Shown here in pieces: positions 1 through 64,000 of a DNA stretch of 64,000 bases (position 1 is the first letter of the stretch; each line of letters opens with the position of its first letter). The stretch comes from Macrostomum lignano (lineage: Eukaryota). Made by a program: the position numbers and the translations under genes. Location: contig NIVC01000694.1 of assembly GCA_002269645.1 (NCBI GenBank), positions 378,464-442,463 on the forward strand. The letters are read 5' to 3'. The notes below the pieces were generated by a model. It saw nothing but the letters and a program-made list of their open reading frames with translations, searched no databases and had not been told where the DNA came from.

Positions 1-258
1 CCCCGATTGAACTACTGTCAGTAGCATCATGAGCCCCGATTGAACTACTGTCAGTAGCATCATGAGCCCCGACTGAACTACTATCAGTAGTATCATGAGC
101 CCCGATTGAACTACTGTCAGTAGCATCATGAGCCCCGATTGAACTACTGTCAGTAGCATCATGAGCCCCGACTGAACTACTATCAGTAGTATCATGAGCC
201 CCGATTGAACTACTATCAGTAGTATCATGAGTCCCGACTGAACTACTGTCAGTAGCAT
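1..258. repeat. 33-bp tandem minisatellite (~7.8 copies, truncated by the window start)
   Basis: Unit ccccgattgaactactgtcagtagcatcatgag recurs at 1, 34, 67 and onward with few substitutions and no unique spacers; each unit has an internal CTACTG/CAGTAG palindrome. Confidence 0.95.
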
Positions 259-1040
259 TATTGTTTTGTTGAGTCTGAATGACCTACTGGTAGTAGTATT
301 GGCTAGCCACTTTTGTTACATTCTTCGGTTCCATTTTCATAGTTGTTATTTAATTTAGTCATAATGATTAACTGTACCTCTGCTAATCTGCTTTGTACAG
401 CGCTATGAAATGCAAATATTACTGCTTTCTATTCTTGATTCTCGCTAAACCGGATAAATAACTCAGCGCACTAAAATGATTGCGGTTGTTACCAAGACAA
501 TTTTTTTTGATGACGCACTAAATTCCTATAGTTACATGCTATTGCTGGCTAGATCGCATGGAGGAAGTGAAGCAAAAGTGAAGGCGAGCGTTCTTTGAAT
601 CTGAAACTCAATCACAAGGACTACATAGTAACACAAGGACTGTAACAATATGTGTAACAGATATGATAAAATAGATTCATAAGACCAAAGAGTCGAGCTG
701 TGCATTTTTTATGATTTTTAGGTACAGGAAAATGTACGTAGAATAAATAATTAACATAGAATCCTTTTTTCTGAAGGAAAAGCGTTATGAATATCATATA
801 TAGCATTTTCCAAGCCAATTGAGCCTATGAGCAAGCAGTTTAATCATTATTGGGAGAATCAAGCTATTGAAGACTTGTTGTCCATTGTCTATGGTCCAAA
901 AGGGGTCTATGGAGCAACCAGTTTGAGAGTCTGGGCGCGCTATTAATCCTTTCCACAGTTGCGCAAGCCTGAGACCATAGAAAAAACAGATTTCATTAGA
1001 CAAACAGATATATCAGACGAAGAATTTAGCGAGCAGAGCA

Positions 1041-1250
1041 GTGAAGAAAGTTTTGCTACAGCCCATGCAAGATGCAGTGGATGAGCAGAATCCTGCAGGG
1101 CGAGAACCCTATCGCAAGATAAGCAACGAAAGGTACGACCTGATTGTCGCTGCCATGGAGAGAGGTGATAGTGCTGAGCACATTTCGCGATGGCTGGACG
1201 TACAGAGAAAAACAGTGTATTCTATCAGGCGTTGCTTTGAAATCACGGGA
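1041..1250 (+). pseudogene. N-terminal HTH fragment of a Tc1/mariner- or IS630-like transposase
   Basis: Translation ISNERYDLIVAAMERGDSAEHISRWLDVQRKTVYSIRRCFEITG resembles the first paired-type HTH of Tc1-family transposases; no catalytic domain follows. Confidence 0.45.
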
Positions 1251-2268
1251 CCGCGCACGACGGTGGAGATCGAGCATGGACCATTGTTTTGCCTTTGCCT
1301 GTTTTGATTGGTTTCTCTGAAATCAAATTGTTAATGTCAATCGTTTTTTGATATGCCATCATCTATTTGCAGACGTTATTTCAGTGAAGTTATTCGTGAA
1401 GGATATACGAGCACTGTTAAAAGGATTAATAGCGCGCCCAGATTCTCAAATTGCTTGCTCCCAGGCTCAGTTGGCTTGGAAAAAGCTATAATAGAGCTAC
1501 GAGCGTATAAGAAAAGCACAACATATCAAAACATTGGGTCTGCCTCCTATCGAAAGCAATATCAATTTTTGTGCTTAAAAATCAAAACTTCCTATCTCCA
1601 TTGTGTATTTTTTGGAAAAGCTGCCTCCTAAAATTTTCCAAGAAACGAAGTTTTGTTGTCCTGCGAGTACTTAAGTAGTCCTTCCTCAAACAGTGCTGGC
1701 CTGTCTCCTGAATTTCACGCTTTTGCACACTTGCCTGCATGCTGCTAATTTTCTTACTATAGTCTCAGTAATGCATAAAACTCGCTTCCACTACATGGAT
1801 CATGGATCCACAGATGAAGTAAAAGGATTCAAAGTACTTTAAGAGACTAAAAACAAGCTAAATTACAGTGTGTTTTCAAGTTAATGGCACACTAAATGGG
1901 CTTTTATCACAGTGTGTAAATGTGATTACTGAGACAACACACTCAACAGCTCAACATGCAGTTCCAAGCCTGTGGATTCGAATTTTGATTTTTTCACTAT
2001 TTAACCCAGTCATTAATACCACGGAATTGTCAAGCTTAAGCTTCATCTAATCAAGTAAAATAGGTTTCATTTTGATCTGCGAGTCTAGTTGTATATTTGT
2101 AGTCACGGTAAACAAGATCAGGGGCAGCAGTTGCCCTCTTATACAAAGTAACCTGTTGGAGACCACTGTACGCGAACATGGGATTCGAAGTAACATTCTA
2201 GAATCTTCTAATGATAAACTACTTTATATAAACAGGTAAATTACTATTTTAACAAAATAGTCGACAGT

Positions 2269-2520
2269 CGAAACAGCGCAGAAGGCGAGGTCAACGGCGC
2301 AGAAGGCGAGGTCAACGGCGCAGAAGGCGAGATCAACGGCGCAGGCGAGGTCAACGGCGCAGATTGCGAGGTCAACGGCGCAGGCGAGGTCAACGGCGCA
2401 GATTGCGAGGTCAACGGCGCAGAAGGCGAGGTCAACGGCGCAGAAGGCGAGGTCAACGGCGCAGAAGGCGTGGTCAACGGCGCAGGAGATGGGGTCAACG
2501 GCGCAGGAGGCTGTAGATCT
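2269..2520. repeat. 21-bp minisatellite (ggtcaacggcgcagaaggcga)n, copy A
   Basis: Tandem units are directly visible; the minus strand reads (PLTSPSA)n; the same array occurs at ~32627-32975. Confidence 0.95.
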
Positions 2521-4242
2521 TCCGGTGGTGACTTTTGATTCAGCATCGCAGCGAGTTCCCCTCTGGCATGGCACCCAGCGTTTTGCGGTAGGACAGCCCG
2601 AATCTGCCAGCTGAACGCGGGACTGCCGTGCAGATGCCGCTGGTCTGCGCGCACGATTTGCAGCCCCGCTGCCGAGTGTCCTGAAAATGAAGTGAGGAGG
2701 CGGAATCGCAGCTGACAACATGAAAACAGATGTCAAAAGCATCAGTGCTCAAATAAGGCCATATTCCGTTTAATTAAAGTATTGTACAAATGTTCATTCA
2801 TCAGTCGTGCGATTTGATGTCATTTGAGTCATTTATGTTGATGAGATGATTTAGGGAAATTTCACACTAGAAGTGCGCAGTTTTGCCTGGGCTGGCCTGG
2901 TTCTGTTTGGTTCGAGTTGGGAGGTCTGGCCTGTCCCCGGCTGGTTTGCGTCGCTTTTTGTCCCTCGCTGCAGTCGGTCTCTGTGGCCCAGACACTATTA
3001 TTAGTATTAACAAGATATCAGACCAGATATTATTATTATTATAAGCTCAGAGGCGCTACTCAATCACAGCAGAGAGCTTAGCACAAGTGACCACCTGTGG
3101 TAACTGCATACAAGGTACGGTGTTACGTAAGCCTATTCAGCTCCAACACTGCAATCTGCTTAGGCGAATCTGCTTGACTTGCAAGCTCTGGCGGTGAATG
3201 TGCTGTCCCACTAGGCTTACTTTTTTAGCAGTTTAAGTAATTAAAATGAGGAAGAAAGCGTGCGGTGCGGTGCCTACAATCCTGCACGCTGTTTTGAGTG
3301 AGAACCTGCTTAGCATTGCTTGTGATAGAGATATACGAGTAGAGATACTGACAGTTGCTGCTGACTCGTGTTTTGCTTTCAATTAATTGTAATTGAACTG
3401 AAAGCGTATCAAAAAGCACGCTCTATTTCTACCATATTTACGACCGTAGTAGACCTTAATTTCTGTTGCCTGATATACAAAGACATTGTGGATGCAGCCT
3501 GACTGTGCCGTTTACCAGTCTTAATAACAATTATTTCACTTTACAACTTTATAGTTTAGAGACGTGTTCAGTTTTTTGTGCGTTTATAGTTTAGCGTGTG
3601 TACCTGTACAGATTTGAAGAGTGTGTGCAAATACAGGGTTGAGTGTGTACGTGTACAGGGTTGACTGTGTACACGCACACATCCGGAAGCTGCATCAGCA
3701 TCTACGCGCCGAGGCGAGGAAAGCGTAATGCTTCATTCCGTATGACTGGAGGCGATGGCGCAGAAAGGAGCACTGGAGCCATCACGTCCTCTTTTCTGAT
3801 TGATTTCCTGAGAAGCTCTGCGCATCAGCCTTGACCAAAATCAGCGATGTCAACGGATTAGTTGCCTCTACCACTCTCAGTCCCTGTTGCGCCCCTTCAC
3901 CAGAACCCACTATCAAAGCGCGCTCCCCAGGTTCTAGGTGCGCCCGCTACACAAGAACCAGCATCGACCTGCAAGGAAGTTGCCGATACAGTCGCCGTCG
4001 GGATGTTCAACGGTTTCGTGTGATCCCGTTTTATAGGATGTCGGCCTTCAAACAAAGGCTGGCTCCGTAGCAGCTCTGAGAGACTTGCGCCCGATTGAGC
4101 AGCAGCCGGACTCGGTTGTGAAATTAAGAAGGCCCTAAGACCCTCTGGAACATTTTCTTAACTTGAACTTTGCAAATCCGACATGCCGTGAACATATGGA
4201 AATGCATGTTATTTATCTCAGGACAGCAATCAAAGTCTGCTT

Positions 4243-5004
4243 GTGGCGGCTGCTGCTGTGGCATCCACTGCGTCCGCGGTTTCCGCTGCATGGGCCTTGG
4301 CGGAAATTCGAGCCGACTGGGCCGAAAATCACGCGGCCTTGGCCGAGAATCGTGCCGTCTTGGCCGAAAATCGAGCCGGCTTGGCCGCCATCTTAGATGA
4401 GGTGCGGGCCGACCGGGCCGAAAATCGCGCAGTCTTGGCCGAGAATCGCGCAGCCTTGGCCGAAAATCGCGCAGCCTTGGCCGAAAATCACGCGGCCTTG
4501 GCCGAGAATCGTGCCGTCTTGGCCGAAAATCGAGCCGGCTTGGCCGCCATCTTAGATGAGGTGCGGGCCGACCGGGCCGAAAATCGCGCAGTCTTGGCCG
4601 AGAATCGCGCAGCCTTGGCCGAAAATCGCGCAGCCTTGGCCGAAAATCGAGCCGGCTTGGCCGCCATCTTAGATGAGGTGCGGGCCGACCGGGCCGAAAA
4701 TCGCGCAGTCTTGGCCGAGAATCGCGCAGCCTTGGCCGAAAATCGCGCAGCCTTGGCCGAAAATCGAGCCGGCTTGGCCGCCATCTTAGATGAGGTGCGG
4801 GCCGACCGGGCCGAAAATCGCGCAGCCTTGGCCGAAAATCGCGCAGCCTTGGCCGAAAATCGCGCAGCCTTGGCCGCCATCCAAAATGAGATGCGGGCGA
4901 TGCACCGTGAAATGCGGGCGATGCGCGGCGACATTCTAAACCGCATTAATATGCTACATGCTCAAAGGTTGCGCACGAGGCGCAGAGTCGCCCGCGCTGC
5001 ATGA
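4243..5004 (+). CDS. Minisatellite-encoded Ala/Arg/Glu coiled-coil protein, (AENRAAL)n; probably an internal or terminal exon
   Basis: 253-codon open frame of 7-aa repeats with periodic 11-aa AAILDEVRADR units. It starts at GTG just downstream of a splice-acceptor-like tttatctcag at ~4220. The paralog at 34619-35150 is shorter. Confidence 0.5.
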   Translation: MAAAAVASTASAVSAAWALAEIRADWAENHAALAENRAVLAENRAGLAAILDEVRADRAENRAVLAENRAALAENRAALAENHAALAENRAVLAENRAGLAAILDEVRADRAENRAVLAENRAALAENRAALAENRAGLAAILDEVRADRAENRAVLAENRAALAENRAALAENRAGLAAILDEVRADRAENRAALAENRAALAENRAALAAIQNEMRAMHREMRAMRGDILNRINMLHAQRLRTRRRVARAA

Positions 5005-6629
5005 TGCCGTGTCACGGCTGTGGCAGCAGCTCAGGAGAGAACCTGCTGAAGGCCAAGTGCAGGTGAGAATCGCACAAGGTCAGCTGCTGCTAGTGCAAAT
5101 GGCTCCAACTGTCTCTTGGCGTGTTCAAGAGCCCGAATGTGTAATATGTCATATTATAATGTGCATTATGTACTACATGACCGCCCTATCCACCGCCGTT
5201 AGTTTTATTAATACAGTTTACTCGTATAATAATATTACAAAGCGAGTTCAAGCATCTAGAATTTTATTAATCAGGATTTTTTTAAACTGCACTGCTAGCC
5301 GCAATTAATTTGGAGCTGCTATTCAATAATTATGCCTGCCTGCGGCATGCCGCGCCAGTAGGTGCAGCAACCACGGCAGCTACAGGCTTTTCAGAAGGCG
5401 CTGAGACCCCCATACAGCATGTAATGCATCAGTGTTATTGAAATAGACTGGCTGTGCATCATTTACTATATTAACGTGTTTGCGTGCGTGTGCATGTGCA
5501 GGTTTGCCCTCGGAGCTGCTGTGGAATCAATACGCCTACCAGGGGCTTGCTGAGGACCATTCTCGGCGATGGTTTTACATTCGCCGAGCAAGGTTGGCTA
5601 AGTATTCGGTCGAATTCATCCATTCTTGAACGGAGACTTCTCGATCACCATGCAATCCAACACACCTACAGTGGAATTGTCGATCCTGCCAGCGTTGTCT
5701 GGATGGACGAGCTGGGTCCCCCCAAGGTGTTGACTCTCGCCAGGAAGACCCGAACATGGACCAGGTTCTATAATTCCAAGTCCCGGTTGCGCCCCTTCAC
5801 CAGAACAAATTATCAAAGCGCGCTTCCCAGGTTGCCTTTGTCTTTATCTTTGGAGCTCTCAGCTTTTTTGCTACAAGAACCGGCATCGACCTGCAAGTGC
5901 GACGAAGTTGGCGATACAGTCGCCGAGACCTTTAACGGTTTAGTTGCGTGATCGTGTTTTGACGGATATCGACCCGCAAGTTTAGTTTATTCTGACCGCA
6001 CAAAATCGAAGCTCAATAGAGACGTAGCGCTCGATGGAGCTGGACTCTTGCAGGCTGCCTCAGCAGGTTTCTATTTCTTGCTGACGAGAGCTTTGGGACC
6101 GAGTCGGCGGCAGAGAAGTCCCGCTGCTCCCGCCGCAGCTAAATCTTGAACCAGTCCATTTGTGGACTGCCTGCTGTGTGACTCGGCATACGATCAGACT
6201 GGCTGTTGTGACTTTGAACTCTGCAAGCATGTGTCTGCAGCAATCTCTTTACTCCATTGTTCAGCGTGAGCCCTGTGGTTGATAGGTTAATGAACTCATG
6301 TCTTCCCAAAGTAGCTTGTAGGTAGGCTAGCCAGAAAATTTTAGGAGTCTCCGTTAGAGAGTGCAAAATAATAAGAAATGCTAGGTCTCCATCCCTCGCC
6401 TCGTGCACCTAACCCCGCACGCTTGGCTACTGTGAGTAGATAGTGTCGCAAGTCTTTTTAGGGCTGTCGTAATGCTGGATGTGCCCGATAAAGCACTGCA
6501 GACTAAGCCAACTAATTGAATCATGTTACAATTTCAGAGTTCTTTTTCAAAAATTATTAAAAATAATATATAGTATGTCTATTATTATTTAAGTTAATGA
6601 TCACTATTTGATGAAAGTTATGATGAGGC

Positions 6630-7010
6630 ATAATGGTAGCAAAGTGCAAAGCAAAAAAGTCCGCTGCAGTTTTCCTAGATGCAGAGGCAGCCTTTGATAC
6701 CGCCTGACATGACAAGCTCACTGAGGACAAGCTTACTGACATGTAGCTCAGACACTGCATGCTCACTGATGGCTTTCTATCAAAGCTCACCGAATCCTGA
6801 CAGACTGTCTGAGAGACAGACAGATTCAGGTTCGAGTCCAGGGGTCTCAGCGATTCCCACACCATGCAGTCTGGCGTCTCTCAGGGAGGCATCCTGAGCC
6901 CTCTCCTGCACCGCTTCTACGTCAGCTCAATGCCAACTTAACTTGCGCAGTTAATTTGCAGACGACACGGCCGTCTGGGCCTCAGCTGACACCTTTGTAG
7001 GGCTCCGAAC
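6630..7010 (+). pseudogene. Degenerate non-LTR retrotransposon reverse transcriptase
   Basis: Fragmented RT motifs: AAVFLDAEAAFDTA*HDKL (~6662), SGVSQGGILSPLL (~6870) and FADDTAVW (~6956); there are stops and frameshifts. Confidence 0.75.
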
Positions 7011-7799
7011 ATTCCTTTCAGAGCTATCTCAGACGTTTCAGACCATCAGACTGAATGCTGGGAAGAGCAAAGCAATCGCTTTCAACTACAAACCCACCAG
7101 GCGCATGGACTTGCGACCCAAACAATATCTGGGAGACGGACGGAGGTTCCGTACAGCCAGGAGATAAAATTTGCCCAAGCCTCTGTCTGAGCAAACAACG
7201 CAAGACACCATGACAGATACCAGCAGAGCCATTGTAATGCCGCTATACAGAATTGCTAAAATGACAAAGCTGAGTAGTGCTCACTATCCTCAGTGTACAC
7301 AGCCTACGGAGAAAACATCAAATCAAACTGCAAGGATTCCCAATCCAAGGTAGGCTGACGGGCAGTCTCCCAGACCATAGAAAACTGAGCATGCTGCCTG
7401 AGCCAGAGATCGGTTCATCAGCAAAAGGGACCGGATTCCATGACCTGTGATCTCCCTGCGCACTTTTACACTCTTTGTAAGAGTCTTACAAATATTGCTT
7501 AAAACTTTTTACACCCCTTCTATACTACTTATACAGTTGTATTCAAATATGCGGTATTGCATTTCATTTCATATTTTACTTAATAGCCTATTTTTTACTC
7601 TTCATTACCTTTTTATAAGAATCCCTTCTTTGTGCAGATTTCCCTGTTCCCTTCTATCCCTTCCATATTTTTATTCCCAAATGTGTGCGAAATTACTGCT
7701 GCTAACTATTAAAAAATAGTTTTATTTAATTTAATTTCATGTTTTTCGATCTAAATAAAAAATTAAATAAGCAGCAGAGCTCCTCAGAACTGATCCACG

Positions 7800-7900
7800 C
7801 CGGTTTTTACGGCACTTCGCTTGAACAAAAAAGTTTTTATCAGGCAATTTAGGGTGTCTTTTCTGGAGATTTCTGCTCATCAGCCAGTGGCCAAACTAAA
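7800..7900 (-). pseudogene. Possible hAT (Buster/Charlie-like) transposase remnant
   Basis: Minus-strand SRNLQKRHPKLPDKNF resembles the RHL..KHP.L.DK..YF motif of Buster-type transposases; the fragment is very short. A paralog lies at ~38010-38110. Confidence 0.3.
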
Positions 7901-8858
7901 GTCCGGACACGCCAGCCGCAATTTTTAGAAATTATGTTTGAAAATGAACAATGAAATTTTGGGAATTTGGCTTATCACGTGTAAATGTTCTTGGTCTAAA
8001 CGAGCGCCATTTAAATGAAATGAATTTTCACAACAGAACTCACCATTTTCCTGCAGGAACAGCCAGCCAGGTAATTGGATTCCCGAGCACTCTGCCTCAG
8101 GCTACTTTGGTGCTTTTGTCTGACTTGTCGAATCGATCTTGCACGCTGACCTCAGCATTTTACAACTTACATCGTGGTTTGTGGTGCCACATTGAATAAT
8201 CCGTTCCAGAACACATAGTATGCAAAAACTGTTTCCGATACTAGACTAGAAATCACAGTCAGAGCCTGGGCCCTCCTCCTGACCGCCCTCCTTATAGTCA
8301 GCAGTTGATTATGTCAAAGATACAGAATTGGGGGAGGCGGCAATGTACTCATACCAGCGTACATTCCAGAGATAAGCGCAAGATCGTTCCACGGCGGCTA
8401 CCGCAAAGGGGTGTAGAAATGCTAGAAAAATCGATATTTCCTTATACTGACGATAAGCAGGTCGCGCACACCGTGCACACGGCTACATGGAGACACCAAA
8501 TGTTAACACTTGAACAGCTTTAACGAATCTGACCAATCACGAGAGGCGGCCGTTGTAAAAGCTTAGGAGTTTATTTTATAAATATCATGGGTGACACGAG
8601 GCTAAACTAGACATTATATTTGAGTTTGCGTATGTACTTCGGCTTACTAGTAAAAGTAAAATGTAATGAATAATTCATGTGCAACCGTACGAGTATAAGC
8701 CAGTCGAAAGTAATGAGTCATCAGTCTTATAGTCCATAAACTTATTATTTTTAAATGATTATTATTAAATGAAGCAACAGGTGCAGCCCTAGTGCCTTAG
8801 AGAGACAAACTATCCAGTTCTCTTCTTACGAGACGTCGTCTCCTCCCCAGTCATCAGC

Positions 8859-10147
8859 TCATCTGAAGCTATACAGCACTGACTGCAGCGCTTGAATGTC
8901 CTCCTCCAGCCTTACGATTATGTATTTCACCTTGTCGAGAATGTACTTTATTTCGTGTGCCATAGCAGACAACTTTCTGCACCGATCTCGTATGTCGGCG
9001 ACCCTCCGAAGTTTTGCATTAGCGTCCCTGATCGCTGTCGCCATGGATAAACTTGCAGTTGCATGGAGGGTTGCGAGCCCGACACCTCCAGCAAGCCAGG
9101 CTGACAGCTCCAGGCCGACAGATACTAAAATAACTGGATGAGCCAGTCAGGCATATATACGAGCGTACTTAGTGAAACTGCTTTCTACTTTCAGTTCAGT
9201 AGCAAAGAAGAATACATAAGCAATTTTATAAAATAAAGGCAACAGCTGAAATTACTTTGATAAGTTCAGAAGCCCAAGCTTGCAGGCGTAAACAACTTGC
9301 TATGAATGGTTGGTTCAGCAATCATGTACATTAGCCAGTCTACTAAAATGTACACGGCAGCCTTAGGCTGGAATTCCGATAAAGGCAATCAAATTTGGTT
9401 GGGCGGGGGAGTGTGGAAAGGCGCGGTTGGAGGGTTTAATTAAGCTGGAGGGTAAGAGCCAATAAATGAGCCTTGACTTTTAAAAATACATTTAAAAGCT
9501 TCTGTTAAACTTACTACTGAACTGAAAGTAGCGTACATTTACTGAGTGGCCCATCTACGTTCTAGTATCTTTATCCGTGCCTTGTGTCCTTGTTCCGCGC
9601 TCTGGCCGCTTCAACTTCTCCGCCTTCTGTGTGAGCTTCTCGTGGAGCATTTTTAAGACCCGATGAGACTTAGCTCGTATTCAGTCCATCAGTGAATCTA
9701 TTGAGTCGCTTGCAGCACTCCCTGAGACTTTCTATTGTATGCTGCATTATTTGACGGAATTCTTCTGTTGCTTCATGAACATGCTCTTGCGCAGCTTGCT
9801 TTTTGCTAGACTATTGTATGGCAAAAAATTGCTAGTCTTTAGCAATTCCAGTAGTGGCTTGCAGCTTTTATTATTTTGTTGTCAAAAGCGCTTCATTATT
9901 ATTGCCTTGATTCAAAATTACAGTCATTTGAAAACATACACATGTACTCTTGATAGTATGCTTGTGCATAGTATGCATGAGGGATTCGGGTTATTACGAG
10001 CTGTAGTATGGGTGCACGGATTTTTGCCCCTTGTTGCTGCATATTTGCAATGCAGACTACATAATTGCTGACCATGACAGGTAGATAAACTTTAAAGCCA
10101 AGGTGGGCTTGTTCGTATCGTAATGCAGAATATGCAAGCTCAGCCAT
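8859..10147 (-). pseudogene. Damaged member of the coiled-coil/hydrophobic-hairpin gene family, interrupted by a MITE-like insertion
   Basis: Starts MAELAY like 52973; 9570-9800 and 8859-9120 align to 39052-39570 (LTQKAE..RTRTQG, MATAIRDANA..RLEEDIQALQSVLYSFR); it has stops and a ~450-bp insertion in the hairpin-coding region. Confidence 0.8.
9121..9569. mobile_element. MITE-like insertion with imperfect TIRs
   Basis: Ends gatacta...tagtatc; internal ctactttcagttcagtag (~9186) is mirrored by ctactgaactgaaagtag (~9513); absent from the paralog at ~39345; no clear TSD. Confidence 0.6.
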
Positions 10148-10831
10148 GGGTCTCTACCAGTTGCTTGGCGAAAGCACAGACAAGCATAGGAATAAATATT
10201 TCAACCCGTTGAGTGAGTTGAGTGAGGCTTGAACACAATGGAGTTCGCGTACTAAATATTTATTCGCATGGTTGGCCAGTCATTCAAGCCTTGAATTGTC
10301 TCGAGGCTAGGCGCAGCGTCTGAGCAGCAGAGATATTTAGAGACAAAGAAGAAAGTTACAAAAAGTTGAGCAGCAGTAAGTGTGCTCAGGGTGTACTTAA
10401 TCAAAACTGAACTTCCATTTTGCTTCGGCTGGGCCGTTGAATACAGGCTTTCACGTACAGAGTTGCAAGCTACTCCGATGCACACGGTCTCGAACTTCTC
10501 CCTGTCTAAGCGCTCAGTGCACAATAAGTTTATTTATTCGTCTGAGATTAAAAAGACAGAGGGTGAGCAATGCGCCTTGTCTCACTTCCATTGGTCGGAT
10601 CCGGGGCTTTTGCACAGGAGCTCCGCGCCTGCCTGGCAAAATGGAGCTTGGGGAGCTTATGGGTTCGCTGCGTGCGGCTTCTGGGGGCAGGGCCATAGGT
10701 AAAGTTTGTTTTATTTTTTTTTATTTTATTGCCAATGCATTTCGACCCTTATAGGTCATCTTCAGGGTGGTAATGAAAATTAATCAAAGCAGTTAAACAA
10801 ATACTTATCAAAATTCAACGGGAGCACCCCA

Positions 10832-11110
10832 ACTGCCAGCCGGAAAACTGCCAGCCGACAATTGCCAGCCGACAACTGCCAGCCGACAACTGCCAGTCGA
10901 CAACTGCCAACCGACAACTGCCAGTCGACAACTGCCAGCCGACAACTGCCAGCCGACAATTGCCAGCCGAGAAAACTGCCAGCCGGAAAACTGCCAGCCG
11001 ACAACTGCCAGCCGAGAAAACTGCCAGCCGGAAAACTGCCAGCCGACAACTGCCAGCCGAGAAAACTGCCAGCCGAGAAAACTGCCAGCCGACAACTGCC
11101 AGCCGACAAG
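10832..11110. repeat. 14-15-bp tandem array (actgccagccgaca / actgccagccggaaa)
   Basis: About 20 directly visible units. Confidence 0.95.
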
Positions 11111-11625
11111 TTCTAGCAAATTGAGTCTACTGTAGCCTACTTATTAGCTAAGTATGAGTAAAAAGCACGAAACTGTTTGGCTAGCAAAAGGCTTGTGGGT
11201 AGCCTTAAATGTCGCCCTTCCCTTCCCTAAAATTTTCAGATTTCCATTAGAAGTATATATGTGAAGGAGAAGGCATTCTGTAATGCCTATTGTAAATATT
11301 TCTGTATTGAAAGTTCATTTACTTTATTATTTAATTTGCGATTGCGATTTCTATATGACGCAATCCTAGATAAGTCTATTAAATTACTTTACTTAAATAA
11401 AGCTTTCAAAGAAAGAGTAAAGGCTACCTAAAATACGAAATTTGAATGCCTTCTCCTTCACATATATACTTCTAATGGAAATCTGAAAATTTTAGGGAAG
11501 GGAAGGGCGACATTTAAGGCTACCCACAAGCCTTTTGCTAGCCAAACAGTTTCGTGCTTTTTACTCATACTTAGCTAATAAGTAGGCTACAGTAGATTCA
11601 ATTAGCTAGAACTTGTCGGCTGGCA
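11097..11625. mobile_element. Foldback/MITE-like element with 182-bp inverted arms
   Basis: 11097-11278 is the reverse complement of 11444-11625 (two mismatches seen), with a ~165-bp AT-rich spacer; absent from copy B. Confidence 0.8.
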
Positions 11626-11665
11626 TAATGTTACGGGACATATTGTATATACATAAATATTCCAC

Positions 11666-12730
11666 CTATTTGATGCCGTGAATCCTCATCTTGTTCTTCA
11701 ACTCGGCGATCTCTGCCTGCTGCAGAGCGATGCGGTCGTCCTTCTCCAGGTCTTTGCGAAAGAATTCCAGTGCGGTCTGCAGCGCTTCGATCGCCTTCTT
11801 GTCCAGCTGGATGGTTTCGGCTTTGTCTCCGCTGCTCTTCAGCTGCTTGGCGATGACTTCCAGTTTGTTTGAGTTGACACTGAAGTCTCTGGCCAGCTCA
11901 TGCATCGCCTTCACATTCAACACTTTTTCCTTGGCCTCCTCAGTGATCGCCCCGGCTTCTTTAACGGCGCAGGCGGCTTGAACATGGCAGGCCTTCATGT
12001 TGACTGCGGTGTTCTTAGTCACTACACCGGCTCCAACGCCGCAGGCTGTGCCAGCAACGGTGCCAGCGGCAATCCAGGCGGCGCCGCCGGTGAAGAAGCC
12101 GAGGGCCGTGAGCCCGATCGCTCCGATCGCCAGTCCAGCAATTTTTTTTGCTCCCCGTTTTTTCGTTCTGTTCACTTCTTCATCCAGCTCAGCCGCTTTT
12201 TTTTCCAGCTCAGCCGCTTTTTCTTTCAGCTCAGTAGCTTCTTCATCCAGCACAGCCGCTTTCTTCTCCAGCTCATCTGCTTTCTTCTTCAGCTCGTCAG
12301 TGAGTTTCATGGCGATTTGCTGTGCTTTGAACAAGAGGCCGATGAAGTCATCGAATGCGGCTGAGAAGTCGCTCGCCATTCTATGAGTAGAGATGAGCAT
12401 CTCACAGAACTCCCTGACTACTTCTGGGGGAATGTTGATCGTGATTTTTGTTCGCACGAATCTCTCGAACACTTGGATTTCTTTCCCGAAGTTCTGGAGC
12501 CAGACTTCCAGCTTGGATCCGGAGCTCCACACTTTTTCTAGTTCCAGCTTCAGTTCCTTCAGCAGTGGCTCATCAGCCAGGTCGAGTTGCTCCACCTCGC
12601 TTGCGTGCTTCTTCGTTTGCTCGATAACTCTGTACAGCTCGGTTCTATCGTCTTGAAGCGACTTCATCGTCTTGACAGCCTTGCTGATGCCGCTCAGGAC
12701 GTCGCCAATCTCTCCCAGCTTCTCAGCCAT
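11666..12730 (-). CDS. 354-aa intronless helical protein with a long coiled coil and a central hydrophobic hairpin (ClyA/Hbl-like or ApoL-like topology; family unassigned)
   Basis: Intact ATG-to-stop ORF; heptad-rich segments flank GLAIGAIGLTALGFFTGGAAWIAAGTVAGTACGVGAGVV; the close paralog 49589-50506 conserves the frame, and all indels are multiples of 7 aa. Confidence 0.85.
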   Translation of the reverse strand: MAEKLGEIGDVLSGISKAVKTMKSLQDDRTELYRVIEQTKKHASEVEQLDLADEPLLKELKLELEKVWSSGSKLEVWLQNFGKEIQVFERFVRTKITINIPPEVVREFCEMLISTHRMASDFSAAFDDFIGLLFKAQQIAMKLTDELKKKADELEKKAAVLDEEATELKEKAAELEKKAAELDEEVNRTKKRGAKKIAGLAIGAIGLTALGFFTGGAAWIAAGTVAGTACGVGAGVVTKNTAVNMKACHVQAACAVKEAGAITEEAKEKVLNVKAMHELARDFSVNSNKLEVIAKQLKSSGDKAETIQLDKKAIEALQTALEFFRKDLEKDDRIALQQAEIAELKNKMRIHGIK

Positions 12731-13316
12731 GACTCTTCGAATAGTTTATGTTTATTGCTTTTGTTTGGAAGTGCTTCACGATTGTCTTTTCTTAAGCTAT
12801 ACGCGTTTTTTAGCGTATGCAAATTTCGGTTTCTGAAAAAACGTATTTAAGACTATGGAGTGAGCAGCTCGCGCTTGATTTTCAAAAAAAAAGTTTTGGC
12901 ACCCAAATAAATAGAAAATGAGAATGAGCTGAAACACGTGCTCACGTGGTTGTTAGTACCTTGTTAAAGATACAGCCATTTTCGCTTTACTATTTAATGA
13001 ATTATCTCTTGCATTTTACCCTGTACTTAAGCATATTCGGCATAGTGCAAGTCAGCCCTGCCCTGATACCCTTATTCGCGAGCATCTCACAATGGCGTAC
13101 GATGGTTCATAATTGCAATGAATTATGCGCGTGAAAAGAACGTGCTTTGCCTTACCTTGAGATTCTCACAGTTGCAGGTGTGCATATTAAGAAACCGAAC
13201 TTCCCTTTCTAAAAGCTCAATGTATAGCTCGGTGCCGCATCACCGCGGTCTGCAAGTCTACAAATCTGCTATGACCAGCTTTGCAGAATCTTGCAATTGA
13301 AATAGTAGTTAATGAC

Positions 13317-13384
<68 letters not shown>

Positions 13385-13416
13385 GTAGTAGTAGTATAGT
13401 AGTAGTTGTAGTAGTA

Positions 13417-13491
<75 letters not shown>

Positions 13492-13492
13492 C

Positions 13493-13574
<82 letters not shown>
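13317..13574. repeat. (TAG)n microsatellite
   Basis: Direct; an equivalent tract lies at 51113-51580 in copy B. Confidence 0.98.
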
Positions 13575-13833
13575 TTCATTAACTAACTCGTGAAATCTAT
13601 TCATCAACTTTGCATTCACATTCATATGATTCCTTGTTTTTTTTCAAAGTATATAACAGCACTCAATTTATTTTTAATAAGCTTTCAATTTGATTCCATT
13701 TCACTCTAATCTAATTTGAAGTTTGATTCTTACTCGCAAATTTTAAAAAACGTAAATTCATATTCGTACTTTGGGGGTCGGGACTATCAAAACTGTTTAA
13801 TCTGGCAAATATCTTTAAATCTCTTAATAGGAC

Positions 13834-14212
13834 TACTACGTAATGCGTAGATAAGTGTTGATTTTTAGGCAGATTTGACGCTAAAAACGCAAATTATACT
13901 ACTATCTTAAAAATTAAGTAAGTAGTATATAAAAACGCTATCCTAAGCGTTATATACACGGCAATATGTAGTCGTATATGTGCATTAATCCATGTACTCA
14001 TATATGTACATTAATCCCATGTACATTAATCCCTATCTATCTCAAATGTCCATGTCTTTCCCCAATTCTATATGTACGCAGTACATACATGTGCATTAAT
14101 CCACTTCTACATGTACAATGTCATCCCCAGACGGCCCGCGCACGCACACCAAGATTACAACTCGAAACCCTACTACATGTACAGTTGTACAATCTCATCC
14201 AAATGAGTCAAC
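13834..14212 (+). repeat. Left terminal inverted repeat
   Basis: tactacgtaatgcgtagataagtgttg...aatgagtcaac is the reverse complement of 31858-32253, with small indels. Confidence 0.95.
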
Positions 14213-14440
14213 ACCCAAGTTTCACAAAGCACGTTATATGCACATTACCATTTATATGTCAATTATTCAAAACCTACATGTAGCTGATTACACTATATAC
14301 TACCTTTAGTAGAGTTACAAGTCAAGATTCTATTGAAAAAGACTGTATTTATATAGTTTCACATTGGAAAAGCGTATATTTTCATTTCAATAATTGAAAC
14401 AGAGAGCAATAACAGCAAGGAGACAACAGCAAGTTGAGAC

Positions 14441-14947
14441 TTAATTATAGCCTGTACTACCAAACCCTCCTGCACCGCGAATTGAGTGGCTGTGGGAGGC
14501 CTCCTCTTCACCATTCCCTCTATAGAGATCCCTTACAACTACGGGAGTAATCAATACACGCTCCAAAACTAATTGAGCGATACGGTAGCCCCGAGTTATG
14601 AACCAGTCCGCACTGCCATGATTAAATATCACCACAGTCAATTCTCCAGTATATATAGTCAGGGTCAATCATGCCGGCGCCCACTTGTATAGACTTGCGC
14701 AACGCAGCCCAGACCGGCCGGCAATCCGAGCGTAGGTCCCATCAGGCGGCTGGATTGAAATTCCGAGAGGCACCTGCGCAACCGACCCGGCCCGGATAAA
14801 AGCATCCTCAGAGGCAAAGAGATCGTAGCCAACAGAACCGATCGTCTGGCGAGCCGGCGGGCGGGCGCCTTCAGTCAGCAGCGACACCTTTAAAGCAGCC
14901 ATGATGACGTAGCTGGAATTGGTGAGTTTGCGGTTATAATCAGTCAC
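14441..14947 (-). pseudogene. dut: dUTPase (trimeric type) with compensating frameshifts
   Basis: Motifs GSVGYDL, YARIAGRSGL, (shifted frame) IQVGAGMIDPDY, GELTVVIFNHG, RIAQLV and RGAGGFGSTG. A -1 lesion near 14703 and a +4 (atat) lesion near 14650 enclose a TGA at 14669. Confidence 0.9.
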
Positions 14948-15237
14948 AGTGTTTACACACAGAATGTTTTATAGTTTATTTTTTTCATTCATTCTAAATA
15001 GCATTACTCGAAAAAATGGTAAAAATCTCAACACAGTATTTAAAACTAATGAACGAGGTGCATATGGATAACGCATGTGTGCATACACAACATTTAATGA
15101 TATAGCAAGTTGAGATATAATACGAGGTGCATGAAAATTAGATTGAGTGCAGACACGACAGTTGATAAAAACAAGCTATGTACAAGGTGCATGAAAATAA
15201 AAATGCGTGCAGACACAACATTAAATTGTCAACAATA

Positions 15238-16178
15238 TTAACAAAGCCCCGAGCCGGGGAAAAAAGTGCCTAATTCCGCGGCTATCTCCTCGTGGAGCTC
15301 CGCCTCGTACACTTCTCTCTCCCTTCTCGCGGCGTAATAAGCCCGCTCATCAGAGGGGCTGCCAAAACAATAGTCCGCTAGCTAGAAAAGGGAATGGGTG
15401 GAAAAGTTTTCCGATATAATGCATTGAAATTTTGAATCGGCAATTAGTTTTTAGTTGCAAAATGAAAAGTTTTCGAGTAAAATGCATTTATAGTAAAATC
15501 TGCAATTATTTACCATGTCCAAGTCGGGCTCGCGGCGCCATTGCCGCAAAAATTCTTGGTATGCGGCCTCTTCGTCGTCAGCAGCAGCAGCAGCAGCCTT
15601 TTCACTTGCAGCAACGTCAGTACTGTGCTGCTGTTGCAGCCCCATCCGAGGGGCTAAATTGATGCCCAATCGGCAGCGGCTCGTCTTCTTCTTCTTATTC
15701 TTCATTTGCCGCGGTTGCTGATTCAGACTGCTGCTGCTGCCTTCAATAGTCGCGGCGGCGGCGGCGGCGGCGGTGGCGACTGCGGCATGTTCACAGGGGC
15801 TGGCCCCCAGCAGTCCACAGCCATTACCGGGCTGGCAACATTCATTGCCGCAGTAGCCACCACCGCACCAACCTTGAAAGTCGTCAATGCTGCTGCTGCT
15901 GTCGCCACTGATGCTGCTGTTGGTGCTGCTGCTGCAGCCGTTGCCGCTACTACTGTTGCTGCTGCTGTTGTTGTCAGACTTGCACGCCAGACTTAAAACC
16001 GGTCGGGCGGTAGAGCGAAGCGGCGGGTTCCGGCCTACTCGACCGCCCCCAACCCCGCACCACAGGATTGAGGGGCTCTACCGCCGCAACGCAGTGCTAC
16101 AGCCACCGCAACTAACTGCGACGGCTCGTCTTCTTTTACACTGCCACTGCTGCGGCTGCGGTTGCTGTTTCTGTTCAT
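15238..16178 (-). CDS. Orphan two-exon low-complexity (Ser/Gly/Cys/Ala-rich) gene inside the Polinton-like element; probably frameshifted near its 5' end
   Basis: Open frame ~16080-15514, GT-AG intron 15513-15382, then in-frame exon 2 LADYCFGSPSDERAYYAARREREVYEAELHEEIAAELGTFFPGSGLC*; minus-strand TATA-like (~16250) and CCAAT (~16283) motifs upstream. Confidence 0.5.
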
Positions 16179-16624
16179 TGTGTGCCGTGGGAGTTGATCG
16201 CAAATTTTCAATTTGAAAAGATTTTCAGTCGCGCAGGGGTCTCGTTTTTATAGTGATTTTGCGAGGTCTCTCATTGGCTCCGCCAGCCTGCAAGCAAGCA
16301 AGCAAGCAGGCAAGCAAGTCTGCCCAAACCCCAGCCCAGCCCCGCCAGCGAGTTAGTCAGTCTGACTCAACAACAGCAATCTATAGCTATCTGTTTTAAT
16401 AATAAAATTTTCAAAGTCTCGGTTATTTTCAATTTCAAAACAAATGAAATAAGACCATTTTAATTCCAGAGATGTTATTTGTCAATTCCAGTTTATTCAA
16501 AAAGATGGTTTTCACATTATTAGAGTTGATATAACCACAGAAACAGATTCCCACAAGTAAAAATTATACAATTGAGAGTTAATCAACATCAACAGCACTG
16601 AAAATGGCCTCGAAACACTCAGCT

Positions 16625-16816
16625 GCGCCGCGGGGCGGCTGCGGCAGCCTAGATGCGGCGGAAAAAAACAATTCAGGCCAGGCATGGGCTATAACTACGT
16701 GGTCATCGCTAACCGCGACAAGCGATGCCTCATCAGGGCGCTAGTGGTGGCCAAGGCTTTCGCGGACATGCAGGCCAAGGCCATTACTAAGCGGACTTGG
16801 CGAACGATAAAGGCCA
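16625..16816 (+). pseudogene. Diverged duplicate of a pPolB N-terminal exon fragment
   Basis: Encodes YVVIANRDKRCLIRALVVAKAFADMQAKAITKRTWRTIKA, homologous to 26930-27121 (YVVIANSDKRCLIRALVVAKAFADLEAKAITKQTWRTIKA). Confidence 0.85.
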
Positions 16817-17297
16817 TGTCAAAGTTATTATACAAACCATATATTCCCACAAAAGCAATGATTATACAACCCACACACATTACGAATATGAATATTCCCA
16901 CACAAAAAGCAATGATTATACAGCCCACACAAAAGAGTTTTTTTAGAAATTGTCTTAATCATTTTCACTCGACACACATTGTGGGGAGCTGCTGCAGTTT
17001 GGCCTTGTCGCTGCTGTAGATTAGCTTAATTCGCTTGTTCTGCTCCTTGATCACAGCAGCCCAGGCAGCAAAGGCCGGCTCGTGGGGCCCAATCTGATGG
17101 GCCGGGGTCTTGAAAAGCTGTTCATCAGTCAGGCCGGCAGCCCAGCTCTCGAGTTCAGTCGAGTCCGGGGGATACGAGTGCCACCACTTGTAGCTGCTGC
17201 CGTCAATCGTTGAAAGCTTCTTCACCTGCGGCTGCATTTCAATCGGTGGCGGGGTGTTGGCACTGCGGCGGCGGCTGCCCTCGCCGTCACCATCATT

Positions 17298-20200
17298 CTT
17301 CTTCTTCTTCTTCCGACACCCCACAACGCTGCCCTGGCAGCTGGGGGGAGGGCGCTCACAGGCGCCCCAACCTGCGCTGCGCAGGAGCAGGAGCACGTCC
17401 ACTGGATGGTCAAGGATGTCTCCTGTTCGGAGTCTGGCGCGGAGCGCATCCCCGCGTGGGCATTGCCGCAGGATGTGGTCCTCCGTGTCCGGAAGTTCAC
17501 AATCCCGGCACCGCGGGTCGTCGGTGATGCCAAGGCAGTGACGCGTGGCCTGTGCCAGGCTGGAGCATCCGGCCCGCAGTTGATTGATGGCCACCGCCTC
17601 GCTCCGGCTGAGATTGTTCGGGGGTCGCTTCCATGATGGACCAACGAGTTGACGGTCCAGCGCAACGCGCGCTCTTCGGATTGCTGCTTTGGCCGCCTGA
17701 AGCGATATTGGCCCATTCTGTTGGTCATTATTTCTGGCGCTGTTGGCTAGCCTGTCGGCCCGCTCATTGCCGCCGATGCCGCAGTGCGCGGGCACCCAGA
17801 CGAGTTCGCAGGTGCGACTGGACGCGGCCAGCAGGGCGAGCAGGTCCCAGCAGCTACGGCCATTGCCGGTGTCTTGCTGACCAGGACCGGCCTCGAGCGC
17901 ACTCAGGGCTGACCGGGAGTCAGTATGGAGGCGAATAGTGGTGCCGTGACAAGCTGGCAGCTCATTGACGTATCTGAGGCCGGCTAGGATGGCCACCATT
18001 TCGGCCTGGAAGCTGCTGGCGATACGGCCGGCCGGGGCTGCGACGGTGCTGCACCAAAGGCGCGTGGTGGCCACAGCCGCGCCCAACGCGTTGTTGATAC
18101 CACCACTGGCCGATCCATCGGTCCATAGCTCAATATTCACCGGCGCCATGGCCGCCAGTAGGTGCTGAGCCCGTTCCTTCTTAATGCTGGCGGGGAGCCA
18201 TCGGTTGCAGGTCTCTCCCAACTCAAGGTGGAAGCTGACGGCTCCTCCGCCGTCGGCGAGGATCATCCGGTTAACCCACGGCTGCACCAGATCCCTGGCC
18301 AAGTCATCGAGGCCGGGGCACAGTTCCTGGCTGAAGCGGCGCCAGCATCCATGGTGGGGCCGCTGGTACTCCACCTTCAGCAGGGCGCGGCCGCCTTTGG
18401 CGGGGTCCGTTTGCCTGGCGTTGGTGGCATCCTCCGCCTGCAGTCGCCTCTCGCTTTCAAAGGCTCGGTTGCGGAGGCGGGGCTCGCTCTGCCTCGAGGC
18501 CGAGGTTGTCGCCGGTATGTCTGGGGCGAGTCTGAGAATACGTTCTCTGAGACAGGCGGCACGTTCCAGGGCTATGTTGTTGAAAGGTGGCAGGTCGGCG
18601 ACGGCGAGGAGGCTGGTCACGCGAGTGGGTAGGAGACAGCCCGTAATGATTCGGGCGCAGGCGTTCTGCTGCTGCTCAATCAGCATCTTGGTGCTCGGAG
18701 CAGCGCTGGCCGCCCAGATCCCACATCCGTACTCGGCCACAGCTCTGACCGTCGTCATATAGGCGGTCCTGCGCACGGTCTGCGACGCGCCGGCGCGTCT
18801 AGACGCCAGGTTGCCGAGCGCTCTCCGGCGCTGAGTCATCCGACGACGCACAGAGTTCACATGGGGCAGAAACGTCAGCTGGTCGTCCAGGGTGAGCCCC
18901 AGGAAAGTCGGGTTTTTGCAGTAGCTGAGTGTCTCACCAGCCAGGGTGAGGGAGACTGTGAGCTTGCCATTGACCTCCGCTGGTGATAGCGTGAATGTGG
19001 TGTAACAGCATTTGTTGGTGCTAAGCATCACTTTCCATTCCTGGCACCAGGCCGCGACCGCGTCCAAGGCAGGCTGGAGCATGGCCCCACAACCTTTGAG
19101 GGTGCGGTGAGTGGCGAGGAGCGCCGAGTCGTCGGCAAAGAGGCTCGTGCCGCAGTCCGGTGCCGCTCTCGCGATGACTGTCGGGAGGTCATTCACATAG
19201 ATGCACCAGAGCATAGGAGCTAGGACGGAGCCCTGCGGCAGGCCCTCGCCGAACGCGCGCAGCCGGCTGTAGGTGCCTTCGTAGCGAACGCATGCGTGCC
19301 GGTCTGAGAGGAAGGCGTGGGTCCAGGCAATGGCATGCGCGTCTATCTCAATACGATCCATTTTAACCGTAAGGCCGTCTCGCCAGACTTTGTCATAGGC
19401 CGCCTTGAAGTCCATCTGGGCCAGGATGCTTCGGTGCGGTGGCTGATGTTCGAGTCCGTCGAAAACATCCTGACAGACACGGGCTAATTGTTCCTCCGTG
19501 CTACGTCCTTTTCGGAAGCCAGCTTGCGTTGCACTTAGAAGGCCCTTGGATTCCAGATCGTAGGTAAGCCGTGCCAGGACCATGCGCTCAGCGCATTTCG
19601 CTATGCAACTGGTAAGCGACACCGGCCTGTACGACTCCGGGACAGACGCGTCCTTATTTTTCTTGAGGACAGGCACGATGATAGCCCTGCGCCAGGCGCG
19701 AGGGATTTGTTTGGTCCTCCACGTCCGGTTGATGAGGTCCAGGAGCCGCTGGTCGGTCTTGGGGGGCAGTCTCTTGAGCATGTCGTTGCAGACGCCGTCG
19801 GGCCCGGCAGCTTTTCGGCTTTTGAGTTTCTTAAGAGCCATGCGGAGCTCGCACATGGAGAACAAGGAAGGTGGTTGGTGGGCCTTCCTGCGTGCTTCAA
19901 TGGCTTGGTTCCTGATAGCGCTGTCACTCTTTCGTCTTGGTACCCGCGACACGGCCGCGTACATTTGGCAGAAAACGACCGCTTTCTCCTTACGGGTCCT
20001 CGCCGGTCTCAGCTTAGCACCATTCTTGTCGCGTCTGATGAGATCAACGTTGCCTCGGGCAGGCGCGGTGTCGCCACGGCTGGCTCGAAGAAGGCCAAAC
20101 AGGTCGCTGTCCGCTGTAAGGTTGCTGGCGCGCTCTTCAAGAAAGCGCTGGCGCTCGCGTCTGATGGTGGCGCCGGCCTGGTGCCTTGCCCGGTTGTAGG

Positions 20201-21771
20201 CCGTCAGATTGGCAGTAGTCGGATCGTGTTCAGCGCGCTCTCTGGCCTCCACGCAGGCGGCTCTAGCCGAATCGCACTCGGCGTTCCAAAAGGGGGTGCG
20301 CCTGCAGGCGGGGCTACCTCTGGGGATGGCTATGGCTGCCGCCGCGAGGATGTCGGCGCAGAGAGCCTCATGTTCGATGTCAGCAGAGGGCCAGGCTTGA
20401 GGTCCTTGGATCGTTTCCAGGTGCGCCCTGAAGCAGCCCCAGTCAGCTTTACGGAAGCTCCAGCGAGTGCAGCCATGCTGGGGGGGGGGGCGTTTGTCGG
20501 CGGCGAGGGGGAATGAGATGGGCAGATGATCGCTGCCGATGTCTTTCTCAGTTCTCCAGCCATCGCTGATATAGTTCGCGAGCTGTCCGCCACTGATCGT
20601 GATGTCCGGCGCACTGCGCGAGCCAGTTGCTGGGCTAGTGCGCGTGTGCTGGCCATTGTTGCAGATATGGAGGCCTTTGTTGGAACACCATTCTTCAATG
20701 GCGTGGCCCCTCGCATCCTCTTCCATCCACCTGTCCCAGCAGCCGTGCGCGTTGAAGTCTCCTCCAAGCACCACATTGCCGCGAGACGGTAAGCTGTAGA
20801 AGTCAGGGGCCCAGGCTTCTTGGCGTTGCGAGCTAGTTGGGGGCGCGTAGACGTTGACAAGAGTGATGGAGGCCTGGCCCTTCGCGAAGATGGTGATGGA
20901 CGCCGTATCAAGCTTATCGTCCAGTCTTTGGTGGTCTCGCTCTTCGCTATACCTGACGTCGGAGCGCACGAGGATGATCACTCCCCCCCTGCTGGTATGT
21001 TTTTTTTGCCTTTTTGGTTTTTTTCCCGGCTAGGGAGGTGGCGCTCCCGCACGCCGGGGCTCCCGTGTCTTCAGTGGGCCGCTCAGGTATGTTTGGCACA
21101 GCAGTTCCTGGTTCAGGCCAGGTTTTGTCTCGCTCGGTGCACGCGGAGCGGCGGCCCCGGCAGCCTGTGCACCACGTTTGGCGGTCTTCTGGGTATCTCT
21201 TGCGGCAGGTGGGTCGATGGATGCGGCGGTTGTCCGTGGCACGAGCCGTCGGGCCCCTGCTGCCACGGCCATTTTCATCAGTTTGAGAGGCCGCGGGGGC
21301 ACCGCTAGCCCCGTCCGCCGCTGCCGCCGCAATGTCAGTTTCCTCTGGAGCGTATGGGATGCCGTCCGTCCGAGCAGCCACGCAGTAGCCGCTTGGAGGG
21401 TGGTACTCTTCGCCTTCCATGAGCTTAGTCTCCTGTAGCATGACGACCGCCGGGCGGTTTTTGGCGAGCCAGTTGGCCAGCTCCGTGGAGCGCGATTTCA
21501 GCCCGTTGACATTTAGCTGAAGTGCGCGGAGCTCTTGGTCCAGCTCTGCTTCTTCCTGCCCGCGGTGTCTGCCGCGGCGCTTGCGTCCCGCCCGGCGTTG
21601 CTTACGAGAGCCGGTCACGGTGGCGGCGCTGTTGCCGCCTCGCAGCCTTAGGATCCGCTCCAGGTTGCCGTCCTCTTTAACTGCGCAGGTTTGTCGGTAG
21701 GGGAAAACGTTAGTCACTCCTGGGGGGACTGCTTCGGTCTTCGGCAGTACGGACCCCAGGTCCAGGGGCAC
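17298..21771 (-). CDS. APE endonuclease-reverse transcriptase-RNase H polyprotein (one frameshift in a G7 run near 20985)
   Basis: APE: LQLNVNGL, MLQETKL, GGDFNAH, GSDHLP. RT: KAAGPDG, YRPVSL, QAGFR, DFKAAYD, PQGSVL, FADD. RNase H: WTDGS, SFQAEMVA, HTDSRS, WVPAHCGIGGNERAD. Zn motif: CRDC..EDHILRQCP. Confidence 0.92.
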
Positions 21772-21795
21772 GACGTGGACGTCTTCTCCAAGCCC
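17298..21795 (-). mobile_element. Apparently full-length Ingi-like (I-group) non-LTR retrotransposon
   Basis: 14-bp TSD ccgtcaccatcatt at 17284-17297 and 21796-21809; (GAA)n 3' tail; single ORF with APE, RT, RNase H and a C-terminal CxxC..H..C motif. Confidence 0.92.
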
Positions 21796-23114
21796 CCGTC
21801 ACCATCATTGCTGTTGTTGCTGCTGTTGAACCACGATGATGGCTCCGAAGCCGTCTTGGGCGGCGGCGGCGGCGGCGACTGCGAGGCAAACAGCGAATCA
21901 ACGTCAGCATCCATCAGAGCAGTCCACAATTCAGGGGTGAACTTGATCGAATATTTCCAGCGCTCGCCCTCATCGTACCCAGCCGGGTTGATGCGATGCA
22001 GCCAAATCTGGCTGTTTTTCACTTCCAGAATCTTGCGGCCGCTCTCACCCAGTTGAAACCGCTTATGACGAGAGTCGAGGACCCGCAGAGACTCAATAAT
22101 CGGCCACGCCCGCTTGAGATGCTGCCACTCAATGCGAGTCAGAAATACACCGGGGAAACCGTGCTTGTAGTTGCCGTTCTTGTCAGTGTAGAAACGCCGA
22201 ATCTCAATCAGTTCTCGATCAGTATCGAATGTGGGCTTGCGCACCACATAATTGTCAACAAGTGGAATAGACATTTTGACAGAGTTTCACGGAGATAGAT
22301 AGAGCTGATGCTGAGGTGTCGGAGCGAGCGAGCGCGAGAGAATTCTGAAAAATCTCTCAGCAGCGTGGTCCTTTATATACCCGAGAAAGCGGCTTTACTC
22401 TGAGGAGGTGAGGCTGCGGTCTTCATTTTTCGTTCCTACACCACTACCGGTTGGTTAGATGCACACACATCCAATTACAATCCATATGAGAACGAAAATA
22501 ATGGGGTATTTTCAGACCCCATCTTTTCTATACCAAGTTGGGGTCTGAGTGTACAATTGTACACTAATTTGCAAATGCAGTACAGGGGAAAGAGAAATAA
22601 TGCACACGCGCTCTCTGCTTTTGCAGCATCCCCTTCCTGCAGGGGTATATAAAGGAGATTGTAGGAGCATCACCAGTCACAGCCGCTTCCGCAGCATCAG
22701 CATCAGCCACAATCACACCAGCAGCAGCAGCAGAAGCATGGCATCAAAACGTTCAGCCGCTGAAGCCGCCATTTCAGCCTTGTGGGGGCGAGCAGGCCCC
22801 TCACAACAATAGCAGCAGCAAAAAGCGGATTGGAAGACCTGATGTCTATCTGCCGGGTCAACTGGGCCAGGAAATGGGACGACCTGCGGAGAACTGATGT
22901 TGGATCGCTTAGATGGAAACTGGCCACGACCCCTGTGAGACAAAGACTCAACAAGAAAGGATGGAGAGTTCAGGCGATGAGTATCCTTGAAGAGGCCCAA
23001 GCGATGGAAGTTAACAGGGAGCCGGGAGTGATGAACCCACCGCCCTGGAGTACTTGGAGGGAAACGGTGTTCAACTTAGCGGCGGGCAGATTTGAGTCAA
23101 CGGAAGACGACCTA

Positions 23115-24862
23115 CCCGGGTACGCAAAAAGTATCCGGACACTTGCATGTGTTGCAGAGAAGGACAGATAAATATGCACGTGTTGTACCCAAAATCAATG
23201 AATTTTCACATCGCAATTTAATGCAACAAATTGTCGTAGCTTGTTTTTCAGCAAAGTGGCCAATGCAACAGGTCGGTCTATTTTCACCTGGAAAGGTGAT
23301 AATGGCTTAATTAAAGGTAGATGACGTAAATCGCGAAATTTCAAGCTCGTGTTCGATTTAACAACGTAAAAACGAATTTTTTCTAAAATGCGAACAAGAG
23401 AAACGTAACGCGGGCAGTGAGCAACAAAAGTGAAACTTAATTTAAAGAAGCGGTCGCTTTTTCTAACAGAGTTCAAGATCGTCAGACTTCCTCGAATCAA
23501 TCACCTGGCCCACTTGCTGAAATGTGCTGCTCAAATGGTTCCAACAAGCGGCTCTGCATGCCAGACTCGATTTAATCCACGATTGGAGAACCTCCTTGGG
23601 CAATCACCTTCTCAAGACGACCACGAAACGCTTTGCAGCATCTCACCAGATATTCCGGAGTCAGCTCTGATTCCCAAGCCTCATGAATGGCAGATCTCAG
23701 CGAGTCCAGGGACGTGTGGAAGCTTCTGCAGGCCCGCTTGTCAACCTGGTTCCAGATCGAAAATCCAGGGGATTTAGATCCGGTGAGTAGGCTGGCCAGT
23801 CCTCCTTCAGCCAGACGCGCTTGCGCCCGAAGTGAGCGCTGAGCCAGGCCTGCACGTCATTGCGAGTGTGTGCTGGAGCCGAGTCCTGCTGGAAGCGAGA
23901 GTTCCAGCCATCTGCAAAACTGCCATCCGGCCGCACCCTGTCAGGATAGTTACTGCGAATCCAGTGCAGCACTTTCTGGAGCACATCAAGGTACCCGTCT
24001 CCATTCAGTCGGTACCCCTTGTCAAAAAATATTGGCTGCATTTTCTTGCCATCAAAAGCGACGAGGCCGAAGACCATGATGGTTGCCGGGTGCTTCATCT
24101 GTGGCGAGTTGAAGGCGTCCCGCTCCTCACTGCTCCTGGCCAGCACGCGCGAAGAGCTGTGATTCCGGTAGGGTGTCTGCGTGAAGTTCTTTTCATCCGT
24201 GAAGAAGATGACTTCAACTCCGGGAGAGGTCTTGAGGTCATTCAGGAGCCTCCGTGACCGTTGAACCCGAAGCCCCAGCTGATCCGCGTTCAGCATGGGG
24301 ATCTCCCTCTGCACGAAGCTCCTGACGCCCATCTCCCGAAATGCATTGCGGACATTGCTCTCATGCACTCCTTCCTCTCGGGCAATTTGCCTCATCGTCT
24401 TCGTTGGGTCTTCTGCCCGCTTGGCTTCGAGGTTGGCCATGAAGTCTGGTGTCCGGACTGTCCGCGGCCGTCCCGATTTCTCCTTCGGTTCCAGGCTGTC
24501 GCCAGAATCCAGCAGCTTCTTCCAATCACCGACGGTGCTCTTCCCTACTGATTACTTCTCAGCACACATTCGCACGCTCATTCCAGAAGTCAAGTCGGTA
24601 GCGACACGCTTCTTGAGATCCAAGGAATAGCTTGCCATTTTGTGACAACTTGGGGTGGCAAATCCGCGGATTGAAAACGAAGCTTTCGAAATAAAAGGAT
24701 GAACAGCATGAGTCCATTTTGCATATCAGGGTTAAAATTCCAGGCAGAAGTTGGGCCATAGACATATTATACAAATGATGCTTTAAATTCTCGGAGTATG
24801 TCAAACTCTCGGAAAGCAAAGCCAACAAGATTTTGTCCGGATACCTTTTGCGCAAAAAAGCG
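23115..24862 (-). mobile_element. Tc1/mariner-superfamily DNA transposon (maT-like motif)
   Basis: TA at 23113-23114 and 24863-24864; inner TIR cgcaaaa(a/g)gtatccggaca at both ends (the outer ~8 bp differ); excision restores the host retroelement frame. Confidence 0.85.
23531..24638 (-). pseudogene. Transposase with a premature TAA (24552-24554) and a -1 frameshift near 23760
   Basis: HTH MASYSLDLKKRV..SGRPRT; catalytic IFFTDEK, FQQDSAPAHT, WPAYSPDLNPLD; the C-terminus continues in a shifted frame (IWNQVDKRAC..LRSAIHEAWE). Confidence 0.9.
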
Positions 24863-25869
24863 TAAAGGTAATTCTCGCAAAGGACATCGAAGAGAAAGCT
24901 ACCCTTGATGCTGATGTGGTTCTCTACACTGACGGTTCCGTTAGAATTGACAAATTCGGGGGCGGGGGCGTCCTGGTCAAATGGAGCAAAGGGCCAGACA
25001 CGGAAGAAAAACACATGGTGCCAGCTGGGAAGTGGTGTTCCTCGTGCACGGCGGAGCTGACGGCGCTGGAAGAGGCCTGCAGCTGGCTCTGCAGGCAGGA
25101 AAGAAGCTGGCAGAAGGCGGCTATACTCACTGACAGCGCGAGCGCCCTGAAGGGTATTTTTGGAAACAGCAAACACCCGCGCGCAGGTGAGATCAGATGG
25201 AAGCTGGAAGCGCTGAAGGAGAGAGGTAAGATTGTCGAGCTTGCCTGGATCCCAGCGCACTGCGGGCTGCCAGGAAATGAGGAGGCTGACAAAGCGGCTG
25301 CGGCAGCCTGCGAGGAGGACCAGCAAGAGGCGAGGGTGGACAAGAACGCTGTGCGGCAGGCGATCAAGGCGGCAGAAGCAGAGAGAGCTAAAAAAGCTGG
25401 ATGGGCGCACCCGCGCTGCGAAAAGACCTACAGCGGCAACCGAACTACCATTAAGAAGACCACCTTTGAAAGCAGAGGAGACGCCACCAGCTTCAGGAGA
25501 GCTAGAACTGGCCACTCGCTCGAACTGGCGGGCTACCAAAAAAGACTGGGCAAAGAAACGGACGGCATCTGTAGAGGCTGCGGGCTTGAGGAGGAAAGCA
25601 TCGAGCATGTCAGTGACTGCCCAGCCACCTACTGGAAAAGACAGGAGTTCGGCATCCAGACTCTTGGTGACTGGTGGACGGAGGAGAAGGCGGCGCACGC
25701 CTTCTGGAAGTGGTGGAAGAGGAATGGCATAGGCACAGCTTGATCCGGCAACAACAACAACAACAACAGCAGCAGCAGCAGCAGCAGCAGCAACAGCAAC
25801 AACAGCATCAGCCTCCGGCCGCAAAGAGGGGACGCCCGCTAGGTGAGTCTCTGCGTGTGTAAAACTATG

Positions 25870-26390
25870 CTTTTAGCATTTGCAAAATCTGAATTCAGAA
25901 AAATAGGGCTGTATAATTGCTTCAGCATTTGTGTGATTTGCAAATTTTTTCGCTAGTTGAAATATGGGCTTTCTTTGAAACCACTGCTTTCCATCTTTAG
26001 CATTCATTATGGCTTAAAATTTCTGTAATTGCTTTTCAGCTTTAGCATTTGTGTGATTTGCAAACTTCACGCTTGTTGAAATATGGGCTTTCTTTGAAAC
26101 CACTGCTTTCCATCTTTAGTATTCATTATGGCTTAAAATTTCTGTAATTGCTTTTCAGCTTTAGCATTTGTGTGATTTGCAAACTTCACGCTTGTTGAAA
26201 TATGGGCTTTCTTTGAAACCACTGCTTTCCATCTTTAGCATTCATTATGGCTTAAAATTTCTGTAATTGCTTTTCAGCTTTAGCATTTGTGTGATTTGCA
26301 AACTTCACGCTTGTTGAAATATGGGCTTTCTTTGAAACCACTGCTTTTCATCTTTAGCATTCATTTTGGCTTAAAATTTCTGAATTTCCT
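25870..26390. repeat. ~119-bp tandem repeat (about 4 copies) inside polB intron 1
   Basis: tttagcatttgtgtgatttgcaaa recurs at 26041, 26160 and 26279, plus a variant at ~25920. Confidence 0.92.
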
Positions 26391-29300
26391 CTTGACATAG
26401 ATGTTGAAGTAAAGGGAGGAAACTGGAAACAGGAAACTGAATTTACTGGAACTGGTTATTTCTGTACTCTGCGCGGACCTACACACCAATGATTTTGTTA
26501 CGGCCAAGCTGACTGCCGATAATATGCTACTCACTATTAACGTGCCGCCCGTCCGCCGCAGCCGCTTCACAGCAGAGTTGGTATTTAAACATACGCTCGT
26601 ATCAACAAGGTTCTGCAGTCGGACTCCAGTGTCTTGGGCAACAACTACCTCTTCCTGCCTAGGTTGTTTTTGAACCAAATCACAAAGGAACGTTACTGAC
26701 GAAACAATTAAGAATGTAGAATGCAAAGCCTATAATTGTCAGAAAACAAGAAAACCTAGAATACTCATGGTAAGCAGTGCTTACCATATCCGGCAAGAAC
26801 GGATACTACCAATTTAGCCATAGAATTTAATTTACTCTGGTCGGCAGAAAGTTGAGTTGGGCCATGGTAAGCACTGCTTACCATCAGTCTTCTCGTGGTT
26901 TTAAATTGTTTTTGCTCAAGGCCTGGGTCCCGCGGGGCGGCTGTGGCAGCCTAGATGCGGCGGAGCGCCACATCCAGGCACGCCATTCAATGGGGCGCAA
27001 CTACGTGGTCATCGCCAACAGCGATAAGCGGTGCCTCATCCGGGCGCTGGTGGTGGCCAAGGCCTTTGCCGATCTGGAGGCCAAGGCCATCACCAAGCAG
27101 ACTTGGCGGACCATCAAAGCCGACTCCCCACTGCAGACGAAGCTGACTGGGGAACTACAAATTGCCGCCAATCCGTATTCGGTGAGTAAAAATTATCTTG
27201 CACATTTTAATTTGCATTTTTATTAATATACAAATGTTATAGTCTTTATCAACCATTGCACAGGACGGGCCTTTCGGGGTTGACGTGCTCCCCCAACTGC
27301 TCGCGGTCCTGAACGCCCAGTCGCCAGGCCGGGATTTCGGCGTTCGTGTGTACAGCGCGGAGGAGGGCAATACATGTGTGTACACCCTGCCTGGCAGCAC
27401 AGTGCTCAATCTACACCTAATTGGCGAGCACTTTAACGCGGTGTGCAAGGTGCCGCCATTTTTCGGTGCCCGTTACTATTGTGACCGCTGCCAGCAGCCG
27501 TACGACTGCAACTCTGCAGGGCACAAGTGCGCCAACACCTGCCCTCAATGCAAAGTGCCCGGCGCCAATTGCAAGAGCCTGCGGTGCGACTACAAACGAT
27601 GCCCAGACTGCGGATTGAAATGTTACAATCCGCAGTGTTTTGAGAACCACCGCCAGAAAAACCGGGCCGGCAGGTCTCGCTGTAGCTCCACCCGCGTCTG
27701 CCCCAAATGCGGGTATTTGGAGGAGTTAAAAGCCGGCCAGAAGGAGCCGGATCACAAGTGTGGGCATGTCAAGTGCCCACTGTGTAAACAGTATGACGAG
27801 GCCGGCTCGCATTTGTGCTTCGTCAAGGCTCCCAAAGTGAAAGCATCGACTATGCCGTACGTGTTCTACGATACGGAAACATACACGGATGATGAGAAGC
27901 AGCATCACGTGCACCTGGTGACTGCCGTCACGTGCTGCGAGACCTGCTCCGGCCGGGCATTTCCACGCGAGACTTGCAGCCTCTGCAATGGCCTGCATAG
28001 CACTGCCAACTGTCTGACTGGCCGCGATCTGGGGGAGGAATTCTCCAATTGCGTCAGCCACTCAGACTGCGCCTGCCAAATGGCTGACTTTGTGGCTGTG
28101 GGCTCGGCCTCGCTGAATCCTTTTTTCGCCTGGCTAAGCACCACATTCCGAGGCGGCGCCATTGTTGTCGCGCATAATGCATCAGGCTATGATGCGTTTC
28201 TACTGCTTGGCGCTCTGCTCAACGGCCTGGCCAAGAAGCGGCCCCAAGTGTTGTTCCAGGGCAGCCGGCTAATGAGCATGACGGTTGACAAATTGGTGTT
28301 TAAAGATTCTCTAAACTTTATACCAATCCCGCTTGCGCAATTCCCTAAAGCTCTGGGGCTCGAGGACACAAAGCTGGCCAAGGGGACCTTTCCCCACCAG
28401 TTCAACAAGCCGGCTCATTGGAACTACGTTGGCCCCTACCCGACTATTGATTATTATGGCGGCAAGGCAAACAAGGACTACGGCTCCATCTGTGCTTGGC
28501 TGGCCTCGTGACAGGGCGAGTTGTTCAACTTTAATCAGGAATATCTCGATTATTGTTTGAGCGACACGGTGCTGCTTCGCGAGGGCTGCATCAAGTACAG
28601 GGCAATAATTGGTGAAATTTGCGACGGCCTGGAACCGTTTGTACAGGCCAATACGATTGCCAGTTTGGCAATGGCTGTTTTCACCACCCGGTTTATGGAG
28701 CCCAACTCGGTCGGCGTGATTGCCCGGCAGGCTGACCAGCAGCCGTTCAAGGCGCGCAAGTGGCTGGCCTATTTGAATGCCACCGAATTTGGCGGGCGAC
28801 TGCGCACCTGCGACTCGACTGACGGCGGCGAGGCTGTCATTCTCGGCCGCAAGGTGGACGGCTTCGATGAGGCTAGCAACACTGTTTTGCAGTTTCATGG
28901 CTGTTTCTACCATGGCTGCGAGCAGTGTATGCCCGATCAGGATGCTGTCCACCCACTCAAGCGGCAGCCTCTGAGCCATATAAGCCACGAGACTGAGTGG
29001 TTCACTCGCGAGTTGGAGCGGCACAATTACAGTGTTCGTGTCATTTGGGAGCACGAATACACTGTATTGGCAACGCAGGCAGATTTTATCGCCGCAACTG
29101 CCCATCTGCGCGCTCCGCTCAAGATGGAGGATGCGCTCTACGGCGGCCGCGTAGAGTGTTTTATCCCGCATGCTGTGGCCAGCGAGACTGAGACTCTCAA
29201 AATCGGGATGTGGTGAGTAGTGATACTACTAATGTAGTAGAATATTTTGCAAAAAATACAGTTTATGAAAAATAATGCTTTATTTCAACTGGCAAGTCTC

Positions 29301-30850
29301 TCTGTACCCGACGGTGCAGTCGAAAGACCCGTACCCGATTGGCCACCCGGTGAACCACCCGACGCCGCAAGTGCTCGATTCTGACGCGCTGGCCAGCTAC
29401 TTTGGCATTGCCAAAGTGACAGTGCTGCCGCCGTCAAACTTGCATATTCCGCTGCTGCCCTACAGGGTGCAAAAGAAGCTCTTTTTTGGGCTTTGCCGCA
29501 CCTGTATGGAGCAGCAGCAGCAGTGCAGCGGTTGCCACCACTCATACGAGGAACGGGCGCTGACTGGCACCTGGGCCATGCCGGAGCTGCGAAAGGCGTT
29601 CCAGTTGGGCTACCGGCTGCAGGTGGTGCACGCGCTGGCCTACTGGACAGAGCAGCGGACCGGCCTGTTCAGTGACTACGTCGGCGCCTTCCTCAAATTG
29701 AAGGCCGAGTCGAGCGGCTCCCCCGGCATGTCGGATGAAGACAAGGCCGCCTACATTGCCGATTTTTACGCAAAGGAGGGCCTCACGCTGGACAAGGTCG
29801 AGCCCAACCCAGGACTTCGCTTTGTAGCGAAAATCTTTTTGAATTCGTAAGTATTCATAAATTGTTTTTTAAACGATTTCTTCTACTAAAAGTAACCAAT
29901 CTTTTCACAACACAGGCTCTGGGGCAAATTTTGTCAGCGTGATGACCTCACATCGACCGAAATTGTGTCCAGTTACGAGGACTGGCTCGCCCGGCTGACC
30001 GACCCCAACCTCAAATTCAAGGCCTGCGAACCGATTGGCAGCGAGTTTATGCTGCTGGAGTACCGGCACCGCTACTTTAATCAGCGGCCTTTCCGCTACT
30101 CCAACGTGCCAATCGGTGTTTTTACAACCACGCAGGCCCGGCTGTGCCTGTACGAGGCATTGGAGGGGCTCGGCGAACGGGCCATTTACTGCGACACTGA
30201 CTCGTAAGTATTGCTCTTACATGTAAATAGTTAGCATGTGGAACTAATTATCTCGTTTTTCTCTCTCCCCCACACAGGGTCGTTTACCGGCATTCCGAGG
30301 GCCAATGGGAGCCGCCCCATGGCACAAGCCTCGGAATGTGGACCGACGAAGTGCCTGCAGGCAGCCGGATGACCGACTTTGTAAGTGGGGGGCCCAAGCT
30401 CTACACTTACATTGTCGAGGATGCGGCCGGTGTCCGGAGCCAGGTCTTGAAATGCAAGGGCATTCGCCTGACTCCGGAGATACGGGAGCGCGGCGACGAC
30501 CTGCGCAACGCCCTGCTACACGGCGGCTCTCTGCAGCTGCCGCAGTTTCAGTTCAGGCGCGACAAGGCGTCTTGCACCATCCATACAATCAATATGGACA
30601 AGACGTTTCAGCGCGTCCTGACGAAACGTGTGTACGGGGCCTGCAGCCGGCCTTATGGCTATAAATAATGTGGTCCTTGCGACTAACTAATAAATGTCTT
30701 GTTAAATTTGACTGAGTAAAATCTATTTATTGTTGTACATATTTTGCATGTGTTGTACTCGCGACTCCCAGGACGGGGCACCTACGAGGGTCCGAGTACG
30801 CGGGCCCGTGCTGGCCTGCGTCAGGGCGCGAGTGTCCGCACGGGACCCTA

Positions 30851-31081
<231 letters not shown>

Positions 31082-31857
31082 TTACTTTGCTGGCAGTTGT
31101 TGCTCCGGGCTCAGGAAGAAGGCCTTTACTTTGTATTTTTCTTTATTCAACGAGGGGACTTGTATAGCTTGGGCTGTTTACTGGCTGTAGATATAGCTCC
31201 GTTGTAGAACCACGTGCCGAGGGGGCAGTCGAGGCGCGCACCGCTCCAACCCGCCGCGAGCGATGTTAAATAGCACACGCCCGCGGAGGGGGGGGAGGGC
31301 CACGTGCTCTCAACACCACCACCCCACCAACCCCCCAGCCAACCCCTCCCCCCCGGGGGACGGCCACCAAGCCCGCCGCCGGCTCAGCCAATCACTACGC
31401 GACTGGCTGGCCGCGGCCAATCGCCACGCAGGGCGAGCAAAACCTGCCAAGGCTAAAGCCTCTGACGCACAAAAAAGGGGGGAAAACAAACTGCCAACAC
31501 CTAATTGAGGGCTGACTCAGCCCGCCGGGCTAGGTGCATTGGCACCGCAAAAGTGCACAACACAACACATGTTAAATTAGTGAAGAGTTACAGACTACTA
31601 TACAAATGTACATAAAGCATTTTTGTATTGTATGCGGCGAAATTGCCAATGTAAAAATCTATTGTACATATTTTGCGTGTCAAACTTGTTTAAAATCATT
31701 TATGAAGAGAAAATTATTGAAAAACAATGTAAAATTTTCTGTATATTCTATTTGCTTGTAATGTTGTACATAAATTATTTCCTGTAATATGCTACTGATT
31801 TAATGTAAATATATCTTCTTTGAAAATAGTTTATATACGATGTGAGCTGTACAATTA

Positions 31858-32253
31858 GTTGACTCATTTGGATGAGATTGTACAACTGTACATGTAGTAG
31901 GGTTTCGAGTTGTAATCTTGGTGCGCGTGCGCGGGCCGTCTGGGGATTAATTAATGTATGCCACTGTACATGTAGAAGTGGATTAATGCACATGTATGTA
32001 CGAGCTCGTACTGCGTATAGAATTGGGGATAGACATGGACAATTGAGATAGATAGGGATTAATGTACATGGAATTAATGTACATATATGAGTACATGGAT
32101 TAATGTACATATACGACTACATATTGCCATGTATATAACGCTTAATTAGCGTTTTTATATACTACTTACTTCATTTTTCAGATAGTAGTATAATTTGCGT
32201 TTTTAGCGTCAAATCTGCCTAAAAATCAACACTTATCTACGCATTACGTAGTA
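31858..32253 (-). repeat. Right terminal inverted repeat
   Basis: Reverse complement of 13834-14212; ends ...ctacgcattacgtagta. Confidence 0.95.
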
Positions 32254-32626
32254 GGACTTACTAAGCATTACGGGAAATATCATTCAGCAACATCGAAAAG
32301 TCGCAACCACATAAGATTCCGTCGCCTGTGGTCGCCACTTTTGAGAGTGCAGGTAAAGTCTCTCAATCTTTGCGAGTATCGCAACTCAGCTACGCCGCGG
32401 CAGACTTGAGTTGAGGAATGAAGTTGGGGAGCGATGTGCGAAGGTTGGACGGATTAAAGCTACCCCGATCAGTTTTCTCGTGTCTTTTATTTCAGAATAG
32501 TCCAAGAGAAATTATTGCTCACTGGCGCATAGAGTGGTGACTGAGTGGAGTGCTGAGTGTAAACTCGGGCTCTTCGCCTACGGGCACAATGCACTGCGGG
32601 CAAATCTGGGCGGGCAGTTCGTCTGC

Positions 32627-32975
32627 GGTCAACGGCGCAGAAGTTGGGGTCAACGGCGTAGGAGGCGAGGTCAACGGCGTAGGAGACGAGGTCAACGGCG
32701 CTGAAGGCGAGGTCAACAGCGCAGAAGGCGAGGTCAACGGCACAGAAGGCGAGGTCAACAGCGCAGAAGGCGAGGTCAACAGCGCAGAAGGCGAGGTCAA
32801 CGGCGCAGAAGGCGAGGTCAGCAGCGCAGAAGGCGAGTTCAACGGCGCAGAAGGCGAGGTCAACGGCGCAGGAGGCGAGTTCAACGGCGCAGGAGACGGG
32901 GTCAACGGCGCAGGAGATGGGGTCAACGGCGCAAGAGATGGGGTCAACGGCGCAGGAGATGGGGTCAACGGCGTA
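32627..32975. repeat. 21-bp minisatellite, copy B (longer than copy A)
   Basis: Same unit as 2269-2520. Confidence 0.95.
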
Positions 32976-34618
32976 GGAGGCTGCAGATCTTCCGGTGATG
33001 AGGCGACTTTTGATTCAGCATCGCAGCGAGTTCCCCTCTGGCATGGCACCCAGCGTTTTGCGGTAGGACAGCCCGGATCTGCCAGCTGAACGCGGGACTG
33101 CCATGCAGATGCCGCTGGTCTGCGCGCACGATTTGCAGCCCCGCTGCCGAGTGTCCTGAAAATGAAGTGAGGAGGCGGAATCGCAGCTACACAACATGTA
33201 CATGCGAAAGGATGTCAAAAGCACACATTCTGTCTGATCAAATGACTTGTATACATGATTTATTGAAAATTTCACGCTACAAGTGCGCAGTTTTGCCTGG
33301 TCTGGCCTGGTTCTGTTTGTTTCGAGTTGGGAGGTCTGGCCTGTCCCGGCTTGGTTGTGTTGCTTTTTTTGTCTTTTGTTGAGTCGGGGCTGACGTTTCT
33401 CTGTGGCCCAAACACATTATTATTGTTATTAACCAGATACCAGACCAGATATTAGTATTATTATTATTATTATTATAAGCTCAGAGGCGCTACTTAATCA
33501 CAGCAGAGAGCTTAGCACAAGTGACCACCTGTGGTAACTGCCTACAAGGTACGGTGTTACGTAAGCCTATTCAGCTCCAACATGTGCTGTCCCACTAGGT
33601 CCATTTTTTAGCAGTTTAAGTAATTAAAATGAAAAAGAGTGTGCGGTATCTACAATCCTGCACGCTGTTTTGAGTGAGAACCTGCTCAGCATTGCTTGTG
33701 ATAGAGATATACGAGTAGAGATACTGACAGTTGCTGCTGACTCGTGTTTTGCTTTCAATTAATTGCAATTGAACCGAAAGCGTATCAAAAAGCACGCTCT
33801 CTTTCTACCATCTTTACGACAGTAGATACTACGAAGTAATTTCTGTTGCCTGATATACGAAGACATTGTGGATGCAGCCTGACTGTGCCGTTTACCAGTC
33901 TTAATAACAATTATTTCACTTTACAACTTTATAGTTTAGAGACGTGTTCAGTTTTTTGTGCGTTTATAGTTTAGCGTGTGTACCTGTACAGATTTGAGGA
34001 GTGTGTGCATATACAGGGTTGAGTGTGTACGTGTACAGGGTTGACTGTGTACACGTACACATCCGGAAGCTGCATCAGCATCTACGAGCCGAGGCGAGGA
34101 AAGCGTAATGCTTCATTCCGTATGACTGGAGGCGATGGCGCAGAAAGGAGCACTGGAGCCATCACGTCCTCTTTTCTGATTGCTTTCCTGAGAAGCTCTG
34201 CGCATCAGCCTTGACCAAAATCAGAGATCTCAACGGATTAGTTGCCTCTACCACTCCCAGTCCCTGTTGCGCCCCTTCACCAGAACCCACTATCAAAGCG
34301 CGCTCCCCAGGTTCTAGGCGCTCCCGCTACACAAGAACCAGCATCGACCTGCAAGGAAGTTGCCGATATAGTCGCCGTCGAGATGTTCAACGGTTTCGTG
34401 TGATCCCGTTTTATAGGATGTCGGACTGCAAACAACGACAGGCTCCGTAGCAGCTCTGAGACTTTGCGCCCGATTAAGCAGCAGCCGGACTCGGCTGTAA
34501 AATTTAGAAGGCGCCGAGACCTCTCTGAAACAGTTTCCTAACTTTACAAATCCGACATGCCGTGAACATATGGAAACACATCTGTTATTTATTTCAGGGC
34601 AGCAATCAAAGTCTGCTT

Positions 34619-35150
34619 GTGGCGGCTGCTGCTGTGGCATCCGCTGCGTCCGCGGTTTCCGCTGCATGGGCCTTGGCGGAAATTCGCGCAGACCGGGCCG
34701 AAAATCGCGCCGATCGAGCCGAGAATCGCGCCGCCTTGGCCGAGAATCGCACCGGCCTGGCCGCCATTTTAGATGAGCTGCGGGCGATGCGCGGCGAAAT
34801 GCGGGCAATGCGCGACGAAATGCGAGCGATGCGCGGCGAAATTCTGGACCGCATTGATATGGTACGTGCTTTGATATGGCCGAGAATCGCGTGACCTTGG
34901 GTACCATTCTAATGCGGTACGAAGACGACATGCGGGCGAGTCGAGATGATGCCTTAGTCGCATATCCTAAATGATAAGCAGGCCGACCAAGCCGAGAATC
35001 GCGCAGCCTTGGCCGCCATCCAAAATGAGATGCAGGCCGACCGGGCCGAGAATCGCGCAGCCTTGGCCACCATCCAAAATGAGATGCGGGCGATGCACCA
35101 TGAAATGCGGGCGATGCGCGGCGATATTCTAAACATGTATTATACGGCAT
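34619..35150 (+). pseudogene. Shorter, rearranged paralog of the AENRAAL coiled-coil ORF
   Basis: Same N-terminal VAAAAVASAASAVSAAWALAEI and same acceptor context; fewer repeats; stop at 34894; further repeat units at 34990-35130. Confidence 0.7.
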
Positions 35151-36859
35151 AATAATACATACGGCATGTATTAATATGCTACATGCTCAAAGGTTACGCA
35201 GGAGGCGCAGAGTCGCCCGCGCTGCATGATGCCGTGTCACGGCTGTGGAAGCAGCTCAGGAGAGAACTTGCTGAAGGCCAAGTGCAGGTGAGAATCGCAC
35301 AAGGTCAGCTGCTGCTAGTGCAAATGGCTTCATCTGTCTCTTGGCGTGTTCAAGAGCCCGAATGTGTAATATGTCATATTATAATGTGCATTATGTACTA
35401 CATGACCGCCCTATCCACCGCCGTTAGTTTTATTAATACAGTTTACTCGTATAATAATATTACAAAGCGAGTTCAAGCATCTAGAATTTTATTAATCAGG
35501 ATTTTTTTAAATTGCACTGCTAGCCGCAATTAATTTGGAGCTGCTATTCCATCATTATGCCTGCCTGCGGCATGCCGCGCCAGTAGGTGCAGCAACCACG
35601 GCAGCTACAGGCTTTTCAGAAGGCGCTGAGACCCCCATACAGCATGTAGTGCATCAGTGTTATTGAAATAGACTGGCTGTGCATCATTTACTATATTAAC
35701 GTGTTTGCGTGCGTGTGCATGTGCAGGTTTGCCCTCGGAGCTGCTGTGGAATCAATACGCCTACCAGGGGCTTGCTGAGGACCATTCTCGGCGATGGTTT
35801 TACATTCGCCGAGCAAGAAGGTTGGCCAAGTATTCGGTCGAATTCATCCATTCTTGGACGGAGACTTCTCGATCACCATGCAATCCACCACACCTACAGT
35901 GGAATTGTCGATCCTGCCAGCGTTGTCTGGATGGACGAGCTGGGTCCCCCCAAGGTGTTGACTCTCGCCAGGAAGACCCGAACATGGACCAGGTTCTATA
36001 ATTCCAAGTCCCGGTTGCGCCCCTTCACCAGAACAAATTATCAAAGCGCGCTTCCCAGGTTGCCTTTGTCTTTATCTTTGGAGCTCTCAGCTTTTTTGCT
36101 ACAAGAACCGGCATCGACCTGCAAGTGCGACGAAGTTGGCGATACAGTCGCCGAGACCTTTAACGGTTTAGTTGCGTGATCGTGTTTTGACGGATTTCGA
36201 CCCGTAAGTTTAGTTTATTCTGACCGCACAAAATCGAAGCTCAATAGAGACGTAGCGCTCGATGGAGCTGGACTCTTGCAGGCTGCCTCAGCAGGTTCCT
36301 ATTTCTTGCTGACGAGAGCTTTGGGACCGAGTCAGCGGCAGAGAAGTCCCGCTGCTCCCGCCGCAGCTAAATCTTGAACCAGTCCATTTGTGGACTGCCT
36401 GCTGTGTGACTCGGCATACGATCAGACTGGCTGTTGTGACTTTGAACTCTGCAAGCATGTGTCTGCAGCAATCTCTTTACTCCATTGTTCAGCGTGAGCC
36501 CTGTGGTTGATAGGTTAATGAACTCATGTCTTCCCAAAGTAGCTTGTAGGTAGGCTAGCCAGAAAATTTTAGGAGTCTCCGTTAGAGTGCAAAAGAATAA
36601 GAAATGCTAGGTCTCCATCCTTCGCTTCGTGCACCTAACCCCGCACGCTTGACTACTGTGAGTAGATAGTATCGCAAGTCTTTTTAGGGCTGTCGTAATG
36701 CTGGATGTGCCCGATAAAGCACTGCAGACTAAGCCAACTAATTGAATCATGTTACAATGTCAGAGTTTTTTTCAAAAATTATTAAAAATAATATATAGTA
36801 TGTCTATTATTATTTAAGTTAATGATCACTATTTGATGAAAGTTATGATGAGGCATAAT

Positions 36860-37215
36860 GGTAGCAAAGTGCAAAGCAAAAAAGTCCGCTGCAGTTTTCC
36901 TAGATGCAGAGGCAGCCTTTGATACCGCCTGACATGACAAGCTCACTGAGGACAAGCTTACTGACAAGCTTACTGACATGTAGCTCAGACACTGCATGCT
37001 CACTGATGGCTTTCTATCAATGCTCATGCTCACCCGAATTCTGTCAGAGTCAGACTATCTGAGAGATAGACAGATTCAGGCTCGGGTCCAGGTTCGGCAT
37101 CCTGAGCCCTCTCCTGCACCTCTTCTACGCCAGCTCAATGCCGACTCCCGACAATCCGAGCGTCAAGCGCAGTTAATTCGCAGACGACACGGCCGTCTGG
37201 GCCTCAGCTGACACC
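36860..37215 (+). pseudogene. Degenerate non-LTR RT, duplicate of 6630-7010
   Basis: Same AAVFLDAEAAFD and ADDTAVW remnants. Confidence 0.7.
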
Positions 37216-39051
37216 TTTGTAGGGCTCCGAACATTCCTTTCAGAGCTATCTCAGACGTTTCAGACCATCAGACTGAATGCTGGGAAGAGCAAAGCAATCG
37301 CTTTCAACTACAAACCCACCAGGCGCATGGACTTGCGACCCAAACAATATCTGGGAGACGGACGGAGGTTCCGTACAGCCAGGAGATAAAATTTGCCCAA
37401 GCCTCTGTCTGAGCAAACAACGCAAGACACCATACCATGACAGATACCAGCAGAGCCATTGTAATGCCGCTATGCAGAATTGTTAAAATGACAAAGCTGA
37501 GTAATGCTCACTACCCTCAGAATGGTGTACACAGCCTACGGAGAAAACATCAGATCAAACTGCAAGGGGGATTCCCAATCCAAGGTAGGCTGACGGGCAG
37601 TCTCCCTGAAAACTGAGCATGCTGCCTGAGCCAGAGATCGGTTGATCAGCAAAAGGGACCGGATTCCATGACCTGTGATCTCCCTGCGCACTTTTAAACT
37701 CTTTGTAAGAGTCTTACAAATATTGCTTAAAACTTTTTACACCCCTTCTATACTACTTATACAGTTGTATTCAAATATGCGGTATTGCATTTCATTTCAT
37801 ATTTTACTTATTAGCGTATTTTTTACTCTTCATTACCTTTTTATAAGAATCCCTTCTTTGTGCAGATTTCCCTGTTCCCTTCTATCCCTTCCATATTTTT
37901 ATTCCCAAATGTGTGCGAAATTACTGCTGCTAAGTACTGAAGAATACTTTTACTTAATTTAATTTCATGTTTTTCGATTAAATAAAAAATTAAATAAGCA
38001 GCAGAGCTCCTCAGAACTGATCCACGCCGGTTTTTATGGCACTTCGTTTTAACAAAGTTTTTATCAGGCAATTTAGGGTGTCTTTTCTGGAGATTTCTGC
38101 TCATCAGCCAGTGGCCAAACTAAAGTCCGGACACGCCAGCCGCAATTTTTAGAAATTATGTTTGAAAATGAACAATGAAATTTTGGGAATTTGGCTTATC
38201 ACGTGTAAATGTTCTTGGTCTAAACGAGCGCCATTTAAATGAAATGAATGTTCGCAACAGAACTCACCATTTTCCTGCAGGAACAGCCAGCCAGGTAATT
38301 GGATTCCCGAGCACTCCAGGTTTGGTGATTTTGTCCGACTTGTCGAATCGATCTTGCACGCTGACTCAGCATTTTAGAATTTACATTGTAGTTTGTGGTG
38401 CCACATTGAATAATCCGTTCCAGAACACATAGTATGCAAAACGGCGTTTCCGATACTAGACTAGAAATCACAGTCAGAGCCGGGGCCCTCCCAACCGCCC
38501 TCCTTATGGTAAGCAGTTGATTATCTCAAAGATACAGAATAGGGGGCAGGCGGCAATGTACTCATCATACTAGCGTACATTCCAGAGATAAGCACGAGGT
38601 CGCTTCACAGCGGCTACCGCAGAGGGGGTGTGGAAATGAGAGAAAAATCGATATTTCATTTTATTTAAGATAAGCAGGTCGCACACCGCGCACACAGCTA
38701 GAGAGACACCGAAAGTTAACACTTGAACAGCTTTTATGAATCTGACCAATCACGAGAGGCGGCAGTTGTAAAAGCTAAGGGATTCATTTAAAAAATATAT
38801 TATGGGCTATACACGAGGGTTAACTACTAAACGTTATATTTGATAATTTGAGTTTACATATGTACTTCGACTTACTAGTAAAAGTAAAATGTAATGAATA
38901 ATTCATGTGCAACCGGAGCCAGTAGAAAGTATAATGAATCAGCAGTCTTATAGTAGTGCGTAAACTTAATATTTTTAATGATTATTTTTATATGAAACAG
39001 CAGGTGCAGCCCAAGTGCTCTTCTTCCGAGATGTCGTCTCCTCTCTTCAGC

Positions 39052-39842
39052 TCATCTGAAGCTATACAGCACTGACTGCAGCGCTTGAATGTCTTCCTCC
39101 AGCCGTACGATTATGCATGTGGCCTTGTCGAGAATGTACTTTAGTTCATGTCCCATAACAGACAACTTCTGCAGCGAACTCGCATGTCCGCGACTTGCTG
39201 TCGTGTTGCATTTGCGTCCCTGATTGCTGTCGCCATGGATAAACTGCCGGCAGAGCTTGCGACAGCGGCGGCGGCAATTAGGGCAGCTCCTCCAGTTAGT
39301 AAACTAAGGGTTGCGATCCCGACACCGGTAGTAGCCAGGCCGACAGCTCCAGCCGCTCCCTGTGTCCTTGTTCTGCGCTCTTGCCGCTCCAGCTCCTCCG
39401 CCTTTTGTGTGAGCCTCTCGTCGAGCACTTCTACGATCCGACGAGAATTATTCAGTCTATCAGTGAAACTACTGAGCCGCTTGCAGCACTCCCTGAGGCT
39501 TCCTACTGTATGCTGGATTATTTGACGGAATTCTTCTGTGGCTTCATGGGTATGCACTTGAGCAGCAAAATACTTCCTAGCAGAATTAATCAAGCTTTCT
39601 ACTTCTAAATGACGATGCCACAGATTCAGATCGCATGCAATGTCGCGCATCTTCTGCAGTCCCTGTCTCAGTTCCTGCTTCATCTCCTCGGAGAGCACCT
39701 CATCATTCAGCTGTATTTCCTGTACCTGTGTGACCAGCCGAATAACCATCTCAGTAAGCCAGCAAAGCTCTTTTTTCAGGTGTTGTAGAGACTTGAACAT
39801 GCTGAAAATGTCCGGCAGGTGAGGAGGAGAAGGCCTATCCAT
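39052..39842 (-). pseudogene. Coiled-coil/hydrophobic-hairpin family member with a single 1-bp frameshift near 39160 (possibly intact in vivo)
   Basis: ORF MDRPSP...LTQKAEELERQERRTRTQGAAGAVGLATTGVGIATLSLLTGGAALIAAAAVASSAGSLSMATA; agaaag (copy A) versus agaag here shifts the frame; the original C-terminus RLEEDIQALQSVLYSFR* continues downstream. Confidence 0.8.
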
Positions 39843-40300
39843 GGTTTGAATCTCGTTGCGCAAATGCGCTTTGTTAATTTGTGATGGCTCGAATAAACTG
39901 AATATCCAAAGTTGTAACTCGAGTGTATAGTTGAGAAAGAAATATTCGTCCAGCAAATTGTCTGTGCAGCCGATAGACGAGCGTTTTTGAAGTGAGAAAG
40001 CATTGGCGGCACAGTTTAGCAACAGCTTGGCCTGAGTGTGCTCACATAAACTGAACTTCCACTTTGCTTCAGCTGTACAAATTCATTGCAGGGTTGCGAG
40101 TTACAGCAGGCTACTCCACTGTACGCAGTGTGTTCTGAACTTCTCCCTGTCTGTGTTCGTTTCACGTTCATTTTGTTTATTTGTTCGAGTTTCACACCGG
40201 CGGCAAACTGCACGGAGTGAGGTGCAGTTACTGTCAACGATGTCTCACTAGTTTCTATTGTATGGGAAAGATGCAGACCAGGGTATCGTATACAAGATTG

Positions 40301-43300
40301 TGTTGTGTCTTTTGTTTGTTTAATGATAAATCAAATGAACAAGTCTTGAACTTAAATTAACTAGCCGATCTTCGGCTCTTGCTTTTTATTTATTTATTTT
40401 TCTGCAAGCCTAACTTGCTCTCATTACGCGTAGAAGCGTACGGTGTGCTGGAACCATTTTGTCTATGGTTCGACTTGGCTTGGCTTATAGCCACAGCATC
40501 TCCCCCTTTTATAAAAATAACTTGAAAAGTTTAAGTCCCAAACTTGAGTGATCAAGGAAGTCTCAAAATAGTCACTCCTTGTAATTCACTCTTGGCTTTT
40601 GTTCCAGCCGCGTACTGCGCCGTGGCAATTCTGGTATAGCTGGCTTAGACGGATGGTCCACTCGGACTGACTCAGTCTCAGAATCAATTTGCAGTTCCGA
40701 AATATCATCGTCATCGTGCACATGCTTTCCACCAGGGTTGCCATCGTTTTCACGCATCATTGGGTTTCCCATGCTGACATCCTTGTTCGAATCCAATTGA
40801 TCGTCTCCCTGAGACTTCGGATCTGAGCTTGTTCGTTGAAGTTGATCTCTGTGCACTTTCTGGAATCTTCCGTCTTCTAGCTTGACAATCGCGGTATTCC
40901 TTCCCAATGGATTGATCAGCCTGGCCTCGTGTGTTGACTTCTCTGTCTTGTACACTACTGTCTCACCAGGACTCCATGCAGCTACTGAAATCAACGGTAC
41001 ACGCAGTTTCCTTCCCATCAGTAACTCTGCTGGTGATGTGCCACCTTTGCCCGCTGATGCACGGTAGAATAGAAGGTACCTGTCGATTGCGGCTTGGGAA
41101 AATCCATTTGCAGTGACAGCTTCTTTTATTGTACGAACAAATCGCTCAGCCAGACCGTTGCTAGCTGGGTGGTATGCTGGGGTCGTTACATGATCGCACC
41201 CGATTTGAGTCAACCAACCACGTGTCTCTTGGCTAACAAAGCTTGATCCATTGTCGGACACCAGGACTCTCGGTACCCCTAGCTGGGAGAATGTTCTTCT
41301 CAACCTCGAGATCACCGTAGCAGATGTCATGTCCCGTGTCACGTGCACCTCTGGATAGTTCGAATGAGAATCAACCATGACGAGCAAATATTGTCCTTCT
41401 ATCGGACCCGCAAAGTCGATGTGAATTCTATCCCAGGGGCCTTGTGGTGCTTGCCATGAAGTTCGGAAATTCCGATTTAGAGGCTTCGCTTTCTTGCATG
41501 TCAGACAACAACCAACTACACGCTCCACAGCCTTATCGACACCTGGCCACCAGAAGTACTCGCGCAATAGAGACTTAGTGCGTGCCATGCCTAGGTGTAC
41601 ACCGTGAGCTGCGTTCACTGCTTTATCTCGAAGTGCAACTGGTAACACTATCTTGGACCCACGAAGCACCAAGTCTCCCTCAGTTGTTAGTTCTCCAGCC
41701 AGTGGTTTGTAGCTACGCATCTCACTGTTCGAGAACTGTCCAGTTTGAATTGCCTCTCTGAGATTTCGCAGTTCGTGGCACTTCCTGGACCAAAACCGAA
41801 TATCGGTCAGCTTGAGCAGATGACTTTCTGAAAGATGAATTGCACCAATCGCGTGAGTTGGAGCCTCCGTCGAAGCGTTTACAAGCCTAGATAGTGCATC
41901 AGATCGCATCTCCGCCGACTTCCGATATGTTATGCTGTAGTTGTAGCCGGACAATAAAATAGCCCATCTTTGCAGGCGCGCCGAAACCCTTTCTGGTAGC
42001 TGACTGGAGGGTCCGAACACGAAGGTCAGAGGGCGGTGGTCAGTTACTAGTGAGAATTCTCTGCCACAAAGGAACCGGTGACACCGCCGAATGCCCCAGA
42101 CAATCGTTAATGCTTCGCGTTCGATCTGCGAATATCTCTTCTCCGCCGGTGACAACAACTTGCTAATGAAGATTGTGGGCCTGCCTTCCTGAGAGAGCAC
42201 ACCACCAATGGCCACCTGCGAAGCGTCACATTCGATCTCCACTGGTTTCTTCGGATCGTACGAATGCAGCATAGACTCAGCTGACAGTGCCATCTTGACC
42301 TTATTGAAGGCTTGTTCGTGCTTGTCTGCCCAAGTGAACTCGGCTCCTCTGCGTCTAAGCTGTGACAGGGGCTCAATGAGTTCTGCGAGGTTGCGAATAA
42401 ATTTACCGAAGAAATTAACGAGGCCAAGAAACGATTCCAATTCCGGTAGATTTTTCGGGGCTGACATCTCCCTTAACGCGCGCACCTTCTCTTCATCTGG
42501 CTTCACTGTCCCTGACTCGAGAATGTGACCCAGAAAGCGGACCCGAGTCTGCATTATCTGACATTTTTCCTCGTTTACTGTCAAGTTGTGCTTGGCCAAC
42601 CGTGCTCTAACTTCAGCTTCTCTGTCTCTGAGGTCTTCTTTGGTCTCACCGCCAATGAGAATATCATCGACATATGCTACTGCTCCAGAAATTCCTTGAA
42701 TAACTTCCACGATATAACGTTGGAAAATACTGGGGGCAGTCTTTAATCCGAAGACAAGGCGGTTGTATCTGAAGTTCCCGAATGGTGTAGACATCACGGT
42801 GATATCCTTGGAAGAGTCGTCTAGGTGCACCTGGTTATATGCCTTCTCAAGATCCAAAATCGTGTAGTATTTGCAATTTGTCACTGCTGCGAATGCTTCT
42901 TCAACTGTCGGCAACGGGTAGCTATCCTGCTGTAGCTGTGGATTGACTGTCGTCTTATAGTCGACACAGATCCTGAGACCGCCATTGGGTTTTTGCACAG
43001 TCACAATGGGTGACGCCCACTGCGAAAAGCTAACTTGCTCGATAACTCCGTCAGTCACAAGCTTGTCGATCTCGCATTTCAGACGCTCGCGCAATGCAAA
43101 TGGCACAGGCCTCGCTTTGATGTACTTGGGCACTGCGCCATCGACTAATCGTAAGCTTGCCTTGAATGGAGCTGAATCCTTCATCTCTGTATGTCCAATT
43201 GAGACGCATTCCGGATTGAATTTGATGACATCTCGTCCGAGCAATGCAAAGTTGCGGTTTGAGCGTACTACTTGAAACGTAATCTTGATGTTTCTTCCTT

Positions 43301-44686
43301 TCCATTCCGTGACGACAGGCAATGAGCCCAATTGGTCGAATTTGTGTCCGTCGGTGTAGCCCACCAAAGTCGAGGTGCTACCTCGCAACTTCGGCTTTCC
43401 AAATTTATACCACAGCTTGCTGGACAGAACTGAAACCGAAGCTCCTGTGTCAATCTGACAGATTATGGATTGCATTTTGCCTTCTACTTGACATGCCAGC
43501 TTCACTGTAGAGCACGACGCTTCTCTGCCAGTGTCAGTGTGCAAAATGTCTCTTTGTGCAGAATCCTCAGCCACAAAGTTCTGTTGACTGGATACGCTTG
43601 ACCGACATGCCTTTTGAAAGTGGTTTGGCTTACCGCATCTCTTGCAGGTTTTTCCCATAGCCGGACATGCTGCCTTTGGATGCTGGTTGCCACCACAACG
43701 AGGGCACTTCTTGTCTCCTCTGGGGGCCATCGGCTTTGACAGTGTTGGTTTTGAGCGGCCAATTTTCATGACCGTACCTTCTGCTTTTGATGCCGTCGCT
43801 GACTGCATTATATGCGTGTCCTTCAGTGACGCATACGCCTCGGCTTCCGCCACAGCAGCCTTGAAGGTTAGCTCCTCAAAATCTCGGATTAGCAGCTTTG
43901 CTATGATGACCTTGTCATTCAGTCCGCAGATGAATTGGTCCCGGAGCCGTTCCTCCTTGTTGCTAAATGCACATTTATCCGACGCTTTGAGCAGCCTCTC
44001 AGCGAATGCTCGAATGCCCTCTTTTGCGTCCTTCTTGGCATTTTGAAAGGCGTACCGTTCAGACAGGACATATGTTTTAGGCACCAGGATCTCCTTCAGC
44101 GCCTTTTTGAGCTCTTCGAAAGACATTGTGCTCGGTAATGTAGGAGCCAGATGATCCGCCAGCGTGTCGTACAGACCAGAAGACAGACGCATGAGCAAAA
44201 TCTGCGCCTTTTCTTCCTCTCCCCATTTGCAGAGATTGGCCGTAACTGTGAAGCGTTCCATCCATCGTGGAAACGACTTTCCTTCCTCGAGCTTCTCAAT
44301 GTCGATCATGTTGAGCATGTTGTTTCCGATCATTGGCTGGTGGAATTGTGCAGTTTGGCCGATTCCTTCTAGACTCGCAGGATGTGGCACTTTGCCATCC
44401 TTAGTAACCGTCTTTGCTGCAGACTTCACTGGCAATGCCATTTTCTCAGCTGCCGGTGTTGGTGGTGCCATCCTGCTTGCGATGCCACTGTTGTGTCTTT
44501 TGTTTGTTTAATGATAAATCAAATGAACAAGTCTTGAACTTAAATTAACTAGCCGATCTTCGGCTCTTGCTTTTTATTTATTTATTTTTCTGCAAGCCTA
44601 ACTTGCTCTCATTACGCGTAGAAGCGTACGGTGTGCTGGAACCATTTTGTCTATGGTTCGACTTGGCTTGGCTTATAGCCACAGCA
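40301..44686 (-). mobile_element. Intact Ty3/Gypsy LTR retrotransposon, Mag-like
   Basis: 198-bp TG..CA LTRs at 40301-40498 and 44489-44686 (no difference seen); 5-bp TSD gattg (40296-40300, 44687-44691); PPT aaaagggggaga; PBS tggcatcgcaagcaggat; single gag-pol ORF. Confidence 0.97.
40572..44471 (-). CDS. Gag-Pol polyprotein (two CCHC knuckles, protease, RT, RNase H, integrase), 1299 aa
   Basis: CPRCGGNQHPKAAC and CKRCGKPNHFQKAC; IDTGASVS; LRICVDY, YVDDILI; ECDASQ; integrase H..H..C..C, HIDFAGP, VSDNG, SNGLAERFV. Confidence 0.97.
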   Translation of the reverse strand: MAPPTPAAEKMALPVKSAAKTVTKDGKVPHPASLEGIGQTAQFHQPMIGNNMLNMIDIEKLEEGKSFPRWMERFTVTANLCKWGEEEKAQILLMRLSSGLYDTLADHLAPTLPSTMSFEELKKALKEILVPKTYVLSERYAFQNAKKDAKEGIRAFAERLLKASDKCAFSNKEERLRDQFICGLNDKVIIAKLLIRDFEELTFKAAVAEAEAYASLKDTHIMQSATASKAEGTVMKIGRSKPTLSKPMAPRGDKKCPRCGGNQHPKAACPAMGKTCKRCGKPNHFQKACRSSVSSQQNFVAEDSAQRDILHTDTGREASCSTVKLACQVEGKMQSIICQIDTGASVSVLSSKLWYKFGKPKLRGSTSTLVGYTDGHKFDQLGSLPVVTEWKGRNIKITFQVVRSNRNFALLGRDVIKFNPECVSIGHTEMKDSAPFKASLRLVDGAVPKYIKARPVPFALRERLKCEIDKLVTDGVIEQVSFSQWASPIVTVQKPNGGLRICVDYKTTVNPQLQQDSYPLPTVEEAFAAVTNCKYYTILDLEKAYNQVHLDDSSKDITVMSTPFGNFRYNRLVFGLKTAPSIFQRYIVEVIQGISGAVAYVDDILIGGETKEDLRDREAEVRARLAKHNLTVNEEKCQIMQTRVRFLGHILESGTVKPDEEKVRALREMSAPKNLPELESFLGLVNFFGKFIRNLAELIEPLSQLRRRGAEFTWADKHEQAFNKVKMALSAESMLHSYDPKKPVEIECDASQVAIGGVLSQEGRPTIFISKLLSPAEKRYSQIEREALTIVWGIRRCHRFLCGREFSLVTDHRPLTFVFGPSSQLPERVSARLQRWAILLSGYNYSITYRKSAEMRSDALSRLVNASTEAPTHAIGAIHLSESHLLKLTDIRFWSRKCHELRNLREAIQTGQFSNSEMRSYKPLAGELTTEGDLVLRGSKIVLPVALRDKAVNAAHGVHLGMARTKSLLREYFWWPGVDKAVERVVGCCLTCKKAKPLNRNFRTSWQAPQGPWDRIHIDFAGPIEGQYLLVMVDSHSNYPEVHVTRDMTSATVISRLRRTFSQLGVPRVLVSDNGSSFVSQETRGWLTQIGCDHVTTPAYHPASNGLAERFVRTIKEAVTANGFSQAAIDRYLLFYRASAGKGGTSPAELLMGRKLRVPLISVAAWSPGETVVYKTEKSTHEARLINPLGRNTAIVKLEDGRFQKVHRDQLQRTSSDPKSQGDDQLDSNKDVSMGNPMMRENDGNPGGKHVHDDDDISELQIDSETESVRVDHPSKPAIPELPRRSTRLEQKPRVNYKE

Positions 44687-45074
44687 GATTGGAAACTCAG
44701 AGTCAGAGTAGTCGTAAAAGGCTCGGTTAGCATTAAGCTCGTATCTTACTGGAACTTTCAAGGTTTGAGTGATCAACTGAGAAACAGATAAGGGATGGGC
44801 AAAGAAAGGATTGACAAAGAATGAAAAGGGAACATGAAGTGGAGAAAAGAAAGTGAGAGTAGATTGTGAGCCGCATCGTCCTGCGGTATTTCAGCTTTGC
44901 CTTATGGTCGAGGACAAACTAAACAAGTTGTCCACAGCGAATATTCGCATGGGGGAAAGATGACAATTTTTAATTAGTTGAATTGTAATTTGTATAGACT
45001 AGCGTCGAAAATATAAAAAAAACGATTTTTAAGCTACTCGCGCGCAGTGCATCGGCGCTGTAGAAACTTTACTG

Positions 45075-47297
45075 TGATGTAACCACGCTCTGGTCGCGGG
45101 ATAGGGCATGGGAACTTTTTCGAAAGTGCCTCCTATCCCGTGCACCCCCTGCACAGAGCTGTCGAGACTCGGCCAGGTCTCCGACCAGGCCTGGAGACTC
45201 CCGCTCTGCTGCACCCCTCCTACTGCCTTGGTTCCGTCTCCCCTGCCGCCACACCTGCCTTTCCGGAGCTCCCTGTCCCTCTCTGTACCCTCCCCTCTAC
45301 CTTATCTCCCCTGCACTCCACCCTATTCTTCTTGTACTTTCCCTATCTCCCCTCTTTTTGTCTCCCTCTGCACTCTTTTCCTGCGCTGTCCCCTCTTTCC
45401 CTGTGTCTACTTCCAGTATTTTGTGTGCTCACCGTCTCCCCATCCCCTCCCAAACTCCCAAACGGTGACGCAAGTCGTGTGACCCCTTCTTCCCCCGATG
45501 ACTCATCGATGACTCATCCCCCTCTCTTGCGCAACCTTTTCTCATGCCATTGTTCTCCTCCCCAAATTTCTCATGCGACACCCACCCCACCTCCGCTTCT
45601 ATTGTTCTCGTTTTTGCTTCTTTTGTTCTCTCGACCCCCACCAATTATCACATTTTCTCCGATTTTCTCTTTCTTTTGTTCTCGTTTTCGCACCTAATTA
45701 TCACCTTTTCCCCAATGTTTACTTTTCCATTGTTCTCAGTTCTCCCCAATTATCCCCGTTTTCCTATTCCTTTGTTCTCGACCCCAGCCCTATTGTTCTC
45801 AATGTTTGCTTGCGCAACACTTTCGCGACCACCCGCTGCGCCAATTATCCTCCCACCCCACCTCCGGATTGCGCAATTTCCCTATTTCTCATGTTGCTAT
45901 GCCGGTCTCATGCTTCTCATTATGACTCATTCTGACGTCATTCTGCCGGCAGCCAATCAGAGAGAGGGAGCCATGGTAACGACCTTGGGGAGGAGGCTGT
46001 GAAGTCTATAAAAGGAAGCGATTTCGGCATGAGAATCCTCAACTTCTGGTTTCGTGCCGGGACTTGTTCGGCTCCTCGTCCTCTTTGGACTTGCAGTCAG
46101 ACATTGGTCTGACTTTCCCGTCTACAAGACGAACCTCTGCCGGTCCGCGGTCTGTTACCGCCAAGTCATCTTCAGCTCCCCAAGTGAGCTCGCCTATCGG
46201 CCAGCGGTCTGAAACCGCCCAGCACCATCAGCATCGCCTGATCTACATCAGCGCCTCGTCGCTTCAGCGCATCGCCGCTTCACTGTCTGCCTGACTGCAG
46301 CTACAGCCGCCCTCGGTCACTCCGCCTCTCTCTCTCTGTGCAGCTGCCGGTAAGTTCCTGTTACTAATTTGTGCTCTAATTGCCTTTGCTTATCCGGGGT
46401 TTGCCTATTTTCCATTGTCTGATTAGAGAGCTGAGCCAATTGTGATACCGTAACTTTTTGCTGTATTTTACTCAATAGTGAAGCCGCCTAATTGCCTGAT
46501 TATTTGCCTAAGGGCCTAATTATTAACTATTAACTAACCTCATCATTATTCACTCTTTCACCATCATTTCACTCATGGCTTGCTAAGCCTTTCTCCCGGG
46601 GTGGCAAAGCATAAGGAAGTTTGGGTAAGCTAATGGCCTCTCCCCGTGCAAAGCCCGCCTGTGAGTGCGTGCTGCGGGGCCGCGTGTGCGTGCAGTAGAG
46701 GGATTAGCGAGTCTTGGCACAGAATGGCCGTAGGAAGGTTGCAACCCCATGCTGACGCGTCCCTTCGCCCTGAGCAATCTAAACTAGAGACAGTACATGT
46801 TCGTCTCATACTACTCTTAGTAATCAAAGTCGCAAGTCAGCCTCGCTCACAGCCACAAAGGATCCCCTGCTGAGAAATCCTCCAGATTGAGCCCAGAGTT
46901 CCCGATCATGCCCCAAGCAGAGTCCCTGTACTCGGCTGCATGCGTCTCCCCTGTTAGCCTAAATCTCCTGGTAACCATCCCAGGCGGGGCTCTAGCCTCG
47001 AGAAGTCTGGTAGAAAGATCCAGGTGCGCCAGGTCACATAGAGTGGTGGCAGCCACTCGGTCATACTATGACCGAGTGACCAACTATTGCACCTTGGCTA
47101 CAGGTGGGGTCCGTGTGGGTCCTTGGCCCTCTGGTCACGAAGCGCTACTAAAGCTATCAATCATGTGGGCGGGACAGTCTGGTGCTGGAGGTCCGTCAGG
47201 TCATTGCCCGGTCATAGGCAGCCTACGGTCATTGCCCCCTCTAGCCAAGCGTTCGTCTCTCAATAGGAGCGGACCGGCGACAAGGGCGGTTACATCA
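45075..47297 (+). mobile_element. 2.2-kb solo LTR (probably Gypsy-type)
   Basis: Termini tgatgtaacc...ggttacatca (10-bp inverted, TG..CA); 4-bp TSD actg at 45071-45074 and 47298-47301; no long ORF; internal Pol II promoter motifs. Confidence 0.8.
45920..46015 (+). promoter_or_regulatory. Pol II promoter cluster in the solo LTR
   Basis: tgactca (AP-1-like), tgacgtca (CRE), agccaatcag (CCAAT) and ctataaaag (TATA) in canonical order within ~90 bp. Confidence 0.6.
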
Positions 47298-48044
47298 ACT
47301 GCATAAATTTAGGTTTGAAATCAAGTCTGAGTATTAAATCCTATCTCATCTGTTCAGTGTCACGGGTAGGCGCTACATCTGCTACCTCTTGCACAGAGAT
47401 TAGTCTATAAAAAGTGTTTGCAGTCTGCTGTGCATTTCTTTTGCCGCTTCTTTGTGGGGCATTGCTGAAGTTTGCTGCAAAACTATTCATAAGAAAAAAT
47501 TCTAAGACGCATTGTGGTGCCCCACTTCGCCCTACTGTGCTGGAGCAGCCATTGTATTTGGAGGGTAATCTGAATGCAAAAAACTGAAGTTCCCTCAACC
47601 TTCAACTGCACCTGCACAAAATTGCAAAGAAACTCCAGTGTACTCTGATAGGTGCGCACTCCAGTCACTCTGCAGAGTCTCTCAACTCTCTTTCAAGCAG
47701 CTCTTTAGTTTTTGCTCTGCTGTGAAGTTCCTCTGGTCTATCGGGTAAAAAGAAAACTGAAGTAAAAAGTAAAGTTCAAGCAATTTTTTCTTGTTTAACT
47801 TTCTATTTTCCAGATTTTTCAATGCGTATCAGCTGCAATGCCAGCAGATATTGACAGCTCGTAGGGCCCCAGTCTCTCACCTGGGTTGGAGCAATCTATC
47901 GATGAAGTATTACATTTTAAAATATTGCCATCTCTCCAATGTATCCGCATTGTGTAAGAATAAGAAAAAGAAACCAAGTGCGGCACTTACTATCGCTATA
48001 TAGCGAGTCAGCATACGCGAGAACTTGTCTTCGCTCAGAATAAA

Positions 48045-48242
48045 CATACTCTTGACATATACGCGCATGTGCATAGTGTGCATGAGGGATTCAGGTAATT
48101 GGTACGGGTGCGTACGGATTTTTGCTCCTTGTTTCTGCGTATTTGCTATGCAGACTAATTGCTGACCATGACAGCTAACTTAAATTTGACTTGCAAGATA
48201 GGTCTATTTGTTTCACAATGCAGAATATACAAGCTCAGCCAT
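48045..48242 (-). pseudogene. 5' remnant of a MAELAY-type family member
   Basis: ATG GCT GAG CTT GTA TAT TCT GCA TTG TGA at 48242; colinear with 9940-10147 and with the start of 52973. Confidence 0.7.
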
Positions 48243-49588
48243 GGCTCTCTACATGCTTGGCGATAGCAGAGACCAGTATAAGAATTGATATTTCAACAAT
48301 TTGAGTGAAGCAGAAGACTGGAACACAATGGAGAGTTCAAGTGTACAAAATAAATATTTAGATGCACGGTTGGCCAGTCATTTAAGCCTTGAATTGTCTA
48401 GAGGGGTGAGGCACAGCGTCTGTGCAGCAGACATATTTAGAGAGAGAAGATAGATAAAGTGTTGAGCAATAGTAAGTGTGCTCAGAGTGTATAGTCAATC
48501 AAAACTGAACTTCCCTTTTTGCCTCGGCTGCGCCATTGAATGCAAGCTTTCACTTTCATAGTTGTGAGCTACTCCAATGCACACAGGATGGTCTTCGAAC
48601 TTCTCCCTGTCTAAGTGTTCGCTCAGTGTACAAAAGTTTATTTAACCGTCTGAGATTCAAAAACAGAGGGTGAGCACGCGCCTTGTCTCACTTCCATTGA
48701 TCGGATCCGGGGCTTTTGCATAGAAGCACTGCGCCTGCCTGGCAAAATGGAGCTTGGGAGCTTGGGGGACCGCTGCGGCTTCTGGGATCAGGGCCATAGG
48801 GAAGTGAGAGGATAGGGAAGAAGGAAAAGAACTGAGTGGGAGAAAAGGGAAAGTTATACTCGTAGAGTCTAGGTTAAGTATCACTGAGTATCATTCAGTG
48901 TCATCTTTAAATAACTTGAGTATATTTAAGTATCATAAAGTATTCAGTATCCAGTATTACTAAGTAATCCAGCTAAAATCCAGGCACTTATTAAAAACTT
49001 GTGCCGAGAACGTTAGCATTAAGAGGAATTGTTGAAGCTGATTAAATAGTCGGTCATATAAAAATTAGACACAGAAGTAACTTTTTTTACACACGAAAGA
49101 ATTTAGCTCGTATTACTTAAAAATGGGTGGGATAGGATAGAATAAATAGTGCAATGATGTACCATTTTAAGTAGTCAAAAAGTAAATTGACGGCTTCATG
49201 GAAACAGGGTCAAATATAAAATGAAAAATAAAAATAAGTTACGATTTAACTGCTAAGTACACAGCCAAAAAGGGAAAATAAATAATTAAATGAATATATT
49301 TTAAATATTAAGTATAAATGTTGCGGAACATATTGTATTTGTATAAATATTCTGTTGTGGATCAAACCTTGCAGTTAACACTTGTATTTTATCGTTCGAA
49401 ATAAGATATAGGCATAGCAACTCTTACAGAAAGAAAAGGAAAGCTTTAGCAGCTTTGGTTAGGAGTTGAGGTTATAGATAAGTAAGAGGTTATAGATAGC
49501 TCGTAAAGTAAAGAAAGTAAAGAATCAAGTCTATCATTGAAAGAATAAATAACGGTCAAGCTATTCTTCAGGGCACAACATATTCCGT

Positions 49589-50506
49589 CTATTTGATTCC
49601 GTACATCCTCATCTTAGCCTCCATCTCAGCCATCCTTGCCCTCTGTTCATCGAGCTCCTGCTGCTGCAGAGCGATGCGGTCGTCCTTCTCCAGGTCTTTT
49701 CGATAGAATTCCAGTGCGGTCTGCAGCGCTTCGATCGCCTTCTTGTCCAGCTGGATGGTTTCGGCTTTGTCTCCGCTGCTCTTCAGCCTCTTGGCGATAA
49801 CTTCCAGTTGGTTTGAGTCGTCTCTGAAGCCTCTGGCCAGCTCACGCATCGCCTTCACATCGACCACTGTGTTCCTGGCCACCACACCGGCTCCAACGCC
49901 GCAGGCTGTGCCAGCAGCGGCACCAGCTGCAATCCAGGCGAGTCCGCCGGTGAAGAAGCCGAGAGCCGCGAGCCCGATCCCTCCAATCGCCAGGCCGGCA
50001 GTCTTTGCCGCTCCCCTGTTTCTCGTGCTGTTCGCTTCCTTCTCCAGCTCATCCGCTTTCTGCTTCAGCTTATCAGTGAGTTTCGTGGCGATTTGCTGTG
50101 CTTTGAGCAAGTGGCCGATGAATTCATCGAATGCGGCTGAGAAGTCGCTCGCCATTCTATGAGTAGAGATGAGCATCTCACAGAACTCCCTGACTACTTC
50201 TGGAGGGACGCTGCTCTTGATTTTTGTACTCACGAATCTCTCGAACACTTGGATTTCTTTCCCGAAGTTCTGGAGCCAGACTTCCAGCTTGGATCCGGAG
50301 CTCCGCACTTTTTCCAGCTGCAGCTTCAGTTCCTTCAGCAGCGGCTCATTGGGCAGGTCGAGTTGATCCACCTCGCTTGCGTGCTTCTTCGTTTGCTCGA
50401 TAACTCTGTACAGCTCGGTTCTATCGTCTTGGAGCAACTTCATCGTTTTGACAGCCTTGCTGATGCCGCTCAGGACGTCGCCGATCTCTCCCAGCTTCTC
50501 AGCCAT
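49589..50506 (-). CDS. 305-aa paralog of 11666-12730 with a shorter coiled-coil stalk
   Basis: Intact ORF, near-identical N-terminal half (MAEKLGEIGDVLSGISKAVK...), same hydrophobic hairpin. Confidence 0.85.
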   Translation of the reverse strand: MAEKLGEIGDVLSGISKAVKTMKLLQDDRTELYRVIEQTKKHASEVDQLDLPNEPLLKELKLQLEKVRSSGSKLEVWLQNFGKEIQVFERFVSTKIKSSVPPEVVREFCEMLISTHRMASDFSAAFDEFIGHLLKAQQIATKLTDKLKQKADELEKEANSTRNRGAAKTAGLAIGGIGLAALGFFTGGLAWIAAGAAAGTACGVGAGVVARNTVVDVKAMRELARGFRDDSNQLEVIAKRLKSSGDKAETIQLDKKAIEALQTALEFYRKDLEKDDRIALQQQELDEQRARMAEMEAKMRMYGIK

Positions 50507-51112
50507 GACTCTTCGAATAGTTTATGTATTGCTTTTGTTTGGAACTGCTTCACGATTGTCTTTTCTTAAGCTATACGCGTTTTTTAGCGTATGCAAATTT
50601 CGGTTTCTGGAAAAGTATTTAAGATTATAGAGTGAGCAGCTCGCGCTTGATTTTCCAAAAAAAGTTTTGGCACCCAAATAAATAGAAAATGAGAATGGGC
50701 TGAAACACATGCTCACGTAGTTGTTGGTACCTTGTTAAAGATACAGCCATTTATGCATTTTTCAGTACACTATTTAATGAATTATCTCTTGCATTTTACC
50801 CTCCACTTGAGCATATTTGTCATAGTGCAAGTCAGCTCTGCCCTGGTACCCTGATTCGCGAGCATCTCAACAATGGCGTACGATAATTCCAATGAATTAT
50901 GTGCTCAAAACGCACGTGTTTTGCCTTACCTTGAGATTCTCGCAGCTGGAGGCAAAACGCTCTTGCAGTTGCAGGTGTGCATATTAATTAAACCGAACTT
51001 CCCTTTCTAATAAGCTCAATGCACAGCTCGGTGCCGCAGCACCAGTCTGCAAGTCTGCAATCTGCTATGACAAGCTTTGCAGAATCTCGCTCTTGAAAGC
51101 GTGGTTCATGGC

Positions 51113-51581
<469 letters not shown>

Positions 51582-52013
51582 CTCTCCGGGGCAACCCGAG
51601 ACCGAAATCGAAGCAAGATCAGACATTGGTATTTCACTTTCTGTGTCGTTAAAATGTTGGTGTCCAAATCTTGGCACGGACATGTGATTTTTAAACAATC
51701 ATTTTCGAATTAAACTTCGTATAATACACCTTCAAAAGTACCACTCATATTTGAAATACTATTTAATTGTACTCAGTATAGCTGTAAAGCATGGTAATAA
51801 AAGCAGTATACTAACATACTCACATAAGCTGCAATACCAGCTCAATGATTGAAGTACCACTTCGAGAAAAATTACATTTGTTTTGTCTGGTGTAAATAGT
51901 AAATCGAAAATAAAACTACTCTGAGTTCTGCCTGCTTTTGCCTAAATGAAACCAAAGAAACATTACAATGAATTTTAAGTTAGTTATTTAATGAAAAGAT
52001 AAGAAAATTTTAT

Positions 52014-52973
52014 CTATTTAATGCCGTGCATCCTCATCTTGGCCTCCAACTCAGCAATCCTTGCATCCATTGCATCGCGCTGCTCCTGCTGCCGCCGAGC
52101 GATGCGGCCGTCCTGGTCCAGAAGTAGAAATCCAGCTCCACTTGCTTCACCACCGCTTTCATCCGGGCTTTCATCCCTGCTGAGCAGCTCCAACAGTGTC
52201 TGCAGCGCCTCGATGTCCTCGTCTAGTCGGATGCGTCCGGCCTTGTCGAGAATGCTCTCAATATTCCTTGCTATAACAGCTAGTTTCATTGAGCAATTTC
52301 GCATGTTCTCAACCTGCCGTTGTTTTGTTTTTGCGTTAGCGACAGTGGTTGCAGCAACGGCACCGGCAGCGACACTAGAGGTGGCTCCAGCGGTAGCGGC
52401 GGCAGCTGCGGCTGCAGCGGCCACCAGGGCAGCTCCTCCAGTAAATAAACTGACGGCCGCGAGCCCGGCTCCTCCAACAGCCAGACCGGCTGCTCCTGCC
52501 GCCCCTCGGATTCTCGTCTGGTGCTTTTGCCGCTTGAGCTCCTCCGCCTTCTGTGTGAGCCTCTCACAGAGCTTCTTTGCGAGCCGATGCGAGTCATTCA
52601 GTCCGTCGTTGAATCTTCCAAGAGCTTCACGCGAGTCTCTGAGACTCCGAATTGATTGCTGCACCTTTTCACAAAACTCTCTCTTTGCTTCACGAGTAAA
52701 CTCGCTAGAGACGGGAAACAGTCGTTGAAAATGGTTGAACAATTCTTTTACTTCCGAGTACCGACACCACGACATGAGCTCGTATCCAATATCGCATACG
52801 CTCTGCAGTGCCCGTCTCAGTTTCTCTGACTTCGGCTCATCAGTCAGTCTTATTTCTTCCATTTGTGTGGCCAGGTGATTCGTCTCCTCGATAAGACAGT
52901 GCAGCTCATAACTGCATCCATTAGATGTTGACGTCCTGAAAATTCGCGATGCAAAATATGCAAGCTCAGCCAT
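52014..52973 (-). CDS. 319-aa diverged member of the same coiled-coil/hydrophobic-hairpin family
   Basis: Shared motifs REF, LT.KA.EL, G.AGLA.G..GL.A...FTGG.A..AA, IEALQT.LE, D.RIA.QQ and K-M-R-x-(H/Y)-G-I-K; longer Ala-rich hairpin. Confidence 0.85.
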   Translation of the reverse strand: MAELAYFASRIFRTSTSNGCSYELHCLIEETNHLATQMEEIRLTDEPKSEKLRRALQSVCDIGYELMSWCRYSEVKELFNHFQRLFPVSSEFTREAKREFCEKVQQSIRSLRDSREALGRFNDGLNDSHRLAKKLCERLTQKAEELKRQKHQTRIRGAAGAAGLAVGGAGLAAVSLFTGGAALVAAAAAAAAATAGATSSVAAGAVAATTVANAKTKQRQVENMRNCSMKLAVIARNIESILDKAGRIRLDEDIEALQTLLELLSRDESPDESGGEASGAGFLLLDQDGRIARRQQEQRDAMDARIAELEAKMRMHGIK

Positions 52974-53217
52974 GGTTTTCTACACTTTCTGCTTGGCGAA
53001 AGCACAGACAAGCATATGAATTAATCCTTCAACCCGTTGAGTGAAGCAGAGGATGGAACACAAATGGAGTTCAAGTGTACTAATTTAGCCGCATCGTTGG
53101 CCAGTCATTTAAGCCTTGAATTGTCTTGAGGCGGGGCTCAGCGTCTGAGCAGCAGACATGAGAGAGATAGCTAAAATCGATTAAGCAGCAGTAAGTGTTG
53201 CTCAGAGTGTACTCAAT

Positions 53218-53420
53218 AAAACAGAACTTCCATTTTTGCCTCGGCTAGGCCATTGAATGCAAGCTTTCGAGTACATACTGGTAGTTGTGAGCTACTCCTA
53301 TGCACAGTACGTTCTCGAACTTCTCCCTGTCTAAGTGTTCGCTCAGTGCAAAATAAGTTTATTTATCCGTCTGAGATTTAGCAAATAGAGGGTGAGCACG
53401 CACATTGTCTCACTTCAATG
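53218..53420 (-). promoter_or_regulatory. Conserved upstream block of the MAELAY/C-type genes (also at ~10400-10580, ~40050-40170 and ~48500-48690)
   Basis: aactgaacttcc..tttg, agctactcc and gaacttctccctgtct are retained in all four copies ~250-450 bp upstream of the starts, even where the adjacent coding sequence has diverged. Confidence 0.5.
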
Positions 53421-53623
53421 AGCAAATCCAGGGCTTTTGCATAGAAGCTCTGCGCCTGCCTGGCAGCATGAGGCTTGCGGGGCTTGGGGGACCGCTGAGT
53501 GCGGCTTCTGGGGCGATACGGAAGTGGAGGATAGGGGAGAAGGATAATAACTGGGAGGGGAGAAAAGGGACAGGGTGTAGAGACAGGCGAAAATTATGGA
53601 GACGAGCTCGTCCCGGTTGAATA

Positions 53624-54012
53624 TCACTGAGTATCTCTGAGTGTCATTGAGTATCATTGAGTATCATTGAGTATCATTGAGTATCGTTGAGTGTCACTGA
53701 GTGTCACTGAGTGTCATTGAGTATCATTGAGTATCATTTAGTATCATTGAGTATCGTTGAGTGTCACTGAGTGTCACTGAGTGTCATTGAGTATCATTGA
53801 GTATCATTTAGTATCATTGAGTATCGTTGAGTGTCACTGAGTGTCACTGAGTGTCATTGAGTATCATTGAGCATCATTGGCTATCATTAAGTATTATTGC
53901 GCAGTGGAATTGATCATTGAATGATATCGAGTATCATTGAGTATCATTGAGTATCATTTAGTATCTTTGAGTGTCATTGAGTATCGTTGAGTATCATTGA
54001 GTATCGTTGGGC
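53624..54012. repeat. 10-bp satellite (gagtatcatt / gagtgtcact)n
   Basis: Direct; a short degenerate version lies at the paralogous position ~48870-48960. Confidence 0.95.
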
Positions 54013-54357
54013 ATCATTCAGCCTTGAGATCGCTAACTCGAATGTGTCCTTAGGCCAGTAGGCTTAATAATCAATTCTAACACCTCCTTACATCTTACTT
54101 TTTGCTCATGAAAATTCTGCATCTAGCGGCTCATCTTAAGTCATTACTACTAAGCACTACAAATTAAACTCACAATACTACTAATACTAACACTACAGTT
54201 TGTACTAGTCTGCAGTTGCTAAACCAGTAAAGTCTAAATCAAGACAATGAAATCGTTAAATAAATAAAATAATTGTTCGGTAGAGATTCCGTCTATTGGG
54301 GTTGGTGAGTTGGTTAGGTTCAATTGACTTTAATCATGTTGCATTGATCATTGAAGC

Positions 54358-54510
54358 GTGATCAGTGACAATGAAGAAAAAAAACTCTGGGAACCTGTGC
54401 TGGGCAACAGTTCTCCAATGCAGCTTCTTCGCAAATGCGTAAGTGGGTTGCACTTCGCTCTCCGCGGCGTAAAAGAGCACAGCAATCTAGACATTGGGCA
54501 ATTTAGAAAT
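54358..54510 (+). pseudogene. Fragment resembling the DUF3504 / Crypton-type tyrosine-recombinase domain
   Basis: ISDNEEKKLWEPVLGNSSPMQLLRKCV..GLHFALRGVKEHSNL resembles the EE..LW...LG...P..LL...G..FALRG..EH..L pattern of Crypton-A/ZMYM DUF3504 domains. Confidence 0.6.
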
Positions 54511-54726
54511 CAGGAGAGAAATGGTAGGCGTAACAACAACAAACAACAAAATACGCAATTAGCGTCACAGGGCGCGCTTCAAGGCCAGGTCGCGAACGAA
54601 CGCCACACCACCGGCCGAATCCGGGGCGCCGGCGTCAGCCAGCAGGCAGTCGACGAAACGCAGAGTGCGCGCCTGCCCCGCCGGTAGGGTGCCTGCAGCG
54701 TTAGCAGCTGTTGCCAGCTGTTGGAT

Positions 54727-55175
54727 CTGGTAAATCTCTTTAAATCTCTTTATTAGGACTTGCTAAGCATTACGGGAAATATCACTCAGCAACATCGAAA
54801 AGTCGCAATCACATAAGATTCCGTCTGTGGTCGCCACTTTTGAGAGTGCAGGTAAAGTCTCTCAATCTTTGCGAGTGTCGCAACTCAGCTACGCCGCGGC
54901 AGACTTGAGTTGAGGAATGAAGTGGAGCAGCGATGTGAGAGGGTTGGGCGGATTAAAGCTACCCCGATCACTTTTCTCATGTCTTTTATTTCAGAATAAA
55001 AGTCCAAGTCCAAGAGAAATTGCTCACTGGCGCATAGAATTGTCGACTTTTTCAAAGTTGCTGAGTGTATTTTAACGATATATTATAGAATATTCATCAG
55101 CGAGAAAAACTTTTCGCTTACGGGCACAATGCACTGCGGCAAATCTGGGCGGCCAGTTCGTCCTGTCTGCGGCCA
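54727..55175. repeat. Paralog of the sequence flanking the Polinton-like element (empty insertion site)
   Basis: atctggtaaatctctttaaatctctttat-taggac-ttgctaagcattacgggaaatatc joins the left flank (13800-13833) to the right flank (32252-32625). Confidence 0.9.
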
Positions 55176-56460
55176 ATTCTCATGGACCCGTTCTCTCTGG
55201 ACCTCTCTGTCCAATTCAATCTTGTTATTCTTATCTTTTTCTCCCTAGCTGCCTTCTGATTGGCTCCTCAATCTCGCCTCTTTCCTTAGCCGCGCATTCC
55301 ACCCCTCCGTTTATTATTAGGACTGTCGCGTTGTTTAGGAGTTCAACTAAGTAAGCACGATGATTTGGTAAAATAAACGATGTCTCTGTTTCGATATATT
55401 ATTAGTCATAAACGATGCTAACAAAATCGATACAAAAAATAATTATTGGCGGGGGTGGCGGGGCGCACGTGGACTAAATGGGGTGGTGTGCACACTAGAT
55501 GTACGCAATCAATAACTCAATAATAGTCATTTAATTAGTCATTTAGCGCAAGTACAGCGGCAGGCTCAAACGCTGCCTCATGGACTCAACCCTCCCCTCC
55601 AATTCAATGTCATAAATACCAATTTGGGCCCGGCGCCCCACCTTATTTCTCTACACTGACCGCTTTACACAGCCTATCGCTTAATCATTTGCTTAGCTCA
55701 ATTCGGTTAGTTGCGAAGCTCGGCCATAGACTATGATTTTAGCGCCCTGTATTGAGAATTTTTATTTTAGCAGCTTTCGCAATCTCCCCAGTTTAGCCTA
55801 TGATCTGTGGGCTCAGTTGCAGTGCAGTTCATTCTGAGCGCCTTTCCCCAGCTTGTATTCAGCAGAGGCGAGCGAGCAGCGAGCAAATCTGAGGCTTTGT
55901 TTTTTTTTAGCAAAGGACCTGACTGGGTAAGTTCAACTTCTGACAGATTCTGCTATGCCTAATAGGAGCTATATGGAATATTTGTTCGCAAAGAGATTCC
56001 ATAGGGACCTATTTTATTGCATAGCATAGCTTTAAAGTAGAGACTTGACGTACAGTTTAGATGGCAATGCTTTACAGTTTTTGTTCTATGTTATATAAAA
56101 GCAATATAGATTAAGAGAACTCTGTCATCGTGACAGCCTATCTGTCATGTCATTCTTTATTTCGACTTCTTGCTTTTTCAATTTAAATTTGCTGTAGCAG
56201 CAGCAGCAGCAGTCTAATGCTCTCTATTTACTGTTTGTTGAGTCTCCGAGATCTCAAACATAAGGTTAGAAATCAAATGTTTTACTTGATGGCAAGTGGC
56301 CCAAAACTACGCTTGAGAAGTTTTGTGGGACTTCTTCAAGTTTATGTTGATAAAATAGTTGCAATTTTGATAGGATCATAAATTTGTCTCTATAAGGGTT
56401 TTTGATGGTGCTGATTTCAAATTTGAGATCCATTTTTTGGTAGCTTTAACCCAATTATAT

Positions 56461-56745
56461 GTAGCTTAAAACCAACCACCGGGGCATGGGGAATGGGGGT
56501 TTTAGGGTGGGGAGATTCTTCATGGGGATTGATTTTATCAACATAAACTTGAATAGAGACATGGAGACCTATTCAAGATTGTGTTGATTTATTCCCATCC
56601 TAATAGGGGGGGGGGTCGTAGCTTAAAACCGACCACCGGGGCATGGGGAATGGGGGGTTTTAGAGTGGGGAGATTCTTCATGGGGATTGATTTTATCAAC
56701 ATAAACTTGAATAGAGGGCATGGAGACCTACTCAAAAATGTGTTG
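56461..56745. repeat. ~157-bp direct tandem duplication
   Basis: gtagcttaaaacc.accaccggggcatgg at 56461 and 56618. Confidence 0.9.
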
Positions 56746-57112
56746 ATGAATTCCGCCGTATTACAACAAATAGCATATAAGAAAAAGACTTAAATGAAAC
56801 ACTCACCTTTATTAAATGCATCTTATATGTTGATCCTCAATTGACAAATTAGACAAACGGACACCGGGGTTCAATAAATAGCTTAGTATATAGATAACTT
56901 ATACTCTAAGATACAATTTATAGTAACATATTTTGGCAACAGCAACACTCAATTTCAGAGGCAAACTAGCAATCTTCGCCCCCCGTTGGGGGACATCTGT
57001 ATAGAATCTCTGTTCTCTACAAGTAACAAAAAGATAGCGAAATAAAGCCTTCACAAAGAAAACAGACAAAATACTCAAATGAAGTGCAATGCAAAAAGAA
57101 ATCATCGCAAGA

Positions 57113-57232
57113 CAGCAAGCATCCCCCACATAGCAAGCATCCCCCAGATTGCAAGCATCCCCCGAATAGCAAGCATCCCCCAGATAGCAAGCATCCCCCA
57201 GATAGCAAGCATCCCCCAGATAGCAAGAATAA
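57113..57232. repeat. 18-bp minisatellite (agcaagcatcccccagat)n
   Basis: About 6.5 direct copies. Confidence 0.92.
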
Positions 57233-58647
57233 GCCGAATAAGCAAGGGACAAATTGAAACGGTTTTCCTAAATTTTTCTATTGTTACATATTAAATATGT
57301 TTGTACTCACAAAAGTATTGCTATTATCTCTGCGATTCTTGGTTGCTATTATCTCTTTGTGATTTTTATTAGAATTATATAGCATAAAAATTACGCATTT
57401 CATGCACATTTGTACAAAGCAATGTAACATCCGTAAGAATGCAGTATTAGTATTTAAACAAAGATAAATAGACTTGCCACACAGAAAGTAAGGTTTATCT
57501 GTGAAGAAATAAAAATGATAAGTTAAGGCATTTTTAAACAGTAACCTAGAGATTAGTCATTTTTTTACATACACATTGGTTGATGACAACTCGCACTGAA
57601 ATTAATTTGAGCCGAAAATTGTTGTTTTTATAATAATGCCCTACTATGACCATACATACAGAATAAACTGCATGACGCGTACTAAAACGAACAATATTTG
57701 TACTGCAGTGGTCCTTAAAACAGATTTTATGAAAAGTTACAATGGCAAGAACAAATAGATGTTGCTTCTTGAATCTTGATTTAATACATATACATAAAAA
57801 TCTTCAAAGTGTCTTTCACTTTACATATCAAATCTCCATTTTAAGTCAAGTTAATAATGGATAAGCCTAGTAGCTAAATTCAGTGGTGACTGCAAATCGT
57901 ACGAAAACTTATATCAGTAATGAAGGACTTAAAAGGGCCTCGATTATTTCTCACTGTTGACTGTTATCTTTTATTGGTTTTATAATTTCAAAAATGTGCA
58001 GCAGCAAAAGAATATTAATTGGTGTATTTTTATGGGAATATTATCCATTCAACAGCTCAATTTGTCTTTATTGAATACATACTCATATCAACTATGCTGC
58101 TTTACTAATACATTGTTAAACAGTACCACCAAAATGTTGAATTCGTCCATTTTCTCTGCCCTTATTTCATTGATTATTCTACTTATAGATTATATTTTCC
58201 ATAAAAAATACATACACCAAAATTTAAAGTCTTTATGCGATAATTAAGCTATCGCAGTCCATTCCTGCGAATACCAATAAAAGTGACTTCCAAAGTTATT
58301 ACTTATTAGTAGTGTCCGAATCAGAATAAACTATTAACACAAAAAATGCATGAGAAACAAAAAGTAAATTTCGGCAGTTTTTTATATATTATTATAGTAA
58401 ATGTATAGTTTTGGCCAATAAATAAATAGAATTCTTGTGAACGAAGGCCGAAATGAAGAGTGAATTTCGTTAAATTACATTCACCAACAAGACAACTCCG
58501 AATATTTAGCACAATATTTCTTTGCACACATGCCTTGTATGATTTTCTTGCAAAAGGCTTACCAACAAGATAGCCCATTGCACAATTTATATACATTTAA
58601 TTATTTTGGTGATTTATTACATTTAATTATCTGTTTTGACATGTTTA

Positions 58648-58765
58648 TGTTTGACGCGGTGGCTGTTTTATGTACGACATGGTGGCTCTTTAGTGTTTGA
58701 CATGGCGGCTCTTTTATGTTTTACATGGTGCCTCTTTAATGTATGACATTGTGGCTCCTTTTGTT
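58648..58765. repeat. Degenerate ~26-bp tandem repeat (tgacatggtggctctttta-like)
   Basis: About 4-5 diverged copies. Confidence 0.7.
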
Positions 58766-59044
58766 TGAAGAACCAAAAAAACCAAAAGACTCATTATTAA
58801 AACGGATTTATCATAAGACAAAGAGCTTTACTTTACTTAAATTGGTAAAGTGCTCCTAAGGTGCTCCTAACTCAGCATTTTAGTCGTAGTTTAACTTACT
58901 TAATCACTTAATCAAATTTTTATTTATTTTTTAATCCATTTTTTACTTAATCAAATACTTAACCTAGTTAACAGCAAAAATAGTTATAAATAGTCAAAAT
59001 ACAAATAGTCAAATAGTTAACAGCACAGAAATTAAAAAAATGAT

Positions 59045-59655
59045 TCATTCTTCAACGACAGTGCTGCGGCTGCGGCTGCGGCTGCGGCTGCGGCTGCGGC
59101 TGCGGCTGCGGCGGCGAGGTAGGTCTCTGCACTCTGCCGCAATGTGGCCGCGCCGCAGGCAGAATCTGCAGAGTCCAACTGTGAAAAGAAAGCGATTAGA
59201 TTTGTCAATATTAGTTTTGACGTATATTCACTTCACACGAAATGAGTGGTCAAACGAAAACTGATTTAGTCAAAACTACCCCTCTAAACAAACTCGTAAT
59301 ACAATTAACTTACGTGCGCGCATTTCGTCTCTCACAAATCGAGTTCGCGCTGAGCGCGAGTGTAGCTGCAGTTGATGCTGTTGCTGTTGCTGTTGCGGTT
59401 GTTGTTGTTGCTGTTGTTGTTGTTGCAGTTGTTGTTGTTGCTGTTGTTGTTGCTGCTCCTCTTGCTGTTGCTGCTGTTGCTGCATCGGCCAGGGTGCCGG
59501 TGGGAGAATAGGGGGTGGGTATGGGTTGGGATAGGGCATCCCAGTAGATGGGGGGGATAAAATACACCAGGAAATGGATAGGGATAGGGATAGGGATAGG
59601 GATACGGATAGGGATTGGGATAACTTAGGTAGGGATTACTTAGGTACGGATTCAT
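59045..59655 (-). CDS. Small two-exon protein: Pro/Tyr-rich region, polyQ, CCHC zinc knuckle and RS tail (~158 aa; 1-bp shift in a G7 run at ~59550)
   Basis: GT-AG intron 59313-59179 joins DEMRA-L-GLCRFCLRRGHIAAECRDLPRRRSRSRSRSRS..TVVEE* in frame; CX2CX4HX4C spacing. Confidence 0.7.
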
Positions 59656-60584
59656 AGTACTGGAAAAAAGACTGGCGTGGGCTTTTAAACTTATTTTTTA
59701 TTTTGTTCGGGCGTATAGTGAAATTGTTAAGAACAGAGTTGGTTATATATACTATAGTGTACAGTGGCCAAAACCAGATAATGGCTGCCTGCTCCACCAC
59801 CCCAAATTTGCTGTTTTTTCACCCCCAAATCTCTTGTTATCTCTAGCAATGATTGGCTCACCCTGTCGGCTTTTGATTCCTGAGTTATTTCTAACCAATC
59901 ACCTAACTCCCCAGCCCAGCCTAATAAGCCTATATTTTGTTTTCAGTGGACAATGAGGGTGAGACATCATACTTAATCACCTCATTATTGATTTTATCTG
60001 GTGTCTCTCTACCTCTGTCGTGAAAATTTAGCTACAAAATGCACTTTTAAGTTTAAGTGTAAGTTTCAGTTTTGTTTTGTAAAAAATAACAAAAGTTATT
60101 ATTATATAATTTGATATTATATCTGTTAGTATTTGTTCTTGTAGTCCAAAAAATCAATAACTTTCCGCGGCACGCGTAAACAGCCCAAATAAAGTAATTG
60201 CATGAAAAAAGTCTCAGCGATCCAGTTCGACCCAGCGGAGGGGTTGGCGCTGACTGCAGCCCCCAATCGACCCCAGCCTAAACCAGCGGACCAATCAGAG
60301 GCCACCAAAATTATAAAGGTGGCTAAAATTTACAAACAGGGGTGACTAAAAAATAGAATAGAGTGGACGGTAAGAAAAAGGCTATAACAGAAAGTCGAGA
60401 TGCTGACCAATCAGACGGCAGCGAGAAAATATTGAGAGTTGTTTTGGGACGAAGGGGTGGCTGCAGGGCTGCAATATATAATAAAAACAAACTGTAAATG
60501 CAGTAAACTTTTCGCCTCAACTGTTTCAAGTCAAGCATCACTTTTATCTACTTTTAACTTAGATTCTTTAAGTAACGAAGAGAA

Positions 60585-61835
60585 ATGGAATCAAACCCTA
60601 CGCCAGCCCAGAAGGTCAAATTCGGCATCTCTGCTCTTCTGCCCGGCTTGATGGATTCACCGGTCGTTGGTCTGATAACGAGACTGACAAAAATCCACGC
60701 CTACGAGAACAACAAAGCTGGATCAGGCCAAGTGTTCTCCTTCACTTTGACTGACGAGACTGCAGACATCAGAGTGAGCGTTTTTGGCAAGGACCTGAAG
60801 TCATTGCTGGAAATGTGCCAAACGGTCGAGACAGTGCGCATTTCTGGAGGCTGGATCAAAAAGGCTGACCCAAGGTACAACACTACGGAAAACGAGTATG
60901 AGATGAGCGTCTCAGTTGACAAAAGCGGCACCATCATGACTTCAAACGAGACGGTCAACAGGCGTCCCCGGGACTACAGGAGGATATCGGAAATTTCTGC
61001 ATGCCAAATGAAAACGTAAATATCTTGCACTTTGTGCCTTTATTTTCTTTTATACATTTCCTCGTGCTTTGCTTTACTTTAGGGTTACGGTTAGAGTTAG
61101 GCTGAGGTTAGGGTTAAAAGCTTGACCGATTTTTTAAGATTTCAAGGCTTAATGGGGAGGGGGCATCGATGAGATGTCAAGGGGGGAAATTGATATGCTA
61201 AGGCTTGTGGGGGGAATTGCTAACATGCCAAGGCTTACAAGGGACTGCTGAGGTATTGCAAAGAGACGCTACATGTAGTTTATTAAAAAACTTGTAATGC
61301 ATTTTTTGGCTGCCCAACGGGGGGCGCTGATTGCTAGTCATTCAGCTAAATTTGCCCTACTCAAAAACTTTCACCGTACGACAGGAAAGTTGACGTTCGT
61401 GGCATCATTTCTGCAGTTGAGAAGCCAAAGGAAGTAAAAACTGGTGCCGGAAAGCTCGTCGATTTAGCAAAAGTTACCATCGTTGATCGGTCCGGGTCCT
61501 CTGTGTCCTGCACTTTTTGGGCCAGTTCTTCTGCGCAGGTGAATAATTGGTCTATCGGCGACATTCTCGCGATTCATGGCTCTCAAGTCCAAGAGTACGC
61601 CCAGATGATAAGCCTCGGCTGTTCGCAAGCAGAAGTACATCACTGGCCAGAAAATTCGCAAGAGTTCTCCGACCTAACCGAGTGGTACAACGGCGCCACA
61701 GCTAGCCAGCAGCATTTCGAGGCTGTGCGAGCGACACAGATTCCACCACCTGAGCAGCAAGCATCACATGATGAAGAAATGACATTACACTACCCCGAAC
61801 GAATGTTTCACCAGTTTAACAACATGCGAAAATAA
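60585..61835 (+). CDS. RPA70-like ssDNA-binding protein with two OB folds (DBD-A/B-like), intron 61016-61384
   Basis: Exon 1: GQVFSFTLTDETADIRVSVFG..ETVRISGGWIKKADPRYNTTENEYEM. Exon 2 in phase: KVDVRGIISAVE..VTIVDRSGSSVSCTFWA..ILAIHGSQVQEY..LTEWY. No N-terminal DBD-F or Zn-finger DBD-C seen. Confidence 0.8.
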
Positions 61836-62393
61836 GACTGCGTTTCGGAAGCAAAGAGGTTAGTTTATTTCGAAAATGTGTGTTCACTTTAGTTTAATCA
61901 AAGGCAGTTATTATTGTATACTTCTTATGAGTGTTCACTTCAATTTAATCAAAGACAGTTATAATTATATACTTTTCAAACCGAATCCCACTTCACAGGT
62001 AACATTTTCACGAGATTCGAACAGCTGGAATCAGCAGATGCCCACAGGCTCTACACCTAGGCCTCTGTACACGAGTGACATGTCTCAGCAGAACAGCTGG
62101 AATCAGCAGGTACCCACAGGCTCTACACCTAGAACTCCGTACACTGGTGACTCGAGCACTCGAAATCAAGAATTTTTGACATCACCAGCAGAAGATGAAG
62201 ACTAATTTTTTCTTTTTGAATTTCTTCAAACTGAATTCGAACAGATATCAATCAGAACATTTTTTCCTCAACCTCTATTTCTGTGCTGTTGTCTTTTAAC
62301 TTTCGCAAATTTTGAATTTATATTACATTGAGTATTATTAACTGATTGCTAACTGAACCTAGGCTGAGTACGACAGGATTGGATTAGAAGTTA

Positions 62394-63571
62394 CTAATCC
62401 TTGAAGGAATAGTAGTGTCGAATCCAATACAGAAGAGACCCCATAACACTCTTTTTGTGCAGCCGTCGAAATTGGAACTCATTCAGATAAGATTGAAACA
62501 GTTCCTCAGATGTCCGATGCATACGCTTGTACTTCTTTTTACAGTGACACCACATGGATTCCACTGATTGCGTATGCACATCACGATCAGCAGGAGAGAC
62601 GAAGTTAAGTGAGTGGTTCACAGTCCGATGATTTGACAACCTATTATAAGCTTGCCATTCATCTGACATAATGATTGTGCCAGGCTCCACTCGCTCTTCT
62701 ATTATGGGTAAAAGAGTCGCTGCAGAACAATCTTTTACCGGTATTAGAAAGATATGAGTAGAACCACGTTCAACCATGCCAAACACCCACTTCTGCTCAC
62801 GCTGACGGCCTTTGTTGTACTTACGCTTGAAGTACAGGGACTCGTCAATTTCCACTATTTTATTTGGACCGCCTAACTTGAAGGGATGGTCTTCAAGATA
62901 TTTGGTACAAATTTCACGGCAGAAATTGAACCAGTCCACTAGCGTTTGTTGGGACACCTTAGTCTCTGCTGCAATAAAATCAAAGTCACCAATATCAGCA
63001 GCCCACCAAAAGATGATATGAAGGCACTGAAACAAACTAAGATGAGACCGCTCAAAAAACGATTTCGTGCGAATTGAGGTATTGGTTCGGCAACTCTTGC
63101 AATACCATGTTGATTTGTCCGCCACACTTGATCTTTTGACTAATCCATTGGACCCGAGCATGACGAACACAACATGGTATTGGCGATTAGTCCGATTCTA
63201 ACCAAGAATTGCAAAACCTCAGTCTCACTTTCGTGAAATTGAGTAATGAATGCGGTGTGTGTCGGATTATAATCTAGAACATACCGAGCTTCCTCAATAT
63301 TTACATTGAACATTTTAGTAGATGCTGCCGGTCGCCCACGACGCTTACCAGAAGCTTGTTTGACAACATCTTTGGATTTCGTAGAAGCTTTGGAGTCCGC
63401 ATTATTGGCCGCACAAGCTCCCCCTGGTACAGCCTCTCGGTCAGCACCACGAGCAGCTTGATTGTCCATAAGTTGGTTCCATTGCTCCTCGAACCCTTGG
63501 ACGTCTTCCTCAAACAAGTCATCTGAATCAGACGACACGAGAAACGAGAGAATCCACCAAAGAGTCAACAT
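62394..63571 (-). mobile_element. Merlin (IS1595/ISXO2-like DDE) transposase, ~390 aa with one frameshift near 63142
   Basis: Zn ribbon CSSC..CKSC; SIRTKSFFERSHL; IVEIDESLYFKRKYNKGR, WVFGMVERG, IMSDEWQAY, HRTVNHS, HTQSVESMW, YLNEFQFR. TIRs not identified. Confidence 0.88.
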
Positions 63572-64000
63572 AATTATATCAGACCTTGGTTGAAGTCTAT
63601 AACTAAATCTCGAATGAATTTGCTTACCGAAATCAAGTGCTGCTACTGCCTTAATACACTAGAATGAGTAATATAGTCTTGTACGGTTACTGGCTGGGAG
63701 TTGACAGGTGCAAAGGTGCGAAGTGCGAATGTTGGAAGGTAGCTTTGGCTAGGTGCAAGTGAAAGTGCGCAAGTGCAAAAAATCGAGCGGGTCGTGACGT
63801 GGCAGTTTTTAAAAAACGAACAGTGACGTGGCAAATTGTACATGCATTAAAACTAAATTGAAAAACTATTATTGGGAACTTAACAGACAATTGCGTATAA
63901 ATTTGTAGATAGTAACATTCAATTTTCATTGGCCTAATGAACTTCTAGCACATGTGCTACTGGTTTAAAAGTCTAGTGGATACACTTTTGAATATGTATT

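Follow-up and report, generated by a model that had tools for sequence, protein, structure and literature searches.

Two paralogous genes of Macrostomum lignano lie in the 64,000-nucleotide stretch of DNA analyzed here, referred to as the window (contig NIVC01000694.1, positions 378,464 to 442,463). They raise the question of why one of the two proteins has gained the same number of residues on each side of a hydrophobic hairpin. The original prediction was that the helices flanking the hairpin pair as an antiparallel stalk that has been lengthened under selection. The two genes and the segments that distinguish them are as follows.

11666..12730, minus strand: long paralog, 354 aa, a single-exon open reading frame (ORF list)
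49589..50506, minus strand: short paralog, 305 aa, lacking the neck inserts and with the same fold as the long paralog (alignments and AF2)
12179..12262, minus strand: insert 1, aa 157 to 184, only in the long paralog (MAFFT gap)
12017..12142, minus strand: Gly/Ala-rich hydrophobic hairpin of 42 aa, aa 197 to 238 of the long paralog, IAGLAIGAIGLTALGFFTGGAAWIAAGTVAGTACGVGAGVVT (Kyte-Doolittle scan)
11924..12007, minus strand: insert 2, aa 242 to 269, AVNMKACHVQAACAVKEAGAITEEAKEK, only in the long paralog (MAFFT gap)
49631..49651, minus strand: extra heptad DEQRARM in the C-terminal helix of the short paralog, aa 286 to 292 (MAFFT gap)

Matched gains flank the hairpin

MAFFT alignment of the two translated ORFs (84% identity over the aligned columns) contained exactly three gaps. 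The long protein has 28 aa before and 28 aa after the hairpin that are missing from the short protein, and the short protein has a 7-aa block near its C terminus, DEQRARM, that is missing from the long paralog and from homologs P0004 and P0005. This pairwise alignment confirmed the predicted gains of 28 and 28 residues, as well as the bookkeeping by which 354 - 305 = 28 + 28 - 7, and the insert coordinates given beforehand were right to within 1 to 3 nt. Insert 1 consists of four added heptads in helix 3 (KAAVLDE EATELKE KAAELEK KAAELDE), in which the a positions are occupied by Ala and the d positions by Leu. Insert 2 consists of four added heptads at the start of helix 4, and its placement at aa 245 to 272 (11915-11998) is equally good because the flanking residues, AVN and VLN, are alike. 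Alignments revealed that both blocks are missing from 11 other members of the family (two paralogs in the window and nine M. lignano homologs). Therefore, both are insertions in the long copy. Retained introns were rejected as an explanation: both 84-nt blocks are in frame, GC rich, and heptad patterned, no GT...AG pair removes exactly the block missing from the short copy, and a single exon is annotated for the M. lignano homolog P0001.

The hairpin turns at TGG (aa 214 to 216), both of its arms have 19-residue Kyte-Doolittle means of 1.5 to 1.8, and it includes the motif GFFTGG, the most conserved of the family in the alignment. A hydrophobic head is characteristic of the ClyA/HlyE superfamily, and the hairpin resembles one both in its hydropathy and in hhalign comparisons, which aligned it to the hydrophobic head of an HlyE-family protein. 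The hairpin is referred to as a putative membrane-inserting head, a segment in which AF2 confidence is low (pLDDT of <50).

The two inserts arose by different routes

The insert before the hairpin lies within a short tandem repeat.

12183..12295, minus strand: 21-nt coding tandem array that includes insert 1, 5.4 copies (Tandem Repeats Finder)

The same 21-nt array has 2.0 copies in the short paralog (50033-50074; Tandem Repeats Finder), and a codon listing of insert 1 displays the repeated unit AAAGCGGCTGAGCTGGA..AA. These results demonstrate that insert 1 is an expansion of the 21-nt tandem repeat by four units, each encoding an Ala-x-x-Leu heptad. The extension of helix 3 came about through slippage or unequal exchange in this coding minisatellite. 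A 21-nt minisatellite can add only whole heptads, and thus the length of insert 1 is quantized by mutation and not necessarily by selection.

Insert 2 is not repetitive, and a blastn-short search of the window for its source returned only chance matches of 10 to 16 nt. Ungapped DNA scans of insert 2 against both genes, on both strands, reached a maximum of 39 of 84 matching positions, compared with a mean of 36.7 and a maximum of 41 for shuffled sequences. Its DNA identity to the adjacent 84 nt (33/84) is at chance level, and its likeness to the next 28 residues is a weak one between proteins (BLOSUM62 score of 19, with 7 of 28 residues identical). These comparisons gave grounds to reject a recent tandem duplication as the origin of insert 2, and likewise copying in inverted orientation from insert 1 or from any part of the genes. 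The helix 4 extension would then be an 84-nt insertion that is possibly an old, strongly diverged tandem duplication of the four heptads that follow it. The expectation that the two inserts are unrelated in sequence was borne out, one being a repeat expansion and the other nonrepetitive. The further claim that they record two separate events fared less clearly; each insert took a different route, but a single gene conversion event may explain the whole module, as considered below.

Predicted structure of the neck

The AF2 models of the two proteins are of moderate confidence (pLDDT of 70 to 73; for the long model, pLDDT of 72.9 and pTM of 0.57) and were built from shallow alignments of 5 and 14 sequences. 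The long model has five helices (residues 2-48, 54-95, 102-194, 235-305, and 311-350), and the hairpin separates helix 3 from helix 4. Helix 3 spans residues 102-194 in the long model versus 102-162 in the short model, a difference of 32 residues, and helix 4 spans 235-305 versus 206-248, a difference of 28, while helix 5 is 7 residues shorter in the long copy. In the models both inserts are helical and run without a break into the helices on either side of the hairpin, with pLDDT values of ~76 to 90 across aa 151 to 190 for insert 1 and of 72 to 85 for insert 2. From aa 138 to aa 194, straight through insert 1, the heptad phase holds without a shift (Ala at a, Leu at d); insert 2 has small or hydrophobic residues at a and d, and the stripe is thus kept in both. 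A continuous heptad register is expected of an antiparallel coiled-coil neck. The indications that the two inserts touch are indirect: with the TGG turn taken as the mirror point, 23 residues of each 28-residue insert lie opposite the other insert, and the structures matched by Foldseek include antiparallel helical hairpins.

In the proposed fold, helices 1, 2, and 5 together with the proximal halves of helices 3 and 4 would form a tail bundle, the distal parts of helices 3 and 4 would form an antiparallel neck, and the 42-residue hairpin would be the tip that enters the membrane. The neck of the 354-aa copy would be longer by four heptads per strand, or roughly 4 nm (28 residues at ~0.15 nm each). 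The hairpin can close only if helices 3 and 4 remain in register, and therefore a long extension would be best tolerated when the return strand gains as well. The matched 28 + 28 residues would be such a compensated pair. The best explanation, which we consider slightly better than an even bet (a probability of about 0.55), is a ClyA-like fold with a neck lengthened by compensated gains of four heptads. The parts of this explanation differ in strength. The models lend moderate support to a ClyA-type fold and to antiparallel pairing of the helices, and the predicted stalk is plausible in that both inserts are modeled as helical, flank the hairpin, and belong to a protein whose structural matches are to the ClyA family. 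However, exact balance between the strands is not obligatory, as homolog P0005 illustrates below. We infer selection for balanced lengths, and a difference between the paralogs in membrane reach, as in a molecular ruler, is speculative.

Fold assignment

Foldseek matched the long model to the AhlB pore and pre-pore, AhlC, SmhB, SmhA, XaxB, MakA, and HblL1. The best natural matches of the short model were ClyA monomers (4phq, 4pho, and 1qoy; TM scores of 0.43 to 0.46), which align collinearly over ~300 columns of its 305 residues with an rmsd of 7 to 9 Å; AhlB and SmhB were also matched. The Foldseek E values are weak (3e-3 to 8e-3, at a TM score of ~0.45). Both AF2 models, at their moderate confidence, have the ClyA arrangement, an elongated bundle of five helices in which the head follows helix 3 and precedes helix 4. 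In sequence, the family HMM reached the HlyE-family protein P0041 at E = 9.7e-4 among 1.84 billion representatives. P0041 is a bona fide member of the HlyE family (Pfam PF06109, 61.9 bits), and hhalign aligned the flatworm family to it (86%, E value of 4.8e-6, 178 columns) with the hairpin on the head. Pfam models PF06109 (HlyE) and PF05791 (Bacillus_HBL) did not match the long or the short protein at E of ≤1, and HlyE and HBL were absent from the best 25 of the 126 Pfam families matched by 14 family members at E of ≤10. Across the family, Pfam searches yielded no significant match to these or any other models, and a sequence search of the PDB gave nothing significant, with HblL1 (E value of 3.2) as the only match.

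It is possible, although unlikely, that the family is instead ApoL-like, or that it is an independent membrane protein built from a coiled coil and a glycine-zipper hairpin, and that its likeness to ClyA is generic to helical bundles. The hairpin could then be a permanent two-pass membrane anchor. Consistent with such an assignment, 32 of the 33 weak matches of the family HMM were scanned, and nine had Pfam ApoL and three had SseC/SctE translocon domains. The hhalign scores to an ApoL-like rotifer protein (94.6%, 123 columns) and to the type III secretion translocon protein SctE (94.8%) are higher than the score to HlyE, and thus sequence does not single out ClyA. Foldseek also listed de novo helical bundles and chemoreceptor and SMC coiled coils. 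We know of no full-length ApoL structure, and there was none among the Foldseek matches, so the fold comparison is probably blind to ApoL. However, Pfam ApoL (PF05461) matched neither the long nor the short protein and was not among the families listed for the 14 members. The alignments to ApoL and SctE are confined to the coil-hairpin-coil module, whereas the alignment to HlyE covers 178 columns and that to the ClyA structures nearly the entire protein, and the flatworm proteins share with ClyA the number of helices and a head located between the third and the fourth.

The family and its locus

Two further members of the family are present in the window.

52014..52973, minus strand: third paralog, 319 aa, 39 to 41% identical to the long and short paralogs (tblastn and alignments)
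39141..39842, minus strand: fourth paralog, ~233 aa from the Met at 39842, 26 to 28% identical (tblastn and alignments)

The third paralog lacks both inserts and by eye is ~98% identical to an ORF at L002:7419-8375; its second hairpin arm is longer by 5 residues, and a 17-aa acidic/Gly insert precedes its last helix. The fourth stops a short way past the hairpin, probably as a truncated copy adjoining a retrotransposon insertion. The short paralog is ~89% identical to aa 1037 to 1315 of the M. lignano UniRef entry A0A1I8I0H8, and the window is 99% identical to M. lignano contig NIVC01001366.1 over ~9 kb. The four genes belong to a flatworm-restricted, intronless family that has been duplicated both in tandem and segmentally and encodes proteins of ~300 aa that lack a signal peptide. 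Most members are labeled hypothetical or uncharacterized in GenBank and UniRef, and two lie within fused gene models named for other domains. The family was recovered with an exhaustive HMM search. Word-indexed protein searches returned one match for the long protein, two for an alignment of 13 sequences, and none for the N-terminal 145 aa; their candidate lists appear to be swamped by low-complexity coiled-coil words.

A much bolder proposal, to which we give little credence, is that these proteins are unrecognized membrane-permeabilizing effectors with a ClyA fold (possibly related to ApoL), encoded at a hypervariable cassette locus at which alternative genes share a position on 99%-identical haplotypes and neck length is adjusted in compensated heptad steps. 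In that series, the distance in residues from the conserved Gln of helix 3 to the FFTGG turn, followed by the distance from there to the conserved Ala-Met of helix 4, is 47/31 in the short paralog, 72/41 in P0005, and 75/59 in the long paralog. If so, the distance at which the head is held would vary among the paralogs, for instance so that target envelopes of different kinds could be crossed, and the paralogs may co-assemble into mixed pores, as tripartite bacterial toxins do. A literature search on hemolysin E in flatworms and on pore-forming proteins in M. lignano found nothing relevant.

Chance, gene conversion, or decay

One alternative to a compensated neck, which we regard as rather unlikely, is mutational coincidence, in which two independent and nearly neutral heptad gains were equal by chance and any imbalance would be tolerated by looping out. 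Indels of at least 4 aa in the helical segments of the family are mostly multiples of seven (7, 7, 14, 28, 28, 28, 7, 14, 14, and 21), the others being of 4, 4, 8, 25, and 17 aa. Heptad-multiple indels are frequent at several sites, with sizes of 7, 7, 14, and 28 aa in the loop between helices 1 and 2 and of 7, 14, 21, and >50 aa in the C-terminal tail. Because heptad multiples are this common, equal lengths are appreciably likely by chance. We estimate the chance of two equal lengths at ~0.2 to 0.3 against the family background and the chance of equal length combined with opposite position at ~0.05, a figure that is an estimate rather than a computed value. The 28 + 28 match is thus only moderately beyond chance. 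Insert 1 is a plain repeat expansion, and the window has several more 21-nt arrays. Furthermore, homolog P0005 has an intact ORF with 25 additional residues of helical type at the insert 1 site and 10 Pro/Ser/Asn-rich residues after the hairpin; this unbalanced gain means that exact balance is not obligatory. Tandem Repeats Finder found no 21-nt array in the pre-hairpin insert of P0005, which was therefore rejected as another such expansion; the sole repeat was a 9-nt unit in the polar post-hairpin insert. Against coincidence, insert 2 is nonrepetitive and lies opposite insert 1, away from the common indel sites, the hydrophobic a/d stripe is present in both inserts, and the long/short pair is under purifying selection (dN/dS of 0.44, binomial P = 9e-4). 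In addition, a long post-hairpin insert was never found without a pre-hairpin one among 13 sequences. Helix 3 is extended in 2 of the 13, one by +28/+28 and the other by +25/+10, and at least 10 extra post-hairpin residues are present in both extended sequences versus none of the 11 unextended ones (Fisher P = 0.013, with phylogeny ignored). The matched gains are a neat sign of structural constraint, though a single case.

Divergence in the stretch between the inserts is ~2.6 times that in the remainder of the gene, synonymous sites included. Therefore, the whole module (~12264-11914) may have come by one gene conversion or recombination event from an unseen, divergent long-necked paralog, with any balancing having taken place earlier, in the donor lineage. 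This is a real possibility, albeit one that we doubt. Positions 12191 to 11992 are 82 to 84% identical to the short gene versus 91 to 98% for the coding flanks, with mismatches at 30 of 177 positions between the inserts versus 41 of 634 in the flanks (Fisher P = 6e-5) and dS of ~0.30 versus 0.13 (P = 0.035). Insert 2 resembles the 28 aa that follow it only as protein, and its chance-level DNA identity makes it too diverged for an event after the split of the long and short copies, for which dS is 0.18. Cassette-like replacement between haplotypes also fits, with P0005 sitting where the short gene does. However, no donor paralog was found, the mismatch and substitution counts are small, and raised substitution near indels, a known general effect, could account for the divergence. 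Moreover, site patterns evaluated with a homolog and three outgroups grouped the short gene with A0A1I8I0H8, apart from the long gene, in each of the three regions; no sign of a mosaic follows from this, and a mosaic phylogeny was rejected as proof of conversion. It is very unlikely that the long copy is simply a decaying or nonfunctional duplicate in which in-frame inserts are tolerated without selection. The duplicate is recent, dN/dS rises to 0.75 in the C-terminal third, and a search of public assemblies for an identical copy of the long protein gave no record, all of which would suit decay. Yet its 354-codon ORF has stayed intact despite two in-frame gains of 84 nt, both of which have hydrophobic stripes in a heptad pattern and are modeled with confidence as helical, and dN/dS over the whole gene indicates purifying selection. 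To that extent the expectation that these genes are functional was supported.

If the compensated-neck explanation is correct, the long and short copies are a natural minimal pair for relating neck length to folding, membrane insertion, and pore geometry, and the matched gains are an example of how expansion of a heptad-coding minisatellite can alter a structure step by step, in a way that must then be compensated in the partner helix. If coincidence or a single conversion tract is the true cause, this is ordinary repeat instability in a coiled-coil gene.

Comparison with known systems

ApoL proteins (PF05461) resemble the flatworm family in having a helix, a Gly-rich hydrophobic hairpin, and a second helix, followed by a C-terminal heptad-repeat helix, and in being encoded by multicopy, fast-evolving animal genes; rotifer and other ApoL-like proteins are matched by the family HMM. 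However, the similarity of the flatworm proteins is limited to ~120 columns around the hairpin, and the Pfam ApoL model does not match them. In the ApoL-like protein P0018 the hairpin is near the N terminus, so the order of domains around it differs.

ClyA (HlyE, SheA) is a cytolysin of Enterobacteriaceae (Pfam PF06109; PDB 1qoy, 4pho, and 4phq, with the pore in 2wcd). At 303 aa it is close in length to the 305-aa short paralog, and both have five long helices in the same order, carry a hydrophobic head between the third and the fourth, and lack a signal peptide. The heads differ, that of the flatworm proteins being a 42-aa Gly/Ala-rich double hydrophobic segment, whereas that of ClyA is a short beta-tongue. 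The flatworm genes are also eukaryotic, intronless, and tandemly duplicated, and pore formation by their products is putative.

AhlB, SmhB, XaxB/YaxB, and NheB/HblL1 are the B components of tripartite or bipartite toxins of the ClyA family. The PDB entries considered for these B components were 6grj, 6h2f, 7a0g, 6gy7, and 7nmq. In ClyA-family toxins, helices 3 and 4 are antiparallel and bear the hydrophobic head; in the AhlB pore, the antiparallel alpha3 and alpha4, ~140 Å long, link a five-helix tail to a head with two 39-Å arms across the bilayer (PMC6602965). The B components share a head-neck-tail design with the flatworm proteins and are the top Foldseek matches of the long paralog, and their long two-arm hydrophobic head is closer to the flatworm hairpin than is the tongue of ClyA. 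However, they are only distantly similar (~10% identity, TM score of ~0.43, E value of ~1e-2), and they work with operon-encoded partners, whereas for the clustered flatworm paralogs co-assembly is conjectural.

In Drosophila ananassae and its relatives, hemolysin E-like (hl) families are immune effectors against parasitoids; these genes have the Pfam/CDD HlyE domain, introns, and often signal peptides and were acquired from bacteria by horizontal transfer (PMC11731912). As a large, clustered, fast-evolving family with the ClyA fold, the hl genes provide a metazoan precedent (PMC11731912), in contrast to which the flatworm family is without a recognizable HlyE domain, introns, signal peptides, or a documented bacterial origin. 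If the fold holds, M. lignano would represent a second independent animal lineage, after the Drosophila hl genes, with an expanded ClyA-type family of alpha-pore-forming proteins, in this instance with sequences so diverged that domain models miss them.

Paralog Alignment and Origin of the Insertions

MAFFT alignment of the long and short proteins gave 84% identity and three gaps only. Two are 28-residue blocks of the long protein, with a hydrophobic Gly/Ala-rich segment of 42 residues and a midsegment TGG turn (the hairpin) between them, and the third is a 7-residue block of the short protein.

11666-12730, minus strand: long paralog, intact 354-codon ORF (ORF list)
49589-50506, minus strand: short paralog, 305-codon ORF (ORF list)
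12179-12262, minus strand: insert 1, 28 aa, aa 157-184, long protein only (MAFFT gap)
11924-12007, minus strand: insert 2, 28 aa, aa 242-269, long protein only (MAFFT gap)
aa 286-292, minus strand: 7-aa block DEQRARM, short protein only (MAFFT gap)

The alignment bore out the original accounting for the length difference (354 - 305 = 28 + 28 - 7) and the insert coordinates, the placement of insert 2 at aa 245-272 being equivalent to aa 242-269. The matched inserts of this pair are confirmed. Both blocks are gains in the long copy because all other members of a 13-sequence family alignment are without them.

Insert 1 consists of four added units of a 21-nt coding tandem repeat, found by Tandem Repeats Finder at 12183-12295 in the long gene (5.4 copies) and at 50033-50074 in the short gene (2.0 copies). 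Each unit encodes one A-x-x-L-x-x-x heptad, in constant heptad phase from aa 138 to 194, and thus the length of insert 1 is quantised by the mutational mechanism. Heptad-sized coding minisatellites seem to be common in the duplicated region, with further arrays inside ORFs of the duplicated block.

2272-2511, 4294-4898, and 32627-32981: tandem arrays with a 21-nt period, up to 17 copies

Insert 2 is not repetitive and is no intron, and a DNA source for it was not detected in either gene, on both strands, or elsewhere in the window. Its best ungapped protein-level match in the whole long protein is the directly following 28 residues (BLOSUM62 score 19, 7 of 28 identical); shifts of 7, 14, 21, and 35 residues scored 4, 4, -12, and -18. 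As a single prespecified comparison, this match has a P value of 4e-4 against shuffles. A score of 19 is not exceptional when the maximum is taken over all positions (P = 0.39), and at DNA level the identity to the next 84 nt stands at chance (33 of 84). One possible origin of insert 2 is an old duplication in tandem of four heptads that has since diverged strongly.

The original prediction of two balanced insertion events under selection is not established. The two genes have a dS of 0.18 and a dN/dS of 0.44, significantly below 1 (P = 9e-4). Between the inserts, their DNA is 82-84% identical, compared with 91-98% in the coding flanks (30 of 177 mismatched versus 41 of 634; P = 6e-5), and synonymous divergence is about 0.30 versus 0.13 (P = 0.035). 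This excess divergence, present also at synonymous sites, fits a single gene conversion event in which the whole insert-hairpin-insert module was imported from a more divergent paralog. Site patterns, tested with three outgroups and one further close homolog, gave an unchanged topology along the gene. Locally raised mutation around the indels also fits the divergence between the inserts.

Predicted Structure

AlphaFold2 models were made from alignments of 5 sequences for the long paralog and 14 for the short.

AlphaFold2 models of the long and short proteins
Mean pLDDT: long 72.9; short 70.0
pTM: long 0.57; short 0.56
Helix 1: long 2-48; short 2-47
Helix 2: long 54-95; short 55-95
Helix 3: long 102-194; short 102-162
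Hairpin: long, low confidence, helix uncalled; short, two short helices, 176-186 and 189-197
Helix 4: long 235-305; short 206-248
Helix 5: long 311-350; short 255-301

Relative to the short model, the long model has 32 more residues in helix 3, 28 more in helix 4, and 7 fewer in helix 5. Inserts 1 and 2 are both modelled as unbroken helix, with pLDDT of about 76-90 and 72-85, respectively. With a hairpin turn at TGG, residue i would lie opposite residue 431-i, and the two inserts would face each other over 23 of their 28 residues.

The best natural PDB matches of the long model in Foldseek were the AhlB pore and pre-pore, AhlC, SmhB, SmhA, XaxB, MakA, and HblL1. Those of the short model were the ClyA/HlyE monomers 4phq, 4pho, and 1qoy (TM 0.43-0.46, rmsd 7-9 A, about 300 columns), followed by AhlB, SmhB, and HblL1. 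E-values were weak (3e-3 to 8e-3), and the lists also hold designed helical bundles and other long antiparallel coiled coils. Even so, both independent models converge on a single natural superfamily. Alpha3 and alpha4 of the solved AhlB pore are extended, antiparallel helices that connect its five-helix tail with a hydrophobic head, and the two arms of this head cross the bilayer (PMC6602965). This is the geometry originally proposed for the long paralog, and the helical inserts and ClyA-family matches make an antiparallel stalk plausible and partly supported.

Balance of the Insert Lengths

Indels in the helical parts of the flatworm family are mostly multiples of seven, so chance equality of the two lengths would not be rare (0.2-0.3 by our estimate). 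Length changes of this kind are seen at several sites in the fold: the M. lignano homolog P0008 (PAA71743.1) carries 28 additional residues precisely at the helix 1-2 loop, and in the C-terminal helix the differences are 7, 14, 21, and >50 residues. In P0044, P0006, and P0043 (M. lignano PAA89764.1 and relatives), that helix contains many tandem 14-aa units, EKDDRIAQLETEGV.

The only other member of the 13 sequences extended at the insert 1 site is the M. lignano homolog P0005, with 25 additional, repeat-like residues. Exact balance is not obligatory, because the P0005 insert after the hairpin has just 10 residues, many of them Pro, Ser, or Asn. At least 10 extra return-path residues are present in both members with a helix 3 extension versus 0 of the 11 others (Fisher P = 0.013, ignoring phylogeny). 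These patterns suggest coupling between the pre- and post-hairpin sides; length tuning, and the molecular ruler function proposed for the matched inserts, are not established.

Possible Gene Replacement and Mobile Elements at the Locus

The long and short genes lie within a segmental duplication (2272-13574 versus 32736-39245 plus 48065-51371), and two more paralogs were found in the window. M. lignano contig NIVC01001366.1 (L002) matches window positions 60083-51311 at 99% identity, which assigns the window to M. lignano. The LINE, Ty3/Gypsy, and Polinton-type polB sequences listed below likewise mark it as eukaryotic.

52014-52973, minus strand: third paralog, 319 aa (tblastn)
39141-39842, minus strand: fourth paralog, truncated after the hairpin (tblastn)
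51113-51581: (TAG)n microsatellite, 157 copies, about 600 bp upstream of the short gene
13317-13574: (TAG)n microsatellite, 87 copies, about 600 bp upstream of the long gene
L002, 9050-9086: (TAG)n microsatellite
10123-10699, 48212-48850, 52943-53570, and L002, 11689-12257 and 6822-7449: copies of a repeat of about 600 bp

The L002 match breaks at the (TAG)n microsatellite, at about 51311. Beyond it, the place of the short gene is taken in L002 by P0005, preceded by roughly 900 bp of unrelated DNA, and similarity returns (77-90%) in the repeat downstream of each gene. The break, the swapped gene, and the resumed repeat suggest that the gene behaves like a replaceable cassette. Either this cassette, between the microsatellite and the conserved repeat, was swapped between haplotypes or, alternatively, one of the assemblies is a chimera at the microsatellite. 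Copies of the repeat on the downstream side of the long and short genes and of P0005 are 77-81% identical; another lies directly upstream of the third paralog, overlapping its first 30 nt. The repeat may serve as a UTR or promoter module or else be mobile.

Other features are mobile elements and a minisatellite in the window and a cluster of family members on M. lignano contig NIVC01000020.1 (L001).

40572-44471, minus strand: Ty3/Gypsy-type pol ORF, 1299 aa (RT, RNase H, integrase)
16965-20981, minus strand: LINE-type ORF, 1338 aa (endonuclease, reverse transcriptase, RNase H)
27285-28511, plus strand: organellar/viral type-B DNA polymerase, weak match (E 6e-5, below Pfam's cut-off)
62394-63170, minus strand: IS1595/ISXO2-like DDE transposase ORF
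10830-11109: 14/45-nt minisatellite, about 19 copies
L001, 2448-3401, 4988-5878, and 10001-10846: three tandem family members within 8.4 kb

The Ty3/Gypsy element separates the truncated fourth paralog from the short gene and probably inserted recently, because its ORF is missing from the corresponding L002 stretch. The LINE-type ORF sits in a GC-rich block (up to 62% GC), and the polymerase match is possibly a Polinton/Maverick-like fragment. Similarity to the short-gene locus falls to about 40% over 11712-10717, a stretch of roughly 1 kb downstream of the long gene's stop codon that includes the minisatellite. The called gene set lacks the middle L001 member (296 aa), and the related protein P0003 lies about 52 kb from the trio on the same contig.

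Family Affinity

The family HMM, searched exhaustively against 1.84 billion representative proteins, gave 41 matches, and all eight with E < 1e-10 are from Macrostomum lignano. Most of these M. lignano relatives carry the label hypothetical; fused gene models that take their names from other domains are part of two clusters, and the short protein shares about 89% identity with aa 1037-1315 of UniRef A0A1I8I0H8. Pfam gave a convincing match for none of the family members searched, and a PDB sequence search was empty. Weak matches of the family HMM include one bona fide HlyE-family protein (PF06109, 61.9 bits), nine members of the ApoL family, and three translocon proteins of the SseC/SctE type.

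Profile comparisons with hhalign
P0041, HlyE-family protein: 86% probability, 178 columns, hairpin against head
P0018, ApoL-like rotifer protein: 94.6% probability, 123 columns
P0033, SctE translocon protein: 94.8% probability, 74 columns

Because the profile matches all three, with the ApoL and SctE alignments limited to the coil-hairpin-coil module, sequence alone is undecided; whole-protein fold prediction favours ClyA. An ApoL-like affinity is still a live alternative, because no full-length ApoL structure was among the Foldseek matches listed and we know of none in the PDB. The wider result is an unannotated family, confined to flatworms, whose predicted fold is of the ClyA pore-forming type. 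Among animals, its closest precedent is the family of hemolysin E-like genes in Drosophila ananassae (PMC11731912).
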